IMG/VR virus record: IMGVR_UViG_3300023257_000007
Location: 248,001 to 312,000 of that record
Strand: one strand, 5' to 3'
Length of the DNA: 64,000 bases
Below the pieces are notes generated by a model. The model saw only the letters and a list, made by a program, of their open reading frames with translations, was not told the DNA's origin and made no database searches. Of this stretch, positions 1 through 64,000 are shown piece after piece. Position numbers and translations under genes: made by a program. Positions within the stretch are counted from its first letter, which is position 1. Each line of letters starts with the position of its first letter.

Positions 1-305
1 AATTCTTTATTATAATCAGCATATTCTTCTAGGCTTTCAAATACTGTAAAAAATGTATTAGAAGAATAATTAAATGCGATGAGGGTTTTATTATAACCAA
101 TATAATATTCATTGTAACTATAATTGTTAATGCAATGTTCTAATATTTCTTTGTGATGGGCTTCATCTTCATTGGGTTCATCCCAGTATTTATTCAATTG
201 ACTTCTCCAATAATTAATAAGGCTTGTTACTTCTTCCGGAGTTTTGCAGTTAACTAGGACTTTATCTGATTGTATATTTTCTAAATATGTACTAAGGTAT
301 TTCAT
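1..305 (-). CDS. N-tagged hypothetical protein, partial (runs off window start)
   Basis: Manual translation from ATG at 305: MKYLSTYLENIQSDKVLVNCKTPEEV..., open to base 1; promoter-like motif at 313-322. Confidence 0.75.
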   Translation of the reverse strand, partial: MKYLSTYLENIQSDKVLVNCKTPEEVTSLINYWRSQLNKYWDEPNEDEAHHKEILEHCINNYSYNEYYIGYNKTLIAFNYSSNTFFTVFESLEEYADYNKE

Positions 306-312
306 ATGAAGA

Positions 313-322
313 TATATATTGA
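313..322 (-). promoter_or_regulatory. Putative late-promoter-like motif (TCAATATATA variant)
   Basis: Variant of recurrent TTAATATATA, 8 nt upstream of an N-tagged start. Confidence 0.45.
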
Positions 323-359
323 ATTTGTTTTTTCAAAATAAATTTTGTATTTTATATTT

Positions 360-641
360 ATGAAATTTTATTATTTAGAAGTAAAAGAAAAGGATTGGAA
401 TGAAGTTATAAACTATATAACTAAAGTTATTCCTATTTGGAATGAAAAGTTTGATATAAGTCTTCCTATTAAACATATTGGATTTTATATAGATCTAAAG
501 AATGAATTTGGTTTAAATAATGATAATTTATTATTGTTTCGTTATCATAAATTAAATTTTAAAACTTGTGATTATATAAAGTGTAAGGATATAGAAGAAT
601 TCTTATTTTCTTATGAATCAAGTAAGATGGGATTATTGTAA
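360..641 (+). CDS. Small hypothetical protein, C-tag A
   Basis: Ends ESSKMGLL; start moved to ATG 360 (MKFYYLEVKEKDW). Confidence 0.8.
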   Translation: MKFYYLEVKEKDWNEVINYITKVIPIWNEKFDISLPIKHIGFYIDLKNEFGLNNDNLLLFRYHKLNFKTCDYIKCKDIEEFLFSYESSKMGLL

Positions 642-662
642 CATTATTAAATAAAACAAAGA

Positions 663-986
663 ATGAACATAGCTATCGAGTTATATACTAAGAAAGAGTT
701 ATTTAAGGCATGGAAAAAGATGTTAGATTTAGGATATAATTTAGATGTTTGGCATAGAATTTACATGGAGAAGGATTATAATTGGATTGGATTTGATTAT
801 ATAAAAAAAAGGGGTGGTCTTTATATTTATTTTGATTTAGATGAATATATAATGACTGGTTGGGATGGTTTATATAATATACACATGATTAAATATATTC
901 CTGATGATATGGATTTTATTATCAATCATATTGATATTGATTCGATTGATTCGTGTATAGAGGGTATTAAATTAGGTTTATTATAG
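663..986 (+). CDS. Small hypothetical protein, C-tag A; paralog of 2079-2399
   Basis: Ends EGIKLGLL; shares IAIE..KLF..W..M.DLGY and RGG.Y..FDLD with 2079-2399. Confidence 0.85.
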   Translation: MNIAIELYTKKELFKAWKKMLDLGYNLDVWHRIYMEKDYNWIGFDYIKKRGGLYIYFDLDEYIMTGWDGLYNIHMIKYIPDDMDFIINHIDIDSIDSCIEGIKLGLL

Positions 987-1035
987 ATTTGAAATTATGA
1001 GATTTTATAGGATCTACTAAAATGGGATTAATGTA

Positions 1036-1335
1036 ATGAATGAACTTGTATATATTAGTGTAAATAATAAGGAACAATATGATAGAGTTATACGTATTGC
1101 TGAAAATAATGGTTTTAAAACAAGAGGTAATTCCTCTTCTTTACCTGTTAATATTTATCTTTGTATTAAGGATGCTGTTGAAGGATCTTGGTTAAAGGAT
1201 GTTATTTATTTTAGTAGTAATGATTATGATCTATATAAAACTGTATTACCAGTTAGGATAAAATGTGATTATGAGGATTTTTCAGAAGAATATTTAAAGT
1301 TTATAACAGAATCAGATAAGATGGGATTATTATAA
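1036..1335 (+). CDS. Small hypothetical protein, C-tag A
   Basis: Ends ESDKMGLL. Confidence 0.85.
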   Translation: MNELVYISVNNKEQYDRVIRIAENNGFKTRGNSSSLPVNIYLCIKDAVEGSWLKDVIYFSSNDYDLYKTVLPVRIKCDYEDFSEEYLKFITESDKMGLL

Positions 1336-1337
1336 TT

Positions 1338-1749
1338 ATGAATGAATCGAATACAATATTGTGTGCTGCTTTTTGTGGTACTGGAAAAACTTATATTTGC
1401 AATCAGAATAAGAAGGCTATTAAAATTGAATATTGGAAGTATGAAAGAAGGACTAGAAAAAGAATATGTTAGTGATATAAAAAAGCAAATTGGAAAAGTA
1501 GATTATATTTTTTTAAGTACTGACATAGAAGGTTTGAAACTATTAAAAGGTTTTAATATTGTACTTGATTACCCTGAAAATAATTTGAGAAATGAATACC
1601 TTGATAGGTTTATTGATAGAGATAGTCCTTACGATTTTATAGGGACGTTTATGAAACATTGGAATATATGGATAGATGAACTTAAAGATCAAAATTATTG
1701 TAAACATATTATATTGAAAAATGGTGAGTACTTGCAAAATATTCTCTAA
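1338..1749 (+). pseudogene. P-loop NTPase/kinase-like gene split by a frameshift
   Basis: Frame from ATG 1338 reads MNESNTILCAAFCGTGKTYIC (Walker A-like); the plausible C-terminal half (KEYVSDIKK...DYIFLST...) is in the 1342 frame; shift near 1440-1450. Confidence 0.6.
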
Positions 1750-1779
1750 ATTAAAGACTATGTTTTAAATTAAATAACA

Positions 1780-2082
1780 ATGAATGATATAGATATAAAT
1801 GTAAATGAAGATAATTATATAGAATTTGTCAATTATTTATATAGTATTAATTATATAACTAAGAATGATAATGAAAGGTTAGTTAATTGGTATACTGATG
1901 TGAATGATTATTTTCAAAAAGAATATAACTCATATGAATATAGATTATTTTTTGATCGTAAAGAATGGGATATAATAGCTTGTTGTTGTGGCGGTTCTGA
2001 ATTTTTTAAAAAAGTAACTTTTATTAATAATTTAAAGGAATTAGAGGTTTATATGAATTGTTTAAAAATGGGGCTATTATGA
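1780..2082 (+). CDS. Small hypothetical protein, C-tag A
   Basis: Ends NCLKMGLL. Confidence 0.85.
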   Translation: MNDIDINVNEDNYIEFVNYLYSINYITKNDNERLVNWYTDVNDYFQKEYNSYEYRLFFDRKEWDIIACCCGGSEFFKKVTFINNLKELEVYMNCLKMGLL

Positions 2083-2399
2083 AAAGAATTGCAATAGAGA
2101 TATATTCCATAGAGAAATTATTTGAAATATGGGAAGAAATGGTTGATTTAGGTTACACTTTAAGTTCTTGGACTAATATATTTAAGAGAACAGAAATTGA
2201 TTGGCTTGGTTTTTTAAGTATTGAAAGAGGTGGTATTTATCTTTGTTTTGATTTAGATAAGTGTATAATGATTGGTTGGGGAAGTCTATATTATGATTCT
2301 GGAAAAAAGTTTATTATTAAAGATTTTGAATTAATTATAGATAGTAGTAAAGATGATATTAGATTTCATCTAAATTCAATTAAGATGGGGTTATTATAA
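2079..2399 (+). CDS. Small hypothetical protein, C-tag A
   Basis: ATGA overlap with upstream gene; ends NSIKMGLL; shares TTATAA 2394-2399 with the convergent gene. Confidence 0.85.
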   Translation: MKRIAIEIYSIEKLFEIWEEMVDLGYTLSSWTNIFKRTEIDWLGFLSIERGGIYLCFDLDKCIMIGWGSLYYDSGKKFIIKDFELIIDSSKDDIRFHLNSIKMGLL

Positions 2400-2747
2400 T
2401 AGTCCGAGTTTATTTCCTTGTATCAATATATCAAGATCCATTCCATATTCTTTTTTTAACCAATCATCACAACTTATAAAAGAATCTTTATAAAATGACA
2501 CATATTCTAATAGAAACTTCATTGAGCTCCAACACTTATCAAAGCGTTGACCATCATCTAATGTAAAAAATGTTTTATCTTTTGAAAAAGCAACCCAAAA
2601 ATTTTCTTTAAAATTTACTCTAGAATATTCTATATCATATTTTTCCTCAATTAATTTTATTATAAATTTTGTTTCTTTATGAGGTATATCAGTTATTACA
2701 ACAATATTATCCTCTTTATTTTCATTGTATGTATTAAGATATTTCAT
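2394..2747 (-). CDS. N-tagged, C-tag A hypothetical protein
   Basis: MKYLNTYNEN...QGNKLGLL. Confidence 0.85.
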   Translation of the reverse strand: MKYLNTYNENKEDNIVVITDIPHKETKFIIKLIEEKYDIEYSRVNFKENFWVAFSKDKTFFTLDDGQRFDKCWSSMKFLLEYVSFYKDSFISCDDWLKKEYGMDLDILIQGNKLGLL

Positions 2748-2770
2748 TTTCAAATGTTTCAAATCTTATT

Positions 2771-2802
2771 TTGTTTTATATATTAATTTGTTTTTTTAGA
2801 AT
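2771..2802. repeat. 32-bp intergenic repeat containing the TTAATATATA motif (copy 1; copy 2 at 5132-5163)
   Basis: ttgttttatatattaatttgtttttttagaat identical at both sites. Confidence 0.85.
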
Positions 2803-3322
2803 ATTTTTTTTATCTTTCAATATGAAAATAAATATAATGTATGCGGGGATGGCGGATGATATTATGCTTCCAATGTTACAAGTTCCAACTTTCATAATAA
2901 TCCAAGTTTATTTGCTTCTATTTTTATTTGATGGAGCCTTTGCTAGAAATGGTTGGGAAAGTCAAAAAGAAGATATAAGACAAACGTTATTGTCTGGTAA
3001 TAATGAGAATTCATGGCACAGGGAGGTATATTTAAAATATGAATCAGACACTCCAACTTTTTCATTAGAAGAAAAATGTGTTATATTATCTGATATAGAT
3101 AAAGATGAATGTTGGAAATTGACATTTGATTATAATGGAAAGCGCAGAGAACTAATTTATTATCATCATCAAAACTTTTATGATGTGTGGCCTGATAATA
3201 TAAAGGATATTAATCATTTATTTAGTATTGGTGCTACTTTTGAATATTTAACAGAACCTAAATTAAAAGAAATGTTGAAGACAAGATGTACTGGTTATTT
3301 ATATGATCAAGTGACACCATAA
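2771..3322 (+). CDS. Hypothetical protein with a hydrophobic N-terminal segment; true start probably downstream
   Basis: ORF track, 183 aa; no recognised domain. Confidence 0.55.
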   Translation: MFYILICFFRIFFLSFNMKINIMYAGMADDIMLPMLQVPTFIIIQVYLLLFLFDGAFARNGWESQKEDIRQTLLSGNNENSWHREVYLKYESDTPTFSLEEKCVILSDIDKDECWKLTFDYNGKRRELIYYHHQNFYDVWPDNIKDINHLFSIGATFEYLTEPKLKEMLKTRCTGYLYDQVTP

Positions 3323-3376
3323 GAAACAGAAATAATTCAAATGAATAGAAGGATTTATATTAATAAAATAGATATA

Positions 3377-3856
3377 TTAATATAATCCCATTTTATTTGC
3401 ATTATAAAGGTCTGGATTTTCTTTCCAAAACCATTCCCAATATTCTTCTAAATTATTATAAGGTAATTGGTTATTATAACAATTTAAATATTCTAATCTT
3501 TTAGATAATTCAGGTAATTCAGTTAATTGGTTACCATCACAATCTAAATATTTTAACTCTTTTGGTAATTCAGGCAATTTAGTTAATTTATTATTATAAC
3601 AATATAATATTTCTAACCCTTTTGGTAGTTCAGGTAATTCAATTAATTTGTTGTTGTCACAATATAACATTTCTAATCCTTTTGGTAATTCAGGTAATTC
3701 AGTTAATTGATTATTATAACACATTAATTTTTCTAACCCTTTAGGTAATTCAGGTAATTCAGTTAAATTTAAATTAACTAAATTTAATATTTTACCATCA
3801 TCACTTAGATGATCTTTTATTAATTGGTTTTCTGAATATGTTTTTAAATATTTCAT
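3377..3856 (-). CDS. Short-LRR protein (5 repeats), N-tag and C-tag A
   Basis: 20-aa LTELPELPKGLxxLxCxxNx repeats; MKYLKTYSEN...NANKMGLY. Confidence 0.95.
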   Translation of the reverse strand: MKYLKTYSENQLIKDHLSDDGKILNLVNLNLTELPELPKGLEKLMCYNNQLTELPELPKGLEMLYCDNNKLIELPELPKGLEILYCYNNKLTKLPELPKELKYLDCDGNQLTELPELSKRLEYLNCYNNQLPYNNLEEYWEWFWKENPDLYNANKMGLY

Positions 3857-3882
3857 CTATTTTATAATTTTATTGACTTACA
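3851..3882. repeat. 32-bp gene-junction direct repeat (copy 1; copy 2 at 4256-4287)
   Basis: tttcatctattttataattttattgacttaca identical at both ends of gene 3878-4261. Confidence 0.85.
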
Positions 3883-4261
3883 TAAGTCCTAATTTACCTG
3901 ATTCAAATACATATGGGTTATTATGAAAGAATATTTTCATAATAAATAATATTAGTTCATAATCTTTTATTATTTGGTGTCCATCATTTTTATTTGAAGA
4001 TTCTTTTATCCAATTTGGATCTGATACAACTGCAACTTGCTGTTCAACTTTTTGTAATATTATTTGAAATAGATTTCCTTCTCGTTTTAACACAATAGTT
4101 GTGTATACTCCGTTATAATCTATTTCAAGGAATCCATTTCTAATATAAATTTTAAATTTGGTATCTTTAAACATATCTTTTATTGTATCAACAAAGAAAT
4201 CTTGATTGTTATCATTAACTGAAATCTCATTTATCATTTGATATGTCTTTAAATGTTTCAT
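3878..4261 (-). CDS. N-tagged, C-tag A hypothetical protein
   Basis: MKHLKTYQMINEISVN...ESGKLGLM. Confidence 0.85.
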   Translation of the reverse strand: MKHLKTYQMINEISVNDNNQDFFVDTIKDMFKDTKFKIYIRNGFLEIDYNGVYTTIVLKREGNLFQIILQKVEQQVAVVSDPNWIKESSNKNDGHQIIKDYELILFIMKIFFHNNPYVFESGKLGLM

Positions 4262-4287
4262 CTATTTTATAATTTTATTGACTTACA
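4256..4287. repeat. 32-bp gene-junction direct repeat (copy 2)
   Basis: Identical to 3851-3882. Confidence 0.85.
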
Positions 4288-4651
4288 AGACACCAAGATT
4301 TTTTGTCCCATTATACATATTTATCATATTTTGTAATTCATTCATAAATTCATCTTTAGTTATTAATATATCTGAGTGTTTATAATAACCGCAAGGACCA
4401 TAAATACGATTTAATTTATAATGAATTGTTCTACTTTCATGTTGTACACAGCAACTATACACCATTTTTCTTTTATCTTCCTCTTTTTCAAGTATATCAC
4501 AACATAATTCTATTTTTGTTCTATGTACATCAAATTTAAAATCATTTATAAGTTTATCATATATTTCAATTGCTTCTTTTGCGTTATTAAATTCAACTGA
4601 TATAAACTTATCTTCATCTATATTTTCATTATATGTTTTAAGGTATTTCAT
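4283..4651 (-). CDS. N-tagged, C-tag A hypothetical protein
   Basis: MKYLKTYNEN...NGTKNLGVL. Confidence 0.85.
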   Translation of the reverse strand: MKYLKTYNENIDEDKFISVEFNNAKEAIEIYDKLINDFKFDVHRTKIELCCDILEKEEDKRKMVYSCCVQHESRTIHYKLNRIYGPCGYYKHSDILITKDEFMNELQNMINMYNGTKNLGVL

Positions 4652-5121
4652 TATAATAATCCTAGTTTATTTGCTTCTAAATCTGCTTTAAGGTCTTCAC
4701 TTTTAAGGTATTCTAATATTTGTGAAAGTTTTTTATAATTTTTTAAATTTTTACTAACCCTTGTTAAAAGACTAAATTTATCTCTATTATTATCTTCAAT
4801 AAGATAAGCAATAACATCAACAATTTTACTAGTATTAATATCAACTGAATCTAATACTTCTAGATGTGTATAATTACCTAATTTAATATTTTCTGGTATT
4901 TTTATAAATACTTGTTCATATTTATCACCATGTAAAATATATTGATATTTATTATATATTTTAGCACATTCCTTTTTAATATCTGATATTAGTTTATTAA
5001 AATTATCAAAAATTGTTTTATCATTTATTTGTTTATAAAGCAATTCTTTTTGTTTATAAAATGATTCTTGTTGTTTATAGTTTTCTTCTATGTTTTCGTT
5101 ATATGTTTCACTTATGATCAT
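4651..5121 (-). CDS. Hypothetical protein, degenerate N-tag, C-tag A
   Basis: MIISETYNEN...EANKLGLL; TAATG overlap with next gene. Confidence 0.85.
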   Translation of the reverse strand: MIISETYNENIEENYKQQESFYKQKELLYKQINDKTIFDNFNKLISDIKKECAKIYNKYQYILHGDKYEQVFIKIPENIKLGNYTHLEVLDSVDINTSKIVDVIAYLIEDNNRDKFSLLTRVSKNLKNYKKLSQILEYLKSEDLKADLEANKLGLL

Positions 5122-5131
5122 ATTGTTTTGT

Positions 5132-5163
5132 TTGTTTTATATATTAATTTGTTTTTTTAGAAT
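5132..5163. repeat. 32-bp intergenic repeat with TTAATATATA motif (copy 2)
   Basis: Identical to 2771-2802. Confidence 0.85.
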
Positions 5164-5241
5164 TTTTTTCTTATATTACAATAATTATTAAAAATTATGA
5201 AAGAATTAATTTGGTTAAATATATGTTATAAAGGTCTTATG

Positions 5242-5484
5242 TCAAAAGAAATGTATTTCTACATATTCATCTATGATGATTGGATGATATCTTTTAATAT
5301 CTCTCACTATATCATCTACAATTTCTTTTAGTTTTATTATATCTGTATTTGGTGGAACAAATAAGTAAATTTCTGAATCATCTTTACACAAACCCTTTTT
5401 ATTCAAATAATATGGTGTATTTTTAAATATATCATCAATAATATATTTAAATTTAAATGATTCATACTTTTTTATATATTTCAT
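5242..5484 (-). CDS. N-tagged hypothetical protein
   Basis: MKYIKKYESF...; no C-tag. Confidence 0.7.
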   Translation of the reverse strand: MKYIKKYESFKFKYIIDDIFKNTPYYLNKKGLCKDDSEIYLFVPPNTDIIKLKEIVDDIVRDIKRYHPIIIDEYVEIHFF

Positions 5485-5494
5485 AATTATTAGA

Positions 5495-5905
5495 TTATAA
5501 AAGACCCATTTGACCTGTTATTAATAATCTTTTTACTTTTTTTAATGGTACTAAATAATTTTCCCAGTTTTCTGGACTATCATCTATACCATCTGTTATA
5601 TCTTTATCTTCCCAAACAGATATTGGTATTTTATTATCCTTTGTAAAGATAGTGTTTGCACCATTTTGATCAAATCGTATAATCTCTTCATCAAATAAAT
5701 TAAAAATTGTTCGACTTGTTTTTATATTATCATCAATATATGAATTATAGTCAGTAATTAAATGTTTTGCATATTGATTAAACCATTTACAACCATTCTT
5801 TATAGCTAAATTAGTATAAGTAAAATATTCATCAATATTACTTACTTCAAACACAAATAATACATTTGGTATTGTACTTTCATTATATGTTTTTAAATAT
5901 TTCAT
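5495..5905 (-). CDS. N-tagged, C-tag A hypothetical protein
   Basis: MKYLKTYNES...ITGQMGLL. Confidence 0.85.
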   Translation of the reverse strand: MKYLKTYNESTIPNVLFVFEVSNIDEYFTYTNLAIKNGCKWFNQYAKHLITDYNSYIDDNIKTSRTIFNLFDEEIIRFDQNGANTIFTKDNKIPISVWEDKDITDGIDDSPENWENYLVPLKKVKRLLITGQMGLL

Positions 5906-6085
5906 TATAGTTTATATATTTATTTTTTTATTTAAGAAAATTTTAACTATTTTTTTAATACCTTTAGTTTTAACTATTGGTATATTTTTAAAATAATTAT
6001 TTAATTCATCAACCATTTTAATTCTTAACTTAGATGTAATGGTCATAGACTTAGCAAATTGATTATATGTGTCTAATTTATTCAT

Positions 6086-6511
6086 TTATAATAGTCCTAA
6101 TTTAGTAGATTCAAATTTTGATTCTATATTTTCACTATGAATATATTCTATTATTTTTTCTTCAAATTCCGTAGAGCAACTCTCAATATAATAATTAGTG
6201 TCATTCACAGATTGAAGAAATATTCTATAAGAAGTCGAAATTTCTTCATCATACTTTATGATATATAATGATAAATCATCATCTGGATCTACAATTGTTC
6301 TTCTATCTATATTAGTAGGTTTATCTATAAAATCTGAACCAGATACATTTACTTTAACATCTGTTCTACTATTCAAATATTCATTAGGTTTACCATATTT
6401 ATTTATTAAATACTCACATCTATATAATAATTCTTCATCATCTTTATAAATATGATGAACAGTACCATTATCATATATTAATGATTCATTATAAGTTTTT
6501 AAATATTTCAC
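6086..6511 (-). CDS. N-tagged, C-tag A hypothetical protein (GTG start)
   Basis: GTG-KYLKTYNES...ESTKLGLL. Confidence 0.85.
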   Translation of the reverse strand: MKYLKTYNESLIYDNGTVHHIYKDDEELLYRCEYLINKYGKPNEYLNSRTDVKVNVSGSDFIDKPTNIDRRTIVDPDDDLSLYIIKYDEEISTSYRIFLQSVNDTNYYIESCSTEFEEKIIEYIHSENIESKFESTKLGLL

Positions 6512-6516
6512 AAGAC

Positions 6517-6526
6517 TATATATTAA
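6517..6526 (-). promoter_or_regulatory. TTAATATATA promoter-like motif
   Basis: Exact motif just upstream of N-tagged gene 6086-6511. Confidence 0.55.
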
Positions 6527-6630
6527 TTTTTTATTTTAAGATAAATTTTCTATATTAAAATTATGGATATTAAAGAAAACCTTAAAAATTATTATGAAAT
6601 TAGATAAATATTTCTTAATTAAAGATAAAT

Positions 6631-6954
6631 ATGATTAAAATTAATATTACGGGAATTAATTGTAATGAATTTGAAAAGTTACAAAAAATATTCTTTGATC
6701 AAAATATACCTTGGTATTATAGTGGTTATAAATTACAATCATCCGATGATTGTAATTATTATCATAACATTTATATTGTTTCAAAAATCGTTGTCATGAG
6801 AAATGATAACCATGAAAAAGAAGAATATTATATGACCTTTAAAAAAGATAATATAATCTCAAAAGACCAAGATTTAATTGAATATAAATATGATGAAATG
6901 GATGAGAATACATTAAAAAGTTATTTTAACGGTTTACAACTAGGATTATTATGA
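6631..6954 (+). CDS. Small hypothetical protein, C-tag A
   Basis: Ends NGLQLGLL. Confidence 0.85.
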   Translation: MIKINITGINCNEFEKLQKIFFDQNIPWYYSGYKLQSSDDCNYYHNIYIVSKIVVMRNDNHEKEEYYMTFKKDNIISKDQDLIEYKYDEMDENTLKSYFNGLQLGLL

Positions 6955-7269
6955 TATCAATAAATATAGAAAATATAAGTCTAAATGACTTCAAGAAATT
7001 GCAAATACATATGATTGATCAAAATATTCCTTGGATTGATGGTGATTGGGAAGTTTGGGTAGATGGATATTGGTCATTTATAATTAATCATAAAAAAAAA
7101 TATCTTACTAATTGATCAATATACATCAACTGGTAAACCAGTTGATGGTTACCTTAGATATAATATGCAATTGTGTAATGTTTCATCTCCAATCGTTTTA
7201 AGTGTTGAAGAAATGCTTGATTTAAATATATACGAATATTTGGAGGCGAAAAAGTTTAATTTATTATAA
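6951..7269 (+). pseudogene. Frameshifted paralog of 6631-6954, C-tag A
   Basis: MISINIENISLNDFKKLQIHMIDQNIPW... shifts at a poly-A run near 7092-7100; the other frame ends EYLEAKKFNLL. Confidence 0.7.
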
Positions 7270-7514
7270 TAGATCCATCTTATTCGATGCAATATACTCT
7301 TGTAAATTAAAATCTTTAGTTATATCAGAACCATTTAACTTACCTAACAAAATACCAATTTCAGTATATTTTTCAATAATTTGATTATAAAACCAAGTAG
7401 TCCAATGATTTCCAATATAAGTTTTATCATCTATATTAATTAGTAAATTAATTTCTTTCCAAAACCATTCCTTATATCACTAATACTTTCATCATATGTC
7501 TTTAAGTATTTCAT
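7264..7514 (-). pseudogene. Frameshifted N-tagged, C-tag A gene
   Basis: MKYLKTYDESISDI, then a frame change to KEWFWKEINLL...QEYIASNKMDLL. Confidence 0.7.
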
Positions 7515-7537
7515 GAATAATTTAAAAACTTTTGTTT

Positions 7538-7547
7538 TATATATTAA
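7538..7547 (-). promoter_or_regulatory. TTAATATATA promoter-like motif
   Basis: Exact motif 24 nt upstream of the N-tagged start at 7514. Confidence 0.55.
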
Positions 7548-7731
7548 AATTTAGATTTGAATATCAATACCCAGAATTTATATTCCAACCTCTACAATAT
7601 CATAAAATTAATTTTTATACCAAGAAATATTCCTTATATTTAAGTATTGGAATTTCGAAAAAATTGAAGAATTTTTATTTTTTGAACAAATTCCGTATAT
7701 TATAAATGATGAAATACATAAACTACTAAAT

Positions 7732-8622
7732 ATGGAAGAAAAAACAAAAATATTATTAAACGGCAAAGAAAATAAGAGCGAACTTATTAACTTACTTACA
7801 AAAGTTGATGTTTCTTGCTCTACTCGTGAACTAAATTCTGAGTTGATAGTTAAAATCAAACATTTTAACAAATGTATCGAAGAAAATATCGAATTCAGAA
7901 ATAAATTCAATGTTAATGAAAGATTTGAGTTCTTAGAAGATCTTACCAACATGATTATTGATGGTAAAGGTAACTCATTGATAGTTATAGGTGAAGGTGG
8001 ACTTGGTAAAACATTTACTGTATTAAGCACTTTATCAAAAAGAACAAAAACTGGATTTCTAAACCTTTTCAAGAAAAAAGAAGATGTTCACATAGTTAAA
8101 GGTTTCTCAACAGCTAGAGGTCTATATGATACATTATATGATAATAGAGATAAATTAATTTTATTTGACGACTGTGATTCAATCTTAGAAGATAAAACAG
8201 CTATTAATATTTTAAAATCAGCTTTAGATTCTTATGATACTAGAATCGTTACATGGTCTAAATTTTTGAAAAATAAAAACAATTATCCACAATCATTCGA
8301 ATTTACAGGTAGAATAATCTTTATCTCAAATAAAAAGAAAACTCAAATACCACAACCAATCTTAACAAGAGGTTATGTAGTTGATTTAGAAATGAGCAAT
8401 GGTGAGAAAATCGACAGAATGGCTCACATCATGCCAACACTTATCGAAGATAAAGGTAAAGGTAGATGGAGTTTAAATGATGGTTTTACGGCTTTAGAAT
8501 TCATTAGAATAAATATAGATGATGTTAAAGAACTAAGTATTAGAACATTAGTAGATGTTTTAAGAATAATGAAATCAAGAAAAAATTGGGAAAAATTAGC
8601 TTTATATACAATAACAGAATAA
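7732..8622 (+). CDS. AAA-family P-loop ATPase
   Basis: Walker A GEGGLGKT, Walker B LILFDDCD, sensor-like IIFISN. Confidence 0.85.
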   Translation: MEEKTKILLNGKENKSELINLLTKVDVSCSTRELNSELIVKIKHFNKCIEENIEFRNKFNVNERFEFLEDLTNMIIDGKGNSLIVIGEGGLGKTFTVLSTLSKRTKTGFLNLFKKKEDVHIVKGFSTARGLYDTLYDNRDKLILFDDCDSILEDKTAINILKSALDSYDTRIVTWSKFLKNKNNYPQSFEFTGRIIFISNKKKTQIPQPILTRGYVVDLEMSNGEKIDRMAHIMPTLIEDKGKGRWSLNDGFTALEFIRINIDDVKELSIRTLVDVLRIMKSRKNWEKLALYTITE

Positions 8623-8912
8623 TGACAACATATATAACAGATATACCATCAGAATATATATTATATCTTGATAAAATAATCAGTGAATATTATAATATGA
8701 AATCTATAATTAGACCTAATAAAAGAATCATAAAATATGATTATTATTTTATAAGTATCAATAAATATAATGATAATTGTCTGTGTTATTCAGGTATGTG
8801 TTATTTACATGAACTCATAGGACCAACCAGTGAAACTATTAATTATGTTGATTGGTTAGAAAAACATAATTTAACATACAAATTAGAATCAACCAAATTA
8901 GGATTATTATGA
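8622..8912 (+). CDS. Small hypothetical protein, C-tag A; tandem paralog of 8909-9205
   Basis: MTTYITDIPSEYILYLDKIISEYYNM...ESTKLGLL. Confidence 0.85.
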   Translation: MTTYITDIPSEYILYLDKIISEYYNMKSIIRPNKRIIKYDYYFISINKYNDNCLCYSGMCYLHELIGPTSETINYVDWLEKHNLTYKLESTKLGLL

Positions 8913-9205
8913 CATTATATATAACAGACATACCTCAAAAAGAAATATTATATCTTGATAAAATAATCAGTGAATATTATAATATGGAAACTATAACTCG
9001 TAGTATTAATAGAATTAATTTCACATTATATGATTATATTTATATAAGTGTTGGTAAAAATTGTACTGAGGGATTATATTATTCAGATATGAATTATTTA
9101 AAACATATTAAAAAACAGAACCATAAAACTATCAATTATATTGATTGGTTGAAAAAGAATAATTTATTCTATAAATTAGAATCAGCCAAATTAGGATTAT
9201 TATGA
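8909..9205 (+). CDS. Small hypothetical protein, C-tag A
   Basis: MTLYITDIPQKEILYLDKIISEYYNM...ESAKLGLL. Confidence 0.85.
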   Translation: MTLYITDIPQKEILYLDKIISEYYNMETITRSINRINFTLYDYIYISVGKNCTEGLYYSDMNYLKHIKKQNHKTINYIDWLKKNNLFYKLESAKLGLL

Positions 9206-9212
9206 TAATAAA

Positions 9213-9222
9213 TTAATATATA
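9213..9222 (+). promoter_or_regulatory. TTAATATATA promoter-like motif
   Basis: Exact motif 7 nt upstream of ATG 9230. Confidence 0.5.
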
Positions 9223-9229
9223 AATTAGA

Positions 9230-9517
9230 ATGATATTAACAGATGAAATATTAAATGAAATAAAAGGATTTAAAAACCAATTTGCAATTTATATGCGTAA
9301 TGGTGATATATTTTATATACCAAAAGGTAGACCAGTTCAATATGCCGCTGGAAGAATGATAGCAAATTCTGAAAAACATAATACTATTGAAATAATTAAA
9401 TTTATTAATATTCTTTATTTTGTTATTGATGGTAAAAGATATGATTTTGAACTACCAACTGTAAAATTAACTAGATATCAAAAAATAATTAATTTTTTTA
9501 AAAGACCAACTTTCTAA
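9230..9517 (+). CDS. Hypothetical protein
   Basis: ORF track, 95 aa. Confidence 0.7.
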   Translation: MILTDEILNEIKGFKNQFAIYMRNGDIFYIPKGRPVQYAAGRMIANSEKHNTIEIIKFINILYFVIDGKRYDFELPTVKLTRYQKIINFFKRPTF

Positions 9518-9520
9518 ATT

Positions 9521-10348
9521 ATGATAACACGAATTGCACCATCACCAACAGGATATTTTCATTTAGGAACTCTAAGAACTGCACTACTAAATTATTTAAT
9601 GGCAAGAGCAAACAATGGAACATTCATCCTTAGAATTGATGATACCGACCAAGAAAGAAATCAAAACACATTCACAAACTATATCTATAAACAAATGAAT
9701 AAATTTGGCCTTGATTATGATATAACTTTTAAACAATCAGAAAGATTAGACAGATATAAAGAAGTAGCATATAAAATAGGAACAAAAACTGAAAATGGTT
9801 ATGAATTAAATATGGGAGAATATTCAATGGTTATACTCAGAAATAACGGTTTTCCTACCTATAATTTCTGTTCAATTCTTGATGATTATGATTATGATGT
9901 TACAGATATAGTCAGAGGTGTTGACCATATCGCAAACGAATCTAAACAAAAAATTATATGGGATTTGATTTGTTATGTAGAAAGTGATAAACCTTTTCCT
10001 AATATAATTCATGCTGGTTTACTTTTTGAAGGAAATAAAAAGCTTTCTAAAAGAAGTGGTAATGGTCTAACAGAAGATTATTTAGATTTTAGTACTAATG
10101 CAATATTAAATTGGTTATTAAAATTTGGTTGGTCACATCCAGACCCAAACTTCGATAAGAAGTATCCTACATTAAATATGAATCAAATGATTAATTTATT
10201 CAATGATGGTAAAATCTCCGATAGAAATTGTAAAATAGATAAGGCTAAATTAAACTTTTTAAATAAAAAATGGAGATACTTAGAAAGAAAAGCTAATGAA
10301 AACTCTAAACTTTCTAAGTTTAATGAATTTAATAATGGTCTATTGTAA
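9521..10348 (+). CDS. Minimal glutamyl-tRNA synthetase-like (class I aaRS catalytic domain) protein
   Basis: RIAPSPTGYFHLG (HIGH), LRIDDTD, RGVDH, KLSKR (KMSKS); lacks most of the acceptor-binding insertion and the anticodon domain. Confidence 0.85.
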   Translation: MITRIAPSPTGYFHLGTLRTALLNYLMARANNGTFILRIDDTDQERNQNTFTNYIYKQMNKFGLDYDITFKQSERLDRYKEVAYKIGTKTENGYELNMGEYSMVILRNNGFPTYNFCSILDDYDYDVTDIVRGVDHIANESKQKIIWDLICYVESDKPFPNIIHAGLLFEGNKKLSKRSGNGLTEDYLDFSTNAILNWLLKFGWSHPDPNFDKKYPTLNMNQMINLFNDGKISDRNCKIDKAKLNFLNKKWRYLERKANENSKLSKFNEFNNGLL

Positions 10349-11020
10349 AGATTCACCAAGTTTTAAAGCAACTTCTACTGAAGCTCTTACATCATTTTCA
10401 CAATATTCAACAATGGTTTGAATATCATTCTTTTGATGAAAATATTCATAAACATCAGCACCACTTATCTTTTGCTTAGGTGATTCAACTCCTAAAACAT
10501 AACACACTTCTTCTAATGAAGAATATTCACGAGAACCTGCTTTCCAAATATCACTTAATTCAATTAAATTCATTTCCCAAGGTTTCTTACCTTCTACTCT
10601 TAATAAAAAAGGCAGTTTTATTCCATATTTAAAATATTTCTTATTTAATAAAGGTATGTCAAATCCTGTAATATTATAACCACCTAGACTAAAGTTGTTA
10701 TTATTAGCATTAATAATGACTTTATTGAATTTATTCAAAATGTCTGTTTCATCACCGTGAAATGATTTTATAATCCATTCATCATTAATAAAATGCGACA
10801 TAGATATACAAACAATTTTATTATATTCATGTAAAAGAGGACCCTTCATAGGATATAGTTCTTCTAGTGGTTTATCCCAACTTTTATCATATACTGATTT
10901 CTTTTTTTGTTTATTATTGAAAACTTTAAAACCAATTGGATCTAAAGATTCAAATTCATGTATATCTTTGTATTCAGTACTCGTTTCAATATCAAAAAAT
11001 AAGCAAGTATAATTGTTCAT
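10340..11020 (-). CDS. DnaQ-like 3'-5' exonuclease (PolB-exo-related family)
   Basis: ExoI FFDIET, ExoII GYNITGFDIP, ExoIII YCENDV. Confidence 0.85.
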   Translation of the reverse strand: MNNYTCLFFDIETSTEYKDIHEFESLDPIGFKVFNNKQKKKSVYDKSWDKPLEELYPMKGPLLHEYNKIVCISMSHFINDEWIIKSFHGDETDILNKFNKVIINANNNNFSLGGYNITGFDIPLLNKKYFKYGIKLPFLLRVEGKKPWEMNLIELSDIWKAGSREYSSLEEVCYVLGVESPKQKISGADVYEYFHQKNDIQTIVEYCENDVRASVEVALKLGESLQ

Positions 11021-11057
11021 ATAATTTTTTTCTTTTTATATATTTGTTAGTGTAAAA

Positions 11058-11080
11058 CACACAAGTCTTTAGCTTGTGTG
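11058..11080 (+). other. IS left-end hairpin
   Basis: cacacaag-tctttag-cttgtgtg, perfect 8-bp stem. Confidence 0.8.
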
Positions 11081-11160
11081 ATGTAAGCGATTAAAATGGT
11101 AAAAAAACCATTATATTTTAATTATATATACTTACAGAAGAAAAAAGTTTTTTGTAAAAA

Positions 11161-12327
11161 ATGTTAAAATCATATAAATATAGATTATATCCAAATCAAG
11201 ATCAAAAAGAATTAATGTCAAAAATTTTTGGTCAAGTAAGATTTGTATATAACCTTGGTTTAGAAACAAAAACATTAGCATATGTTGGAAATAAAACCAA
11301 TTATACTTGTTTTGATTTAAATAAACAAATAACTGAACTTAAAAAAACAGATGCCCCTTGGCTTAAAGAAAGTCCATCACAGGCATTACAAATGTCTATG
11401 AGAAACCTGGATAATGCTTATACAAATTTTTTTAAAGGTGCCGGGTTTCCTAAATTCAAGTCAAAATATACAAAACAATCATTCCAATTACCACAAGGTG
11501 TATTTTTAAGTGAAAATAATAAACAAATTTATATACCTAAACTAAAACTGGTTGATATTGATTTACACAGAGAATTTAAAGGTGACATAAAGACAATAAC
11601 AGTAAGCAAAACAACAACAAACAAATATTATATCAGCATTTTAGTTGATAATAAAAAAGAATTACCTGAAAAGAAACCAATTAAATTAGAAACAACAGTT
11701 GGAATTGATTTGGGTATTAAAGATTTTGCTATCACTTCAGATGGAAAGAAATTCAAGAACCACGATTTCTTTAAATCTTCAATGAAAAAGTTAAGGGTGG
11801 AACAGCGATCCCTTAGTAGAAAACAAAAAGGATCAAACCATTACAACAAACAAAAATTAAAGGTTGCCTTGTTACACGAACACACTAGAAACCAACGAAA
11901 AGATTATTTACATAAAATAAGTAAATATTTGGTAGATAATTATGACACAATTTGTATCGAAAATCTTGGTGTAAGTAATATGGTTAAAAACCATAACCTT
12001 GCTCGTGCTATAAGTGATATGGGTTGGGGTGAATTTAAATCAATGGTTGATTATAAATGTGAATGGTATGGTAAAAATTTAAGTATAATTGGTAGATTTG
12101 ATCCATCAAGCAAAACATGCTCTAATTGTGGTTCAATCAATAAAGAATTGACTTTGAAAGATAGGGAATGGATTTGCTCTAAATGTGGAATAGAACATGA
12201 CAGGGATATAAATGCTGCAATAAATATAAGAAATTTTGGGTTGAGGAACCAACCCAGCGTCACCCAAAGTGAATGGTTACATTGTGCTTGTGGCGTAGAA
12301 ACACATCAGTCTTTAGCTGATGTGTAG
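11161..12327 (+). CDS. tnpB: TnpB RNA-guided endonuclease (IS605 OrfB type)
   Basis: N-terminal YKYRLYP HTH; RuvC GIDLG / IENL / DRDINAA; CxxC...CxxC zinc ribbon. Confidence 0.95.
   Translation: MLKSYKYRLYPNQDQKELMSKIFGQVRFVYNLGLETKTLAYVGNKTNYTCFDLNKQITELKKTDAPWLKESPSQALQMSMRNLDNAYTNFFKGAGFPKFKSKYTKQSFQLPQGVFLSENNKQIYIPKLKLVDIDLHREFKGDIKTITVSKTTTNKYYISILVDNKKELPEKKPIKLETTVGIDLGIKDFAITSDGKKFKNHDFFKSSMKKLRVEQRSLSRKQKGSNHYNKQKLKVALLHEHTRNQRKDYLHKISKYLVDNYDTICIENLGVSNMVKNHNLARAISDMGWGEFKSMVDYKCEWYGKNLSIIGRFDPSSKTCSNCGSINKELTLKDREWICSKCGIEHDRDINAAINIRNFGLRNQPSVTQSEWLHCACGVETHQSLADV
12301..12325 (+). other. IS right-end hairpin (3' part of predicted omegaRNA, overlapping the tnpB 3' end)
   Basis: acacatcag-tctttag-ctgatgtgt, perfect 9-bp stem. 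Confidence 0.8.
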
Positions 12328-12408
12328 TTCATAGTCTAGAATGGTCAAAAATATTTTAATATTTTGAAAAATTTCCTTATATTAATATTAATTAACTTAA
12401 AACTAAAA

Positions 12409-12729
12409 ATGAAAAGTTTAGTAATAAATATAAAAAATGAAAAACATTGGATAAAAATCCAAAATGAATTAAAAAAACATTTTAAATGGGATGTATCATA
12501 CCGTATTATGATTAAAAAAGATAATTACGAATATTTAAATGAATATAATATTGGTATATCATTAACCACATTTAGTACAATAAAAGAAAAATATAAAATA
12601 CATCTTTGGATAAAAGATGAATATCTTCACACTATTGATGGTGATGATACTAATATTAATGAACACTATTGTAAAGATATAGATGAATTGTTAGAAATGT
12701 ACACCTCACATAAATTAGGATTAATATAA
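12409..12729 (+). CDS. Small hypothetical protein, C-tag A; paralog of 13070 and 13366
   Basis: MKSLVINIKNEKHW...YCKDIDELLEMYTSHKLGLI. Confidence 0.85.
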   Translation: MKSLVINIKNEKHWIKIQNELKKHFKWDVSYRIMIKKDNYEYLNEYNIGISLTTFSTIKEKYKIHLWIKDEYLHTIDGDDTNINEHYCKDIDELLEMYTSHKLGLI

Positions 12730-12730
12730 T

Positions 12731-13069
12731 ATGAATAAAAAAGCAATATTAGCAATAAAAGTCACAAATAAACAAGAATGGTCTGATGTTGAAGATTATT
12801 TCTTAAATAAAGGTATAACTTGGGCATGTCTATCAAATGATAATAAATATGATCCAGACAAAGATTATCTAGGACAATCTTTTCTAACATATATTTCATA
12901 TATAATTGATGATTTATCAGAATATATAATCAGTGCAGAAAAAGATCATTTATATACTATTGATGGAAAACTAATAGAAAGAGTTAAATCTTTTACTTTA
13001 TTTATTGATAAATGGGACAAACCAATATTTGATGAATATATAGAAGGAAATAAAATGGGACTATTATAA
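12731..13069 (+). CDS. Small hypothetical protein, C-tag A
   Basis: Ends EGNKMGLL. Confidence 0.85.
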   Translation: MNKKAILAIKVTNKQEWSDVEDYFLNKGITWACLSNDNKYDPDKDYLGQSFLTYISYIIDDLSEYIISAEKDHLYTIDGKLIERVKSFTLFIDKWDKPIFDEYIEGNKMGLL

Positions 13070-13369
13070 ATGGATAGTTTAGTAATAAATATAGATAATA
13101 AAAAACATTGGAAAGAAGTCCAATGTGAACTATTGGAATGTTTTGAATGGGATAGTTCATATGTTAATATTAAGTACATGTCTGATTATAATCTAGCTGT
13201 ATCATTAACTCAAAGTGATTCACTAAGCGAACAACACAAAATACACCTTTGGATAAAAGATGGTATTATTGATATGAAAGGAGGAAATTACGATAGAGAT
13301 ATATACTACTGCAAAGATGTAGACGAATTATTAGAAATGTACAATTGGCATAAATTAGGATTAATATGA
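13070..13369 (+). CDS. Small hypothetical protein, C-tag A
   Basis: MDSLVINIDNKKHW...NWHKLGLI. Confidence 0.85.
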   Translation: MDSLVINIDNKKHWKEVQCELLECFEWDSSYVNIKYMSDYNLAVSLTQSDSLSEQHKIHLWIKDGIIDMKGGNYDRDIYYCKDVDELLEMYNWHKLGLI

Positions 13370-13650
13370 TATGTTTAATAATAGAAATAGAAAATAAAAA
13401 ACACTGGGAAATTGTTAACAATGAACTAAAGGAACATTTTTCTTGGGCTAATTATTATTATCAAACACAGTATACAGTTGGTTTTAATCTTGTAGTTTCT
13501 TTACCTATAGTAGATACTACGTTCCGTGAAAAATATAAAATATATCATTATTCACATGAAGCATCAATGCATTTATTAGAAAATTGTTTTTGTAAAGATG
13601 TAAACGAACTATTAATAAAATTAACAGCAAACAAATTAGGATTAATATAA
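13366..13650 (+). CDS. Small hypothetical protein, C-tag A
   Basis: MICLIIEIENKKHW...TANKLGLI. Confidence 0.85.
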   Translation: MICLIIEIENKKHWEIVNNELKEHFSWANYYYQTQYTVGFNLVVSLPIVDTTFREKYKIYHYSHEASMHLLENCFCKDVNELLIKLTANKLGLI

Positions 13651-13656
13651 ATAACT

Positions 13657-14547
13657 ATGAACTTAGAAAAAGCATTAAAACTCTATGATAAACTGAAAAA
13701 AATTAGTGATAATTTTATCCTAGCCGGATCAGCTCGCAGAAAGAAACAAGGCGACCTTCATGATTTAGATATAATCTATCATGGAAAAAATATATCTATT
13801 ATAGAAGGAGAATCTATTATAGTCAATGGTGATGATATGAAAAGAATTAAGTTAGATGGTGAACAAATTGATATACATACATGTTCTACTGAAAAATTAG
13901 GTTCTATGTTACTTTATTTCACTGGTTCTAAAACTTATGGTATAAAACTCAGATATAAAGCTAAGAAAATGGGCTATAAACTTAATAGATGGGGTTTATT
14001 TGAAGGTGAAATTTGTTTAGCATCTAAAACAGAGAAAGATATTCTTGATATATTAGGTGAAGAATGGATTACACCAGAAGAAAGAAACTTAGGTGATAAC
14101 ATACTTCTAGACGAAAACAAAAGCGTTGTTAAAGCATTTAGATATTTAGCTCTTTACTGTACTATGAAAAATGATTATTTCAGATCAAGAGCATATAGTG
14201 CAGCGGCAGACATTTTGGGTGGTTTAGAAAATATTAGAGAATTAGTATCAACAGATGAATTAATGGAAATTGAAGGCATTGGTAAATCTATTAATAAAAA
14301 AGTAGAAGAATTCTTAGATACAGGTTCTATTGTGAAACTTAAAGAATATATGGAAGAAATACCAGAAGAGATTTTATCTTTGACTGAACTTGATGGTGTT
14401 GGTCCTAAAAAAGCATATACTATTTGGAAAGAATTAGGTATAATGTCAAGAGAAAAATTAAAAGAGGCTTGTGAAAAAAGAATGATTTCTCAAATCAAAG
14501 GTTTCGGAGTAAAAACAGAAGATAGTATATTAAATCAATTAAAATGA
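13657..14547 (+). CDS. polX: DNA polymerase X family protein with permuted domain order
   Basis: AGSARRK..GDLHDLD, QIDI, LLYFTGSK and ITPEER (palm/thumb) come before FRSRAYSAAA..EIEGIGK and DGVGPKKA..KGFGVKT (HhH/8-kDa and fingers). Confidence 0.85.
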   Translation: MNLEKALKLYDKLKKISDNFILAGSARRKKQGDLHDLDIIYHGKNISIIEGESIIVNGDDMKRIKLDGEQIDIHTCSTEKLGSMLLYFTGSKTYGIKLRYKAKKMGYKLNRWGLFEGEICLASKTEKDILDILGEEWITPEERNLGDNILLDENKSVVKAFRYLALYCTMKNDYFRSRAYSAAADILGGLENIRELVSTDELMEIEGIGKSINKKVEEFLDTGSIVKLKEYMEEIPEEILSLTELDGVGPKKAYTIWKELGIMSREKLKEACEKRMISQIKGFGVKTEDSILNQLK

Positions 14548-14732
14548 GAACAAATAGAATTAATAGAGAATTATTAAAAAAATTACGCAAATCTAAAAGA
14601 TCTGGTAAAGGTTATGATTTAAACGATATAGTAGAAGTTGAATTAAATGTTATTGAAAATTATTATAAAAAAATTGAAATACTGAAAGAATTGCAGGAAT
14701 TATATCCGAATTTAGAAAACGATGAAGAGTAA
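14544..14732 (+). CDS. Hypothetical protein
   Basis: ORF track; ATGA-coupled. Confidence 0.6.
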   Translation: MRTNRINRELLKKLRKSKRSGKGYDLNDIVEVELNVIENYYKKIEILKELQELYPNLENDEE

Positions 14733-15354
14733 AGAGTTTATATTAAATACAATTGAAGCTATTAAGTCTAATAACTATGATGATCTATCTTCTGATTTAG
14801 GATATCTTTGGTCTGTTGAAAAAAATCTATATCAAGAATATGAAGATTATGATAATGTATTTATTACAGATGGAATAATGGATGTTTGGTTAAGATTAAA
14901 TGATATTAAAACAGAAAATTATACATTTAATACATTAACTAAAAATAAACAAACCGCAAGTTTATTTGAAAAGATGAATTTAAGAAATAAACATAAAGTA
15001 TATTATTGGAAATATATGAATATGAATTCAGAAGATTGGAAATTTACTAATAAAGGAATTGAATTTAGAGGTTATACACGTGGTAGTAAACATGATTTTG
15101 AACAGGGAAAATCTATTGAAGCACATAGTAACATTGGTTTAAATTATTTTAAAAATGTCTATCCAAAGAAAATCTATTTAAAGAAGACAACAGGTAAATT
15201 TCTATGGAAGAAAACAACATTAGAACCAATAATGATTGTACAAAAAGTACTATTCGGTTATTTAGTCTTAGAAATAAACAAAACAAAAAGTTTCAAAAAG
15301 AAACTACAAGAATATAAAGAGTCTATTAAAGAATTAGACTTATCCACTCAATAA
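14722..15354 (+). CDS. Hypothetical protein
   Basis: ORF track, 210 aa. Confidence 0.75.
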   Translation: MKSKEFILNTIEAIKSNNYDDLSSDLGYLWSVEKNLYQEYEDYDNVFITDGIMDVWLRLNDIKTENYTFNTLTKNKQTASLFEKMNLRNKHKVYYWKYMNMNSEDWKFTNKGIEFRGYTRGSKHDFEQGKSIEAHSNIGLNYFKNVYPKKIYLKKTTGKFLWKKTTLEPIMIVQKVLFGYLVLEINKTKSFKKKLQEYKESIKELDLSTQ

Positions 15355-15376
15355 AGGCTTATTCAAGCCTTTTTTC
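15353..15376 (+). terminator. Intrinsic terminator
   Basis: aaaggctt-attc-aagccttt stem followed by a T run, directly after the stop of 14722-15354. Confidence 0.7.
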
Positions 15377-15393
15377 ATTTCAAATATTTTATT

Positions 15394-15403
15394 TTAATAT
15401 ATA
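15394..15403 (+). promoter_or_regulatory. TTAATATATA promoter-like motif
   Basis: Exact motif 5 nt upstream of the N-tagged operon starting at 15409. Confidence 0.55.
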
Positions 15404-15408
15404 GGTTC

Positions 15409-15783
15409 ATGAAATATCTAAATAGATATAATGAGTCTAAACCGAATGAAGAAAATCTTTTTAAGTATTTTAAAAATGTTTTGTCTAAATATGAGAATTT
15501 TAAAGAGATTGTGTTTGAAAAATTTCTTGTAACAAATATCAATAATAAATATGATTCTTTTCAATATGCTGCAGAATTTAACACTCTTTATAAACCTGGT
15601 TTAGAAATAGAAATTGAAGATTTATATAAAGTCTCAATATTAGGACTTGAAATTAAAAAAGAATTAAACTTAAAAGAAGTAAGGTTTGAACAACACACAC
15701 ACTCAAGTTATTTTATATTAATTACAAAAGATATATCAGAATATAAAGAAATGATTGAAGGAAATAAAATGGGTTTAATATAA
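15409..15783 (+). CDS. N-tagged, C-tag A hypothetical protein
   Basis: MKYLNRYNES...EGNKMGLI. Confidence 0.85.
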   Translation: MKYLNRYNESKPNEENLFKYFKNVLSKYENFKEIVFEKFLVTNINNKYDSFQYAAEFNTLYKPGLEIEIEDLYKVSILGLEIKKELNLKEVRFEQHTHSSYFILITKDISEYKEMIEGNKMGLI

Positions 15784-16230
15784 ATGAAATATTTAAAAAC
15801 ATATAATCGAATGATAAATGAGATTTCAGTTAACGAAAATCAATTAATTAAACAACATTTAAGTAGTGATGGTAAATCATTAAATATAGGTAATTTAAAT
15901 TTAACTGAATTACCTGAATTACCTGAAGGTTTAGAAAGATTATATTGTACTAATAACCAATTAACTAAATTACCTAAATTACCAAAAGGATTAGAAAGAT
16001 TATATTGTGATAATAACCAATTAACTGAATTACCTGAATTACCTAAAGGATTAAAATATTTATATTGTGGTAATAACAAATTAACTAAATTACCTGAAAT
16101 ACCTAAAGGATTAAGAGAATTATATTGTCATGATAACCAATTACCTTATGATAATTTAGAAAAATATTGGGAATGGTTTTGGAAAGAAAATCCAGACCTT
16201 CACAATGCAAAAAAAATGGGATTATATTAA
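15784..16230 (+). CDS. Short-LRR protein (4 repeats), N-tag and C-tag A
   Basis: MKYLKTYNRMINEISVN...LRRs...NAKKMGLY. Confidence 0.95.
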   Translation: MKYLKTYNRMINEISVNENQLIKQHLSSDGKSLNIGNLNLTELPELPEGLERLYCTNNQLTKLPKLPKGLERLYCDNNQLTELPELPKGLKYLYCGNNKLTKLPEIPKGLRELYCHDNQLPYDNLEKYWEWFWKENPDLHNAKKMGLY

Positions 16231-16835
16231 TGAAGTATTTAAAGACATATGAATCTAAATTATGGGATAAAATTAGTAAAATGAAAAATAAAATCATAAG
16301 AAAGATAATTACTAAGATGAAAAACCTTAGGATAGATACGTATGTTCCTGAAAATATAAAAATTAATGGTAATTATATTTATTATATATATCAACATAAT
16401 TACAATATTGAAATAATGTCATATGATAAAAATGGTAATGAAATATATCTATCATCAAATAGTGATGATATTGGTATAGAAAGTTTATATGAAATATGGC
16501 AAGAAATGAAATATATAACATTAAAAAGTATTATTGAATATTCAATTGAAAGGGATGAATCTTGGATTAATGAAATAGTTGATAAAAATAAAGATAGAAT
16601 AAATTTTGGTAATTTTTATGATGGTGATGATATTATAGACACACATTTAAATCATAAGTATGTCTTAGATGATATATTAAACACATATGAATCTCAAAAA
16701 TATTTATTTACTGAAAGAGAAGATATGATTGTTTGGTTTTTAGATGAATGTGAATCAAATCACATAAAAATGCACGTTGATATAAAAGAAGAATTTAAAA
16801 ATATAATAGAAGCAAGAAAAATGGGATTAGTATAA
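16230..16835 (+). CDS. N-tagged, C-tag A hypothetical protein
   Basis: True start at the TAATG overlap: MKYLKTYES...EARKMGLV. Confidence 0.85.
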   Translation: MKYLKTYESKLWDKISKMKNKIIRKIITKMKNLRIDTYVPENIKINGNYIYYIYQHNYNIEIMSYDKNGNEIYLSSNSDDIGIESLYEIWQEMKYITLKSIIEYSIERDESWINEIVDKNKDRINFGNFYDGDDIIDTHLNHKYVLDDILNTYESQKYLFTEREDMIVWFLDECESNHIKMHVDIKEEFKNIIEARKMGLV

Positions 16836-16836
16836 A

Positions 16837-17680
16837 ATGAAATATTTAAAAACATATTCAGAAAATAAATTAATTAAAGACCATTTAAGTGATGACGGTA
16901 AAAAATTAAATTTTGATTATTTAGATTTAACTGAAATATGCTGATATTTCTGATTACTACGACAATATAATTCTTCTAAATCTTTAGGCAATTCAGGTAA
17001 TTCAGTTAATTGGTTATCATAACAATACAACGTTTCTAACCCTTTAGGTAATTTAGGTAATTCGGTTAATTTGTTATTATCACATTTTAATGTTTTTAAT
17101 CCTTCAGGTAATTCAGGTAATTCGGTTAATTTGTTATTATCACATTTTAATGTTTTTAATCCTTCAGGTAATTCAGGTAATTCGGTTAATTTGTTATCAT
17201 AAACAAATTAACTAAATTACCCGAAATACCTAAAGGGTTAGAATATTTATATTGTCGTGGCAACGGTAAATCATTAAGTTTAGGCCAGTTAAATCTAACT
17301 AAATTACCTGAATTACCTGAAGGATTAGAAAGATTATATTGTTAATGAAAACCAATTAATTAAAGACCATTTAAGTGACAGTATTTTAAAAAAATGTTTA
17401 ACCCAACAAATATAGAAAATGAACTTAAATAACAACGAAGATTTTATCTTATTATGGCATAATAATGGAACTGAAATCTCATTTATCATTCGATTATATG
17501 TCTTTAAATATTTCATTAATATAGTCCCATTTTATTTGCATTATGAAGGTCTGGGTTTTCTTTCCAAAACCATTTCCAATAACCTTCTAAATTATTATAA
17601 GGTAATTGGTTACCACCAACTGCCTGAATTACCTGAAGGATTAGAAAGATTATATTGTAATAATTACTATTATAATGATA
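16837..17680. pseudogene. Scrambled LRR locus: fragments in both orientations
   Basis: + N-tag/N-cap 16837-~16937; inverted LRR modules ~16938-17201; + modules and N-cap pieces ~17202-17380; inverted C-cap/tag/N-tag junction ~17466-17612; + module ~17616-17665. Confidence 0.8.
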
Positions 17681-17681
17681 T

Positions 17682-18161
17682 ATGAGTCTTAATAGTAAAT
17701 ATCCTGAACAATTTAGATATTTTGAAAAAATGATTAATGAAAGCAAACAAATACTCGAATTAATAAAGAAAAGATTATATGAATTAGATCCTGATATGGT
17801 ATTGGCAAATCAACTAGGATTATTTGAAGGGTTAATTACAACATTTTCTAAAGATGATAGAATAGTTTTTGAAGATATTAAAAGAAAAGATGTTATAAGA
17901 GCTGGTGAATTACTACTTAAAGAACTAAATATACAAACAAGGTGGGATGACGGATTTTTAGGGTTCTGTCACAATATTGTAGAATGTGGACCAGATGAAT
18001 TCTATTATATAATGAAAAGTGAATGGGATTCAGCTAGTCTTTATGTTAAAGAAATGCCTTACAAATCACAAGTAAAAGCAACACATTATAACTTCTATGA
18101 CTGGCTTAAAGAAAATGATTTAGAATACTATTTCGACGCAGATCAAATGGGTTTAATTTAA
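17682..18161 (+). CDS. Hypothetical protein with an internal and a terminal C-tag A
   Basis: Internal LANQLGLF; ends DADQMGLI. Confidence 0.75.
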   Translation: MSLNSKYPEQFRYFEKMINESKQILELIKKRLYELDPDMVLANQLGLFEGLITTFSKDDRIVFEDIKRKDVIRAGELLLKELNIQTRWDDGFLGFCHNIVECGPDEFYYIMKSEWDSASLYVKEMPYKSQVKATHYNFYDWLKENDLEYYFDADQMGLI

Positions 18162-18349
18162 GGAAGTTTAATCGAATCAAAATCTATAATTTTCCAAGAA
18201 TAAGGATTTTCACCAATTTTATGATGTTCTTTATACATTATAGTCCTATAAACAACACAACCCTTTCTTGTACATTGTTGTTTATAATTACCATTGTCCC
18301 ATATATGTCCAAACCACTTACACTTTTTTCTTATAAACCATTTCTTCAT
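18158..18349 (-). CDS. Small Cys/His-containing hypothetical protein
   Basis: KCKWFGHIW...QCTRKGC. Confidence 0.6.
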   Translation of the reverse strand: MKKWFIRKKCKWFGHIWDNGNYKQQCTRKGCVVYRTIMYKEHHKIGENPYSWKIIDFDSIKLP

Positions 18350-18382
18350 TAAATTTATATTTATTTTTTGATAAATAGTTTA

Positions 18383-19624
18383 TTAAAAACTAACCCATCT
18401 CGAAAGCGTTAATCTCTCTTTAAATGCCCATTTATTAATTATATTTAACTCATATTTAGAAGGTAATCTATTATTCTTGCCACGAATCTGAGTCACTACT
18501 CTATCACTATTAACCTCAATAGTTAAGAGTTTACTGTCTAATTTTGTTTTGCTATTTACATTCAAAGACCAAATAGAAGTTCTACCACCAGAACATGAAT
18601 TAATATAAGAACTTACACAATGTTTCATATATCTACCCTCATCTAAAATATCACCACTCGTAGTTAATTGATTAATCAAATAAGTCATTTTATTTTCATC
18701 TTTACCAACTAACCAAACATAATTATTAATTGGTAATGGTTGCCATAATTTAGGAACACCTTTTCTAGATACTCTATTAGTTTGGTTATGCCATTTATCA
18801 ACCAATTGTAATAAAGCATCTGGGTTTCTATCTTTCATGTTGAAATTAGGTTTATCAGGTGCTAAAGTAACAAATACATTATTTTGAAAAACTCTTCTTG
18901 TTTCATATTTAATATGATTTATATAATCAACAATAGGGTTATATTTTTCAGGATCTAACATAGGATTATTAATAAAAAATCTTAGAACACTATTCCAAAA
19001 CTCATTATTGCCAAAATCAGAAGCAATTTTAGTAGACATAACACCTTTAACAGATCTCATGTCACCACCCATATCAACAATTTGTCCATATCTTATAGCT
19101 TCCATAGGAAGAAAATCATCTGGTGATTGCATAAAAGCATGAGCCATCTTCTTAGTTAATGGAATCGGTGTTTTAGATTTTCTAATATTTTTACCAACTC
19201 CAATATCAATAAACCATCTAATAGGATTACCTTCAAATTTAATACCACCATTCCAAAACCATGCATTATACATGAATTTAGGCATATCATACTTAACAAA
19301 TAAATGGTCAGCAAGTTCTCTAAATTGTCTATCTCTTGATCTTGATTTCTTTTTCCAAGAACTAATATCACGAATCCAATCTTTTTTGTATTCACAAAAT
19401 TTATGAAGTGATATAACATAATTATAATCACAAAGCAATTCAGCTTTTTGATTAGCAACACAATTTAATAAATTTCTAAAATCTTTATTTTTACCATCTT
19501 TTATTTCACTGTAAATATACTGGTAAGGACAATTATTACCTGTGTAATATTGTGTCTTAGCCAATTCATCAATTAATTTAGACGATGGTCTCTTTAAAAG
19601 TTTATGTAATTTATTATTTCCCAT
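18383..19624 (-). CDS. PcfJ-like domain protein
   Basis: C-terminal EGRYMKHCVSSY...SIWSL...LLTIEV...QIRGKNNRLP signature. Confidence 0.8.
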   Translation of the reverse strand: MGNNKLHKLLKRPSSKLIDELAKTQYYTGNNCPYQYIYSEIKDGKNKDFRNLLNCVANQKAELLCDYNYVISLHKFCEYKKDWIRDISSWKKKSRSRDRQFRELADHLFVKYDMPKFMYNAWFWNGGIKFEGNPIRWFIDIGVGKNIRKSKTPIPLTKKMAHAFMQSPDDFLPMEAIRYGQIVDMGGDMRSVKGVMSTKIASDFGNNEFWNSVLRFFINNPMLDPEKYNPIVDYINHIKYETRRVFQNNVFVTLAPDKPNFNMKDRNPDALLQLVDKWHNQTNRVSRKGVPKLWQPLPINNYVWLVGKDENKMTYLINQLTTSGDILDEGRYMKHCVSSYINSCSGGRTSIWSLNVNSKTKLDSKLLTIEVNSDRVVTQIRGKNNRLPSKYELNIINKWAFKERLTLSRWVSF

Positions 19625-19953
19625 TATAATAATCCTAATTTATAAGCTGTGTTATACTTTTCAATGTTATCATATATTTCAAATAGTTCATCTGCATTAC
19701 TACACATAATTGGATTATATTCACGATCATAATTTATTGTAACATGAGCAATATTGTTTTTTTCAATACCTCCAGTAATATTAACAAGAGCTATAAATAA
19801 ATTATAATTTTCATCATATTCAAAATCATTATAAAGACCACTTAGATCAAATCTTTCTTTAAGTTTAAAAAAATTTTCTTCCCAACATTTCTTATCCGTT
19901 GTATCTATTACTATTAATTCAATCATAACATAAAAATACAATTTTTTTCTCAC
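19624..19953 (-). CDS. Small hypothetical protein, C-tag A
   Basis: Ends TAYKLGLL. Confidence 0.8.
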   Translation of the reverse strand: MRKKLYFYVMIELIVIDTTDKKCWEENFFKLKERFDLSGLYNDFEYDENYNLFIALVNITGGIEKNNIAHVTINYDREYNPIMCSNADELFEIYDNIEKYNTAYKLGLL

Positions 19954-19978
19954 AAATAAAAATAAATATATAATTTTA

Positions 19979-20440
19979 ATGATGTATTTAAAAACATATG
20001 AAAATTTTACTCCTACAGATATCCTTATTAGAAAGATAGATGGTAAAGATATAAAAATAAGTTTGCAATTTATAAAAAATGATAAAGAACTTGCTATTAG
20101 AATACAAGATCTATTAGATCAACACGGTAAATTAGATTTAGATGGTGATCTTGAATTATTAATACCAATAACGGGTTCTGAAATTGTTGATAAAGAAACT
20201 AATATTACTGCACATAGTGATTTAATTGTTAAACCTAATGATAATTGTTTTTTGGAGTTAATTAGATATGAAGATACATATTTTGGTTATACAACAGATT
20301 TCTTTTTTGTTAACGAAAGGGAAAGTTCATGGTGTAGATATAAAGAACTATTAGATCAATATGTAGAAATATGTAGAGAAATAATAATGAATAAAAATGT
20401 AAAAATTAGAATAGAAGCAAATAAAATGGGATTATATTAA
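19979..20440 (+). CDS. N-tagged, C-tag A hypothetical protein
   Basis: MMYLKTYENF...EANKMGLY; AAATATATA at 19964-19972. Confidence 0.85.
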   Translation: MMYLKTYENFTPTDILIRKIDGKDIKISLQFIKNDKELAIRIQDLLDQHGKLDLDGDLELLIPITGSEIVDKETNITAHSDLIVKPNDNCFLELIRYEDTYFGYTTDFFFVNERESSWCRYKELLDQYVEICREIIMNKNVKIRIEANKMGLY

Positions 20441-20919
20441 TGAAATATTTAAAGACATATAGTGAAAATCAATTAATTAAACAATATTTAAGTAATGATG
20501 GTAAAACATTGGATTTAGGTAATTTCAAATTAACAGAATTGCCTGAATTACCTGAAGGATTAAAAGTATTATATTGTTATAATAATCAATTACCTGAATT
20601 ACCTGAATTACCTAAAGGATTAGAATATTTATATTGTTATACTAATAAATTAACTGAGTTACCTGAATTACCTAAAGGGTTAGAAGGATTATATTGTGGT
20701 AATAACCAATTAACTAAATTACCTGAATTACCTAAAGGATTAAAAAGATTATATTGTTATTATAACCAATTAACTAAATTACCTGAATTACCTAAAAGAT
20801 TAAAAGAATTATATTGTTATTATAACCAATTACCTTATGATAATTTAGAAGGTTATTGGAAATGGTTTTGGAAAGAAAACCCAGACCTACATAATGCAAA
20901 TAAAATGGGACTGTATTAA
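20440..20919 (+). CDS. Short-LRR protein (5 repeats), N-tag and C-tag A
   Basis: Repeats and caps as for 3377-3856. Confidence 0.95.
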   Translation: MKYLKTYSENQLIKQYLSNDGKTLDLGNFKLTELPELPEGLKVLYCYNNQLPELPELPKGLEYLYCYTNKLTELPELPKGLEGLYCGNNQLTKLPELPKGLKRLYCYYNQLTKLPELPKRLKELYCYYNQLPYDNLEGYWKWFWKENPDLHNANKMGLY

Positions 20920-21479
20920 TGAAATATTTAAAGACATATAATCGAATGATAAATGAGATTTCAGTTAATGAAAATCTGATTAACCGTTTAAGTGATGATG
21001 GTAAAAATTTAAATCTAAATAGTTTAAATTTAACCAAATTGCCTGAATTACCTAAAGGGTTAGAAAAATTAATGTGTTATAATAATCAATTAACTGAATT
21101 ACCTGAATTACCAAAAGGATTAGAAATGTTATATTGTGACAACAACAAATTAATTGAATTACCTGAACTACCAAAAGGGTTAGAAATATTAGATTGTGAT
21201 TATAACAAACTAACTGAATTACCTGAATTACCTAAAGGGTTAGAAAGATTATATTGTGGTAATAATAAATTAACAGAATTACCTGAAATACCTAAAGGGT
21301 TAGAAAGATTATATTGTGGTAATAACCAATTAACTGAATTACCTGAATTATCTAAAAGATTAGAATATTTAAATTGTTATAATAACCAATTACCTTATAA
21401 TAATTTAGAAGAATATTGGGAATGGTTTTGGAAAGAAAACCCAGACCTACATAATGCAAATAAAATGGGATTGTATTAA
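20919..21479 (+). CDS. Short-LRR protein (6 repeats), N-tag and C-tag A
   Basis: Repeats and caps; two blocks identical to gene 3377-3856. Confidence 0.95.
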   Translation: MKYLKTYNRMINEISVNENLINRLSDDGKNLNLNSLNLTKLPELPKGLEKLMCYNNQLTELPELPKGLEMLYCDNNKLIELPELPKGLEILDCDYNKLTELPELPKGLERLYCGNNKLTELPEIPKGLERLYCGNNQLTELPELSKRLEYLNCYNNQLPYNNLEEYWEWFWKENPDLHNANKMGLY

Positions 21480-21494
21480 AACTTAGAGAAAAAA

Positions 21495-21504
21495 TTAATA
21501 TATA
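21495..21504 (+). promoter_or_regulatory. TTAATATATA promoter-like motif
   Basis: Exact motif 6 nt upstream of ATG 21511. Confidence 0.55.
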
Positions 21505-21510
21505 ATTTTA

Positions 21511-22000
21511 ATGATGTATTTAAAGACATATGAAAATTTTAATGATATTGAAAATTATTTCAAATTGCATAATAAAATCAAAAAATCTAAGAAAAGACTT
21601 AAAAAATATAAGAAAGAAAAGAAACTATCCAAAAAAAATGGTTTATAAATTAATAATCAAAAAAGCTAGAGAAATACTTGATAAATACGGTACACCTTAT
21701 TTATATGATAGGGAATATGAAAATACCGTGAAAATACCTATAACACCAGTTAAAATTGAAGGTGCAAAATATGATAGAATATTAATTTGGTTTGAAACTA
21801 AAAAAGAAATTATTGGATCAAATTCATTTGATTTTGATGATGAAAATATTGGTTTTGATAATGGTTATGAATATTATGAAGAATGGTGTTCATTAGATTC
21901 ATTTAGAAATTCAATTAAAGCATTAACAATAATGTATGAAAATTTATTTGATGAAGATTTACCAATTAAATTAGAAGCAAATAAATTTGGATTGTTATAA
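21511..22000 (+). pseudogene. N-tagged, C-tag A gene with a probable frameshift
   Basis: MMYLKTYENFNDIENYFKLHNKIK from 21511; body and EANKFGLL in the 21530 frame. Confidence 0.7.
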
Positions 22001-22402
22001 TATACCAAGGTTTTTACCCTCTTCGTAAGCTCTTACAATTTTAGAATATTTAGGATCATTTTTTAGATTTTTATTAAAACCAACCCTACTATCAATTAAT
22101 TCATCAAAACCATTATCAATTAATATCTTTTGAATATTAAAATCAGTCATTGTAGCATCACTCATTATTTTAGGATCTGAACCTTTCTTAATTAAATATT
22201 CAAAAACCTCATCATCATAATAAGCAAGATCTAAAACATTATTATAAGTACTTTCATAACTTACATCAGCACCTTTATTAATAAACATTTTAATTAATTC
22301 AAAATCTTCTGTTTTTAAAGCCAATAAAAACAAATCATTTAAATCTTCTTGATCAATGTTATTGCTCTCTAAAAATAATTTATATGTTTGTAGTTTTACC
22401 AT
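21995..22402 (-). CDS. Ankyrin-repeat-like protein, N-tag-like start and C-tag A
   Basis: ALKTEDFELIKMFINKGADVS and EYLIKKGSDP ankyrin-like units; MVKLQTYKLFLES...EGKNLGIL. Confidence 0.7.
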   Translation of the reverse strand: MVKLQTYKLFLESNNIDQEDLNDLFLLALKTEDFELIKMFINKGADVSYESTYNNVLDLAYYDDEVFEYLIKKGSDPKIMSDATMTDFNIQKILIDNGFDELIDSRVGFNKNLKNDPKYSKIVRAYEEGKNLGIL

Positions 22403-23268
22403 GACAGTCTTTCTCTTGTTATTTCATTAAGATATTTATCTTCAATTGTACCATAAATATAATCGTAATTTGGTGCACTAAATTTATTTAAGTCATGTTC
22501 TTTCATAATATACAACCAATCACCATAGTATTCTTCAATAAAATCAATTTCACCTCTATAAAAATAATCATCAATTAATTCACTTTTAATATCGTCCCAA
22601 TCTACATTCAATTTAACCTTTATAGTTTCGTTTTTCAACCATTCAAATTTACCAAAAGCATCTTCAAAAGCATCTTTAATCTTATCATAAACTTCATTAT
22701 AATCAGCATTTTCTTGTGTTTCAAGAATAGCATGATTCAAAATGGTTTTTAATTCATCTGTTTCACTTAACTGTTCACTTAACTTTATAGAATCTTCAAT
22801 AATTATATCATTATCTACTATTTTAGTATTATTCTTTGTGATTTTAATTTCATCAATCATTTCACCTTTTTTATTACAATATTCTATAATAGCTTTCAAG
22901 GTTTCATTATCATAAGAACTCCACCAATCACTAATATTTGCATCATAATCATAAACAGGGTCCCAATCATAATCATGACCTAATATTTCACTCTCATATT
23001 TCTCTAAACCAAAATCATCAAAATTACCAATATAATAAAAATCTCCATTTTCATAATCTAAGTCCATTCTCTTAGCAAACTCTTCAGATGTTATATAATC
23101 TTCTTCCCATAAAAGAATATCTCCTAACTCATTACAATCTCTTGTATCTATTTCATGTTCTTTTACTAATTTGGTGATTTCTTCCTTAGTAAAGGGTATA
23201 TTGGATGATTTAGATTTCCAAATTATAGAAAATATGAGATTTGCATATTGATTTTCATATTCGTTCAT
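22396..23268 (-). CDS. Acidic hypothetical protein
   Basis: 290 aa; TTAATATATA at 23275-23284 upstream. Confidence 0.8.
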   Translation of the reverse strand: MNEYENQYANLIFSIIWKSKSSNIPFTKEEITKLVKEHEIDTRDCNELGDILLWEEDYITSEEFAKRMDLDYENGDFYYIGNFDDFGLEKYESEILGHDYDWDPVYDYDANISDWWSSYDNETLKAIIEYCNKKGEMIDEIKITKNNTKIVDNDIIIEDSIKLSEQLSETDELKTILNHAILETQENADYNEVYDKIKDAFEDAFGKFEWLKNETIKVKLNVDWDDIKSELIDDYFYRGEIDFIEEYYGDWLYIMKEHDLNKFSAPNYDYIYGTIEDKYLNEITRERLSW

Positions 23269-23288
23269 AAATAATATATATTAAAAAT

Positions 23289-23684
23289 TTAAAATAGATT
23301 CATCTTCTTAGCCTCTAAATATGAATTAACTTCTTTTAACATTTCATCTTCTTTATAAATAATAGTTAAAGAATCTAATTCAAAATTTTCCAGATCCACA
23401 ACCGGAAAAGTTTCATTAATTTGAATTAATAATTCACTTAAATCAACTTCATATGTCATTAACATATCACTCCACACATTTAAAAAAATTGGTTTATTAA
23501 TATCTTGTTCTATCTTAGTTCTATAAGTTGCACCAGCAGTTCTATAAGTAATAGGATGAGTATCTCTATTAAATGTCAAAAAACCCTTTTCAATTAATAG
23601 TTTTTGTTTATACATAAAATCAGACTCATTGTCACATTTAATAGTAAATAAGTAATCATATGAATGTCCTTTAATTATTATCAT
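23289..23684 (-). CDS. Hypothetical protein, C-tag A
   Basis: Ends EAKKMNLF. Confidence 0.8.
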   Translation of the reverse strand: MIIIKGHSYDYLFTIKCDNESDFMYKQKLLIEKGFLTFNRDTHPITYRTAGATYRTKIEQDINKPIFLNVWSDMLMTYEVDLSELLIQINETFPVVDLENFELDSLTIIYKEDEMLKEVNSYLEAKKMNLF

Positions 23685-24042
23685 TTCTAATTCTATTTAA
23701 TTTTAATTTTCTATAAAGTTTTGTAAATATTGGATTATTTATAGATAATACGTCTAATATCTTTATTAAGACATCATCAAAATCTATATCTGTAAAATGT
23801 ACTTCTCCCCCTATTATATCAACAATAACGAAGAAAGATATAGAAGCAGATAATGTTAAAATATGTTTATTATCATCATAAACATATAATATTTGACTAT
23901 ATGGATAACCTTCGTTAAATGAAACTTTTAATTTTTTAGAATGAATTTTTTGTGTCAAATAATCATAACAATCAAATAGAAGTTTTTGATGTGTAATTAA
24001 AGATTCTGAAACTATTTCGTTTATTTGTTTATTAGTCTCCAT
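23671..24042 (-). CDS. Hypothetical protein, C-tag B
   Basis: Ends YRKLKLNRIRNDNN. Confidence 0.8.
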   Translation of the reverse strand: METNKQINEIVSESLITHQKLLFDCYDYLTQKIHSKKLKVSFNEGYPYSQILYVYDDNKHILTLSASISFFVIVDIIGGEVHFTDIDFDDVLIKILDVLSINNPIFTKLYRKLKLNRIRNDNN

Positions 24043-24049
24043 TTTTCAA

Positions 24050-24334
24050 TTATAATAACCCTAATTTTGAAGCAGTTGATAATTCAATTAAACCTAGTTC
24101 TTCAATATCATCAAAAGTTAATAATGGGACTTTAAATTCACGATTATTTGCATCACATTGACCACCTGTTATTATTTTATCATTTAATGAAACACCAACA
24201 GCACCAGGAAATCCACAAAATGTCCAATATTTTTCAATACGTCCACTTAATCGTGTATATCCGTCAGCATATAATGATTTTAATAGAGTTTTTTGTTCTT
24301 CTGCATTTTCACACAATATGTATATTTTATCCAT
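24050..24334 (-). CDS. Small hypothetical protein, C-tag A; paralog of 24698-24979
   Basis: EEQK.LLKSL.A.GY...FPGA...IGGQCDANN; ends TASKLGLL. Confidence 0.85.
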   Translation of the reverse strand: MDKIYILCENAEEQKTLLKSLYADGYTRLSGRIEKYWTFCGFPGAVGVSLNDKIITGGQCDANNREFKVPLLTFDDIEELGLIELSTASKLGLL

Positions 24335-24701
24335 TTTTCACTCTTTCCAATTTTTGTTTTCTATTCATCCTTTCATATTCTTTATCTTTACAAAAAATAT
24401 TTACACATTCTTCTAAAACCTGTTCTTTATTAATACAAGATATAATAAAAGATTTCCAAGATATATTATATCTACCAAATTCACAACCATCTTCTAATAA
24501 AATGACTTTTTTAATTTCTAAATCAGTCCAAAATATTGAAAATGGTTCCATATTAAAATATTTTTTTGGTAGTTCTTTTGATAAATCAATATCAAGTTTC
24601 ATTGTTCGACCAATACATATCTTATCATTTTTGAAATTCATTTTATAATCTTTAGGTAAAATAATATTATCCTTTAAATAGTCATATACTTTATTTATCA
24701 T
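24327..24701 (-). CDS. Hypothetical protein, C-tag B
   Basis: MINKVYDY...NRKQKLERVKNG. Confidence 0.8.
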   Translation of the reverse strand: MINKVYDYLKDNIILPKDYKMNFKNDKICIGRTMKLDIDLSKELPKKYFNMEPFSIFWTDLEIKKVILLEDGCEFGRYNISWKSFIISCINKEQVLEECVNIFCKDKEYERMNRKQKLERVKNG

Positions 24702-24979
24702 AATAATCCAAGTTTTGAAGCTGTATATAAACAATTAATACCTATTTCATTTAACTCTTCAGTATTTAAAAGTTCATTTTTAAAATTGTGATTATTTGCA
24801 TCACATTGACCTCCTAATATAATTTTTTCATCTAATCTAATATGAATAGCACCTGGGAAAATACTAAATTTCCAATAAGTCATAGTTTTGTCACTTCTTC
24901 GATAACCATTTGCAAATAGAGATTTTAAAACCATCTTTTGTTCTTTTTCATTCTCAACTAAAATCCATCTTTCAATCAT
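24698..24979 (-). CDS. Small hypothetical protein, C-tag A
   Basis: Ends TASKLGLL. Confidence 0.85.
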   Translation of the reverse strand: MIERWILVENEKEQKMVLKSLFANGYRRSDKTMTYWKFSIFPGAIHIRLDEKIILGGQCDANNHNFKNELLNTEELNEIGINCLYTASKLGLL

Positions 24980-25044
24980 TTTTTATTCTATTTTATCTGT
25001 TTTATAATAAATTTATAATTAAAATTTAAAAATGTTTTAATTTT

Positions 25045-25054
25045 TTAATATATA
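25045..25054 (+). promoter_or_regulatory. TTAATATATA promoter-like motif
   Basis: Exact motif 7 nt upstream of ATG 25062. Confidence 0.55.
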
Positions 25055-25061
25055 ATAGGTA

Positions 25062-25235
25062 ATGAAATATTTAAAATATTATGAAAGTTCAAAATCTTTT
25101 GTAAATCCATTTGGTGAAAATAGATTTTTGTATTGTTATAAAGGTACTAAAAGTGATGTGAAATCTCATATTAATATAGATGAAGGTAATATTTATAATC
25201 AAAAAAGATGGGACTATTATGATAAAAGATTTTAA
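25062..25235 (+). pseudogene. Internally deleted gene: N-tag in frame, C-tag A out of frame
   Basis: MKYLKYYESSKSF... (57 aa); SKKMGLL-stop encoded in another frame at 25199-25222. Confidence 0.65.
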
Positions 25236-25656
25236 AAAGTTTTCAGAATGGTATAATAAATCAAATGATGAAATAGATCAAATGAAACATAAAGCTAATA
25301 AATTAGAAATAGAAGTAACTAAAAATAAACAATATTTTGACAATATAATTTATAACAAATTAAAAGAAATGCGAAAATATGCTATAAGAGAGAATAAAAA
25401 TGACATATTAACAATAAATTTACCAATTGAAATAGATGGAGAAAAATATGAATGTTTAAATATAACTTATGATATTAATTATAACGAAATAGATATATCA
25501 GCTGGTGAAAAATATGCATGGGTATGTTTTATTGAAAATAATGATAATGAAATAAATATTGATAGTATATATGAAGATTATAGAAAATTATATAATTATT
25601 TGATAAGTGATAACTTAAATGAATTTTTAGAAGCAAAAAGAATGGGACTATTATGA
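25219..25656 (+). CDS. Hypothetical protein, N-tag-like start, C-tag A; family with 25666, 26013, 26509, 63679
   Basis: MIKDFKKFSEW...EAKRMGLL. Confidence 0.8.
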   Translation: MIKDFKKFSEWYNKSNDEIDQMKHKANKLEIEVTKNKQYFDNIIYNKLKEMRKYAIRENKNDILTINLPIEIDGEKYECLNITYDINYNEIDISAGEKYAWVCFIENNDNEINIDSIYEDYRKLYNYLISDNLNEFLEAKRMGLL

Positions 25657-25665
25657 TAGAAGATT

Positions 25666-26013
25666 TTGATAAATATATTATATAAGAAAAAAATGGATAA
25701 AATCAAATTGAAATTAGAACAATCCTTTGTTGATAAAATTCTAAGTTTGAAAAAATATGCTAAAAAAGACGATAATGATGAATTAATGTTAATTATAGAT
25801 AAAGAAATATATGAATCTAAAAAATTATATATTTGTTATGGTTTCGTTACTATGGTTTATTGTGATGTTGGTGGTTTAATTACACTAAATCATTATAATA
25901 AAATAGAATATGATAGAGATAACAAATATGAAACATTATCAACATTATATAAATATTTTATGGATGATGATATTGTAAAACAGTTAGAAGCAAAAAAAAT
26001 GGGATTAATGTAA
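25666..26013 (+). CDS. Hypothetical protein, C-tag A
   Basis: Ends EAKKMGLM. Confidence 0.8.
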   Translation: MINILYKKKMDKIKLKLEQSFVDKILSLKKYAKKDDNDELMLIIDKEIYESKKLYICYGFVTMVYCDVGGLITLNHYNKIEYDRDNKYETLSTLYKYFMDDDIVKQLEAKKMGLM

Positions 26014-26507
26014 TGAGTAAAATTGATAAATATATTGATTTTGTTAAGAATATGAAAAATCTTGAATCTGATTGCGAAAAAGCAAAATTAAAATACGATG
26101 AAATGCATAAGCAATATATTGATAAAATAGCTGAATTAAATAAAAAAGGATTCAAAATGAAAGATTATTATAGCGATATATTAGAAAGAATATATTCACT
26201 TAAAAAATATTTAAAACCTAATAAAAAATATAATGATTATGAAATAACATTTCCAATTGATATTAAATATGAAGGAAAAAATTATATAAATTGCACAATA
26301 TCTTTTGAACGTAAAGATTCAGACTATTTTTCAGGTTGTTACTTAGGTACAAGTAATAAAACAATTGATAATGATCTATTTAATTATATTTCCGAAAAAG
26401 AAATAAGATGGAATGAAGATGAAATATTATTTATAAAGTTTTATAAAGCTCTAATGAGTCCTGACGTAGAAAAGTATTTAGAAGCAAAAAGAATGGGATT
26501 ATTATAA
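26013..26507 (+). CDS. Hypothetical protein, C-tag A
   Basis: Ends EAKRMGLL. Confidence 0.85.
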   Translation: MSKIDKYIDFVKNMKNLESDCEKAKLKYDEMHKQYIDKIAELNKKGFKMKDYYSDILERIYSLKKYLKPNKKYNDYEITFPIDIKYEGKNYINCTISFERKDSDYFSGCYLGTSNKTIDNDLFNYISEKEIRWNEDEILFIKFYKALMSPDVEKYLEAKRMGLL

Positions 26508-26508
26508 T

Positions 26509-26985
26509 ATGGAAAACTACACAGAATATATTAAAAAACTTGAAAAAGAAAAAAGGATTCTTAATAAAGAATTTGATAAGATTTCAAAAAAGATAAATAA
26601 TGCTAAACAAGAAATGGCTGTTACAATAATTGATAAAGTGAAAAGTTTTAAAATTATAGCAAAAAAAATAGATTTTGAATATAGTAGTTATAATTGTTTC
26701 AATATACCAAAACAAATAAATGGTTTAAAGAGTGATTATATTAAAAAACATGATGGTTTAGTAATATTTTTTGATGAATATCCTAACATAGAAGTCTATA
26801 CTTATTATATTAATGATGAAAAACCTTACTATGATTGTGAATTATTTAGTTTTATTGATAATAAAACAAAATTGAGATTTACCGATATTAAAAATACACC
26901 AGAAAATATAGAAATAATATATAACTATTTCATGAGCAAAGATCTAGATTTTTATTTAAATTCAGGAAAAATGGGCTTATTATAA
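26509..26985 (+). CDS. Hypothetical protein, C-tag A
   Basis: Ends NSGKMGLL. Confidence 0.85.
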   Translation: MENYTEYIKKLEKEKRILNKEFDKISKKINNAKQEMAVTIIDKVKSFKIIAKKIDFEYSSYNCFNIPKQINGLKSDYIKKHDGLVIFFDEYPNIEVYTYYINDEKPYYDCELFSFIDNKTKLRFTDIKNTPENIEIIYNYFMSKDLDFYLNSGKMGLL

Positions 26986-27329
26986 TGAAATACCTTAAAA
27001 CATATAATGAAAATTCAGTAGATACAAATCGAGTGATATTTGGTATATTTATTGATAATAAAGGAGACTTTGCAAAAGTACAAAAAACTTTGATTAATTT
27101 AGGTTATGAAATAAGTTCATGGTATAAAAGTAAACATTGGTTTCCTGATTTAAAATTTGAAGATGATATACTTGACTATAATTCACTACCAATAAAACCA
27201 GTTTATATTACAATATGGAGAGATGATAAAAGATGGACTATGATAAATGAAATAAATGAAAAAATCATAATCGTTGATGTTGAAGATGTTCATAAATATA
27301 TCGAAGCTCTAAAACTAAACATTTTATAA
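26985..27329 (+). CDS. N-tagged, C-tag A hypothetical protein
   Basis: MKYLKTYNEN...EALKLNIL. Confidence 0.85.
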   Translation: MKYLKTYNENSVDTNRVIFGIFIDNKGDFAKVQKTLINLGYEISSWYKSKHWFPDLKFEDDILDYNSLPIKPVYITIWRDDKRWTMINEINEKIIIVDVEDVHKYIEALKLNIL

Positions 27330-27338
27330 TTTCTATAT

Positions 27339-27348
27339 TTAATATATA
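27339..27348 (+). promoter_or_regulatory. TTAATATATA promoter-like motif
   Basis: Exact motif upstream of the 27369 operon. Confidence 0.5.
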
Positions 27349-27368
27349 ATGGAAATAATCATACAAGA

Positions 27369-27863
27369 ATGAAAAAATTAATATACATACTATTCTTAAT
27401 ACTACTACCAATTTTCTCTTTAGCACAAAAAGAGAACTATTACCAACATAATACAGAAAAACAAATAAGATTTTATAAACATAAAGATTGGACATTAGAA
27501 AATGAAGGAGAATGGGGTTCTTTTTATTGGAAGATTATTAGATCATCTAAAGATTCAGATGATTATTACTGGTATTATGTATATTTATATTCAAACTCAT
27601 ATTTTAACACAAAAACAAATAATGAATATGACAAAGCTATTACATATATTAAAAATATGGTTATAACTATGTATATTTATAAAAACAAAAAAGATAAATT
27701 AATCTACATTAATAATATACCGATTAAATTACCTTATGTTGTATGTGATTATAAACTAGATGAAAGTCTATATGTTGCTTATTTTTATTCAACATCAAAA
27801 TACAATTCGTTTAATCTTAAGTTTGAAGGAGCAACCGCTTTTGATTATTCTGAAACAAAATAA
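27369..27863 (+). CDS. Secreted protein with a Sec signal peptide
   Basis: MKKLIYILFLILLPIFSLA|Q: basic n-region, hydrophobic h-region, SLA cleavage site. Confidence 0.75.
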   Translation: MKKLIYILFLILLPIFSLAQKENYYQHNTEKQIRFYKHKDWTLENEGEWGSFYWKIIRSSKDSDDYYWYYVYLYSNSYFNTKTNNEYDKAITYIKNMVITMYIYKNKKDKLIYINNIPIKLPYVVCDYKLDESLYVAYFYSTSKYNSFNLKFEGATAFDYSETK

Positions 27864-27871
27864 AAAATATC

Positions 27872-28252
27872 ATGAAACATTTATATGAATGGAATGTATT
27901 TAAAAATAAAAATAAATATGAAGAAGGTGATAAACTTATGAATAGACTTATTGATATTATTAAAAATGAAGATATATCTATCAAACATAGTGGTGGATAT
28001 AATATAGAATTGGATAATAAAATATATAGTTTTGCAAGAAGTGGTCGTAGTTGTTGGGTGACTAAGTATGATAATAATCAAAATAATGGAAAATTTTGGC
28101 AAGGTGAACCGGAATCTAAATATGATTTTTCTGTTAAAATATGGAAAGAATTAGACAATTTACACAAAGAACAAAATAAACCAGATTTATCAAATGATTT
28201 GGATAATTTAACTGATGAAAATAGAACAGCAAAAAAGATGGGATTATTATGA
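27872..28252 (+). CDS. Hypothetical protein, N-tag-like start, C-tag A
   Basis: MKHLYEWN...TAKKMGLL. Confidence 0.85.
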   Translation: MKHLYEWNVFKNKNKYEEGDKLMNRLIDIIKNEDISIKHSGGYNIELDNKIYSFARSGRSCWVTKYDNNQNNGKFWQGEPESKYDFSVKIWKELDNLHKEQNKPDLSNDLDNLTDENRTAKKMGLL

Positions 28253-28686
28253 GAAAAATTAGAAAAATAAACGAAGCGTACTGGCAAAGTGACATGAGCC
28301 CAGAAAAAAGAAGAAAATTAGCTGAAGAACTAATTAAATATTTAAGAGAAGAAGTTAAAGAAAAAGACGACAAAGAAAAGCTAGGATTATTATTTATGCA
28401 TTTCTGTGGTGATAGAGGATTGTCATTTACTGAAGCAAGAGATCTTGATAAAGAAGTGGGTGACATGAGTGCAGAAATGTTAATGTTAGGAGATTTATCA
28501 GAATATATTGAAAAAATAATTAAAGAATTATTTATAAAATATGGTAATGGTAAAGATGATATTTATGATAAAACAAATTTCTTAAAATATTTAAATAAAA
28601 AAATTGATTGGTTGTCTAATATTTATGATTCACCATCTGAAATAGAAAATCTTGAAAAAGTAAGAAATCGTTTTGAAAATTATTAA
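28249..28686 (+). CDS. Hypothetical protein, N-tag-like start
   Basis: MRKIRKINEA...; internal EKLGLLF. Confidence 0.8.
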   Translation: MRKIRKINEAYWQSDMSPEKRRKLAEELIKYLREEVKEKDDKEKLGLLFMHFCGDRGLSFTEARDLDKEVGDMSAEMLMLGDLSEYIEKIIKELFIKYGNGKDDIYDKTNFLKYLNKKIDWLSNIYDSPSEIENLEKVRNRFENY

Positions 28687-28986
28687 ATGAAACATTTAAA
28701 GACATATAATGAAAATCAATTTATTAAAGACCATTTAAGTGGTGATGGTAAATCATTAGATTTAGATAAGTTAAATCTAACTGAATTACCTAAATTACCT
28801 GAAGGATTAGAAAGATTAGATTGTGATAATAACCTATTAACAGAATTACCTGAATTACCAAAAGGCTTAGAAAGATTATATTGTTATGATAACAAATTAC
28901 CTTATAATGATTTAAAAGGATATTGGAAATGGTTCTGGGAACAAAATCCAGACCTTTATAATGCAAATAAAATGGGATTATATTAA
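28687..28986 (+). CDS. Short-LRR protein (2 repeats), N-tag and C-tag A
   Basis: Minimal member with both caps. Confidence 0.95.
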   Translation: MKHLKTYNENQFIKDHLSGDGKSLDLDKLNLTELPKLPEGLERLDCDNNLLTELPELPKGLERLYCYDNKLPYNDLKGYWKWFWEQNPDLYNANKMGLY

Positions 28987-29405
28987 TGAAATATTTAAAA
29001 ACATATTCAGAAAATAAATTAATTAAAGACAATTTAAGTAATAATGGTAAAACATTAGATTTAAGTGATTTAAATTTAAAAGAATTACCTGAATTACCTG
29101 AAGGATTAGAAAGATTAGATTGTGATAATAACAGATTAACTGAATTACCTGAATTACCTGAAGGATTAAGATATTTAGATTGTGATAATAATCAATTAAC
29201 TGAATTACCTGAATTACCAAAAGGATTAGAATCAATATGGTGCTATAATAATAAATTAACTGAATTACCTGAATTACCTAAAGGGTTAAAAATATTAGAT
29301 TGTGATTATAACAAATTACCTTATAATGATTTAGAAGAATATTGGGAATGGTTTTGGAAGGAAAATCCAGATTTAAATCAAGCAAACAAATTAGGATTAT
29401 ATTAA
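28986..29405 (+). CDS. Short-LRR protein (4 repeats), N-tag and C-tag A
   Basis: MKYLKTYSEN...QANKLGLY. Confidence 0.95.
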   Translation: MKYLKTYSENKLIKDNLSNNGKTLDLSDLNLKELPELPEGLERLDCDNNRLTELPELPEGLRYLDCDNNQLTELPELPKGLESIWCYNNKLTELPELPKGLKILDCDYNKLPYNDLEEYWEWFWKENPDLNQANKLGLY

Positions 29406-29420
29406 AAATAATAAAAAATC

Positions 29421-29837
29421 ATGGCAAAGAAATCATTACAAGATAAAGCAAACTTTATAGATAATGTAATAACAGATAAAGGAACATTTACATTAAGTAC
29501 AAAAACAGTTAAATGGATAATTGGTTTACTAATAGTAGGAACATTAACTATTCTTGGTATGTCTTGGAAATATAAAATATCATTAGATACTAAAATAGAA
29601 AATATGGGGATTAAAATTAATAAAGAACTTATAGTAGTGAAGAATAATTTAACTAAAATAATAGAAGTGCTTGAAAAAGAAGATGTAAAACCAAATACCA
29701 AAAAAAATTATGAACAAGATGGAACAATTGGTATATTATTAGATAGAACTAACTCTAAAGACAGAAATGTAAATAACAATAGAGAAAGGCCTGATGATAT
29801 TAATAATCGACCACCTCCACCAATATTGAACAATTAA
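29421..29837 (+). CDS. Single-pass membrane protein with a coiled-coil-like tail
   Basis: WIIGLLIVGTLTILGMSW hydrophobic segment. Confidence 0.7.
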   Translation: MAKKSLQDKANFIDNVITDKGTFTLSTKTVKWIIGLLIVGTLTILGMSWKYKISLDTKIENMGIKINKELIVVKNNLTKIIEVLEKEDVKPNTKKNYEQDGTIGILLDRTNSKDRNVNNNRERPDDINNRPPPPILNN

Positions 29838-29839
29838 CT

Positions 29840-30127
29840 ATGAAAATTAAAAGATTTAACGAAAATTATAAACATAAATCAGTAGTGTACGGTACTAAAA
29901 ATAAAGAAATACCTGAATTTTTAGGCAAGTTTGCTGACTATATAATAGAAAATATTGATATATTACATGAATGGTATATTGATAGTGAAAATTATGTTAA
30001 TGAAAATTATATTGTTTTTGAATTAGTAGAACAATACGATGTTGATTTATGTATTAAAAATTTCACAAAATTACAAGAATATACTCTTATGATCCTGATA
30101 AATTTAAAAAAGATATGTATTTATTAG
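29840..30127 (+). CDS. N-tag-like hypothetical protein
   Basis: MKIKRFNENY... Confidence 0.65.
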   Translation: MKIKRFNENYKHKSVVYGTKNKEIPEFLGKFADYIIENIDILHEWYIDSENYVNENYIVFELVEQYDVDLCIKNFTKLQEYTLMILINLKKICIY

Positions 30128-30149
30128 AGGGTGGTAAATTAGGGTTACT

Positions 30150-30605
30150 TTAACCTATTATTTTAAGTAATTTTTGAAACAATTCTTCTTTATCAACAAT
30201 CTTACTTTGGTGTTTATCACCAATCAATCTTAAATCTTCAAGAGAATCTATATTTATTATATGAGTATTTTCAAACTCAATCGTATCATAATTACCTTCA
30301 CTGGTGGTAAGTATAATAAGGTGATCATCATCAAAAAACCCTTTTACCATTTCTTTTAAATCAGAAATTTTTTGTATAGTATTACTTGATTTACCTGTTG
30401 TTGACGCAATAAAAATATAATAATTTTTAAGGTTTTTATTATGAGTTACTGTATAATCAACTGGTTGTAAATAAGACGATTTTTTTATTGTAATTTCATC
30501 AAATCCAAAACTTCCAAATAAAAGTTCTAAAAATACCATATTTATTTCATATCTGGTTATTAATTCTTTATTTTTCTGTATCTTCTTTATCTTTGACTTC
30601 TTCAT
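30150..30605 (-). CDS. Hypothetical protein
   Basis: ORF track, 151 aa. Confidence 0.7.
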   Translation of the reverse strand: MKKSKIKKIQKNKELITRYEINMVFLELLFGSFGFDEITIKKSSYLQPVDYTVTHNKNLKNYYIFIASTTGKSSNTIQKISDLKEMVKGFFDDDHLIILTTSEGNYDTIEFENTHIINIDSLEDLRLIGDKHQSKIVDKEELFQKLLKIIG

Positions 30606-30606
30606 T

Positions 30607-30930
30607 TTAAATTAAGTTTAATTTTATGCTTTCAGTTAATTCATTTTCAGTTAATCCGAGAAATGAATCTATATCTATTTTTACTATATTCATATTAAAT
30701 GTAACATAAGTAGTATATCCTTCAGTTGTATAAAAAGATTTATCTGATATAAAAGCTCTTTTTCTATTATTTATAATTTCAGTAACAACAAACATTTTAG
30801 AATAATTTTTAATATCATTTATTCTTATTCCAGTTGTGTCATAGTTATCTTTCTCTAATTTATTAAGAACTTTTAACGTTTCTCTTTCATTAATTACTTT
30901 TATTGCTGTTAAATTAAACATAGTTTTCAT
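30607..30930 (-). CDS. Small hypothetical protein, C-tag A
   Basis: Ends ESIKLNLI. Confidence 0.8.
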   Translation of the reverse strand: MKTMFNLTAIKVINERETLKVLNKLEKDNYDTTGIRINDIKNYSKMFVVTEIINNRKRAFISDKSFYTTEGYTTYVTFNMNIVKIDIDSFLGLTENELTESIKLNLI

Positions 30931-30987
30931 AGATTTTCTTTATTATTTAATACAATATACGAAATTCGTCCAAAAATAAAAAATAAC

Positions 30988-31212
30988 TTATAACAAACCA
31001 AACTTCTTAGATTCAACAAGAGACTTCAACATATTAAAATCATCATCAAGAATCAAAGAAAATTCATTATCAGGAAAACCAAATTGATCTAATGAATTTA
31101 TTGTTTTTTGATAAGTTTCTTTGTGTAATTTATAATAAATTATCATGATATTTCCTGTATATTTAAAAAGTTTTTTATCTTTTCTATTTCCTCTGTCGTT
31201 AAAGAATTCCAA
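30988..31212 (-). CDS. Small hypothetical protein, C-tag A (start uncertain; may be a frameshifted continuation of 31143-31535)
   Basis: Ends ESKKFGLL. Confidence 0.6.
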   Translation of the reverse strand: MEFFNDRGNRKDKKLFKYTGNIMIIYYKLHKETYQKTINSLDQFGFPDNEFSLILDDDFNMLKSLVESKKFGLL

Positions 31213-31535
31213 ATAACATTATCTCCATTAACATTAAATATTAAACAAAAATTATCAACAGGCACAAACTCAAGTTCTGATCTATGAACAGACCATTCAA
31301 GATTATTCTCAAATTTTACTCTTAATTTATTTCCTTCTTCTGATATAATTTCACCTTTTGTACCAACTGGTAAATCAAATTCATCACCACCATAATAACA
31401 ATATTTGACTGGACTATACGATCTTTTTTTAATGACAAATGATTTACCATTAGTAATACTCAATCTATGAATACTTGACACTTTAATTATTTCTCTATCA
31501 CCTAATTTGATAAATTCAATATTATTAATTCCCAT
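31143..31535 (-). CDS. Hypothetical protein with an SH3/KOW-like beta segment
   Basis: LPVGTKGEIISEEGNKLRVKFENNLEWSVHRSEL. Confidence 0.55.
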   Translation of the reverse strand: MGINNIEFIKLGDREIIKVSSIHRLSITNGKSFVIKKRSYSPVKYCYYGGDEFDLPVGTKGEIISEEGNKLRVKFENNLEWSVHRSELEFVPVDNFCLIFNVNGDNVIWNSLTTEEIEKIKNFLNIQEIS

Positions 31536-31682
31536 TTATTGTAATTATTTTTAATTTTTTCTAAATATTTTACAAAATTCCTCAACACTAACCCTATTTT
31601 ATATACTAACCATCCACCTTCTGATAATATTACTCCAATTATAATTCCTAATAATATCCACATAATTTATTCTCTTATTTAT

Positions 31683-31973
31683 TTATAATAATTGTAATTT
31701 TTTTGCCTCTATCAACATTGATAATTCATCAAAATCGAACTCCCATGCCATAGTTTTAATTATTTCCCATTTATGAACCTGTTTCTGATAATGTATAAAA
31801 GCATCTTCAGAAGTATATGATGGTAAACTTTTTAATAAAGTATCATCTATAATATAAAATAATGTATTAGTACTATTATTTACATCTAGCTTAACTCCCT
31901 TATTTTTAAAATAATTCAATATTTGAGTTTTGTCATTAAACTTATATGTACGTATAATTATAATTTTTTTCAT
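31683..31973 (-). CDS. Small hypothetical protein, C-tag A
   Basis: Ends EAKKLQLL. Confidence 0.8.
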   Translation of the reverse strand: MKKIIIIRTYKFNDKTQILNYFKNKGVKLDVNNSTNTLFYIIDDTLLKSLPSYTSEDAFIHYQKQVHKWEIIKTMAWEFDFDELSMLIEAKKLQLL

Positions 31974-32266
31974 AATAAGTTCATTTTTGTAGCGTCAATA
32001 ACCATATCTATTTCATAAATATTATGTAATTCAATATCAAAATTACATTTTCCAACTATCCAATTTAATTTGTTTGTTCCAATTTCATGTTTTAAATATA
32101 CATCTATAGTATTATTAAATATTAATGACTTAAACACTTCCATACTTAATGCAGATATTCTTTCACAGGTAGGTAAGTCTGGAAAGAAGAATACACCTTT
32201 ATTAAAGAATTTTTCACAATATTCATGAAATATTTTTTCTGTTTCACATTTTATAACACACATCAT
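31970..32266 (-). CDS. Small hypothetical protein, C-tag A
   Basis: Ends DATKMNLL. Confidence 0.8.
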   Translation of the reverse strand: MMCVIKCETEKIFHEYCEKFFNKGVFFFPDLPTCERISALSMEVFKSLIFNNTIDVYLKHEIGTNKLNWIVGKCNFDIELHNIYEIDMVIDATKMNLL

Positions 32267-32586
32267 AATAATCCTAATTTTTGTGCTATTACAGCAGATT
32301 GTAAATCTAAATTTTCATCATATACAAAATAGTTATAATTTCTAAGTGTTTTGTAATATTCTCTATTAACATAGAAAGTTTCATTATAAAACATCTTTTT
32401 AATTTCTTTCTCTTTATGTTCATCTTTATATAATACTAAACAAGTTTTAACAAATTTAAAATCCATTTCTATTATAGCAGCACTTCCGGTATTCCAAATA
32501 TATCCTAATGATATAAGATACTTCTGGGCTTGTATGTGGTTTAATTCAGATACCTCAATTAATATGTAATCTCTATTATTTACCAT
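32263..32586 (-). CDS. Small hypothetical protein, C-tag A
   Basis: Ends IAQKLGLL. Confidence 0.8.
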   Translation of the reverse strand: MVNNRDYILIEVSELNHIQAQKYLISLGYIWNTGSAAIIEMDFKFVKTCLVLYKDEHKEKEIKKMFYNETFYVNREYYKTLRNYNYFVYDENLDLQSAVIAQKLGLL

Positions 32587-32921
32587 AATTTCATTTTTAA
32601 TGCATTAATACATACTTCTACATTTTCTATATCTTTAAATTCAAAAATATCAACAACTTCGAGATGTCTCTCTTCATTAAAAATATTATCAACTTCTGTA
32701 TAATATTTCTTCATCCATTTAGATTCATCATTACCCCAAAATATATGTTTTGTGCTGTCTTCTATACAATATTCTAAAAATAAATTACATCTACCTTCAA
32801 TATATACTATTTCATAACTATCTTCACTCCAGTAAAAATCAAGTTTAAATGCATATTTTTGAGCATCTATGAACTCTTCTTCAGATTTCGTTTTAATTGA
32901 TATTATTTGATGTTTTTTCAT
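32580..32921 (-). CDS. Small hypothetical protein, degenerate C-tag A
   Basis: Ends NALKMKLW. Confidence 0.8.
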   Translation of the reverse strand: MKKHQIISIKTKSEEEFIDAQKYAFKLDFYWSEDSYEIVYIEGRCNLFLEYCIEDSTKHIFWGNDESKWMKKYYTEVDNIFNEERHLEVVDIFEFKDIENVEVCINALKMKLW

Positions 32922-32989
32922 TATAAAATTTAGTTAATTATTCTAATATAATAAATTTATTCAAGAAATAAAAAAAATATATAGGAATA

Positions 32990-33364
32990 ATGAAATACAT
33001 AAAATCATATAACGAAAATAACTTAGAAAAAATCATTTCATTTATTGAAAACAATATTTTCATCAATTCAAAATATCACATTGTAAAAAGTGATAATTAC
33101 ATTGAATTAAGAGACTCAGATATGAATGATTATCATGGATCTAATATGATATTATCTACAATAATTAATGAAAAAGATCCATCAATTTTATATATTATAA
33201 ATATACTTAAAGACGAAATTAAAAAAGCAATCTCTGAATTAAAAATTAGGTATACTCTACGTTTCTGGTTCATTGAAGACTATTCAAAAATTGAAAAATT
33301 AATTGATGATTTTGTTACAAAAAATCAAGATTTATTACAAGCAAACCAATTAGGACTATTATAA
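32990..33364 (+). CDS. N-tagged, C-tag A hypothetical protein
   Basis: MKYIKSYNEN...QANQLGLL; AAATATATA at 32975-32983. Confidence 0.85.
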   Translation: MKYIKSYNENNLEKIISFIENNIFINSKYHIVKSDNYIELRDSDMNDYHGSNMILSTIINEKDPSILYIINILKDEIKKAISELKIRYTLRFWFIEDYSKIEKLIDDFVTKNQDLLQANQLGLL

Positions 33365-33822
33365 TGAAATATTTAGAAACATATATGCACAAGTTTTATA
33401 TTGATAATTTTAAATTAGAGGATGATAAAGAATTATATCTTGAATTTAATAAATTAATAGAAAAGATTAAAAAAGAATGGCCCTCAGAAAAATTATGGTT
33501 AGCACATGAACTAGGTTTACACCCTACATCTAAAACTATTGATAAATTATTATATGAAAGATGCGTGGAACTAATTAATAAATATGGTAATTTAAATTAT
33601 TTTAATGGAGTTGCTGAAATGGTTAAAATACCTACTTATATTGACATGTATATATTTAAAAATAGATATGATAATATAGGCATTGGTCATGCTTATGAAC
33701 CTGGGACCGATTGGTATTTTTATGATAAAATGAAAAATACTGAAAAAACAAAAATCAGAAATTTTATAATGAGCGATGAATTAGAACCAATGTTAGAAGC
33801 TGAAAAAATGGGAATATTATGA
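33364..33822 (+). CDS. N-tagged, C-tag A hypothetical protein
   Basis: MKYLETY...EAEKMGIL. Confidence 0.85.
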   Translation: MKYLETYMHKFYIDNFKLEDDKELYLEFNKLIEKIKKEWPSEKLWLAHELGLHPTSKTIDKLLYERCVELINKYGNLNYFNGVAEMVKIPTYIDMYIFKNRYDNIGIGHAYEPGTDWYFYDKMKNTEKTKIRNFIMSDELEPMLEAEKMGIL

Positions 33823-34538
33823 AATATTTAAAGACATATAATGAAAATCAATTAATTAAAGACCATTTAAAAGATAATGGTAAAACATTAGATTTAATTG
33901 ATTTAAATTTAACTGAATTACCTGAATTACCTGAAGGATTAAAAGAATTATATTGTGATGATAACCAATTAACTAAATTACCTGAATTACCTAAAGGATT
34001 AAAATTTTTAAATTGTGAAAATAACCAATTAACCGAATTACCTGAATTACCTAAAGGGTTAGAAAGATTATATTGTTATAATAATCAATTAACTGAATTA
34101 CCTGAATTACCTAAAAGATTAAAATATTTAAATTGTTATAATAACCTATTAACTGAATTACCTGAATTACCTAAGGGATTAAAAAGATTAGATTGTGAAA
34201 ATAATCAATTAACTGAATTGCCTGAATTACCTAAAGGTTTAGAAAAATTATATTGTTATAATAATAAATTAACTAAATTACCTGAATTACCTAAAGATTT
34301 AAAAACATTAGATTGTGAACATAACCAATTAACTAAATTACCTGAATTACCTAAAGGATTAGAAAGATTAGATTGTTATAATAATAAATTAACTAAATTA
34401 CCTGAATTACCTAAAGGATTAAAAAGATTATATTGTCATGATAACCAATTACCTTATAACAATTTAAAAGGATATTGGGAATGGTTTTGGAAAGAAAACC
34501 CAGACCTTTATAATGCAAAAAAGATGGGATTATATTAA
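33819..34538 (+). CDS. Short-LRR protein (9 repeats), N-tag and C-tag A
   Basis: Longest family member. Confidence 0.95.
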   Translation: MKYLKTYNENQLIKDHLKDNGKTLDLIDLNLTELPELPEGLKELYCDDNQLTKLPELPKGLKFLNCENNQLTELPELPKGLERLYCYNNQLTELPELPKRLKYLNCYNNLLTELPELPKGLKRLDCENNQLTELPELPKGLEKLYCYNNKLTKLPELPKDLKTLDCEHNQLTKLPELPKGLERLDCYNNKLTKLPELPKGLKRLYCHDNQLPYNNLKGYWEWFWKENPDLYNAKKMGLY

Positions 34539-34545
34539 TTTTCCT

Positions 34546-34972
34546 TTAAAACAACGATCTAATTTGATTATAAGAATCACAAAACATATCCTTTGGTAAA
34601 TCATCTATATGAACCCATTCCCAACCTTCACATTTATCAAGTTCCATATTTTTTACTTTAATTTTACTTCTATCAATGTTTTTAACAACAAAATATAATG
34701 TAGTATATTGTTTATCTCCAAAGAAATCTTCTGAAAATCCTACCTTTTCAAAATCTTTAGAAATTTTCCAACCATCGCCTTCCATTCCTAAATTAATACC
34801 TGTTTCTTCTAAAAGTTCTCTCACAGGCTCGTTGATATATTTCCATATACTCTAAATGCCCACCTGGGATTGAATATACACCAGTACCATGTGAACCTTT
34901 TCTTTTACCCATTAATATTTTGTTATCTTGACTAATTAGTATAACACCAACACCTACTCTTGCTTGTTTCAT
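34546..34972 (-). pseudogene. Nudix/MutT hydrolase with a frameshift inside the Nudix box
   Basis: From ATG 34972: MKQARVGVGVIL...SIPGGHLEYME; RELLEETG in another frame; only 19 nt where 21 are needed (x7). Confidence 0.75.
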
Positions 34973-34977
34973 ATCTT

Positions 34978-35232
34978 TTATTTTATTATATAATTATATT
35001 TTGACAGAGATTCAAAATTTTCATCTAATAAATTTTGAACGTATTCTAACGTATTTTCATAATCTTCTGATGTAAAATCAATTGATGTTACTAATGATTT
35101 TCTCAAATCTAACAAATAAATAAAATGTTCTAACAACACATCTAAATCTTTTGATTTTGGTTGCGATTTTCTTTTTAAAAATTTTATCATCGAATCTATT
35201 TTTTCTTGTTTTAATAATATTTCTTGTTTCAT
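34978..35232 (-). CDS. Hypothetical protein
   Basis: ORF track. Confidence 0.65.
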   Translation of the reverse strand: MKQEILLKQEKIDSMIKFLKRKSQPKSKDLDVLLEHFIYLLDLRKSLVTSIDFTSEDYENTLEYVQNLLDENFESLSKYNYIIK

Positions 35233-35678
35233 AATACTCCTAATTTTTTAGCTTCATTGCATATTAATATTTCTTTTAATGTTTTAAAAGCATCTTTATA
35301 ATGTGTATGTTTAAATGTACACCATGAATATGCATTACTGTCGCAATAAAATAGACCATTTTCAAATTCTCTTTTAAAATCACCAATATCTCCTATTATA
35401 TAACATTGATTTTTATTAAATAAAAATTCACCACAACATACATCAGAATTTTCACTATATAAAACAATATGTAAGTGTTTTGACCCATATGTTGAATATT
35501 CTTTTTCTAAATTAAATTCTACTAAACGTGATCCCTTCCCATCATCCCAATCTTTTGCCACCAGTTTAAAATCTTTATTTAAATAATTATTTTCAATTAG
35601 ATTTTCCACCAATTGGTTGTAATCTTCAATTGATTTACATAAAATATCCATAAAAGTGAGTTTTTCCATTTCCATCAT
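35229..35678 (-). CDS. Hypothetical protein, C-tag A; paralog of 35675 and 36055
   Basis: Ends EAKKLGVL. Confidence 0.85.
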   Translation of the reverse strand: MMEMEKLTFMDILCKSIEDYNQLVENLIENNYLNKDFKLVAKDWDDGKGSRLVEFNLEKEYSTYGSKHLHIVLYSENSDVCCGEFLFNKNQCYIIGDIGDFKREFENGLFYCDSNAYSWCTFKHTHYKDAFKTLKEILICNEAKKLGVL

Positions 35679-36058
35679 AATAATCCTAATTTTTTAGCTT
35701 CATGAAATATTTTTAAATTGTTAAAAGCACCTATCCATTGTAATGAATGTGAAAATTCAAATGTACACCAATCTTTACCTGTTGGTAACCACACACCATT
35801 ATTATATGGATATTCACCATCAAATTGTATAACTCTTAATTTAGATGACTTATGTAAAATAGTATTATCTTTTTGATCAAGTAAAATACAATGATACATC
35901 TTACCATTATTTATTTTTACATTTTCACCTTCCCAGTTACAAAATATAAAATCATTATTTAAAATATTCTTTGATTTTAATATTTCAGTAAATTGGACCA
36001 ATTCTTCAATAATTCTACACATGACATCCATATATACAATATTTTTCAAATCTATCAT
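35675..36058 (-). CDS. Hypothetical protein, C-tag A
   Basis: Ends EAKKLGLL. Confidence 0.85.
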   Translation of the reverse strand: MIDLKNIVYMDVMCRIIEELVQFTEILKSKNILNNDFIFCNWEGENVKINNGKMYHCILLDQKDNTILHKSSKLRVIQFDGEYPYNNGVWLPTGKDWCTFEFSHSLQWIGAFNNLKIFHEAKKLGLL

Positions 36059-36477
36059 AATAATCCTAATTTTTTACATATTTTATATTCCTTTAATTTT
36101 TTATATGTTTTAAATGCAACTTTATAATATTTTGATTTATATGAAACCCAACAATTTTCATCATATTCTACATAATGTTTATCTTTAATATAATATTCTT
36201 CATTATATCCAACATTTGTTATTAACAATAATTCGTCTCTTTTATAATCATATTCAGTTTGATATAATTCAACATAAATCTCTCTAATTGCTTCTTTTTT
36301 AAAATCAAATTCAACTAATGAAAATTTTTCATAACTCGATCCAGATTCCCATTTTTTGCGTAAAGACTTATAGTTTTTATCTAAAAAACCATCTTTAATT
36401 AAGTTTTTAATTAAAATATCATACTCTTCTAAAGATGCACAATCAATTCCAATATTTTTCAATTTTGCATAATTCAT
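36055..36477 (-). CDS. Hypothetical protein, C-tag A
   Basis: Ends ICKKLGLL. Confidence 0.85.
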   Translation of the reverse strand: MNYAKLKNIGIDCASLEEYDILIKNLIKDGFLDKNYKSLRKKWESGSSYEKFSLVEFDFKKEAIREIYVELYQTEYDYKRDELLLITNVGYNEEYYIKDKHYVEYDENCWVSYKSKYYKVAFKTYKKLKEYKICKKLGLL

Positions 36478-36539
36478 ACTTTAATATACAAATTATATTC
36501 TGAAAATAAAAAATCGTTTAAATTTTTGAAAAATTATCA

Positions 36540-36549
36540 TTAATATATA
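36540..36549 (+). promoter_or_regulatory. TTAATATATA promoter-like motif
   Basis: Exact motif 8 nt upstream of N-tagged 36558. Confidence 0.55.
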
Positions 36550-36557
36550 TTTATTAG

Positions 36558-36938
36558 ATGAAATTTTTAAAAACATATGAAACATATAAAGAACCAATTT
36601 GGATGCAAGAAATTTATAAATTGCAAAAGAAATGTGATGATTATTATCATTCAAATTCAAAAGAAATAGATTTAGATCCATTTGCAACAATACCTATTAA
36701 CATAGAACATAAAGGAATTAAGTATAATTATTTAACAATAACAGAATTTGGTTATTATTTAACAGATGACGATAAATTTTTATCTCTTGATAATGCTAAT
36801 TCTAATTGGTCAGATTTTTCTTTTAAAGAACATTATGTTAGAGAAAATCCAATATTAATACAAAAATTATTTGATTTAATGAATATTGATTATAATATTA
36901 TCATAGATATTGAATCTGAAAAATTAGGTGTTTTGTAA
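36558..36938 (+). CDS. N-tagged, C-tag A hypothetical protein
   Basis: MKFLKTYETY...ESEKLGVL. Confidence 0.85.
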   Translation: MKFLKTYETYKEPIWMQEIYKLQKKCDDYYHSNSKEIDLDPFATIPINIEHKGIKYNYLTITEFGYYLTDDDKFLSLDNANSNWSDFSFKEHYVRENPILIQKLFDLMNIDYNIIIDIESEKLGVL

Positions 36939-36953
36939 AATGGAGAATTATTA

Positions 36954-36963
36954 TTAATATATA
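36954..36963 (+). promoter_or_regulatory. TTAATATATA promoter-like motif
   Basis: Exact motif upstream of 36989. Confidence 0.55.
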
Positions 36964-36988
36964 TCTGTAAGAAAAATAATATCTTTTA

Positions 36989-38374
36989 ATGATCAAGAAA
37001 TACAATGATTTTATTCAACCTATAAATGAATCAAGAGTTAAAACTTTTGGTTTTCCAAATGAAGTTAATAATGAATTAAGTAAGAATGATATTAAATCTT
37101 TGAAAGAAGTAAAATATGGTGGTAAAGGTAAAAAATTATTATCTCAGAAAATTATTAATATTGTTAATAATAAAGAATCTATTGTAATTGAAAATAAAAA
37201 GAATAATGAATATCTAATTCTTATACCTAAAAGTCAAGGGTTTACAATTTATTATTATAATGGTATTAGAATTCTACCACCACAAACATTAAAAACAAGT
37301 CCAGTAAATCAAGATATAACATTATTATTTAGTAGAATGTATGAAAAAGAAATCGTACAAATTCCTACACATACAAGCTTTATTAATCAATTCAATCCTA
37401 AATATGATCAGTTAAATGTTTATGCTACAAAGGATGTAAAGAACATTGAAACATTTGATTATGTTCAAGTAAAGATAGATAAAAATGTTGCAGACAAAGT
37501 TAATAGATTGACCAAGGGTATGGGTTTTGATATAAGAAGCAATCTAAGAGCAAAAATTTCATTCTTAGCTGATCCATTAAAATGGAAAAATAATCCATTA
37601 GATCCAAATACATTACTAACGGTTCAGAATAAAGTTTCATCTATAATATTATTAGATTATTTAGCTGAAATAAAAGATAATTTTGTTCCATCATCAAGTG
37701 GATTTTTATTCGAATCATTCATAGCAGGCCTTATTGGAGGACACGTAGTTGAAGACAATACCCAAGTTGATATTTACCTACCAGGTAAAGGACCTTATAA
37801 ATCTAAAAATTATCAATTAAAATTATATGATAGGGGTTCAATGTCTAATCTCAATGTTATAAAGAATAACACTACAAGTTTACAAAAAGTAATTAATGGT
37901 ATGCCTATAAGCCAACAAAATTTCATATTGATAGGGTTAAAAATAGATGAAAATATAGAAATGTATTTAGTACCTTTTAATGAAGAATTTGAACAATTAA
38001 TGGAAGATGAAGGATTTTTACCAAACCAACCTAAATTAACACCTACATTTTTAAGATCATTTAAAACAAAAAAAGCTTTTTCATCAAATATAACTGACAA
38101 TTTTCAAGAAAGGGGTATTGAATATCTTGGTACTTTAAGATTTGGTAATTTTACCAATAAAATAAATAGTGTTAAAAAAGATCTTGGGGATTCTCTTAAA
38201 GATGTCTGGGAATCAGTAAAGGCACTACATGATGAAATTGACACTTTAGTAACTGGTATAAGTGCTAAGAAAAGAAAAATATCAGATAAAACAAGGGTGT
38301 TAAAACAATCAAAAAAAGTTGATTCTAAAGTTAAAAAATTGTATAAAACAATTATTACAACAGAAGAAGAATAG
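36989..38374 (+). CDS. N-tag-like protein with a putative PD-(D/E)xK nuclease-like domain
   Basis: MIKKYNDFIQPINES; GFLFESFIAGL...QVDI...YQLKLY pattern. Confidence 0.45.
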   Translation: MIKKYNDFIQPINESRVKTFGFPNEVNNELSKNDIKSLKEVKYGGKGKKLLSQKIINIVNNKESIVIENKKNNEYLILIPKSQGFTIYYYNGIRILPPQTLKTSPVNQDITLLFSRMYEKEIVQIPTHTSFINQFNPKYDQLNVYATKDVKNIETFDYVQVKIDKNVADKVNRLTKGMGFDIRSNLRAKISFLADPLKWKNNPLDPNTLLTVQNKVSSIILLDYLAEIKDNFVPSSSGFLFESFIAGLIGGHVVEDNTQVDIYLPGKGPYKSKNYQLKLYDRGSMSNLNVIKNNTTSLQKVINGMPISQQNFILIGLKIDENIEMYLVPFNEEFEQLMEDEGFLPNQPKLTPTFLRSFKTKKAFSSNITDNFQERGIEYLGTLRFGNFTNKINSVKKDLGDSLKDVWESVKALHDEIDTLVTGISAKKRKISDKTRVLKQSKKVDSKVKKLYKTIITTEEE

Positions 38375-38382
38375 GTTCAATT

Positions 38383-38700
38383 TTATATAAACAACCCATA
38401 AACTTCTTCATAACATATAACATCATACTCTTTTATATATTGTCTAGTCTTTGCAACTAAACCAATACTCTTAATTATAAAAGTGTGCACATAATAATCT
38501 AAATTATCAATCTCCTCTTTTTTAGGATCACCGCCATTATAACCAACCGCATGTTTTACTAAATCAACTAATTCCTCTTCCCACTCTTCCCATGTCAGAT
38601 CATCTTCTTCATCTTTATCTATTCCAAAATACTCAAATACATTATCAGGTACTTCATCAAGATTATTTATTCTTTTTAACTTCTTTTTAAATATATTCAT
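38383..38700 (-). CDS. Hypothetical protein
   Basis: ORF track. Confidence 0.7.
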   Translation of the reverse strand: MNIFKKKLKRINNLDEVPDNVFEYFGIDKDEEDDLTWEEWEEELVDLVKHAVGYNGGDPKKEEIDNLDYYVHTFIIKSIGLVAKTRQYIKEYDVICYEEVYGLFI

Positions 38701-38712
38701 AATTTTCTTTAT

Positions 38713-39072
38713 TTACAACCAAAAGTCATCTAATTCTTCTTTTTCTACAATATATTCTTCTGGAACTTTTGTTATTACTTCTATATTTTTAATATCTACT
38801 TGAAGGTTTTCTGAATCTTTTAATTTCATGAACTCAGTTAGAAACTCATCTATTGTCAAGGTGGTAAAATCAAAATCAGAATTATGGGGTATGACAACAA
38901 ACTCAAATATATCACATCTTTCATCTGAATGATCTTGATTCCATTCCCAAAGTAAATAATTGAGGGATTCGACGTGTATATTGATAGATTCTTGGGGTTT
39001 AGAATTTATTTCAAGTATTCTAAACTCTTTATTCTTTATCTTTTTATATATTTGATTGAAATAGTTTTTCAT
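38713..39072 (-). CDS. Hypothetical protein
   Basis: ORF track. Confidence 0.7.
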   Translation of the reverse strand: MKNYFNQIYKKIKNKEFRILEINSKPQESINIHVESLNYLLWEWNQDHSDERCDIFEFVVIPHNSDFDFTTLTIDEFLTEFMKLKDSENLQVDIKNIEVITKVPEEYIVEKEELDDFWL

Positions 39073-39401
39073 TGTTTTATTCTATCTAATTTTAATTTTC
39101 TTTGTTTTCTAATATATTCTTTATTAAAACCTTCTTTTGAAATACAATTATATACCCACTCATCCAACTTCTCAATAACATTTTCATCAACATCTTGTCC
39201 CTGTACATCTAAATCTGTTAATTCAATAATACTATCACCAATATTTTTTATTAATTGTGAATAGTTATAATGGAAATGAAATGTTATTCCTTTTTTCATA
39301 AACCACAAATGAACATAATTCGTAACTTCTGGATGATCATTTAATTCAACTTTTATACAATATTCTTCTGAATATTTTTTACTTAATTCATTTACATTCA
39401 T
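39069..39401 (-). CDS. Hypothetical protein, C-tag B
   Basis: Ends RKQRKLKLDRIKQ. Confidence 0.8.
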   Translation of the reverse strand: MNVNELSKKYSEEYCIKVELNDHPEVTNYVHLWFMKKGITFHFHYNYSQLIKNIGDSIIELTDLDVQGQDVDENVIEKLDEWVYNCISKEGFNKEYIRKQRKLKLDRIKQ

Positions 39402-40216
39402 TATTCAAATCTTCTTTCTTTTTCCATTCTCCTTAAACATTCTAATGGGGTTTCATTATTTTTAATATTATAACCACATCCTAAAGTACCACCTTTCCAT
39501 GAGCCTGTTCTTTCTCCTACTTCACTACTAAATTCTATACTTATATCCTTACTAACCTTAGCAAATAACTTAGTCCATTTAAACCATCTTGGTCTCCATT
39601 CTCTTTCTTCAACTGTAATTGTAGCATTAACTTTTTGCACTGTTGTATTACTTTTAATTATAATAGAATCACCTATTTTTTGTTCTGATTTTCTTTTCAT
39701 AACATATTCATATGGATATGTTTCTATAAACACTAATTTAGGATCTTTCCATTTATTATCATAAAAAGATTTTCTATCTTTTTTTGTTTCGTGTTCCCAT
39801 GTGTCATCTCTTAATAATAAAGATGTTCTAATCCAATCATATTGCCAAGGCATATCAATTGTTTTCCATTTAGTACCCCCTTCAAAATTCCCTGCACCTC
39901 CAATATAAAACCATAAAGTATTACCATGATAGTTTATTCCCCATGAGGCACTATCACAATCTTGTATTCCTGTCTTAATAGGTAAATTGATATACATTTT
40001 ACCATAACCATAAAAAATTAAAGGCAATAAAAATAATGCATTTAATGTGAATATCAATAATATAGGTATTAACAACATAAAAAATAATTGTGTTGCACTA
40101 ATTATAATATTAGGTCTTTCATCAAAATAACCTGCCTTGTCTAACTGAAAACCAAAATTGAATAACTTGTATATTCTTACCCAGCCTTTATTTTCTGTTA
40201 AGTATTTTCTTTTCAT
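39401..40216 (-). CDS. Hypothetical protein with an N-terminal transmembrane segment
   Basis: LFFMLLIPILLIFTLNALFLLPLIFY; C-terminal VEEREWRPRW...GSWKGGTLGC. Confidence 0.75.
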   Translation of the reverse strand: MKRKYLTENKGWVRIYKLFNFGFQLDKAGYFDERPNIIISATQLFFMLLIPILLIFTLNALFLLPLIFYGYGKMYINLPIKTGIQDCDSASWGINYHGNTLWFYIGGAGNFEGGTKWKTIDMPWQYDWIRTSLLLRDDTWEHETKKDRKSFYDNKWKDPKLVFIETYPYEYVMKRKSEQKIGDSIIIKSNTTVQKVNATITVEEREWRPRWFKWTKLFAKVSKDISIEFSSEVGERTGSWKGGTLGCGYNIKNNETPLECLRRMEKERRFE

Positions 40217-40242
40217 ATATTTTCTTTTAATATTTTTATCAT

Positions 40243-40932
40243 TTAATATTTCATTTCTTCTATTGCATATGATGGTATAAAATCATATGTGTAAAATGCA
40301 TCAACACCTGGATATTTTGGATCAGTATATAATCTGAGTTGGTTTAATTTTTTCACATTTATTTTCAATATTAACGGTTTAAACGTATAATCTAAATCAA
40401 TTTTTTCTTCAATGAAATTATCAATATATTCTAAAGTATCAAAAAAATAAATCCTTTCTGGTTGATTTTCTAATGTATTTTTAGATTTTATAGTTAATCC
40501 ACTTTTCAATATTTTGTCTTTATGTTTTTGATCTGAAACATGATATAATACGGTTTTTATCCCTTTATCTTCAAAATCAAAATTCTTATTGATAATAATA
40601 GAAAGTTTATTATTATTAAAATAATCTTTTATAGTTAGATTTCCTTTAATGAATTTGTTATCATCTCCTTTATATTTTGATATATAATAACCAGATATAT
40701 TTAATAATGAATGTAAATCATCAAAAAATTCTTTTGTTTTAATATTTGTAAAATTTACAATAACACCATTATTGATTGATATATCATATAATATATGATA
40801 TTTTTTAAACAAATTTTCAATTTTCTGTTTTAATTTATCATAAGTAAAAGAATATATTAAACCCTCTACTATTAAAGTGTTTGGTATACCTTTTATATGA
40901 TCATAATTACGATACTCATTATAAGTTTTCAT
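40243..40932 (-). CDS. N-tagged putative ADP-ribosyltransferase-fold protein (Tpt1/KptA-like H-x-S core)
   Basis: MKTYNEY; LYHVS..KDKILKSGL..KS....ERIYF...DP.Y...FYT.D.IP. Confidence 0.55.
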   Translation of the reverse strand: MKTYNEYRNYDHIKGIPNTLIVEGLIYSFTYDKLKQKIENLFKKYHILYDISINNGVIVNFTNIKTKEFFDDLHSLLNISGYYISKYKGDDNKFIKGNLTIKDYFNNNKLSIIINKNFDFEDKGIKTVLYHVSDQKHKDKILKSGLTIKSKNTLENQPERIYFFDTLEYIDNFIEEKIDLDYTFKPLILKINVKKLNQLRLYTDPKYPGVDAFYTYDFIPSYAIEEMKY

Positions 40933-40995
40933 TTTTTAATCTATTTTTTTATTTTTCTATTCTCAATTTCAGTGATAGTCCACTTTTTGGGCAAT

Positions 40996-41730
40996 TTAAT
41001 ATAATTCATAATTTCCATTTTCTTCATCAATTATTGTTATTAAATTTTTAGGTATATTATCAACACAGTAAAATCCTTTATCTTCATAATTTGGATCTTC
41101 GAAAATATCAATGTTACTATTAGTTAAATCAATTTCGTAAATAATCCATTTATCATTAATTTTGGATTTTGATCTTTTTTTATAATTATATTCTAATTTC
41201 ATTCTTGGTATTAATGAATAACAATCATTTACATCTTTACATATATAAATTCTATCTAAATGTTTAGATAATTTTGATTTTGATTTTGGTATAAGTCCTT
41301 TATTTATTATCTTTTCTTTATATTCTTGAATAGATATGTGATAATATATGTCATTTGCAACTTTTTTATCATATTTAGCTTCATAAGTTATAGAAACTTG
41401 TTCTAAATATTCAGCATTTTCAATTAAATAATCTTCATTATATGACAATTCATTTTCATTTTCTGATAAATTGACTAAATACATTTTAGATGGGAACCAT
41501 CCATGTCTATCTATCATCAGAGAATCTAAATATTCTAAGGTAATTGGTATATTTTTAATAAATCTAAAACCATGTAAGTTAATAGTAATTGTATTATTCT
41601 GAGATTGTATTGAAAAATCATAATTTAATAAATTAAGTTCACTTTTAACATTTTTAATGGTTGAATTTAATTCATGTGTTTTAAGTGTTTCATTTAAAAT
41701 ATATTCTGAATATGTGTTAATCTTTTTCAT
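40996..41730 (-). CDS. N-tagged putative ADP-ribosyltransferase-fold protein; paralog of 40243-40932
   Basis: MKKINTYSEYILNE; YYHIS..KEKIINKGLIPKS....DRIYI...EDPNY...FY..DNIP. Confidence 0.55.
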   Translation of the reverse strand: MKKINTYSEYILNETLKTHELNSTIKNVKSELNLLNYDFSIQSQNNTITINLHGFRFIKNIPITLEYLDSLMIDRHGWFPSKMYLVNLSENENELSYNEDYLIENAEYLEQVSITYEAKYDKKVANDIYYHISIQEYKEKIINKGLIPKSKSKLSKHLDRIYICKDVNDCYSLIPRMKLEYNYKKRSKSKINDKWIIYEIDLTNSNIDIFEDPNYEDKGFYCVDNIPKNLITIIDEENGNYELY

Positions 41731-41733
41731 GTT

Positions 41734-42000
41734 TTATAATAATCCTAATTTTATTGAAGATATTTTTGAATCTAAATCTTTATCTAAAAAATAATTGAAT
41801 TTTTCACTGTTATTTATACTATCATAAACACATATCCATGCTTGTTCTTCACTTAGTCCAAACGGGACAGCAATTTCATGAAAACCTACGGTAAAAGATG
41901 ACCAATCTTCATATATTGGATTAAATTCAAACCTACTTTTATTAGTATTTTTAATACAATCATACATTTGTTTTAATCTATTATAATTATTCATATTCAT
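41734..42000 (-). CDS. Small hypothetical protein, C-tag A
   Basis: Ends SSIKLGLL. Confidence 0.8.
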   Translation of the reverse strand: MNMNNYNRLKQMYDCIKNTNKSRFEFNPIYEDWSSFTVGFHEIAVPFGLSEEQAWICVYDSINNSEKFNYFLDKDLDSKISSIKLGLL

Positions 42001-42003
42001 ATC

Positions 42004-42597
42004 TTACCAAATGTATAATCCTTTATCGTTAATAAAACCATCGCAATAAAGCATTTCTATATTATAATCAGGAAAAACTAATAATAAAAAGTTTTTATAT
42101 AATTTAATTTTAGATTTTAAAGTTGTATCACCAATAATATAGTATTTTGGAATATCTATTCTGTTTAAAATGTCACCAATTCTTAATAAAACTTCTCTTG
42201 TTTCATCTAATTTGGTTAATTCCTCATAAGATTCATCATATATAGAATTATCTTTTAACGTAAATGAAATACTCCAAATAAATTCAGAATCTATTTTCAT
42301 ATTATAATTAATCATTGGTATCAAATCAACCCTATATTCAGTATCAGAATCAGTTTTAAAAAATATTTGATAACCGTGGCCATTATTATAATTTGAGAAT
42401 TTATCTCCGAAAACATATTTACTTATACTAAATTTAGTGTTTGGATACAATTTGTCAAAAGATTCAAAAACTGATTCTCTAAATTTTTTGTAAGTGTAAA
42501 TTTTCAAAAATTTGTCTAATCTCTCACTATTATTCTCTTTAATGTAATTATTATAAGTAATATGTGAAACCATTATATTATCAACTTTAATTCCCAT
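42004..42597 (-). CDS. Hypothetical protein; paralog of 45434-46024
   Basis: Shared F.T....Y.V....I.FS......F/Y..LT...E..EV pattern; ITYNNYIKEN N-tag-like. Confidence 0.75.
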   Translation of the reverse strand: MGIKVDNIMVSHITYNNYIKENNSERLDKFLKIYTYKKFRESVFESFDKLYPNTKFSISKYVFGDKFSNYNNGHGYQIFFKTDSDTEYRVDLIPMINYNMKIDSEFIWSISFTLKDNSIYDESYEELTKLDETREVLLRIGDILNRIDIPKYYIIGDTTLKSKIKLYKNFLLLVFPDYNIEMLYCDGFINDKGLYIW

Positions 42598-42601
42598 AAT
42601 T

Positions 42602-42808
42602 CTAAAATTTTAAATCCAATATCCATGATGAATCATCTTTTAAGACTTCTAATGAAATTTCAATATATAACTCATTATCATTCATTTGGATTTCGTTTAA
42701 ATAGTAATCTACATATAAATCATCAAGTATTATATATTCTTTATTATTTAAACTACTAAACTCTTCAAATGGATCTAATGGTTCATAAAAAGAATTATAG
42801 GTTAACAT
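42602..42808 (-). CDS. Small N-tag-like hypothetical protein
   Basis: MLTYNSFYE... Confidence 0.5.
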   Translation of the reverse strand: MLTYNSFYEPLDPFEEFSSLNNKEYIILDDLYVDYYLNEIQMNDNELYIEISLEVLKDDSSWILDLKF

Positions 42809-42897
42809 TGTTTTTTCACCTGATGTTAAATTCTATTATAACTTTCTTTATTTCATTATACTTTTTCATTTTGTTATTTGTTTTTTAATTGTTTATA

Positions 42898-43092
42898 TTA
42901 GTAAAGTCCCATTTTATTTGCATTATAAAGGTCTGGATTTTCTTTTTTCCACCATTCCCAATAACCATCTAAATTATTATAAGGTAATTGGTTTGTATCA
43001 CAATATAATGCTTTTAATCCTTTAGGCAATTCTGGCAACACATTAAATTTATTGTTAATACAATTTAAATCTCGTAAATATTCTAATATCTT
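42898..43092 (-). pseudogene. 5'-truncated LRR remnant retaining the C-cap and C-tag A
   Basis: ...NVLPELPKGLKALYCDTNQLPYNNLDGYWEWWKKENPDLYNANKMGLY; no start codon, in-frame stops upstream. Confidence 0.8.
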
Positions 43093-43141
43093 TTACTATT
43101 AATTTTTAATTTTATGTTTTTGAATAATTTACGTATACACA

Positions 43142-45106
43142 TTATATCTCTTTTATTGTTGAAGGTGTTACATCTACGATATTACCAAATTTATCTTTAA
43201 TGCGAACCTTAGTTTTAAGTTGTTTAATAATTTTAACTTCCTTAGTAGTTATCTTCTTACTACGACCAGTATATTCATATACCTCACCAATTTTGAAAAG
43301 TTTACTATTTGTGTTGATATTTGCACCTATAGATTTTTCAATTTTAACAGGTTTTTTATTATAATATTCAGGTATAGATTCGTCTATAAACTTCCATTCT
43401 TCGTCTGTTATCTTAAAATGTTTTATTAGTTTTTCATCAGTCCACTCTTTTGTAAAATCTAACCAAGGAACAGATTCTAATTCTCCACCATGTAAAGTTT
43501 GACTAGTTTTAAATAAACTCAATGAAAATCTTGCAATTTTAGTCATTAAATAATTTCTGAAATTTTCACTCTCGATTTGAGTATCAAAACCATATTTTAA
43601 TTTGTATTTTGTGGTTTTCCCTATATGTTCAAAAGGTTTTCTAATTTGTAAAAATGTATAATAATCATCCTTGAGAAGTTTTTGATTATCTTTTTCAAAA
43701 ACGTGACCTCGAATTGGACTAAAACCAACTTCATATTTTTTATTATTTGTCGTTTTTGTCCCGTTATATATTCTTTTACATCTATCTCCCCAAAGATGAC
43801 CTTTTTTACAATGTTTTAAAATCTTCAACTTAATATTATTAAATATTTCCCCGTTACCATGCATATTTATTTTTCCAATTGAATCTACAAAATATTCTTC
43901 ATTTTTCATTTTATTTAATACTTTGATATTTGAAACTTTATCAGCTAAATAAGTTATTGAACATGGATAAAATAGACCAATATTAAAAATAGGATTACCA
44001 TTAAACAACGTTACTTTATTTAATCTCTCATAAACATGATCTCTAGTTTCTTTAAAAATTTTATTTTTACCTTTTTTATCAATTATCCAAATTGAAGGAT
44101 GAATATATAAAATTTTATCAGAAATATCATAACTTTTTGTTAAAAATTTTAAATCTATATTTTGTGTATATGGGGGATTACCCACAACAATATCAAATTT
44201 CTCAATTCCCCATTCTTTCATTTTATCATCAAATCCTTTTTCAAGAAAAGATCCGAAATGGTAATTCATGTTATATTTGTGTTCTCTATCAAATAAATTT
44301 AAATAAATAAACATATTCTTTGTACTAATATCACAAACATAAATCATATTCTCCATTATATGTTTATATCTTTTTTCAGCATTACTTTCCCAATCTTTTA
44401 AACCTTCCATAAGCCTTTGTACTATTACAACCGGGAAATTACCAATTCCATTGCAATTGTCAAGTATCTTAAAATCAGGGTTAGACCATGTTTCCTGTGG
44501 AAGTACGTCTAAGACCTCTGATACCAACGATCCGGGCGTAAAAACTTCACCAAATTCTTTCTTCTCAGCCACCGAAATACCAATATAACTATCAATTCTT
44601 TCAATTATTTTATTTAGCTCCGCCACTCTTTTTTCTAAGTCATTTTTGTCAGAATCTAATATCTTATTTAGTTCTGAATCATCCAATAAATTCTTATTTA
44701 GGAAATCATTCTTAACACAATGAATAAAAAAGTCCTCTATTGCTTTAAACTTCTCATTTATATATTGAATTTTAGAATTAGTTTTAAAAATTAAAAAACT
44801 ATTTACGAAAAGCTCTTTATCCTCTACGTTATCGAAAATATCCTCAATTCCACCTTTCATATCAATACCTAACAACGAAGAACACATAGATTTTCTCCAA
44901 GGTTTATTTTGAATAAAATCTTCCCAATTCTCTAATAAAAATACAATAGACTCCTTATATTCATCATTGTTTCTCAATGATAAAGAATCGTTAAATTTCT
45001 CAATAAGTTTAGGGTATATTTTATCATGTGATAACTTTACCTCATATTCATCACAAACATCAAATATATTCTGTATTTTGTTTTCTATTATGTCTTTTCT
45101 AATCAT
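43142..45106 (-). CDS. N6-adenine DNA methyltransferase (Eco57I/type IIG-like) with TRD and a C-terminal KOW-like tail
   Basis: FGEVFTP, ILDNCNGIGNF (motif I), FDIVVGNPPY (motif IV). Confidence 0.9.
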   Translation of the reverse strand: MIRKDIIENKIQNIFDVCDEYEVKLSHDKIYPKLIEKFNDSLSLRNNDEYKESIVFLLENWEDFIQNKPWRKSMCSSLLGIDMKGGIEDIFDNVEDKELFVNSFLIFKTNSKIQYINEKFKAIEDFFIHCVKNDFLNKNLLDDSELNKILDSDKNDLEKRVAELNKIIERIDSYIGISVAEKKEFGEVFTPGSLVSEVLDVLPQETWSNPDFKILDNCNGIGNFPVVIVQRLMEGLKDWESNAEKRYKHIMENMIYVCDISTKNMFIYLNLFDREHKYNMNYHFGSFLEKGFDDKMKEWGIEKFDIVVGNPPYTQNIDLKFLTKSYDISDKILYIHPSIWIIDKKGKNKIFKETRDHVYERLNKVTLFNGNPIFNIGLFYPCSITYLADKVSNIKVLNKMKNEEYFVDSIGKINMHGNGEIFNNIKLKILKHCKKGHLWGDRCKRIYNGTKTTNNKKYEVGFSPIRGHVFEKDNQKLLKDDYYTFLQIRKPFEHIGKTTKYKLKYGFDTQIESENFRNYLMTKIARFSLSLFKTSQTLHGGELESVPWLDFTKEWTDEKLIKHFKITDEEWKFIDESIPEYYNKKPVKIEKSIGANINTNSKLFKIGEVYEYTGRSKKITTKEVKIIKQLKTKVRIKDKFGNIVDVTPSTIKEI

Positions 45107-45267
45107 TTAATATGATTTTAAGGGGGGTGAGTAATTATTATTTATCTGTTAGAATTGGTGTTTTCTTTTTATTTTTTTGCCTTTTAACGAATTCTTCATG
45201 TTTTTTGTCAAAAATATAACCATTTTTTTCGATCTTTTTAATGATATGTTTTTCTGCATCATCTAAC

Positions 45268-45419
45268 ATCTTTTGTTTTCTTTCTTCTATCATAGTTTTT
45301 ATTTTCTTTTTATTATGATTTCATCATAAATTTATCCAACAATCTTTTGTTTTCTTTCTTCTATCATAGTTTTTATTTTCTTTTTATTATGATTTCATCA
45401 TAAATTTATCCAACAATCT
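45268..45419. repeat. Exact 74-bp tandem duplication
   Basis: Unit 45268-45341 repeated at 45342-45415, plus a 4-nt tail. Confidence 0.9.
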
Positions 45420-45433
45420 CGATCAACTCATTA

Positions 45434-46024
45434 TTATTTCATATTTTTAAGATGTAAAAAGCAGTTCTCATCTAACTTTATTTTTTTTATATTTTCATTT
45501 TGAATTTTTTCTTTTACTAAAAAATATGCTGTGCCTTTTTCATCATTTGAATCAGTATAAAAAGAAGAAGGTCCAGTAAGGACGGTAAATTCTTTAAAAT
45601 GTTTTCTATAATTGTTATAAAAATTAATTTTCTTATCACCTAACTCACCTACAGAATAAGTTGTATAATTATGTTTATTTATATAATTAAAAATTATATA
45701 TACAACTTTACCCATAACTTCTAAGTATTCTTTTTTGTTAGTTAATTTGTCAAAGTTTTCACCAAAACCTCTCTCACTAATAGAAAAGAATATTGTTGGT
45801 ATTTTATCTAATTCTGTATATTCAGATAAATATTTACCATTAGATAATTTCTCATCATCTTCTTCAGTTATCATAAAATAAACACTATATAAATTATTGT
45901 TTTTAGAAGTAAATTGTTTTTCTTCTACTTCTATATCTCGCAATTCCTTATAATTTGTAATATATTCTGTTTCTATTAAATTAAATTCAATTTCTTTTAT
46001 AAATTCATCATATTTAGTTTTCAT
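45434..46024 (-). CDS. N-tag-like hypothetical protein; paralog of 42004-42597
   Basis: MKTKYDEFIKE... Confidence 0.75.
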   Translation of the reverse strand: MKTKYDEFIKEIEFNLIETEYITNYKELRDIEVEEKQFTSKNNNLYSVYFMITEEDDEKLSNGKYLSEYTELDKIPTIFFSISERGFGENFDKLTNKKEYLEVMGKVVYIIFNYINKHNYTTYSVGELGDKKINFYNNYRKHFKEFTVLTGPSSFYTDSNDEKGTAYFLVKEKIQNENIKKIKLDENCFLHLKNMK

Positions 46025-46424
46025 CTATTATTTATTTTTAAATTCCAATTCTTTTCCTTTTAATTCTTGGCTTCGTTTTTTCAAATTTTTCAGAAAACGA
46101 TTAACACGGGGCAAGGAAAATGTTTCTCCAATAGATTCTTTACGTTTTGGTATAGTTTTCATAATATTTTATTTCCTTTTCTTTATATATTAATTGATTC
46201 TTTAGGTATGTTTTTCATTTTCATTTATCTTCTTTTTCTTCTGTAGAATTGTTGTTTGTTTTTAATTTTTCTGCCTTTTAACAAATTCTTCATGCTTTTC
46301 ATCAAAAATATAACCATCTTTTTTAATCTTTTCAAGAATATGTTCTTCAACATTATCTAACATTTTTTGTTTTCTTTCTTCTCTTGTCATAATTATGATT
46401 TTCTTTTTATTATTATATTTTTCT

Positions 46425-47333
46425 TTAATCTTTTATTTTATTTCTATAATCTTCATTAAAAGGTCTGTTACCATTCAAATCTTCGATAACTTCTTTAACA
46501 ATAAATCTAAATTTCTTTATGTGTTTTTCTGATTTTTTATTAAAATAAGATGCAAAATCATCATATAATGATTTAACATCATCTAGGTTACTAACATCTT
46601 TTATAAAAGATAATAACTTAGAATGTTTATTTAAATTAAACTGTTTAAACTTTTTAACTAAATCATTTGTAATCTTGATTAATCCTTCTAAATTAATTTC
46701 ACTTATATTATCTTCTATGAAATTATCAACATTAAAGTTATTTAACATTTCCATATATTTCCAATTTTGATGTTCTTTAAGTTTTTCAAATAAATCATCT
46801 TCATCATTAATATTTAATTCATATAAATAGTGATACACTTGAGATATTCTCGCATTCATTTCGGTATCTAGTGATAAATATAACAAATATATAAATTTAT
46901 AATAACTTTTATCCTTATCTATTTTTAGGTTAGAATAAATATTCCTAATTTTAATATAATGTGGTTTAATATCAACTCCTGTTTTCTCAATATTTTTTTG
47001 GATTTCGAAAAACTCTTTTATGTGTGTTAATTCATGTGATAAAATACCTTTGATTTTTATTAGATCGACATTATTTTTATCAATTTCAATTGTTATTAAT
47101 ATATCATGTAATTTATTTTTCTTAATAGATGAAAAACTTGGATCACACACTGAATGGTATCTATCTGTTAAAATATATTCTATTCGTAAGTCTATTAATG
47201 GAAAATTACCATAATCTAAATCTAATTGAAATTTATCATTTTTATTTTCAAACAATGATGTAATAAAGTCTGAATATTCCTTTATTTCATCGGAAATTCC
47301 TCTACCCTCAAGAAATGATTTAAAAGTTTTCAA
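46425..47333 (-). CDS. N-tagged putative zincin metallopeptidase
   Basis: MKTFKSFLEG; SHELTHIKE (HEXXH) with a downstream TEMNA glutamate. Confidence 0.65.
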   Translation of the reverse strand: MKTFKSFLEGRGISDEIKEYSDFITSLFENKNDKFQLDLDYGNFPLIDLRIEYILTDRYHSVCDPSFSSIKKNKLHDILITIEIDKNNVDLIKIKGILSHELTHIKEFFEIQKNIEKTGVDIKPHYIKIRNIYSNLKIDKDKSYYKFIYLLYLSLDTEMNARISQVYHYLYELNINDEDDLFEKLKEHQNWKYMEMLNNFNVDNFIEDNISEINLEGLIKITNDLVKKFKQFNLNKHSKLLSFIKDVSNLDDVKSLYDDFASYFNKKSEKHIKKFRFIVKEVIEDLNGNRPFNEDYRNKIKD

Positions 47334-47351
47334 AAATAATTCTTTTTCTTT

Positions 47352-47361
47352 TATATATTAA
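47352..47361 (-). promoter_or_regulatory. TTAATATATA promoter-like motif
   Basis: Exact motif 18 nt upstream of N-tagged 47333. Confidence 0.55.
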
Positions 47362-47375
47362 AATTCTTAATTGGT

Positions 47376-47987
47376 TTAATAATATTCCTCCACACTACTA
47401 TCAACATAATCTCTAACAACATTCCAAAATGGAATATTACTATCCAATAATGTTCTCATCATTTCTTTATCAATAATTCTTGATTTACCTGATAAAACCC
47501 TTTCACCAGTAATCCAATGTAAACCAGTAGTACTGAAAATAATCAAATTTCCACTATCATTAACGTCTACACCATATTTAGCATAAGATATTCCTTGAAA
47601 ATTATGTAAATCTTTGATGGTTAATTCTTTTTCTTCATCAGTTCTAAATTTAGCTTGAATAGTACAAGGTTTATCATCTATACCTTTACCAAATCCATCT
47701 ACACCATAATCATCAAAATTCTCAACTTCATAGCCATAAACACCTACCCTATTATCAGATCCAAGTATCTTGAAAAACAATTCAGCAAAGATTTCAAATA
47801 GATCACCTATCATCTTATCCCTACCTTGTTCTTCATTATATCCAAATTTCTTCCAATTTTTAGATTCTTTTTGAATTTTATTGATAAAAGTGTTCACCAA
47901 TTTACATTTTCCAAATATTCTTTCAAATATTTCTTCATCTTTGTTATATAGTTCTATAAAACTATCATGTGTTATATAATTTTTCAT
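47376..47987 (-). CDS. Mrr-like / PD-(D/E)xK restriction endonuclease
   Basis: GDLFEIFAE...DYGVDGFG...TIQAKFR (E...D...QxK). Confidence 0.7.
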   Translation of the reverse strand: MKNYITHDSFIELYNKDEEIFERIFGKCKLVNTFINKIQKESKNWKKFGYNEEQGRDKMIGDLFEIFAELFFKILGSDNRVGVYGYEVENFDDYGVDGFGKGIDDKPCTIQAKFRTDEEKELTIKDLHNFQGISYAKYGVDVNDSGNLIIFSTTGLHWITGERVLSGKSRIIDKEMMRTLLDSNIPFWNVVRDYVDSSVEEYY

Positions 47988-47990
47988 AAT

Positions 47991-48314
47991 TTATAGTATA
48001 TTCATTTTTAAGCTTTCTAATTTATATTCTAATTCTTTTTCTTTCAACCAATTCTTAAAATCTATACTTTTAGCCGTCATAATATTTAATCTCGTATATA
48101 ACCAAAGTGCGGGACCACCATAAATAAAAATTATGGAAAGAGTAAAAGATTCAGTTTTTTTTGTTGACGATAAAAGATTCACCATATCGATATCATAACC
48201 CACCCCATAATATTCACTCAATATATCAAGAGCAAATATACATTCATTTGGTTTCACATTACAAAAATTCTCATATTCAAAATCTCTCATTATAGTATGT
48301 TCAAAATCTCTCAT
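47991..48314 (-). CDS. Small hypothetical protein, C-tag A
   Basis: Ends ESLKMNIL. Confidence 0.8.
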   Translation of the reverse strand: MRDFEHTIMRDFEYENFCNVKPNECIFALDILSEYYGVGYDIDMVNLLSSTKKTESFTLSIIFIYGGPALWLYTRLNIMTAKSIDFKNWLKEKELEYKLESLKMNIL

Positions 48315-49954
48315 TATAGTAAGTTTATTGCATCATCAAGTGATTGACAATCATCTAATTTTTCTCTAAATTCCATCCTTTCAGATGATTCTTGTTCTAA
48401 TTTATCTAATTTCTCAATTTCATTCAATATATCTTCTATATATTCTGACTTTGGTTTACGGTTCTTTTTGTTTAATCCTGGTAAACCCTCATCTTCTTTA
48501 GATTTTGATATATCTTTACCCTCTGAAACATAAAAAGCAGGATCATAACCATAATCATCCCTCATGTCTTTAATTGTCTTACTAATAACATTCTTAGTTT
48601 GAATGCTTTGTATGTCCATAACTGGAACTATAACAGCACAATATGGTTTAATCCACAAACTATAATCATCAGTATCAATTTCACCACTTCTTAATCTTAA
48701 AGAATCTAAATCATGCTTACGTGTTGACCTGCCTGTGTTTTGAACAATCTTAGATTTTGTTGGTAAAATATCATTAAGAAATAAAACTCCTGTAATGCCT
48801 GGTACGTTAATACCTTCCGATAGAATATCATAATGTAGTATAATTGCACCTTCATCAGATTCCATATCCTTCATTTTTCCTAAAAATTCACCTCTATCTT
48901 TAATACCTTCATCATTAAAATAATGTAGTTCACCTCTATCATGTCTAGAAGCACCAGCTAAAACATTAACATCTAATAATTCAAAATAATCTAAGGCTCT
49001 CTCATGTAAATCCCATATATGATCAACAGAGGCACATTTAATTAATAATTTAGGTTCTATATTATCTGGTTCAGCTGAATTTTCTTTTAACCATGTCTTA
49101 TGTGCATCGTAAACTTCTGTAACGAATTTTAACAGGTTTTCACCTGATTTACCAAAATCTTTCCCATCTTCATAATTTGATGGAGTTGCAATATGCATGA
49201 TAGGTTTTATTATATAACCTCTTTCTACACTATCTTTAAAAGTAAGTCCGTGTCTTTCTCCGAAAATATTTTCATTATTCATTAAAAATGAATCTGTTTC
49301 TTCACTGATAGCATCTCTAGGCGTTGCTGTAAAGAAATAAGATTTTTCAAAATCTAAACATTCAAAATTCCTTCTAAACTCTGAACTATTCATTTCAGAT
49401 GCTAATAAATGGGCTTCATCGCAGTATATTGTATTTAGGTGTATATTCTTCATTTTAAATAAAGAGTGATATGTACTTATAATAACAACATCTCTATTTT
49501 CTTTTATATGTTTATCAACAATAGAATTTACTTCTTTTTCTGAAATAGTAAAATTAATAATGTCTCCATAATTTAATCCAAGTTCTTTTAATTTTTTATT
49601 ATTTTGCTTAGTTCTAAATTTATCTAAACAAATCCTAGAACTACCAACAAAAACAAATCCTATATGTCCTATAATTGTTTCATATTGTTTAAATAAATCA
49701 ATCGTATGTTGTTCATTTAACATCAATCTATGAGATGCAATTGCACATATATCAATAGATGGTTCTTTAAATGTTCTAATTAAATCTGAATATATAATTA
49801 ATGATTTACCTGTGCCTGTTGGTTGGAATATTGTGGCTTTATCATTTTTGGATAGAAATTCTAATGCTTCTTTTTGGTCAGGGTATAACTTATTTTGCAA
49901 TCTTTTATAATAAGACTTAAAAGTCTTTGATTCAAATATTTCTTGTTTTTTCAT
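48314..49954 (-). CDS. SF2 DEAD/DEAH-box helicase (ResIII/type ISP-like)
   Basis: QPTGTGKS, CDEAH, FTATP, LSEGINVPG, QNTGRSTR. Confidence 0.9.
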   Translation of the reverse strand: MKKQEIFESKTFKSYYKRLQNKLYPDQKEALEFLSKNDKATIFQPTGTGKSLIIYSDLIRTFKEPSIDICAIASHRLMLNEQHTIDLFKQYETIIGHIGFVFVGSSRICLDKFRTKQNNKKLKELGLNYGDIINFTISEKEVNSIVDKHIKENRDVVIISTYHSLFKMKNIHLNTIYCDEAHLLASEMNSSEFRRNFECLDFEKSYFFTATPRDAISEETDSFLMNNENIFGERHGLTFKDSVERGYIIKPIMHIATPSNYEDGKDFGKSGENLLKFVTEVYDAHKTWLKENSAEPDNIEPKLLIKCASVDHIWDLHERALDYFELLDVNVLAGASRHDRGELHYFNDEGIKDRGEFLGKMKDMESDEGAIILHYDILSEGINVPGITGVLFLNDILPTKSKIVQNTGRSTRKHDLDSLRLRSGEIDTDDYSLWIKPYCAVIVPVMDIQSIQTKNVISKTIKDMRDDYGYDPAFYVSEGKDISKSKEDEGLPGLNKKNRKPKSEYIEDILNEIEKLDKLEQESSERMEFREKLDDCQSLDDAINLL

Positions 49955-49956
49955 CT

Positions 49957-50364
49957 TTAAATGTAATAAATTTGTTCTAAACTAAAAAATTCACCTTTTG
50001 GAGCTATAATAGGTGGTGGTTTACTCCCTTTAGGTAATTCAGGCAATTCAGTTAATTTGTTATTACCACAATATAATATTTTTAACCCTTTAGGTAATTC
50101 AGGTAATTCAGTTAATTGGTTATAATCACAATCTAATATTAATAATCCTTTTGGTAATTCAGGTAATTGTGTTAATTGGTTATTAGAACAATATAATGTT
50201 TCTAATCCTTTAGGTAATTCAGGTAATTCAGGTAATTCAGTTAATTTGTTATTACCACAATACAAATATTTTAATCCTTCAGGTAATTCAGGTAATTCAG
50301 TTAATTTGAAATTACCTAAATCCAATGTTTTACCATCATTACTTAAATGGTTTTTTATATTCAT
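49957..50364 (-). CDS. Short-LRR protein (4 repeats) lacking both the N-tag and the C-cap/C-tag
   Basis: Starts MNIKNHLSNDGK; ends GSKPPPIIAPKGEFFSLEQIYYI. Confidence 0.85.
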   Translation of the reverse strand: MNIKNHLSNDGKTLDLGNFKLTELPELPEGLKYLYCGNNKLTELPELPELPKGLETLYCSNNQLTQLPELPKGLLILDCDYNQLTELPELPKGLKILYCGNNKLTELPELPKGSKPPPIIAPKGEFFSLEQIYYI

Positions 50365-50445
50365 TGTTTAACCCTTTCCAATTTTCTTTTTCTTTGCAAT
50401 CTTTTATAAATCTTTCTAACTCATTTATTGAATCGCATCAATCAT

Positions 50446-50751
50446 TTAACACATATTTTCATTCTCATCATGAAACATAAATATTTGTTCTTGGTACCAC
50501 ATAACATCATCATAATGATGTCTTTCATTTTTAGTAAAATCTTCAACTAAACTATCAATTCTACTTCTCTGACCACCATCTTTATCACCAAATATGTCTT
50601 TATGCCAAAAATTCATATAACAATAAGTATATCCAATTTCACTTAACATTAATTGTCTTAATTCTTTAATATTATCTGGTAATTGTTTGTATGTTTTAGG
50701 ATCATCTAAATCCACTTCATTTCCATGAAAACTACAAGTAAATTTTCTCAT
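50446..50751 (-). CDS. Hypothetical protein
   Basis: ORF track. Confidence 0.7.
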   Translation of the reverse strand: MRKFTCSFHGNEVDLDDPKTYKQLPDNIKELRQLMLSEIGYTYCYMNFWHKDIFGDKDGGQRSRIDSLVEDFTKNERHHYDDVMWYQEQIFMFHDENENMC

Positions 50752-50762
50752 ACTTCTTTTTT

Positions 50763-51200
50763 TTATTTATCAATTTTACCAATAACAGAACTCTCAATAT
50801 CCTGTATAACATTACTAGGAGAACAACAACAAACACTATTATCAACTGACTGATCAACAAATAAGTTATCATGGGTAGAATATTGTAAATCCCTTGGAGT
50901 GTATGGGACAGATACGAAATTAAAATTACCATTAGCAACTTTAAAACCTATAAAAGCCTCATCACCTTTAATATGAAACACTTCTAAATCTGTAGCATCA
51001 GCTGGTATTGTTGTTTGACTTTTACTTAATCTTCTAATTACACCATTTTTAGCCTCATACCATATATCATTATATTGAAATTCAAAACCTGTATCTCTCA
51101 TACAAATTCCAAACTCTTCTTTATCTTTTGTTACTAATAGTATACCAGAATATATTTCTTCTAATATATGTTCGTATTTTTCACTAATGCTTATTTTCAT
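50763..51200 (-). CDS. Hypothetical protein
   Basis: ORF track. Confidence 0.7.
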   Translation of the reverse strand: MKISISEKYEHILEEIYSGILLVTKDKEEFGICMRDTGFEFQYNDIWYEAKNGVIRRLSKSQTTIPADATDLEVFHIKGDEAFIGFKVANGNFNFVSVPYTPRDLQYSTHDNLFVDQSVDNSVCCCSPSNVIQDIESSVIGKIDK

Positions 51201-51204
51201 CTTT

Positions 51205-51567
51205 TTAATTTATTTTTTGTAATGGTACGTCATCAGTTGACATAGGTCCTAATTCACCGTTATGTTTGTCATCATAACCTGTTTCTAATAAATGATGCCC
51301 TGTATATACATTTTGTATTGTACCGAAAAATCCTTTGTGATCAAAATGAATTCTATGTGTTACCTTTATTATTTGATCTCTATTAAATTTTACAGTTTCT
51401 TGTAATGATATAGACCATACCAATGTGCCTGCTGGTACTACTCTTAATTCACCAATTTTAGCAATTGGATCTTTCATATCGGGTACATATGTCTGACATA
51501 TTGGTAATATTGGTAATGGTTTTTTATGTTGTAAATTCATTTCTTTATTTTTTATGTTCAATAACAA
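51205..51567 (-). CDS. Hypothetical protein
   Basis: ORF track. Confidence 0.65.
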   Translation of the reverse strand: MLLNIKNKEMNLQHKKPLPILPICQTYVPDMKDPIAKIGELRVVPAGTLVWSISLQETVKFNRDQIIKVTHRIHFDHKGFFGTIQNVYTGHHLLETGYDDKHNGELGPMSTDDVPLQKIN

Positions 51568-51573
51568 TTTATT

Positions 51574-51945
51574 TTATTCATCCTTAACCCTTTCCAATTT
51601 TAATTTTCTCTGTTTTCTTAATAAAGCCTTTTTATATTTTTCATAATCATTTCTATTAACAGTTTGATTATAAAAATTACCATATTCTTCACTTATTAAG
51701 TCTTCTTTAAAAATAACATACAAAAGCATTACATAATTATCTTCAAGTATACCAATTACTTCACCCTTTTTTGAAAGTTTATCTACATATTTTTCAAATA
51801 ATTCTACATCTATATCAATCAAAACATTGCGAATATTTTCTAAATCATCTATTAAAGGTTGATTCCAATTATCCAAAGTCATTTTGTTTTTTGAATGATT
51901 AATGAACTTATCTAAAATTTCTTTACTGTTTACCATTTTTAACAT
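51574..51945 (-). CDS. Hypothetical protein, C-tag B
   Basis: Ends RKQRKLKLERVKDE. Confidence 0.8.
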   Translation of the reverse strand: MLKMVNSKEILDKFINHSKNKMTLDNWNQPLIDDLENIRNVLIDIDVELFEKYVDKLSKKGEVIGILEDNYVMLLYVIFKEDLISEEYGNFYNQTVNRNDYEKYKKALLRKQRKLKLERVKDE

Positions 51946-52069
51946 TTACGTTTATTCATCAAATACACCTAATCTTTTAAGTATTTTAAATTCTATTTCA
52001 TGTAAATTAAAAAGATCTATTAGATTTTCAATCTTTTTCTTCGCATTATTTAATTTACATCCAACCATC

Positions 52070-52399
52070 TTATTCTAAAATTGTATCAACTTCTTCAATA
52101 CGCCAATCTTCAAAACGACCAAATTTAAAAGGTATGTCTTCATTTTCATATATTTTATCCCATTCGGCTTTTTCTTTATCTTTATGTTCTTTCATTGCTT
52201 TTTCGGCACCTTCTTTAGTCTTATGAATACTCATAGTTACATAACCACTTTCTTCTGTCATTGGATTATAAAGAAATTCATATAATTTAATATTATCTTT
52301 CATCCAATTAGCACCATCAATAACAAGTTGTTTAAGTTCATTAATATCTATGTCATAGACATCATTTGCTCTTTTTTCTGCGTATTCTTCTAATTTCAT
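52070..52399 (-). CDS. Hypothetical protein
   Basis: ORF track. Confidence 0.7.
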   Translation of the reverse strand: MKLEEYAEKRANDVYDIDINELKQLVIDGANWMKDNIKLYEFLYNPMTEESGYVTMSIHKTKEGAEKAMKEHKDKEKAEWDKIYENEDIPFKFGRFEDWRIEEVDTILE

Positions 52400-52608
52400 A
52401 TTTTTTCTAATTTTTTCATTGGATAAGATACATCAAAGTAAAATTTACCACAATCAACATCACCAAGATCTATTAAAGGTGAATAATTATCACATTTTTG
52501 ATCTCTGAAATCTTGATCTAATACTTCTTTAGACCAAAAAATTCCTAATTGATAGCAAATATATTTACCATTTTCATTTCCACCATGTTCGCAATTAATA
52601 CATTTCAT
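52396..52608 (-). CDS. Small Cys-rich hypothetical protein
   Basis: KCINCEH...YIC...KCDNY. Confidence 0.6.
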   Translation of the reverse strand: MKCINCEHGGNENGKYICYQLGIFWSKEVLDQDFRDQKCDNYSPLIDLGDVDCGKFYFDVSYPMKKLEKI

Positions 52609-53060
52609 TATAATTCAGTTTGATTTTTCTTTAAATTTTTATTTTCTTCTTTCAATTTCTTATTTTCTTTTACAAGATTTTCTTGTTTTTGTTTTTCTTC
52701 TTTTTCTTTTTCTTTCTTACTCTCCAAAAAATTTTGAACACCTTTTGTATTTTGCATTTCAAATACTTTATCCAAACAATCTTCAGTATTCTCTGAAGCT
52801 TCAGAACCATCTTTAACATCATAATAATCAAATTTATTATATGTATACCATTGATCACCATCAATACCTAAAACCCAAAAACCTTTCCCTTTTTCTGGTT
52901 TTTCCCATCTAATAGTAGATTCTTGAATCTCACTCCTATAATATGTTGGTATTAAATACATATATACTGGTATTAATGCAGCTAAAGCTATACTAGTCAA
53001 AAATGTTGTTATTCCTCCATTCCAATACCACCATTTTCCAAATTTCGTTTTTTTACTCAT
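52608..53060 (-). CDS. Membrane protein with a C-terminal coiled coil
   Basis: GITTFLTSIALAALIPVYMYLIP hydrophobic segment. Confidence 0.7.
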   Translation of the reverse strand: MSKKTKFGKWWYWNGGITTFLTSIALAALIPVYMYLIPTYYRSEIQESTIRWEKPEKGKGFWVLGIDGDQWYTYNKFDYYDVKDGSEASENTEDCLDKVFEMQNTKGVQNFLESKKEKEKEEKQKQENLVKENKKLKEENKNLKKNQTEL

Positions 53061-53079
53061 TTTTTTTATTTATTTTAAT

Positions 53080-53412
53080 TTATATTAATCCTAATTTATA
53101 ACCATCAAAGAAATATTGTAAATCATGTTCTTCAATAAATTCATCAAACCACCTCAATATATGTCCTGGATGATTAATCCGAGTTAAATCTATAGCATTT
53201 GTTCTACCAGAAGATTCAAAACAAGAAACTGTATGTTTTTCATCAACGAACAAAACAAGTGGAAAGTACTTTCTACTTAACAATGGTTTAACAAATAATG
53301 ATCGCCACAAATGTGTATGTTCATATTTCATATGATCAAACCATTTAAGAATATTTAAAAGTTCTTCATTATTTTCAATGACTACATTTAATATATGTCT
53401 TGATTCTTTCAT
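53080..53412 (-). CDS. Small hypothetical protein, C-tag A
   Basis: Ends DGYKLGLI. Confidence 0.8.
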   Translation of the reverse strand: MKESRHILNVVIENNEELLNILKWFDHMKYEHTHLWRSLFVKPLLSRKYFPLVLFVDEKHTVSCFESSGRTNAIDLTRINHPGHILRWFDEFIEEHDLQYFFDGYKLGLI

Positions 53413-53807
53413 TATAATAATTTTAAATGACCTGTTATTTTATCAATCTTATCTGCTCTATAAGGACCAATTGCAATACAAGTTTTAGTAGCAACACCAT
53501 CAAATTCAGTTAAACCTGCATCAGTTATCAATACACAAGGCATATTATTTACTTCTGCAAGTCTATATAGTTCTAAGAGTTCTTCTTCACTATCACAAGA
53601 CACACATATCTTAGTAAAATTACCATTTAACCATTTATCCCAATATGAACCTGATTCAAACTTAAAATTATATTCATTTTCAGATTTTTGCATAGCGTTC
53701 AAAATTACAGCCAGTGAGGCGTGACTACCTTGGGCTATTTCCTTACCCCGCCTCATTTTCAAGTCTTTGCGCATTACTATTACTTGTTTTACTTTATAAT
53801 CACTCAT
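53412..53807 (-). CDS. pth2: Peptidyl-tRNA hydrolase, Pth2 type
   Basis: KQVIVMRKDLKM..GK.IAQ.SHAS, KICV, ITDAGLTE, TCIAIGP, IDKITGHLKLL. Confidence 0.9.
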   Translation of the reverse strand: MSDYKVKQVIVMRKDLKMRRGKEIAQGSHASLAVILNAMQKSENEYNFKFESGSYWDKWLNGNFTKICVSCDSEEELLELYRLAEVNNMPCVLITDAGLTEFDGVATKTCIAIGPYRADKIDKITGHLKLL

Positions 53808-53821
53808 CTTCTTCTAATTCT

Positions 53822-54174
53822 TTATAATACTCCTAATTTAATCGAATCAATTATTTCTCTTATTAATTTACATGCTTCAATAAGACCTGCCTCTAGTGCT
53901 TCTTCGTAGGTTTTATATTCACCTACTACATCTGTTGGATAACTAGAACCATTATCACTTTGTTCACCTATTTTATAACCATATTTAGTACAATTAAATT
54001 GAGCATTAACATCTAATTTGTATTTTTTTCTTTAAATATATGATATTTTTCCATGATTCTTTCAACAATTAATTCTCTTAACTCATAATAACTAATTTGT
54101 AATTTTTTGTCTTCAATTGTGAGTAAATCTTCCCATGTTGTTGCTTCTCTTAAGGCTTTTTTCATATTTTCCAT
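53822..54174 (-). pseudogene. Frameshifted hypothetical gene, C-tag A
   Basis: MENMKKALRE... shifts at an A run near 54025-54032; the other frame reads ...TYEEALEAGLIEACKLIREIIDSIKLGVL. Confidence 0.65.
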
Positions 54175-54225
54175 TTTTTCATTTGTTTTTATTCTTATTT
54201 AGAATCATTCCAAATAAGATCATTT

Positions 54226-54882
54226 TTATTTTCTAATTCTTTCTATTTTATATTTTCTAAGTTTTCTTACAGTTTTCTTATTATGGGTTTCAATTTGTTC
54301 TGGAGTAAAACCAATCCATAAATCAACATCTACAGGAATTAAAATACCTTCTAATTGAGACCAATTATCACATGATAAATATTTTAAACTTTTAGGTAAT
54401 TTTGGTAACCTTTTAATTGGATTATCATAACATTGTAAATCTTCTAAATCTTCTGGTAATACTGGTAATTCTTTCAATAAATTTGTATCACAATATAAAT
54501 ATTTAAGTGTTTTTGGTAAATCAGGTAATTCAGTTAATTCATTTTCATAACAATATAAATGTGCTAAATCTTCTTTTAATTCAGGTAACTTTTTTAAATC
54601 TTTTCTCTCAAACACATCTTTAGCTAATGAACCATATTTTTCAATCAATTCAACAGCTCCTTCAAGTTCTTTTATCAATACATTAAATTGTGTTTCATTC
54701 CTAATACTTTTATATTTATTGTAATATACTTTAAACATATCATCATATTCTTTAAATTTAACATACAATATAAAATAATAATATACATTGATGTGTATTT
54801 TTTCAATATATTCAATATATTCAAAAAGTTTATTAAAATTATCTGTATTATATTTATGTCTCACCCTTTCCAATTTACTCAT
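54226..54882 (-). CDS. Divergent LRR protein with an N-terminal extension and C-tag B
   Basis: LKKLPELKEDLAHLYCYEN-type repeats x4; ends RKLRKYKIERIRK. Confidence 0.85.
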   Translation of the reverse strand: MSKLERVRHKYNTDNFNKLFEYIEYIEKIHINVYYYFILYVKFKEYDDMFKVYYNKYKSIRNETQFNVLIKELEGAVELIEKYGSLAKDVFERKDLKKLPELKEDLAHLYCYENELTELPDLPKTLKYLYCDTNLLKELPVLPEDLEDLQCYDNPIKRLPKLPKSLKYLSCDNWSQLEGILIPVDVDLWIGFTPEQIETHNKKTVRKLRKYKIERIRK

Positions 54883-54887
54883 AAGGT

Positions 54888-55226
54888 TTAATCACTCATC
54901 TTCAGGTTTTTCTTCACTAAGAAATTTATTGCTAAATTTATTAATTTAGAATTATAATTTTTAAATTGTTCTAATACTAACTTATTTATTTCTTCAGTTT
55001 GATGTTTATCTATAACATTAATTTCAATCATTCCATATTCAAAATTATATCTAATGTAGTAATTAACAAAATAATTAATTATTACATTACCTAATTCTAA
55101 ATTATAAAGATTAGCATTAGTTTCTTTAGTTACTTTATAACTTTCTTTATTAAGAGATTTTATAATCTCCTTTAATAAATCTTTTTCTAAATTTTTCATT
55201 TCCGTTTGTTTATTCATTTTATTCAT
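54888..55226 (-). CDS. Hypothetical protein
   Basis: ORF track. Confidence 0.65.
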   Translation of the reverse strand: MNKMNKQTEMKNLEKDLLKEIIKSLNKESYKVTKETNANLYNLELGNVIINYFVNYYIRYNFEYGMIEINVIDKHQTEEINKLVLEQFKNYNSKLINLAINFLVKKNLKMSD

Positions 55227-55369
55227 TATTTTTTAAATACTCATTTACACATTCTGATAAAGACTCAGATTCAAATTTAACAACAAATTCACCTAATTCT
55301 CTTGAATAATGTATTTGGTTATTAATGGTTAAAGATTGATATAACACCAATATTTGACCTTCGTTTTCA

Positions 55370-55660
55370 TTAGTACACATATTTTATATCTATTGGTTCA
55401 AAGACACTAAATTGCCAACAATATTGACCTTCTGGTGGATTAAAACCATAATTATCATGAGGTTTTCCTCTTGGTTCGTATTCTACTTCTAATAATACAT
55501 TACCATAACTATCTCCAAAATCATCTGGTGATAAATAAGTGTGTCTATAGTTAAAAGTTACTCCCCATAATACTCCTTCTTGTTGTATTTTATCCCAATT
55601 TTCTTGTGTTGTTCTGTGATAAAATTTATAACTCATTATAATATAACTTTTAAAGTTCAA
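55370..55660 (-). CDS. Small putative ADP-ribosyltransferase-fold protein
   Basis: FYHRTT.ENWDKIQQEGV...TYLSP...YG.VLLEV. Confidence 0.4.
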   Translation of the reverse strand: MNFKSYIIMSYKFYHRTTQENWDKIQQEGVLWGVTFNYRHTYLSPDDFGDSYGNVLLEVEYEPRGKPHDNYGFNPPEGQYCWQFSVFEPIDIKYVY

Positions 55661-55666
55661 AATTAT

Positions 55667-55891
55667 TTAAACTTCTTCTTCATTTGCTTCTCGAAAATTA
55701 TTTGTATGATACATACCAATAATTTTACCGGTTTTTAAATCTCCTAATATACAATGACCTGGCGCTTGTGGAACTTCTCCAAAAAATATAAATAATTTCT
55801 CACCAAATAAATCTTTGTAATATTTTTCGTATGTTTCATCTGTGCAAGTAGTTCTATCAAAAACTACAAACGCGTTTTGTCTAATCTTCAT
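55667..55891 (-). CDS. Hypothetical protein
   Basis: ORF track. Confidence 0.7.
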   Translation of the reverse strand: MKIRQNAFVVFDRTTCTDETYEKYYKDLFGEKLFIFFGEVPQAPGHCILGDLKTGKIIGMYHTNNFREANEEEV

Positions 55892-56216
55892 TTTCTTCTT
55901 CTCTTTTTATTAATGTATAACCTACCGTATATCCTTTATGATATACGTTTCTTTCTCTTTCATTTGAAACAATTACAAAAGCATTTGAATCCATATCTGG
56001 TTCAAATTCTTGGTTGAAACCAGTCTTCAAAAAAGTATCATCTCGATCTATTAAATTTATATTGATAATATCTGTTCTTCTTTTAGGATATATAGGCACA
56101 TTAAATTCATATTCTGAATTACCTTTATATATGATCAATGTATCTTGGTCTTTAAATTTACTAATTATAGAATCTCTACATTTCTCAATATATTCTCCAT
56201 ATGCGTCACGTCCCAA
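55881..56216 (-). CDS. Hypothetical protein
   Basis: ORF track. Confidence 0.6.
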   Translation of the reverse strand: MGRDAYGEYIEKCRDSIISKFKDQDTLIIYKGNSEYEFNVPIYPKRRTDIININLIDRDDTFLKTGFNQEFEPDMDSNAFVIVSNERERNVYHKGYTVGYTLIKREEENED

Positions 56217-56458
56217 ACATGCACAATTTACTAATTATTTTAAGATCATTATATATTTCATTTGCAATTTTCTCTCTTAATTCTTTTTCATCCATATTAT
56301 TCTTAGTTTTATTATTTATACCAAAAAGCTGTTACATCCTGATAACTTGTAATGATAAAATCATCCTCAGGATTTTCAATCATTCCTTTTATTTTTGATT
56401 CAGTTATACAAAAAGTAAATTTCATATTCATCGTGGCAATATTTTCTCATATTTTGGT

Positions 56459-56602
56459 TCATAATACTATCCAACTTAATAGTAAATAAATAATTGCTGA
56501 TGCACCAAACGAAAAGAATGTTAAAAATATAAATATAAATCTATATATCCAAGCATCTACATTTGTCTCACTTCCTAAGTGTTCACATAATCCTGTAATC
56601 AT
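56459..56602 (-). CDS. PspC-domain small membrane protein (47 aa, not in the ORF track)
   Basis: MITGLCEHLGSETNVDAWIYRFIFIFLTFFSFGASAIIYLLLSWIVL resembles the PspC pattern G.C..L......D....R..F........II.Y...W. Confidence 0.55.
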   Translation of the reverse strand: MITGLCEHLGSETNVDAWIYRFIFIFLTFFSFGASAIIYLLLSWIVL

Positions 56603-56604
56603 AA

Positions 56605-57135
56605 TTAATCTCCTTTTTTAAAATGTTTTTTTATTTTATTAATTGTATATTCAGACAAAATCCATGGAAATGTATATCCACTTTCTTTTTCTAATTTATC
56701 TGATTTTTCGTTTAAAAATCTTTCATTGCCTGGTATTTCTACAAAATATTTAATATCTTCATAATTAAAGTTTGAAACTACACCTGAACAAACATCCCAT
56801 TTTGAATATTGTGTCCTGAGTTTTATTTCTCCAAGAACGGGATTCAACTCAACCAATTTTTCATAATGAAAATCAGCAACTCTAACATCATTTAAATGAT
56901 ATGGTGATATATTAAATAATTCTGGAAAAGTTTTCCAATCTCCGCATATGTTTATATCTAAATATTCTGAATAGTCTTGAGCGGGTTTTTGCTCTATATT
57001 CTCAATTCCAAAACAAACCCACACATCACCATTATGGTATTCAGTTATTTTTTCTAATATTGATGTACCAATTTCTATTCTATCTTCTACTGATTTTGTA
57101 TAACCAAAATCACAGGCACCTGATTTTTTATTCAA
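56605..57135 (-). CDS. Hypothetical protein
   Basis: ORF track, 176 aa. Confidence 0.7.
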   Translation of the reverse strand: MNKKSGACDFGYTKSVEDRIEIGTSILEKITEYHNGDVWVCFGIENIEQKPAQDYSEYLDINICGDWKTFPELFNISPYHLNDVRVADFHYEKLVELNPVLGEIKLRTQYSKWDVCSGVVSNFNYEDIKYFVEIPGNERFLNEKSDKLEKESGYTFPWILSEYTINKIKKHFKKGD

Positions 57136-57211
57136 TTTTTATAATATTCTTTTTTGTGGTTATGTCTTTTTCAACTATAAACAGTAAACTGTTTTAAAAA
57201 ATATACATTTT

Positions 57212-58408
57212 TTAATTTGAACCAATAGTTATTAATTCTGGATGAACAGCACACCCTCTATCCCATTTAAATTCTGGGACTACTTTTTTTAATATATTAT
57301 ATGATGCGTTTAAATCAGCATTTATTAATATGTTTTCTTTACTTTTAAACATACCCCTTGAAACCCTTTTACCACAATATTCTTTATGTTTTTTTAATTC
57401 TTCACCATCAATAAAAGAACATTTACTTGTGAAACTTTCTTCATTTAATTTAACATTCAAACCTTCTTTTAATGCTTTATATTCAATCATTTGAATTAAT
57501 TTATAAAAAGGTATTTGAACAAAATTTTGATTATTCTTCTTACCCATATTTACATTTTGTTTCCAACTTTTATTATAACCAATAATTATTGTATTTAAAT
57601 CATTTTTTAAACAAAAATCAACCAAATATTTAGATGCATTATGTAAGTAATTATTTATTTTATTATTTCTTTTTTCAGTTAATAAATATAACCTTTTACT
57701 TATAAAAGTTTTCTTTGGTAATTTTGATTGTAATTTAGACAACTTTTTATTATAATATTGATTAATTGATTTTAATGGTCTACCGTTAATGATTATAGGT
57801 TTTACAACCTTTTCATTTGAAGTTATAGCCATTAAATTATTTACACCTAAATCAACACTACAATATTTACTATTGTCTAACTTTAAAGGTTTTTCATCAT
57901 ATTTATATACTATATTTATTTTATATTTTTTTGTTTTAAGTGGTTTTACCTGAACCTCAATTATTTTTTTACTTTTATTTTGAAATGGTAATTTAATACC
58001 TGTTTTATATAATTCTATATAACCTTCCTTTTCAAGATTTTTAGTTTTTACAGCATTATCCACCAAAATGGCTGTAAATTTACTATTTTTAGGTAAATAT
58101 TTAGGTAAATTTGGTTTACCAGTAAATCTATTTGGATTCTTTTTCCATTCTTTCATAGCGTTAAAAAAACTTTTCCAATTTGCATTAAGTATTCTTAGTG
58201 TTGGTCTAGCAATTCTAGATAATAAATCTTTATATTCTACGTGATCTTTCATAATGGTATACATATCATATACTGTAATATAATTACCATGATTAATAAA
58301 TTCCTGTCTGATAATGTAGTTAGCTTTATTGTAAAGATTTTTGGTTTTAACACAAATATCGTTTAAATTATTGTTATTTTTAATTATATGTGATTCAATT
58401 AAATACAA
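57212..58408 (-). CDS. tnpB: TnpB-family nuclease (IS1341-like clade), TTG start; no tnpA nearby
   Basis: KNLYNKANY, SVDLGVNN, IIIGYNKSWKQ, NEESFTSKCS, INADLNASYNI. Confidence 0.9.
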   Translation of the reverse strand: MYLIESHIIKNNNNLNDICVKTKNLYNKANYIIRQEFINHGNYITVYDMYTIMKDHVEYKDLLSRIARPTLRILNANWKSFFNAMKEWKKNPNRFTGKPNLPKYLPKNSKFTAILVDNAVKTKNLEKEGYIELYKTGIKLPFQNKSKKIIEVQVKPLKTKKYKINIVYKYDEKPLKLDNSKYCSVDLGVNNLMAITSNEKVVKPIIINGRPLKSINQYYNKKLSKLQSKLPKKTFISKRLYLLTEKRNNKINNYLHNASKYLVDFCLKNDLNTIIIGYNKSWKQNVNMGKKNNQNFVQIPFYKLIQMIEYKALKEGLNVKLNEESFTSKCSFIDGEELKKHKEYCGKRVSRGMFKSKENILINADLNASYNILKKVVPEFKWDRGCAVHPELITIGSN

Positions 58409-58437
58409 TTTGTGTAGAAATAATTTTTCTTTACACC

Positions 58438-58447
58438 TATATATTAA
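58438..58447 (-). promoter_or_regulatory. TTAATATATA promoter-like motif upstream of the second tnpB
   Basis: Exact motif 30 nt upstream of the start. Confidence 0.45.
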
Positions 58448-58486
58448 AAATAAAAAGTCAAGATAATATTTTTTATGGTTTTAATA

Positions 58487-58771
58487 TCATTTATTACATA
58501 AATGTACCAAACGTACTATGGTTTTAATATCATTTTTATTAAATCCGTTAATTTTAATTCTACCTCCTGTTGTTTTAAATAATAATCCGTCTCCAAATAA
58601 ACCACCTTCAACTGTTATTTCAACAATATTTTTTATTAGAATAACTGTTTCGTTTATTGATATTAAATTACCATCTCTTTTTTTATAAATCACTTCTGAA
58701 TCAGTGATAGTTATGTGGTCAGGTCTTAATAAATTGCCTCCGCACCAAAATTGTGATTTGAATTTTTTCAT
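58487..58771 (-). CDS. Bacterial PH-domain-like small protein
   Basis: ITITDSEVIYKK...ETVILIKNIVEITVEGGLFG..L.FKT.GG.I.I.G pattern. Confidence 0.45.
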   Translation of the reverse strand: MKKFKSQFWCGGNLLRPDHITITDSEVIYKKRDGNLISINETVILIKNIVEITVEGGLFGDGLLFKTTGGRIKINGFNKNDIKTIVRLVHLCNK

Positions 58772-58779
58772 ACTTAATT

Positions 58780-59364
58780 TTAATTTAATTTTATTATATT
58801 ATTTTTATTTTTCTTTTTTTCTTTTCCAATATAAATTGTGGTATCTTCACCCGCAATTTCATTAATAACTTTTGTTTCTGAAATTATTAATTTAACACCA
58901 TCTGACTTTTCTGGATTCTTATATTCTTTTGTAATTATTTCATCAGGTTTTGTCTCAACTTCAGGATTAGTATAACTTATACCACCATTGTCTCCAATTC
59001 CAAAATGGTCAAAAGTTTCATAATGATTCCATGTTGTATTTTTAGTAAATATACTATCAAACTCATGTATATTTACTTCAGTATATTCTTGTATGTGATT
59101 TTCACCATCATACTTATAATTTACAATAACAATCTCTTTTGTCTTATTATATTCAATTACTGGATATATTTGAGATGTTTCTGTTTTCCAATCAATCAAA
59201 AGACCTACAACTGATGAAGCAAAAATAACACAAAGAAAAGCAAACATAAATCCAGCTCCAACCGAAAAATCATTGTAATAATTTTTCTTCTTCCACGTTG
59301 TAAAAATTGAACATATTAATAATATAAAGGCAATACTACTTGCAACAATCAACAGTGTACTCAT
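58780..59364 (-). CDS. Two-TM membrane protein, tandem paralog 1
   Basis: Two N-terminal hydrophobic helices; IYPVIEYN; ends NNIIKLN. Confidence 0.8.
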   Translation of the reverse strand: MSTLLIVASSIAFILLICSIFTTWKKKNYYNDFSVGAGFMFAFLCVIFASSVVGLLIDWKTETSQIYPVIEYNKTKEIVIVNYKYDGENHIQEYTEVNIHEFDSIFTKNTTWNHYETFDHFGIGDNGGISYTNPEVETKPDEIITKEYKNPEKSDGVKLIISETKVINEIAGEDTTIYIGKEKKKNKNNIIKLN

Positions 59365-59366
59365 AA

Positions 59367-59898
59367 TTAATTTAATTTTATAATGTTAAACTTCTTTTTC
59401 TCTTTTTTTGTTTCTTCCTTCTTTTTCTCTTTAGGTTTTTCCTTAGGTTCTTCTTTTTTATATGATATCTCTCTGATTTTTGTTGAATCAACTATTTCAG
59501 GTGTCTCAAATTTTAAATTATGTTCTATAATTTTACCAAAATGATTTATTTCTTCTTTCACATAAAATACAGTATTCTCATTAAAATTAGTTTCAAACTC
59601 TTTATTTGTATATTTCTTTGCAAATGTTGTTGTCCAATTACTTAATTTATAATCATAAGTTGCTTTAACAACAAGAGTTTCTTCATTGTAAATAATATCA
59701 GGATAAGCATCAATATCATTTCTTTTCCATCCAGTAAAATAACCAATTAAAAATGTTGCAATAATAACAACTATAAACCACACACAAACAAGTACCAGTA
59801 CTCCACTCATGATAACCACCATCATCCCATGGTGTAAAAATCATAAATATTAAAAGTATTAAGGCTATACTTCCACCAATCCATATTAATAAACTCAT
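59367..59898 (-). pseudogene. Two-TM membrane protein, tandem paralog 2, split by a frameshift near 59800
   Basis: N-terminus MSLLIWIGGSIALILL (59898 frame) joins GVLVLVCVWF...FNIIKLN (59367 frame). Confidence 0.65.
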
Positions 59899-59900
59899 AT

Positions 59901-60401
59901 CTAATTTATTTTTATAATATTTTTTTTATCTGTAATTTTTACAGTATCTTTCTCTTCTTTTATATTGTTAATTGAACGCAATAAATCTTTTTCTTCTTTT
60001 ATATTTGAATAATTTTTATATTCGTAATCACTTTTCTGTTGAAATGTAACTTTTATATCCTTTTTATGTCCAAATAAATTTTTATCAAAAACAATATACC
60101 ATTGTATATCATTTGTTAATTTATCATATTTAATATTAACACCATCTTCATAATCTTTACCATCATATTGATAAATGGCAGTTACTTGATAATTCGTTTT
60201 ATTGTGTCTTATTTTAGGATATATCTGGTGTGTTTCATTGCTATAACTTATAGAAGCGTAAAACCAAAATATAATTGAACAAATTAAAGTACAAATCAAT
60301 GCACCATACCAATGTTCAGTTGCTTTACCAATCCATCCAAATATTAAACCTAATATACAAGCCGAACATATACATATCATAACTATTACACTTACACTCA
60401 T
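59901..60401 (-). CDS. Two-TM membrane protein, tandem paralog 3
   Basis: IYPKIRHN; ends KNIIKIN. Confidence 0.8.
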   Translation of the reverse strand: MSVSVIVMICICSACILGLIFGWIGKATEHWYGALICTLICSIIFWFYASISYSNETHQIYPKIRHNKTNYQVTAIYQYDGKDYEDGVNIKYDKLTNDIQWYIVFDKNLFGHKKDIKVTFQQKSDYEYKNYSNIKEEKDLLRSINNIKEEKDTVKITDKKNIIKIN

Positions 60402-60402
60402 A

Positions 60403-60888
60403 TTACAATTCTATTAAATTACTTTTTATTTTTTCTTTTATTTCAGGGTCTTTTTTCTTTTCTTCTGTTTTTTCTTCTGTTTTCTTAGAATAATCAACGC
60501 TTTTAACTATATTTTTAGGTTTTTTAAATACTATTGTAGATTTATTAAGTTTATAACCATAAAAATTCATATTATATTCAACATACCACTCTAAACCAGG
60601 TTTAAGATCATTGAAATTAACATTAATCTTTTCTGTTTTTTCTTCACCTTTATATTCATAAATAGCATAAACAATTTGATTATTTTCATCATAATCTATT
60701 CTAGGATAGATTCTTTCAGATACTTTATCAAACACATTACCCATAAATATAAATATGATAACAAATGAAATAACACCAATAATAAGACTCGGTACTCCAA
60801 GACCGACCAAATCTTTTTTTATCGAATAAATAAATCCCAATAAACATAATGGGAATATAAATAAATTTATTAAAGCAATTATACTCAT
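60403..60888 (-). CDS. Two-TM membrane protein, tandem paralog 4
   Basis: IYPRIDYD; ends SNLIEL. Confidence 0.8.
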   Translation of the reverse strand: MSIIALINLFIFPLCLLGFIYSIKKDLVGLGVPSLIIGVISFVIIFIFMGNVFDKVSERIYPRIDYDENNQIVYAIYEYKGEEKTEKINVNFNDLKPGLEWYVEYNMNFYGYKLNKSTIVFKKPKNIVKSVDYSKKTEEKTEEKKKDPEIKEKIKSNLIEL

Positions 60889-60889
60889 T

Positions 60890-61540
60890 TTAGTTAAATA
60901 TTTTATTAATTAATTTTTTGGCAATATCATCTTTGCCATTACATTTCACATAATTTTTCTCTGTATCAATAATATAAGCAATATGTTCTTTTGCTATTTG
61001 CATTTCTAATTTATCATTAGCAATAACAAAATCACTATTGTTTCTAGTCATTGATTCATAAGCAATGTCAATCAAATTATTCAAAGATTGACCAACTTCA
61101 AACTTAAAACTAACAAGTTTAATTTCTGGATTCCACTTCTTAATATAAGAAATAACTTTGGGATTCTTTTTAATTCTTGATCTTAAAGAATCAATAAAGG
61201 CTTGTGGACTATCGCTTTTTAATTTTTCATTTAAAGATTCAAAACCAAAATCACTAATAGCCATTGAATGAATCACCACATCCATTTTTGGTATTAATTT
61301 TTCCATTTCTTCCATAACTTCTTCAACAGAGTCAGCATATATTATATTGCCTTTGTAGAATATTTCAGGAATTACTGAATATTTAGAGCATAAATAATAA
61401 CAATCTTGAATTTTGACTGATTTACTCATGAGCAAATTGTCAGCAATCTTTGCTCCTAATTTACCTGTACTAATATTAGTTAATACTCTTACATCATCTA
61501 AATATTCTCTAGTTCCACCCGCTGTAATTAAAATCTTCAT
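60890..61540 (-). CDS. coaB: Phosphopantothenate--cysteine ligase (CoaB-like, stand-alone)
   Basis: ILITAGGTREYLDDVRVLTNISTGKLG, SMAISDF, LVSFKFE, VIAND. Confidence 0.85.
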   Translation of the reverse strand: MKILITAGGTREYLDDVRVLTNISTGKLGAKIADNLLMSKSVKIQDCYYLCSKYSVIPEIFYKGNIIYADSVEEVMEEMEKLIPKMDVVIHSMAISDFGFESLNEKLKSDSPQAFIDSLRSRIKKNPKVISYIKKWNPEIKLVSFKFEVGQSLNNLIDIAYESMTRNNSDFVIANDKLEMQIAKEHIAYIIDTEKNYVKCNGKDDIAKKLINKIFN

Positions 61541-61551
61541 ATTTTTATATT

Positions 61552-61752
61552 TTATATTTTGTCATAAATTATTATATCTACACTATTAACATAACTACTT
61601 TCTTTCTTTGAAGCAAACACTTTAATGTCTATCAATCTTCTTTCTTTACACCATATATCTAACCATTCATTGACTTGATTTTTTATATCCCATCTTCCAA
61701 TAGATAGTAAAGTGTCTATTCTTTTAGTTTCTTCTATACTATTTAAACTCAT
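61552..61752 (-). CDS. Small hypothetical protein, tandem paralog
   Basis: MSLN..EET...INEW...IDIK...IIIYD.I family. Confidence 0.75.
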   Translation of the reverse strand: MSLNSIEETKRIDTLLSIGRWDIKNQVNEWLDIWCKERRLIDIKVFASKKESSYVNSVDIIIYDKI

Positions 61753-61943
61753 ATTATATCATATATTATTAGTATATCTTTATCCCATTCACTACCTTTA
61801 GATAATGTAATTTTTATATCAATAATTTTATATTTTTCTTTATTCTCATTGATCCACTCATTAATTCTTGTTTGAACTTGAGTTTGTCTAATATCATATA
61901 AAAACTTAACCTGTAATGTTTCTTCTGTTTTATTTAAACTCAT
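61749..61943 (-). CDS. Small hypothetical protein, tandem paralog
   Basis: Same family; 41-bp junction identity 61741-61781 vs 61932-61972. Confidence 0.75.
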   Translation of the reverse strand: MSLNKTEETLQVKFLYDIRQTQVQTRINEWINENKEKYKIIDIKITLSKGSEWDKDILIIYDII

Positions 61944-62143
61944 ATTATATCATATATTATTAGTATATCTTTTCTAAACTCATATTCTTCATCAGAAGAC
62001 GATGCAATTATATTTATATCTATAATTTTATAATTAGATTTATTTTTCTCAATCCAATTGTTTATTTTCTTTGATACCTTTTTTTGTTTAATATCATATA
62101 AATAATGGACTCTCTTTGTTTCGTCTATTTTATTTAGGTTCAT
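61940..62143 (-). CDS. Small hypothetical protein, tandem paralog
   Basis: Same family. Confidence 0.75.
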   Translation of the reverse strand: MNLNKIDETKRVHYLYDIKQKKVSKKINNWIEKNKSNYKIIDINIIASSSDEEYEFRKDILIIYDII

Positions 62144-62246
62144 AAATTATCAGTATTGATTTGTAAGAACTAGAATAACTACCACCAGTAGAATTTGATA
62201 TTATTTTAATATTTATTAATTCAATATCCTCATTTTCCTTTAACCA
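62130..62246 (-). pseudogene. 5'-truncated fourth paralog of the 61552-62143 family
   Basis: WLKENEDIELINIKIISNSTGGSYSSSYKSILIIYEPK; no start; overlaps the coaC 3' end. Confidence 0.6.
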
Positions 62247-62700
62247 TTAAACCTTTAACAGGTGATATAATATGTGTATTATCCATAGATGCGACCAATC
62301 CTTCATTGAATTGATATTGAACACTTTCATACATTTTAGTATTCATTGCAGGACATATAATTCTAGGAGTTTCTTTTGGAAGAGCGATAAATGTACTAGT
62401 CACGAAATCATCAGCGATTCCATGTGCAAATTTAGCCATAATATTAGCAGTTGCTGGTACACAGATAAAAGCATCACAATTTTGTGCTTCCACAATATGT
62501 GATACTATATTTGGATCATCATTCGTAATATAATTACCTGATATAGTTCCTATAACTGTGGGAGTTATAAAATTTAGAGCATTTTTAGTTGTCATAACTC
62601 TAACAATATAACCAGAGGCTTTTAAACCTGAAATAACATCAGCAACTTTATAGGCTGATATACCACCACTAATGGCTATTAATATTGTTTTTGTGTTCAT
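62230..62700 (-). CDS. coaC: HFCD flavoprotein / phosphopantothenoylcysteine decarboxylase (CoaC-like), C-terminally truncated
   Basis: ILIAISGGISAYK, VPATANIMAKFAHGIADD, PAMNTKMY; ends PVKGLMVKGK without the LACG-type Cys motif. Confidence 0.8.
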   Translation of the reverse strand: MNTKTILIAISGGISAYKVADVISGLKASGYIVRVMTTKNALNFITPTVIGTISGNYITNDDPNIVSHIVEAQNCDAFICVPATANIMAKFAHGIADDFVTSTFIALPKETPRIICPAMNTKMYESVQYQFNEGLVASMDNTHIISPVKGLMVKGK

Positions 62701-62863
62701 TTATAAGTTCTTTATGCGATTTAATTTCAAAATAATCATCGAGAAATTTAATCAATTCTTTATATTATATTTTTCATCACCACTACTACTATATACTGTG
62801 AAAGATTTAACCGTAGATAAATTAAGTCTTTTGTTCTTTACTTTTATCCAAAGATCTTGTTTA

Positions 62864-63118
62864 TTATTCATATTCTTCTATTGCCTCCTCAACTGTTCTT
62901 ACATCAAAATATTTATTTAGGAAATCAACGAATTTCTTTCTATCATCTTCATTTCCAAACCAACAATCATGACATTCTTTTTCATAATCATAGAGTTCAA
63001 TACAAAATGGCCCACTACCATATTTTTTAAAGTATCTAATATTCTTTAAATTTATAGTATGCCCATTTTCCCCCTTCTCATTTAATTTAATCCAATAATC
63101 TTGTTCATTTAACGACAT
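62864..63118 (-). CDS. Hypothetical protein
   Basis: ORF track. Confidence 0.65.
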   Translation of the reverse strand: MSLNEQDYWIKLNEKGENGHTINLKNIRYFKKYGSGPFCIELYDYEKECHDCWFGNEDDRKKFVDFLNKYFDVRTVEEAIEEYE

Positions 63119-63121
63119 ATC

Positions 63122-63367
63122 TTACATTTTAGGGTAAATAAATTCTTTTCTAACTTTAGTCTCTATAGTTACATAATTATCAGACAATTCAACAATTCTA
63201 CCATCCATTCCATCTGAAAGTTGATTAAATTTAACATCATCACCTTTTCTCATACATTTTCTATATTTTCGAGCAATTCTCTCTTTTTTAACTGATTTTA
63301 TAATTCTATAAAATATATAACCTATAATACAAATTATACCTATTGCAAATAATATTTTTATTGTCAT
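63122..63367 (-). CDS. Small single-TM protein (YajC-like topology)
   Basis: N-terminal TM followed by RKGDDVKF...GRIVELSDNYVTIE. Confidence 0.5.
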   Translation of the reverse strand: MTIKILFAIGIICIIGYIFYRIIKSVKKERIARKYRKCMRKGDDVKFNQLSDGMDGRIVELSDNYVTIETKVRKEFIYPKM

Positions 63368-63522
63368 AATAATCCTAAATCTTTTCCATTAAGATAATCA
63401 GCTAATCTTTCTTTTAATATATCGGCCAATTCATCTTCTGTTAATATTTCTCTTAATTTACTCATGATAATATCGTAATTTAATGGTTCATCAATACTAC
63501 AAAAATCTTCATCATTACTCAT
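63364..63522 (-). CDS. 52-aa hypothetical protein, C-tag A (not in the ORF track)
   Basis: MSNDEDF...ADYLNGKDLGLL. Confidence 0.7.
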   Translation of the reverse strand: MSNDEDFCSIDEPLNYDIIMSKLREILTEDELADILKERLADYLNGKDLGLL

Positions 63523-63605
63523 TTATTCATTTATTTTTTAATCAACTGTAATATACAAAAAAATTTTAAATAAAAAAACGTGTTATAAAAATTAAGAAGT
63601 TTATT

Positions 63606-63615
63606 TTAATATATA
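63606..63615 (+). promoter_or_regulatory. TTAATATATA promoter-like motif
   Basis: Exact motif upstream of 63639 and 63679. Confidence 0.55.
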
Positions 63616-63638
63616 TTTCAAAAGATCTTAATAGTTTA

Positions 63639-63674
63639 ATGAAAAATTACGAACAATTTATTAAAGAAATATAA
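63639..63674 (+). other. 11-aa ORF consisting only of an N-tag
   Basis: MKNYEQFIKEI-stop. Confidence 0.5.
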
Positions 63675-63678
63675 AATA

Positions 63679-64000
63679 ATGAAACATTTAAAAACATATG
63701 AAAATATAAAAGATTTTGACAAAAATAAAGAAGATCTAATAAAAATGACAGTTAAATATCGAAATGAAATTGCTGATAAAATTTATAGTCTTGAAAAATA
63801 TACCAAATCTAGAATAATAGAAATACCATTTAATTCTCATCCTAAATATGATTTAATAAGAATTGAATGGTGTGATGTTGAAAAGATGACAAGTTTTGAT
63901 ATTGATATTGATATTTGTGCTGTTGGTGAAGGTTTAAACCACCTTGTTTTTTGGTTAAACCAAGGAAAAATTACTAAATCTCGTAATTTTAATAAGAAAG
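63679..64000 (+). CDS. N-tagged hypothetical protein, partial (runs off window end)
   Basis: MKHLKTYENIKDF...DKIYSLEKY..IIEIP, similar to the 25219/26013 family. Confidence 0.75.
   Translation, partial: MKHLKTYENIKDFDKNKEDLIKMTVKYRNEIADKIYSLEKYTKSRIIEIPFNSHPKYDLIRIEWCDVEKMTSFDIDIDICAVGEGLNHLVFWLNQGKITKSRNFNKK

Follow-up and report, generated by a model that had tools for sequence, protein, structure and literature searches.

The window analysed here, 64,000 nt of DNA, belongs to an uncultured tailed phage of ~600 kb and 25 % GC found in salt-lake metagenomes. Its IMG/VR record is a 348-kb virus contig, which reached ~599 kb after joining of overlapping contigs. Tailed-phage identity was indicated by PHROG matches to tail sheath and baseplate wedge; the same phage also encodes a major capsid protein, a portal and a head maturation protease (phrog_207 at 1.3e-29; the Pfam S77 match, at only 23.5 bits, was below cut-off).

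Several stretches of the window are occupied by LRR genes (Table 1). These were assigned to the bacterial LPX type of IpaH/SspH/YopM-like LRR domains, with 20-residue LxxLPxLPxxL repeats and a DNA period of 60 nt (Pfam LRR_4, 2.3e-25). An AlphaFold2 model of the protein encoded at 20440-20919 (pLDDT 93) displayed a regular solenoid with one strand per 20 residues; only its first four residues were below pLDDT 50, and its C-terminal motif (the C-tag described below) completed the last cap helix and ran on as a tail of three residues. The NEL E3-ligase domain of the IpaH/SspH family was absent from these proteins, which measure 99 to 239 aa and consist of LRR and a 30-residue two-helix cap only. 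Names such as 'SspH2' in source annotations stem from the LRR alone. One LRR locus is a scrambled remnant with broken genes, which also holds short patches copied from ~7 kb upstream of the window.

Table 1. Features of the window (positions counted from its first letter)
Feature	Position	Strand	Remarks
LRR gene	3377-3856	-	paralog
Tandem array	8586-9205		similar to array 25180-26985
Repeated unit	~11030-12333		1.3 kb, holds TnpB
TnpB gene	11161-12327	+	IS605 OrfB and Cas12f-like TNB domain; inside repeated unit
Tandem array	12364-13650		similar to array 25180-26985
Degenerate junction	near 15760-15804
LRR gene	15784-16230	+	148 aa, N-tag and GLY C-tag (...AKKMGLY-stop); 20-residue LPELP-type repeats, 60-nt period
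Junction copy 1	16207-16250	+	LRR gene 15784-16230 to gene 16230-16835
Tagged non-LRR gene	16230-16835		MKYLKTYES...
Degenerate junction	near 16812-16857
LRR-gene remnant	16836-17680	mixed	genes broken
Remnant, head piece	16812-16948	+
Remnant, LRR units	16951-17211	-
Remnant, units	17191-17364	+
Remnant, junction patch	17469-17612	-	144 nt
Junction copy 2	17496-17539	-	within junction patch; flanking ORFs both LRR-gene fragments
Remnant, unit	17615-17664	+
52-nt direct repeat, copy 1	19958-20009	+	promoter-like AATATATAA 5 nt before ATG, then MMYLKTYENF codons
Gene A	19979-20440	+	153-aa ORFan, ...IEANKMGLY
Junction copy 3	20417-20460	+	gene A to LRR gene 20440-20919
LRR gene	20440-20919		paralog
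Junction copy 4	20896-20939	+	LRR gene 20440-20919 to LRR gene 20919-21479
LRR gene	20919-21479		paralog
52-nt direct repeat, copy 2	21490-21541	+	96 % identical to copy 1; heads gene B
Gene B	21511-22000		reading frame shifts at run of eight A, 21629-21637
Tandem array	24050-24979	-	similar to array 25180-26985
Tandem array	25180-26985	+	four paralogous small genes ending ...LEAK(R/K)MGL(L/M) or ...SGKMGLL
Degenerate junction	near 26962-27005
LRR gene	28687-28986		paralog
Junction copy 5	28963-29006	+	LRR gene 28687-28986 to LRR gene 28986-29405
LRR gene	28986-29405		paralog
Degenerate junction	near 33799-33839
LRR gene	33819-34538		paralog
TnpB/IS605-OrfB gene	57212-58264		second in window

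The degenerate 44-mer from which the analysis started was matched exactly five times in the window, at the five places listed by an earlier sequence-only reading, and 0 times in 100 dinucleotide-preserving shuffles. In each copy the final eight codons of a gene (...NA(N/K)KMGLY-stop) are followed by the first seven (MKYLKTY) of the next, and according to ORF coordinates stop and start overlap in every copy by one base (TAATG). The 44-bp repeat is no element itself but the trace left in the DNA by two protein end-motifs standing back to back; its five near-identical copies represent the form taken by this junction in LRR paralogs, where the tail ends in Y, and in one neighbour of theirs. At four of the five, homology extended far beyond 44 bp (252-nt families of 83-90 % identity), and the junction patch of the remnant was 98 % identical, in inverted orientation, to 20823-20966. 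Further junctions of a more degenerate kind exist, four of which are listed in Table 1. No hairpin was found at the junction, folding energies being no better than those of shuffles (z +0.4 to +2.1, i.e. less structured).

Both end-motifs were widespread in the phage. Counted over the ~898 ORFs of the ~599 kb assembled from the records, the C-tag ([hydrophobic]-[hydrophobic]-E-[A/G/S]-x-K-[M/L]-G-L-[L/I/Y/M/F]-stop) was displayed by 147/898, or about one gene in six, and the N-tag (M-K-[Y/H]-L-K-T-[Y/F]-(N/E)-E) by 58/898, about one in fifteen; 44 ORFs carried both, so that three quarters of N-tagged genes also bear a C-tag. Positions were strongly terminal: the strict C motif occurred 107 times C-terminally versus 13 times internally, and the N motif 44 times at protein starts versus 4 internally. 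All C-tagged genes were small (up to ~350 aa, median 124), and more than 130 tagged genes were non-LRR ORFans with unrelated bodies. Tagged genes follow one another closely, head to tail, the stop codon of one overlapping the start codon of the next (TAATG or ATGA), and each passage from a C-tagged to an N-tagged gene reads as the same ~45 bases. N-tags were encountered also on genes that open an array and stand behind a promoter-like motif. In such opening genes of tagged arrays the motif tended to lie 4-6 nt from the ATG, versus 18-24 nt in structural genes; with such different spacing, there is no evident co-expression with head genes. Only within the 52-nt repeat was the promoter-like motif joined to the N-tag.

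The Y-ending tag was nearly confined to LRR genes (11 out of 12, versus 1/135 non-LRR tagged genes over ~599 kb; Fisher p = 1e-14). The single non-LRR case is gene A, and the earlier remark that an LRR-specific tail stands here directly upstream of an LRR gene was confirmed. Gene A and LRR gene 28687-28986 have their last 24 nt in common. The LRR-type GLY tail of gene A fits one historical crossover inside a C-tag.

Relatives found were either clonal copies (100 % or 99.8-99.9 % identity) or very distant. LRR homologues from other metagenomes (45-63 % identity) kept the heads MKYLKTYNE, MKHLKTYEQ or MKYIKTYEQ and ended in ANKMGLI, AAKDLGLW, AAKQMGLY or ANKFNI. A distant 126-kb phage contig displayed arrays in which small, unrelated genes begin and end as MKYIKKFE...KFNI, while the choice of synonymous codon, the stop codon and the stop/start spacing all varied. 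Strictly terminal position, synonymous variation and lineage-specific versions in distant relatives identify these motifs as protein tags and show that it is the peptides that selection holds. Such two-ended protein tagging of phage genes looks undescribed so far.

Signs of exchange between homologous sequences and of amplification in tandem were clear in the tagged region. Conversion tracts measured 144 nt (98 % identity) and ~230 nt (100 %). A 144-nt module of cap, junction and leader (94-98 % identical) headed three unrelated downstream bodies, the 52-nt repeats enclosed a 1.5-kb block of gene A and two LRR genes, and gene 16230-16835 was situated between two junctions inside an apparent former LRR pair. 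Tandem paralog pairs accounted for 11/66 tagged versus 6/345 untagged small genes (p = 5e-6), an approximately eleven-fold excess; behind array 25180-26985, a non-LRR type of fused C-tag/N-tag junction stands at 26985. The phage also encodes, outside the window, a RecA/UvsX-like recombinase (RecA family match of 46.9 bits). Together with the tail of gene A, these traces favour the proposal of the sequence-only reading, by which fused tags would be selected as homologous-recombination handles and genes would be cassettes that can be excised, duplicated or swapped while keeping their signals and coupling (a gene accordion). Short conserved cassettes of T4-type phages, which mediate shuffling and mini-circles, set a precedent (PMC2839356), and the homogeneity of tags within each genome, with differences between lineages, could also stem from gene conversion among tags, which would speak for this proposal.

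Selection for such handles nevertheless seems unlikely. Datable exchange tracts had their ends within LRR repeat units or the LRR cap, or else crossed the junction, which speaks against the 44-mer as preferred breakpoint; the ~230-nt tract shared without mismatch by two LRR paralogs broke off 47 nt ahead of the stop codon, and the junctions beyond it differ. Among 22 fused tag junctions the longest exact match had a median of 11 nt and reached at least 30 nt in 2/231 pairs only, so that tags in general should be poor recombination substrates, and their synonymous variation argues against homogenisation at the DNA level. Gene order around 14-21 kb was identical in ten independent contigs from several samples, with a 60-nt LRR-unit indel as single difference, and two strains of a distant relative were collinear. 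Joints indicative of deletions or circles were not reliably identified, all candidates having sides of 20-44 nt in k-mer contigs. Phage_integrase (PF00589) and Resolvase (PF00239) had no match in the three records (~600 kb in total). Excision of cassettes was not supported by gene order, junction folding or the search for integrase and resolvase, while other points of the original proposal stood: tags at gene ends throughout the genome, stop and start codons that overlap, exchange by homology and amplification in tandem. The statement that the window holds no integrase or recombinase was right for site-specific recombinases but has to be qualified for the two TnpB/IS605-OrfB genes of the window. 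The unit holding the first of them recurs elsewhere in the phage and interrupts assemblies; it is separate from the junction system, yet relevant to that statement.

Codon usage in the tags pointed to another level of constraint. Codons for K, E, Y and Leu(-4) followed genome usage, whereas GGA was used in 91/133 tags versus 40 expected (background share 30-39 %) and ACA in 47/49 versus 26 expected. Gly(-3) was GGA in 53/67 tags with a coupled downstream gene versus 38/66 without (p = 0.009). Upstream of starts, sequences were A-rich and Shine-Dalgarno motifs rare, which suggests that local sequence may matter for initiation. These site-specific biases indicate some nucleotide-level constraint, for which coupling accounts loosely: the overlapping downstream start presumably constrains a few codons (Gly as GGA, an A-ending codon at -7 and Thr as ACA). 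A stronger version, in which the junction is kept mainly as an RNA-level termination-reinitiation element for translational coupling and the peptides are incidental, could further call on the unusually unstructured junction and on the TAATG overlap and core ATGGGATTATATTAATGAAATAT, both retained in a distant relative from another site. We consider it quite improbable. Half of the Gly-bearing C-tags (66/133) had no coupled downstream gene, GGA was not enriched where a gene couples behind an untagged one (8 % versus 72 %), residues were held while synonymous sites varied, spacing and stop codon were variable, and N-tags also head arrays behind promoter-like motifs.

That the repeat reflects recent tandem LRR duplication and nothing more general would suit the four of five copies flanked by LRR sequence (83-98 % identity over 100-450 nt) and the near confinement of the Y-ending version to LRR genes, yet it is very improbable and, as a complete account, refuted by the same motifs on unrelated non-LRR genes throughout the genome and in distant phages.

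The whole is probably best explained by terminal protein tags that meet where genes overlap, with recombination as a side effect; the cassette idea was partly supported, in the form of incidental homologous shuffling. Under this explanation the tags would be address labels read by one common partner of phage or host origin. The phage has a recombinase of the RecA/UvsX-like kind and none that is site-specific, and recombination would take place wherever homology is long enough, mainly in LRR bodies and caps and only occasionally in tags; its products would be the tandem arrays and conversion tracts, the scrambled remnants, and the module of cap, junction and leader as a portable unit. The foremost candidate for the role of the tags, put forward tentatively by analogy with the leader of T4 internal proteins, would be the loading of the prohead with a large set of accessory or effector proteins destined for ejection.

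T4 internal proteins are diverse defence proteins having only their CTS in common (PMC3012670), and both IPII and IPIII start with MKTYQEFIAEA (read from NC_000866). As in T4, a short conserved N-terminal leader is found here on unrelated, fast-evolving small phage proteins. A protease of the gp21 type cuts the T4 leader off after Glu, and in this phage a gp21-like head protease gene adjoins the capsid gene. Nine genes of this phage start with MKxYxxF(I/L)NE, and neighbours in relatives with MKTYNQFINE or MKTYKKFINE; these come nearer to the T4 leader than the main tag does. The main N-tag MKYLKTYNE, in contrast, shares only MK, TY and E with the T4 leader. T4 has no counterpart to the second, C-terminal tag and only a handful of such genes, against ~150 tagged genes here.

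The closest precedent for recombination handles is provided by the PeSL cassettes of T4-type phages, which mediate insertion, deletion, replacement and mini-circles by homologous recombination (Arbiol et al. 2010, PMC2839356; PMC4122927). They too are short conserved repeats between small non-essential genes in hyperplastic regions, but they consist of an intergenic promoter and stem-loop, whereas the junction described here is coding, contains a stop/start overlap and lacks a stem-loop. Integron cassettes (attC, IntI) likewise form arrays of promoterless single-gene units bounded by a recurring sequence; here, however, the repeat is coding, no tyrosine recombinase was found in ~600 kb and no attC-like hairpin is present. 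In poxviruses, accessory and host-range genes reportedly undergo tandem amplification by recombination, the 'genomic accordions' that Elde and colleagues are said to have described in 2012. The excess of tandem paralogs among tagged genes resembles these, while copy-number variation between samples amounted here to one 60-nt LRR unit only. Encapsulin cargo-loading peptides, finally, are short C-terminal sequences rich in Gly and Leu/Ile which dock on the inside of an HK97-fold shell. Their motif differs from that of the C-tag, which is nonetheless also short, C-terminal, rich in Gly and Leu/Ile and carried by diverse proteins; by this analogy, docking of the encapsulin kind is a possible model for the C-tag.

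The sequence-only reading had described five copies of a 44-bp repeat between neighbouring genes, and this was upheld: its degenerate pattern matched exactly five times, at the places described, with zero matches expected in shuffled sequence. An alignment of nine junctions, read together with ORF coordinates, shows the 44-mer to be composed of the last eight codons of the upstream gene (…A-N/K-K-M-G-L-Y, the C-tag), a TAATG overlap in which stop and start codon share one A, and the seven codons that open the downstream gene (M-K-Y-L-K-T-Y, the N-tag). Folding gave neither a hairpin nor an attC-like structure for the junction, which was less structured than shuffled sequence. It is most plausibly a by-product, in coding sequence, of tagging at both protein ends combined with translational coupling.

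Positions of junctions, recombination traces and genes (window coordinates unless another source is named)
Feature	Position	Strand	Remark
44-mer junction	16230		LRR to non-LRR gene
44-mer junction	17516	-	between two LRR fragments
44-mer junction	20440		non-LRR to LRR gene
44-mer junctions	20919, 28986		both LRR to LRR gene
More degenerate junctions	near 15784, 16837, 26985, 33819		same build
Remnant	16836-17680		LRR pieces in both orientations
60-nt LRR unit absent from L054	17022-17197		in remnant array
144-nt module	20823-20966
144-nt module	17469-17612	inverted	98%
144-nt module	third locus, outside window		94%
Gene A	19979-20440		non-LRR ORFan
Gene B	21511-22000	+	run of eight A at 21629-21637
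Promoter-like motif	19966-19974, 21498-21506		examples
Tagged ORFan	24698-24979
MK(I/V)xRFNE(S/N) starts	29840-30127, 28249-28686; L057:16260-20203		L057, distant relative
KFNI-type tag ends	L057: 667, 2080, 10450		examples
Type IB topoisomerase	L048:15369-16754		461 aa
tRNA-synthetase-like protein	9521-10348	+	275 aa
164-aa protein	27369-27863	+	untagged
Acb3 match	39401-40216	-	271 aa, untagged
TnpB / IS605-OrfB	unit 11030-12333, ORF 11161-12327		1.3-kb unit
TnpB / IS605-OrfB	57212-58264	-
phrog_3339 / DUF7487	G002:1788-3440	-	~550 aa family
phrog_3339 / DUF7487	G002:8010-9752	+
phrog_3339 / DUF7487	window's genome, 7642-9219, 10105-11751, others

The tags proved to be far more widespread than the repeat. 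C-tags of the form [K/R/Q/N..]-[M/L/F/I]-[G/N]-[L/I/V]-[L/Y/I/V/M/F] ended 147 of the 898 called ORFs (about 16% of genes), while MKYLKTY-like N-tags began 58, of which 44 displayed a C-tag as well. Both were tied to protein ends: the strict C motif was encountered 107 times at the very end against 13 times within proteins, and the N motif 44 times at the start against four within. In its extended form the C-tag reads [Y/L/I/F]-[I/L/F/Y/V]-E-[A/G/S]-x-K-[M/L]-G-L-L, with a small residue at position -7 in 136 of the 147. Tagged proteins were small (median 124 aa) and a Pfam search assigned no family to most of them, the exceptions being LRR paralogs and a weak ankyrin match. A homology search with one tagged ORFan returned itself as the sole match, and the look-alike search of the ESM Atlas with gene A, a non-LRR ORFan with an LRR-type tail, was uninformative (scores <0.9). 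A full-text literature search turned up no account of the tag strings in phages; the two-ended tagging system appears to be undescribed so far and to be a more interesting result than the repeat itself.

Several individual genes widened this picture. The type IB topoisomerase, encoded on L048, another contig that the window's own sample yielded for this phage, displayed the N-tag MKYLKTYNENEE at its start and lacked a C-tag; N-tags thus extend beyond small ORFans. The third gene start to recur, MK(I/V)xRFNE(S/N), was found in the window and in a distant relative, with 12 MKIR-start ORFs in the phage, which suggests more than one class of N-terminal leader. The tRNA-synthetase-like protein, composed of the class I Glu/Gln catalytic domain only (8.5e-47), ends with …NNGLL, a partial C-tag. 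Gene B carries its N-tag in one frame and its C-tag in another, the frame changing at a run of eight A; sequencing error, pseudogenisation or slippage could each explain this. An HD-domain gene was likewise split by a one-base A-run difference in one contig and intact in three others.

The 348,222-bp IMG/VR virus contig from which the window was taken (bases 248001-312000; GC content 25%) belongs to a very large tailed phage, as indicated by PHROG matches to tail sheath and baseplate wedge and Pfam matches to ribonucleotide reductase and a fused type II topoisomerase. Three further public contigs, 99.9-100% identical, were of the same phage and extended its sequence, and about 599 kb of overlapping contigs were analysed in total. 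One of the extensions carried a head module of major capsid protein, portal and a head maturation protease weakly matching the T4 gp21 family. Runs containing the phage were salt-lake and a few marine metagenomes. Through its PcfJ-like gene, only the same strain was recovered from IMG/VR and JGI metagenomes, together with one 31% relative without tags, and exact-pattern scans for the junction and the LRR cap matched only contigs of the same phage. The 595-kb phage LR756511 has the PcfJ-like gene too, but its GC content is 43% and it displays no tags. The clear N-terminal signal-peptide-like segment of an untagged 164-aa protein, together with A-rich, Shine-Dalgarno-poor start regions, hints at a possible host of Bacteroidota type.

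Conservation of the tags was found to lie in their residues. LRR homologues of 45-63% identity from unrelated metagenomes kept both ends in lineage-specific versions (…AAKDLGLW, …AAKQMGLY, …ANKFNI), and a 126-kb contig of a distant relative displayed small genes in long arrays, unrelated to one another and built as MKYIKKFE…(K/N)KFNI. In this relative the tags varied freely in synonymous codons, used all three stop codons and had variable stop/start spacing, which argues that residues are what is conserved. In the phage itself, Lys, Glu, Tyr and Leu(-4) codons matched genome codon usage. Other positions were biased: Gly(-3) was GGA in 91 of 133 tags against 40 expected, the -7 codons ended in A, and Thr6 of the N-tag was ACA in 47 of 49 cases against 26 expected. 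GGA was used in 79% of tags with a coupled downstream gene against 58% without (p = 0.009), and we read the GGA, -7 and ACA biases as an adaptation of tag codons to the overlapping start site. A general Shine-Dalgarno or TURBS-like role of UGGGA was ruled out, as genes coupled behind untagged genes lacked GGA; GGA preceded only 14% of genes, and sequences upstream of starts were simply A-rich. In the KFNI-type tags of the relative, Asn was mostly AAC despite a very AT-rich genome; with AAT the promoter-like AATATATAA would arise across the stop codon, and the codon chosen may keep internal promoters out or, in some genes, introduce them.

The likeness of the five 44-mers is another matter. Four of the five are embedded in LRR paralogs, whose homology far exceeds 44 bp (families of 252 and 300 nt, 62-90% identity), and the GLY tail, already taken by the sequence-only reading for an LRR trait, was borne out as such by a Y ending in 11 of 12 LRR genes and in one of 135 other tagged genes. 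Among the 22 fused C-tag/N-tag junctions of the 599 kb, the longest exact match had a median of 11 nt and only two of 231 pairs shared at least 30 nt, so tags in general are poor substrates for homologous recombination. The five-copy LRR set is an exception among them, met by chance.

Traces of recombination were nevertheless present around the LRR genes. The remnant, made of scrambled LRR-gene pieces and short patches copied from elsewhere, switches between sources inside LRR units. A 144-nt module comprising LRR cap, junction and the first 48 nt of the downstream gene (leader MKYLKTYNRMINEISV) was found at three loci, each time ahead of a different, unrelated body, and the junction is carried along within this tract. 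Two LRR paralogs at different loci shared a tract of ~230 nt at 100% identity, which stops 47 nt before the stop codon, the tags and junctions past it being different. A 52-nt repeat (promoter-like AATATATAA and MMYLKTYENF) lies on both sides of gene A plus two LRR genes, and the LRR-type tail of gene A is consistent with a single old crossover within a C-tag. Adjacent same-strand paralog pairs were far more frequent where genes were tagged (11 of 66) than in untagged small genes (six of 345; p = 5e-6). The earlier statement that integrases and recombinases are absent from the window held for tyrosine and serine recombinases, of which the phage has none, but the phage encodes a RecA/UvsX-like protein.

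Two TnpB / IS605-OrfB genes of the window displayed HTH, OrfB_IS605 and Cas12f-like TNB domains; the unit of the first recurred, 99.9% identical, where another contig of the phage ends, and public assemblies break at it. A homing-endonuclease-like family (phrog_3339, DUF7487) is present in several copies, which lie on either side of the capsid, protease and portal genes and of a DNA polymerase B region that looks split.

It had further been proposed that the junctions act as recombination handles making the genes between them excisable cassettes. Homologous exchange does occur, as conversion tracts, tandem paralogs and the tail of gene A indicate, but gene order was unchanged in ten contigs. 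These came from several samples and assemblers and had the same context of gene A, the sole difference being one 60-nt LRR unit of the remnant, absent from one contig (L054) either by copy-number variation or because two near-identical units were collapsed in assembly. In the distant relative, two strains were collinear over 14 kb. Joints at repeats on k-mer contigs had sides of 20-44 nt, could come from paralogs and were not counted. Contigs G001 and L048 were 99.95% identical for 10.4 kb and diverged near the end of an LRR gene; a structural variant was rejected, G001 joining two loci inside the ~230-nt exact repeat of two LRR paralogs. Present in only one assembly, this join reflects either recombination or a switch made by the assembler. 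A depth hole as a sign of alternative forms was contradicted by another contig, 99.9% identical and assembled from the sample of the window. Homologous exchange is best seen as an incidental consequence, dominated by LRR homology.

What the tags do can be approached from their surroundings. In the AlphaFold2 model of an LRR paralog (pLDDT 93) the first residues were poorly defined and the C-tag formed the end of the last cap helix plus a three-residue tail; as modelled, both ends would be reachable by a partner. Huge phages carry hundreds of ORFan genes of unknown roles and origins. Here, about 16% of the genes share one terminal motif, and the tagged set includes LRR and ankyrin-like proteins and adjoins anti-defence genes, one of which, in the same accessory region, is indicated by a Pfam match to the CBASS inhibitor Acb3 (2e-37). 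Taken together, this suggests that the proteins of a large accessory set have a shared fate, for which the tags are a simple experimental handle. The promoter-like motif TAATATATA(A/G) preceded 161 genes genome-wide in two spacing classes, ending 18-24 nt ahead of the start codon in structural genes (capsid, protease, sheath) and 4-6 nt ahead of it in 46 other genes, many of them first in tagged arrays, whose transcripts may be nearly leaderless. This difference in spacing disfavours co-expression of tagged arrays with head genes. The [I/L]-x-E-[A/G/S] part of the C-tag resembles the cleavage motif of T4-like head proteases. By analogy, capsid loading is a possible but doubtful function; the broader idea of one shared partner reading the tags is the more probable.

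A wider scheme can be imagined, in which a clade of very large AT-rich phages would label more than 100 unrelated small accessory proteins per genome at both ends with an address made up of a heptapeptide at the N-terminus and a pentapeptide at the C-terminus, each lineage having its own versions. A single dedicated machine would read it, for example loading the proteins into a giant capsid for ejection, while tag codons abutted by the stop/start overlap would be slots where RecA-type recombination of the phage duplicates, swaps and homogenises genes. That the tags are both address and slots we consider improbable; if true, this would be a cassette system needing no site-specific recombinase, and tags also guiding recombination would explain the build-up and turnover of large small-gene arrays in such phages.

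A real precedent for the cassette idea exists in PeSLs, the repeated regulatory cassettes of T4-type phages (PMC2839356). These are defined by an intergenic promoter and stem-loop, breakpoints at the repeat and mini-circles, whereas the present junction is coding and without stem-loop. The nearest precedent for the tags is the capsid targeting sequence of T4, which sits on diverse internal proteins (PMC3012670), and the phage described here has a T4-like head protease, with T4-like leaders on a minor class of its genes.

What the first reader, a model, noticed from the sequence alone, without database searches (positions are those of the whole stretch)
16837..17680. Scrambled LRR locus with at least seven fragments in both orientations
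Seen, in order: an N-tag/N-cap start; four inverted LRR modules (with a 60-bp tandem repeat near 17060-17190); a fold-back junction aatttgtt-atcata-aacaaatt near 17190-17210; forward module, N-cap and pre-N-cap pieces in permuted order; about 85 nt of unrelated sequence; an inverted C-cap/tag/N-tag junction; and another forward module. The inverted junction (about 17466-17612) is near-identical to 20822-20965 but differs at about 3 positions, so it is not a plain copy of that locus. Inference: either a snapshot of template-switching/recombination among LRR modules (a reservoir of donor cassettes or a failed assembly product), or an amplification/assembly chimera.
Basis: partly seen in the sequence, partly recalled or inferred. 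Interest (0 to 1): 0.65.

Follow-up and report, generated by a model that had tools for sequence, protein, structure and literature searches.

The report
Scrambled LRR gene remnant in huge phage
In a very large bacteriophage genome, a small leucine-rich-repeat gene has been wrecked by a real 684-base patchwork insertion stitched from short copies of the phage's own genes; it is a recombination scar, not an assembly error and not a working system.

Summary
The window is part of a huge phage of at least 434 kb, from salt-lake metagenomes. Positions 16837-17714 consist of at least 10 short segments in both orientations.

- **Structure.** A truncated LRR paralog (N-tag, N-cap, one module) is split inside its first module by a 684-bp insertion (16936-17619).
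- **Content of the insertion.** It holds four inverted LRR modules, an in-register fold-back, permuted N-cap pieces and an inverted C-cap/stop/N-tag junction. Two further pieces come from an unrelated gene array about 24 kb upstream.
- **Not an artefact.** A second IMG assembly is identical over 8.6 kb. Independent contigs from three other runs reproduce six of the nine internal junctions exactly, at the depth of the flanks.
- **Polymorphic.** A near-identical strain in a marine run lacks the 684 bp.
- **No programmed system found.** No reverse transcriptase was found, the sampled populations are not heterogeneous at this locus, and no cassette array was found.

My reading is a pseudogene scar from serial copy-and-join events, probably template switching, in a hyperplastic region full of tagged paralogs. 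Interest is modest. The tag system around the locus is more intriguing.

The parts
16837..16935 (+). Segment A: N-tag (MKYLKTY...) plus N-cap of the resident, truncated LRR paralog, up to the start of its first module
   Evidence: 78-99 nt, 84-94% to the starts of the other LRR genes. In run X5 a contig joins this segment directly to segment I.
16936..17619 (.). The 684-bp composite insertion as a whole (segments B to H plus 7 orphan bases)
   Evidence: an X5 contig matches 16574-16933 exactly and then continues at 17618 (skips 684, 2 ambiguous bases). Contigs from X1, X2 and X4 carry the insertion.
16936..16956 (+). Segment B: 21 nt copied from codons ~10-16 of an MSLNNN-family gene (genome 242427-242447)
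   Evidence: 21/21 identical, E = 8e-5, with sharp loss of identity on both sides.
16957..17201 (-). Segment C: four 60-bp LRR modules in inverted orientation. Two neighbouring modules are nearly identical, so there was a recent tandem duplication.
   Evidence: The best paralog in this genome is 89% identical. A related phage contig holds an exact 40-mer of this segment inside an intact LRR gene.
17188..17209 (.). Fold-back junction: an 8-nt stem with a 6-nt spacer at the centre of two modules lying head to head in register. It sits on the quasi-palindromic codons C-Y-D-N-K.
   Evidence: 46/70 in register; other offsets give 13-29; hairpin -20.8 kcal/mol, z = -5.3. Contigs from X1 and X2 span it exactly.
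17202..17262 (+). Segment D: one forward LRR module
   Evidence: 50 nt, 90-92% to modules of other LRR genes.
17263..17343 (+). Segment E: N-cap plus first module of another LRR paralog. 17307-17342 is 36/36 identical to 17623-17658.
   Evidence: (90% to 15871-15948 and 28747-28824).
17344..17378 (+). Segment F: pre-N-cap piece (ENQLIKDHLSD), placed after the N-cap instead of before it
   Evidence: 32/32 identical to genome 12318-12287.
17379..17469 (+). Segment G: 91-nt copy of a gene boundary of the MSLN/MNLN gene array (the end of one gene plus the first 16 codons of the next)
   Evidence: 88/91 identical to genome 241204-241294, with sharp ends.
17469..17612 (-). Segment H: inverted C-cap, C-tag, stop and N-tag junction of two LRR-type genes
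   Evidence: 141/144 to 20966-20823, and 90-94% to six other such junctions.
17613..17619 (.). Seven bases with no assignable source. The last two may belong to segment A.
17620..17658 (+). Segment I: the rest of the resident gene's first and only module
17658..17714 (+). Segment J: 57-nt patch of intergenic sequence plus the first 11 codons (MSLNSKYPEQF), identical to genome 240342-240398. It ends the LRR remnant without a C-cap and provides the start of the next gene.
   Evidence: 57/57, unrelated on both sides.
17419..17685 (+). Chimeric 88-aa ORF created by the rearrangement. It has a borrowed gene start (G), an antisense reading of H, then module I. Its stop overlaps the next gene's ATG.
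   Evidence: There is no evidence that it is expressed.

Best explanation
This is a real but non-functional rearrangement scar in the hyperplastic, paralog-rich end of a huge tailed phage.

**What is there.** One member of a family of small stand-alone LRR genes (20-residue YopM/IpaH-type repeats with a conserved N-tag and C-tag) had already been cut down to N-tag, N-cap and one module. A 684-bp composite insertion then split it inside that module.

**What the insertion is made of.** It is built from copies of at least 7 short pieces (21-245 nt). Some come from other LRR paralogs. Others come from gene boundaries of an unrelated small-gene array about 24 kb upstream. The pieces lie in both orientations, and for the four segments whose source was located (B, G, H and J) that source remains in place.

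**Most likely mechanism (inferred).** A broken or stalled 3' end made several successive template switches during recombination-dependent replication or repair. It was guided by the many short homeologous repeats in this region: the 60-bp modules, the tag-coding gene ends, and a quasi-palindrome in the module that permits a strand flip.

**Outcome.** The result is a pseudogene, with a 35-aa stub and an accidental 88-aa chimeric ORF. It is fixed in the salt-lake population and absent from a near-identical marine strain.
For: **Real sequence**
- The second assembly, IMGVR_UViG_3300022868_000015, is 100% identical over 8603 nt including the locus.
- Logan contigs of runs X1, X2 and X4 match exactly over 16836-17019, 17168-17331, 17307-17376 and 17347-17429. 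They bridge the junctions A|B, B|C, C|D, D|E, E|F and F|G.
- Their depths (5-6, 10-14 and 11-31) are about the same as the unique flanks, which lie at 5, 9-13 and 12-16.

**Derived insertion**
- An X5 contig matches 360 nt of the unique left flank exactly and then joins 16933 to 17618.
- By my reading of the window sequence, the joined form is in frame and matches the canonical N-cap-to-module arrangement of the intact paralogs.
- The two ends of the insert share no homology, so homologous deletion cannot give that form.

**Copied pieces with sharp ends and sources still in place**
- B is 21/21, F 32/32, G 88/91, H 141/144 and J 57/57 identical to its source.

**Strand flip**
- The fold-back lies in exact module register on a quasi-palindrome and forms a strong hairpin.

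**Context**
- There are 10 intact LRR paralogs with 2-9 modules, and a RecA/UvsX-type recombinase is present.
- This 0.9-kb locus is involved in 10 of the genome's 29 short high-identity patches.

**Precedents**
- T4 replication depends on recombination, and MMBIR gives templated insertions and inversions (PMC3678771).
- The hyperplastic regions of T4-type phages shuffle at short conserved gene-boundary motifs (PMC2839356, PMC4122927).
Against: - Where both partners of a junction are known, the overlap is only 0-2 nt. This fits blunt end-joining as well as template switching, so microhomology is not shown.
- No exact donor was found for segments C, D and E (at most 92%). G and H differ by 2-3% from the copies in this genome, although the flanks are about 100% identical between strains. 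The true donors are therefore unsampled, either in the rest of the genome or in a co-infecting relative.
- The listed Logan contigs did not bridge junctions G|H (17469) and H|I (17612-17620). Only the two IMG assemblies support those.
- The X5 contig reaches only 35 nt past the joint.
- The supporting runs are probably one lake system, so the populations are not fully independent.
- One event or several cannot be told apart.
Confidence: 0.6

Rival explanations
1. The outcome is the same, but the mechanism differs. A double-strand break in the LRR remnant was repaired by end-joining, which captured several loose fragments of replicating phage DNA as filler, with no template switching.
For: The junctions are sharp, with 0-2 nt of overlap and 7 orphan bases at one end. 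The fragments are short and lie in random orientation. A family-X DNA polymerase gene lies 2.3 kb upstream.
Against: No Ku was found in the 348 kb. The fold-back lies in exact module register on a quasi-palindrome, and F follows E as if by a slipped copy. Both facts suggest guided rather than random joining. Capture of seven or more fragments in one repair would be unusual.
Confidence: 0.2
2. The locus is a silent store of donor cassettes. It would be used by gene conversion or copy choice to re-assort modules and tags in the expressed LRR genes, as a phage analogue of lamprey VLR assembly or of bacterial silent-cassette antigenic variation.
For: Partial, promoterless LRR pieces lie in both orientations next to expressed paralogs. 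Module number varies from 2 to 9 among paralogs. Run X5 holds an exact 89-nt match to segment C at three times the flank depth while lacking the insertion.
Against: - There is only one such locus, with about six modules, in 434 kb.
- A third of the fragments are not LRR sequence.
- The nearly identical marine strain lacks the locus, so it is dispensable.
- Junction contigs are at flank depth and no variant forms were seen.
- No tract identical to segments C, D or E was found in any expressed paralog of this genome.
- No reverse transcriptase was found.
Confidence: 0.05
3. The structure is an artefact: an assembly misjoin through repeated modules, or chimeras from whole-genome amplification.
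For: The locus is full of 60-bp repeats and palindromes, which confuse assemblers. Two junctions have no listed bridging Logan contig.
Against: - The sequence is identical in a second assembly.
- Exact bridging contigs from three other runs, built by another assembler, lie at flank depth.
- The fragments differ from every other copy in the genome, so they are not misjoined reads of those copies.
Confidence: 0.04
4. The locus is the decayed remains of two or more complete LRR genes that once lay head to head here. They were eroded by many deletions, and the short X5 form is a later deletion.
For: LRR genes occur on both strands and as adjacent pairs. Segment H is a junction between two genes.
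Against: - This does not explain pieces B, G and J, which come from an unrelated gene array.
- It does not explain the permuted order E then F.
- A later deletion would have to restore a canonical in-frame module without any flanking homology.
Confidence: 0.08

Closest known systems
Complex rearrangements by serial template switching (FoSTeS/MMBIR, 'chromoanasynthesis')
   Same: Several short templated segments are copied from related or nearby loci, in direct and inverted orientation. The sources stay intact and a fold-back lies at a palindrome. Replication in such phages is recombination-driven (PMC3678771).
   Different: These were described in eukaryotic and bacterial chromosomes, not phages. 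Microhomology at the junctions, a hallmark, is only 0-2 nt here. The scale is tens of bases rather than kilobases.
Hyperplastic regions of T4-type phages and PeSL-mediated modular shuffling
   Same: Blocks of small non-essential ORFan genes are exchanged by recombination at short conserved sequences at gene boundaries (PMC2839356, PMC4122927). Here three or four of the fragments (G, H, J and perhaps the E/F joint) are gene boundaries.
   Different: PeSLs are non-coding promoter/terminator cassettes. Here the recurrent boundary sequences encode conserved protein termini. The product is a scrambled pseudogene, not a clean gene swap.
Lamprey VLR assembly from flanking LRR cassettes (copy choice)
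   Same: There is an incomplete LRR gene whose N-terminal and later parts are separated by intervening sequence, with LRR cassettes in both orientations nearby.
   Different: There is no large cassette array and no population heterogeneity. The interrupted form is the derived, dead state rather than a germline precursor. Non-LRR DNA is included. This resemblance rests on my own knowledge of VLR and fails the tests made here.
YopM / IpaH / SspH / SlrP LPX-type LRR domains
   Same: The intact paralogs have the same 20-residue repeat (LxxLPxLPxxLxxLxxxxNx). YopM is the best PDB match, at E = 8e-98.
   Different: The phage proteins are 99-239 aa, with no NEL ligase domain among the paralogs scanned. 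They have their own N-cap, C-cap and terminal tags. Nothing links them to type III secretion or to animal hosts.
T4 internal proteins with a capsid targeting sequence
   Same: These are a diverse, fast-evolving set of small proteins that share only a short conserved N-terminal tag (PMC3012670). The phage here has about 35 genes beginning MKYLKTY.
   Different: The function of the tags here is untested. The far commoner C-terminal K[ML]GL[LIY] tag has no T4 counterpart.

Membership tests
Assembly or amplification chimera | Junctions seen in one assembly only, or not supported at the depth of the flanks | tested here: not met
   The second IMG assembly is identical. Logan contigs of X1, X2 and X4 bridge six junctions exactly at flank depth. 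Junctions at 17469 and 17612-17620 have no listed bridging Logan contig.
Assembly or amplification chimera | Joined pieces are identical to their true loci elsewhere in the genome | tested here: not met
   C, D and E are at most 92%, G is 96.7% and H is 97.9% identical to the best other copy.
Template-switch complex rearrangement (FoSTeS/MMBIR type) | Several short templated segments, direct and inverted, with source loci left intact | tested here: met
   There are at least 7 inserted segments of 21-245 nt. The sources of B, G, H and J are intact elsewhere.
Template-switch complex rearrangement (FoSTeS/MMBIR type) | Microhomology of a few bases at breakpoints | tested here: inconclusive
   The overlap is 0-2 nt at A|B, F|G, G|H and H|I. 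It may be 6-7 nt at B|C, and there is a 15-nt quasi-palindrome at C|D. The donors of C, D and E are not known exactly.
Diversity-generating retroelement | Reverse transcriptase with a template/variable repeat pair differing at adenines | tested here: not met
   There is no RVT_1 match in G000, G001 or G003, about 434 kb in all. The repeats differ at all bases. The genome is incomplete.
VLR-like or silent-cassette diversification system | Large array of partial cassettes flanking an incomplete expression gene | tested here: not met
   There is one locus with about six modules. All other LRR copies are complete genes.
VLR-like or silent-cassette diversification system | Many alternative assembled forms within a population | tested here: not met
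   Each run shows a single form at flank depth. The only variant is presence or absence of the insertion between populations. Contigs drop rare variants, so a minority form is not excluded.
Transposable element or MITE | Terminal inverted repeats, a target-site duplication, and other copies in the genome | tested here: not met
   The two ends are unrelated, at most 2 ambiguous bases lie at the site, and no other copy of any internal junction exists.
LPX-type LRR proteins (YopM/IpaH class), for the intact paralogs | 20-residue repeat LxxLPxLPxxLxxLxxxxNx | tested here: met
   The period is 60 nt. Matches are LRR_4 at 1e-19 to 2e-25 and YopM at 8e-98, SspH2 at 5e-56.
IpaH/SspH E3 ligase effectors | C-terminal NEL ubiquitin-ligase domain | tested here: not met
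   Pfam finds only LRR families in the three paralogs scanned (148-186 aa). All ten are 99-239 aa and nine of them end in a short C-cap and tag.
IpaH/SspH E3 ligase effectors | Delivery by type III secretion into animal cells | not testable with these tools
   The genes lie in a phage from salt-lake metagenomes. Nothing suggests such delivery.

The most novel reading that the evidence does not exclude
The conserved tag-coding gene ends and this scrambled locus are parts of a cassette-exchange system. Under this reading the phage uses the recurring N-tag and C-tag boundary sequences, together with silent partial cassettes such as this locus, to re-assort LRR modules and whole small genes by copy choice. 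That would continually generate new host-targeting proteins, as a viral counterpart of VLR or silent-cassette variation.
Probability: 0.05. Interest if true: 0.85.

Novelty: new member of a known kind. Interest (0 to 1): 0.35.

Why it matters
The locus has no function of its own. Its value is as a clean, population-verified example of a multi-fragment templated insertion in a phage genome, with both the filled and the empty site seen in nature. It shows how violently the paralog-rich ends of huge phages are reshuffled, and that gene boundaries are favoured breakpoints. It also marks the true point of interest nearby. More than 100 small genes, including YopM-type LRR and ankyrin-like binders, share short conserved termini. 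Their role (packaging, turnover or recombination) is unknown and testable.

Tried and rejected
- **Artefact.** Rejected on the evidence.
- **DGR.** No reverse transcriptase in G000, G001 or G003.
- **End-joining machinery.** No Ku was found. This is no proof of absence, because the genome is incomplete.
- **Known RNA.** Rfam gave only sub-threshold miRNA-hairpin look-alikes at the fold-back, which are trivial.
- **Promoters and terminators.** The scan found no more than the shuffled controls.
- **Synteny in relatives.**
  - The flank protein found only the same genotype in IMG/VR and in the metagenome contigs.
  - A DNA search with 15400-19700 in the related 166-kb phage G002 found no match to either flanking gene.
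  - The Mahaphage-like references are too distant, with only 46% identity in the tail sheath.
- **Exact donors for segment C.** A 40-nt pattern found only the same genotype and one related phage gene that is 89% identical overall.
- **Empty-site allele in IMG/VR.**
  - A 29-nt pattern of the natural X5 joint found nothing.
  - That search was made before the YopM/IpaH-type similarity was known. I did not extend it afterwards.
- **tblastn of an LRR protein against GenBank phages.** No match, probably because of the low-complexity filter, so this is uninformative.
- **Ace Lake origin.** A paper search did not identify this contig. I make no claim beyond the tool's label "salt lake metagenome".
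- **Not run.** I did not use the big protein searches, structure prediction or complex prediction. The LRR identity was clear from the family scans, and no claim here rests on them.

Full report
**1. Where the window lies**

The window is bases 248001-312000 of a 348,222-bp IMG/VR virus contig with 25% G+C. The contig is from a tailed phage.
- It encodes a tail sheath, a large terminase, topoisomerase II and a ribonucleotide reductase.
- The sheath is 46% identical to those of the 635-735-kb "uncultured phage" genomes LR756501-4 and LR745206. It is more distantly related to phages of Flavobacterium, Tenacibaculum, Chryseobacterium and Prevotella.
- From this I infer a huge phage with a Bacteroidota-type host.
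- Two contigs of another metagenome, G003 (344,634 bp) and G001 (88,478 bp), are colinear with it and extend it. The genome is therefore at least about 434 kb.

**2. The gene family**

The genome holds ten intact small LRR genes of 99-239 aa.
- Nine of the ten share one plan: an N-tag (MKYLKTY...), a pre-N-cap and N-cap, then 2-9 modules of exactly 60 bp, then a C-cap ending in the tag KMGLY and a stop.
- The tenth, at 49957-50364, lacks the N-tag and the C-cap/tag.
- The stop often overlaps the next gene's ATG.
- Pfam sees only LRR families.
- The nearest solved structures are YopM, SspH2, SspH1, SlrP and IpaH. These are the 20-residue LPX class, and no NEL domain is present.
- They are stand-alone binding scaffolds of unknown target.

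**3. The observation**

Sharper mapping gives at least ten segments.

| Segment | Coordinates | Strand | Content | Best match |
|---|---|---|---|---|
| A | 16837-16935 | + | N-tag and N-cap | other LRR gene starts, 84-94% |
| B | 16936-16956 | + | 21 nt from a non-LRR gene | genome 242427-242447, 21/21 |
| C | 16957-17201 | - | four modules, inverted | best paralog 89% |
| D | 17202-17262 | + | one module | 90-92% |
| E | 17263-17343 | + | N-cap plus module | 90% |
| F | 17344-17378 | + | pre-N-cap piece, out of order | genome 12318-12287, 32/32 |
| G | 17379-17469 | + | the end of one gene plus the first 16 codons of the next | genome 241204-241294, 88/91 |
| H | 17469-17612 | - | inverted C-cap/stop/N-tag junction | 20966-20823, 141/144 |
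| (orphan) | 17613-17619 | . | seven bases with no source | none |
| I | 17620-17658 | + | one module | 36/36 identical to part of E |
| J | 17658-17714 | + | intergenic DNA plus the first 11 codons of a gene | genome 240342-240398, 57/57 |

- In every case identity drops abruptly outside the segment.
- B, G and J all come from one array of small MSLN/MNLN genes about 24 kb upstream. The mosaic is therefore not confined to LRR sequence, and it runs into the start of the next gene.
- C and D lie head to head in exact module register around 17198|17199. They match at 46 of 70 positions, against 13-29 at other offsets.
- The centre of that pair sits on the codons C-Y-D-N-K, whose DNA is nearly its own reverse complement.
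- The strand folds into a long imperfect hairpin at -20.8 kcal/mol, z = -5.3.

**4. Real or artefact**

Three lines of evidence make it real.
- First, the 88-kb contig from a different metagenome is identical over 8603 nt including the whole locus.
- Second, Logan contigs are built per run by a different assembler. Those of three salt-lake runs match exactly over 16836-17019, 17168-17331, 17307-17376 and 17347-17429.
  - These contigs bridge A|B, B|C, C|D, D|E, E|F and F|G.
  - Their depths equal those of the unique flanks, so the scrambled form is the major allele there and not a rare product.
- Third, the pieces differ from every other copy in the genome. They cannot be reads of those copies joined wrongly.

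There are limits. No listed Logan contig bridges 17469 or 17612-17620. The runs are probably from one lake system.

**5. Direction of change**

In the marine run X5 a contig matches 360 nt of the unique left flank without a difference. It then continues at 17618, skipping 684 bp.
- Read against the window sequence, that joint is in frame. It gives the same N-cap-to-module arrangement as the intact paralogs.
- The two ends of the 684 bp share no homology, so a homologous deletion could not have produced it.
- I therefore take the X5 form as the empty site and 16936-17619 as a derived insertion.
- The X5 contig reaches only 35 nt past the joint, so what follows in that strain is unknown.
- Even the empty-site gene is a remnant. 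It has one module and no C-cap, and it is closed by patch J.
- I give no joined sequence of the broken gene. One search, a 29-nt pattern of the natural joint, was made before the YopM-type similarity was known and was not extended.

**6. Mechanism**

What is shown:
- The insert consists of copies, because the sources of B, G, H and J are intact.
- The pieces are short, in both orientations, and sharply bounded.
- One junction is a register-exact strand flip at a quasi-palindrome.
- Three or four pieces are gene boundaries.

What is inferred: a broken or stalled 3' end switched templates several times during recombination-dependent replication or repair.
- The dense homeologous repeats of this region would have helped it.
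- The phage has a RecA/UvsX-type recombinase.
- T4-type replication is recombination-dependent, and MMBIR produces templated insertions and inversions at palindromes (PMC3678771).

Against this reading:
- The overlaps at junctions with known partners are only 0-2 nt.
- End-joining capture of DNA fragments therefore remains a serious rival. A PolX gene lies at 13657-14547, but no Ku was found.

G and H differ by 2-3% from the copies in this genome while the flanks are nearly identical between strains. The donors were therefore other copies, either in the unsampled part of the genome or in a co-infecting relative.
- A related 166-kb phage carries an intact LRR gene with an exact 40-mer of segment C.
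- X5 holds an exact 89-nt match to C at three times the flank depth although it lacks the insertion.

**7. Programmed systems**
- No reverse transcriptase was found in about 434 kb.
- No cassette array was found.
- No within-population variants were seen.
- No transposon ends or further copies exist.
- No Rfam family matches.
- The donor-reservoir and VLR-like readings are not excluded outright, but nothing supports them.

**8. Consequences for coding**
- The resident gene is reduced to a 35-aa stub.
- The inverted modules are open but lack a start codon.
- An 88-aa ORF (17419-17685) begins with the borrowed gene start in G, runs through the antisense of H and ends at the next gene's ATG.
- Whether that ORF is made is unknown. 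All holder runs are DNA.

**9. Comparison and verdict**

The locus works like a FoSTeS/MMBIR-type complex rearrangement. It lies in what corresponds to a T4-type hyperplastic region (PMC2839356, PMC4122927).
- The difference is that the recurrent boundary sequences here encode protein termini rather than promoter/terminator cassettes.
- It is a new example of a known kind of event and is of modest interest in itself.
- The surrounding tag system deserves its own study.

Noticed in passing
whole contig, densest at genome 210-340 kb (window 360-42000 and beyond): 105 of 597 ORFs of at least 60 aa end in [KQRN][MLF][GNQK][LIV][LIYMFWV]-stop, typically K-M/L-G-L-L/I/Y, against 0.5 expected by chance. 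The tag is written with many synonymous Gly and Leu codons, so it is conserved as protein. The tagged proteins are small (median 117 aa). Eight non-LRR ones were scanned against both Pfam and PHROGs and gave no confident match. The pattern is absent from LR756501 and occurs once in LR745206.
   Followed up: partly
window, e.g. 15409, 15784, 16230, 16837, 20440, 20919, 26985, 33819: About 35 genes start with MKYLKTY (N/S/E)EN..., and 25 of them also carry the C-tag. This recalls the capsid targeting sequence shared by the otherwise diverse T4 internal proteins (PMC3012670). It is a lead only and was not tested.
   Followed up: partly
L034:1109-4645 (IMGVR_UViG_3300025715_000014): An unrelated large phage contig has its own run of small genes that all start MKHLK(I/L)YEQ(Y/F)(D/N)FED.... 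One of them is an LRR protein. Conserved N-terminal tags on diverse small genes may therefore be widespread in large phages.
   Followed up: no
window 17682-18161 and L021:2366-2554: Two otherwise unrelated genes share an identical 57-nt upstream region plus their first 11 codons (MSLNSKYPEQF). A gene start has been swapped between loci.
   Followed up: partly
window 11161-12327 and 57212-58264: Two TnpB / IS605 OrfB-type genes (OrfB_IS605 plus the Cas12f-like TNB domain) lie in the phage. One is 4.5 kb upstream of the scrambled locus.
   Followed up: no
window 13657-14547: A family-X DNA polymerase-like gene has its domains in an unusual order: the thumb lies at residues 85-144 and the HhH domains follow it. 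It may be permuted or partial.
   Followed up: no
window 9521-10348: A 275-aa class I Glu/Gln tRNA-synthetase catalytic domain stands alone. By my reading it resembles glutamyl-Q tRNA(Asp) synthetase. It ends in ...NNGLL.
   Followed up: no
window 49957-50364 (-): A further LRR gene with 5 modules lacks the N-tag and the C-cap/tag. It is another rearranged member of the family.
   Followed up: no
window 21995-22402 (-): A C-tagged 135-aa protein gives a weak ankyrin-repeat match (Ank_2, E = 3e-4, below the cut-off). If this is real, the tags are attached to more than one kind of binding scaffold.
   Followed up: no
L030-L032 (IMGVR_UViG_GVMAG-M-3300013132-26, GVMAG-M-3300018426-17): Contigs binned as giant-virus MAGs encode longer LRR proteins, for example one of 400 aa. 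They have a similar 20-residue repeat and are 53-55% identical to the phage modules, but they lack the tags.
   Followed up: no
window 18383-19624 (-): A 413-aa PcfJ-like protein (E = 2e-12) lies on the opposite strand just downstream of the locus. Its function is unknown.
   Followed up: no
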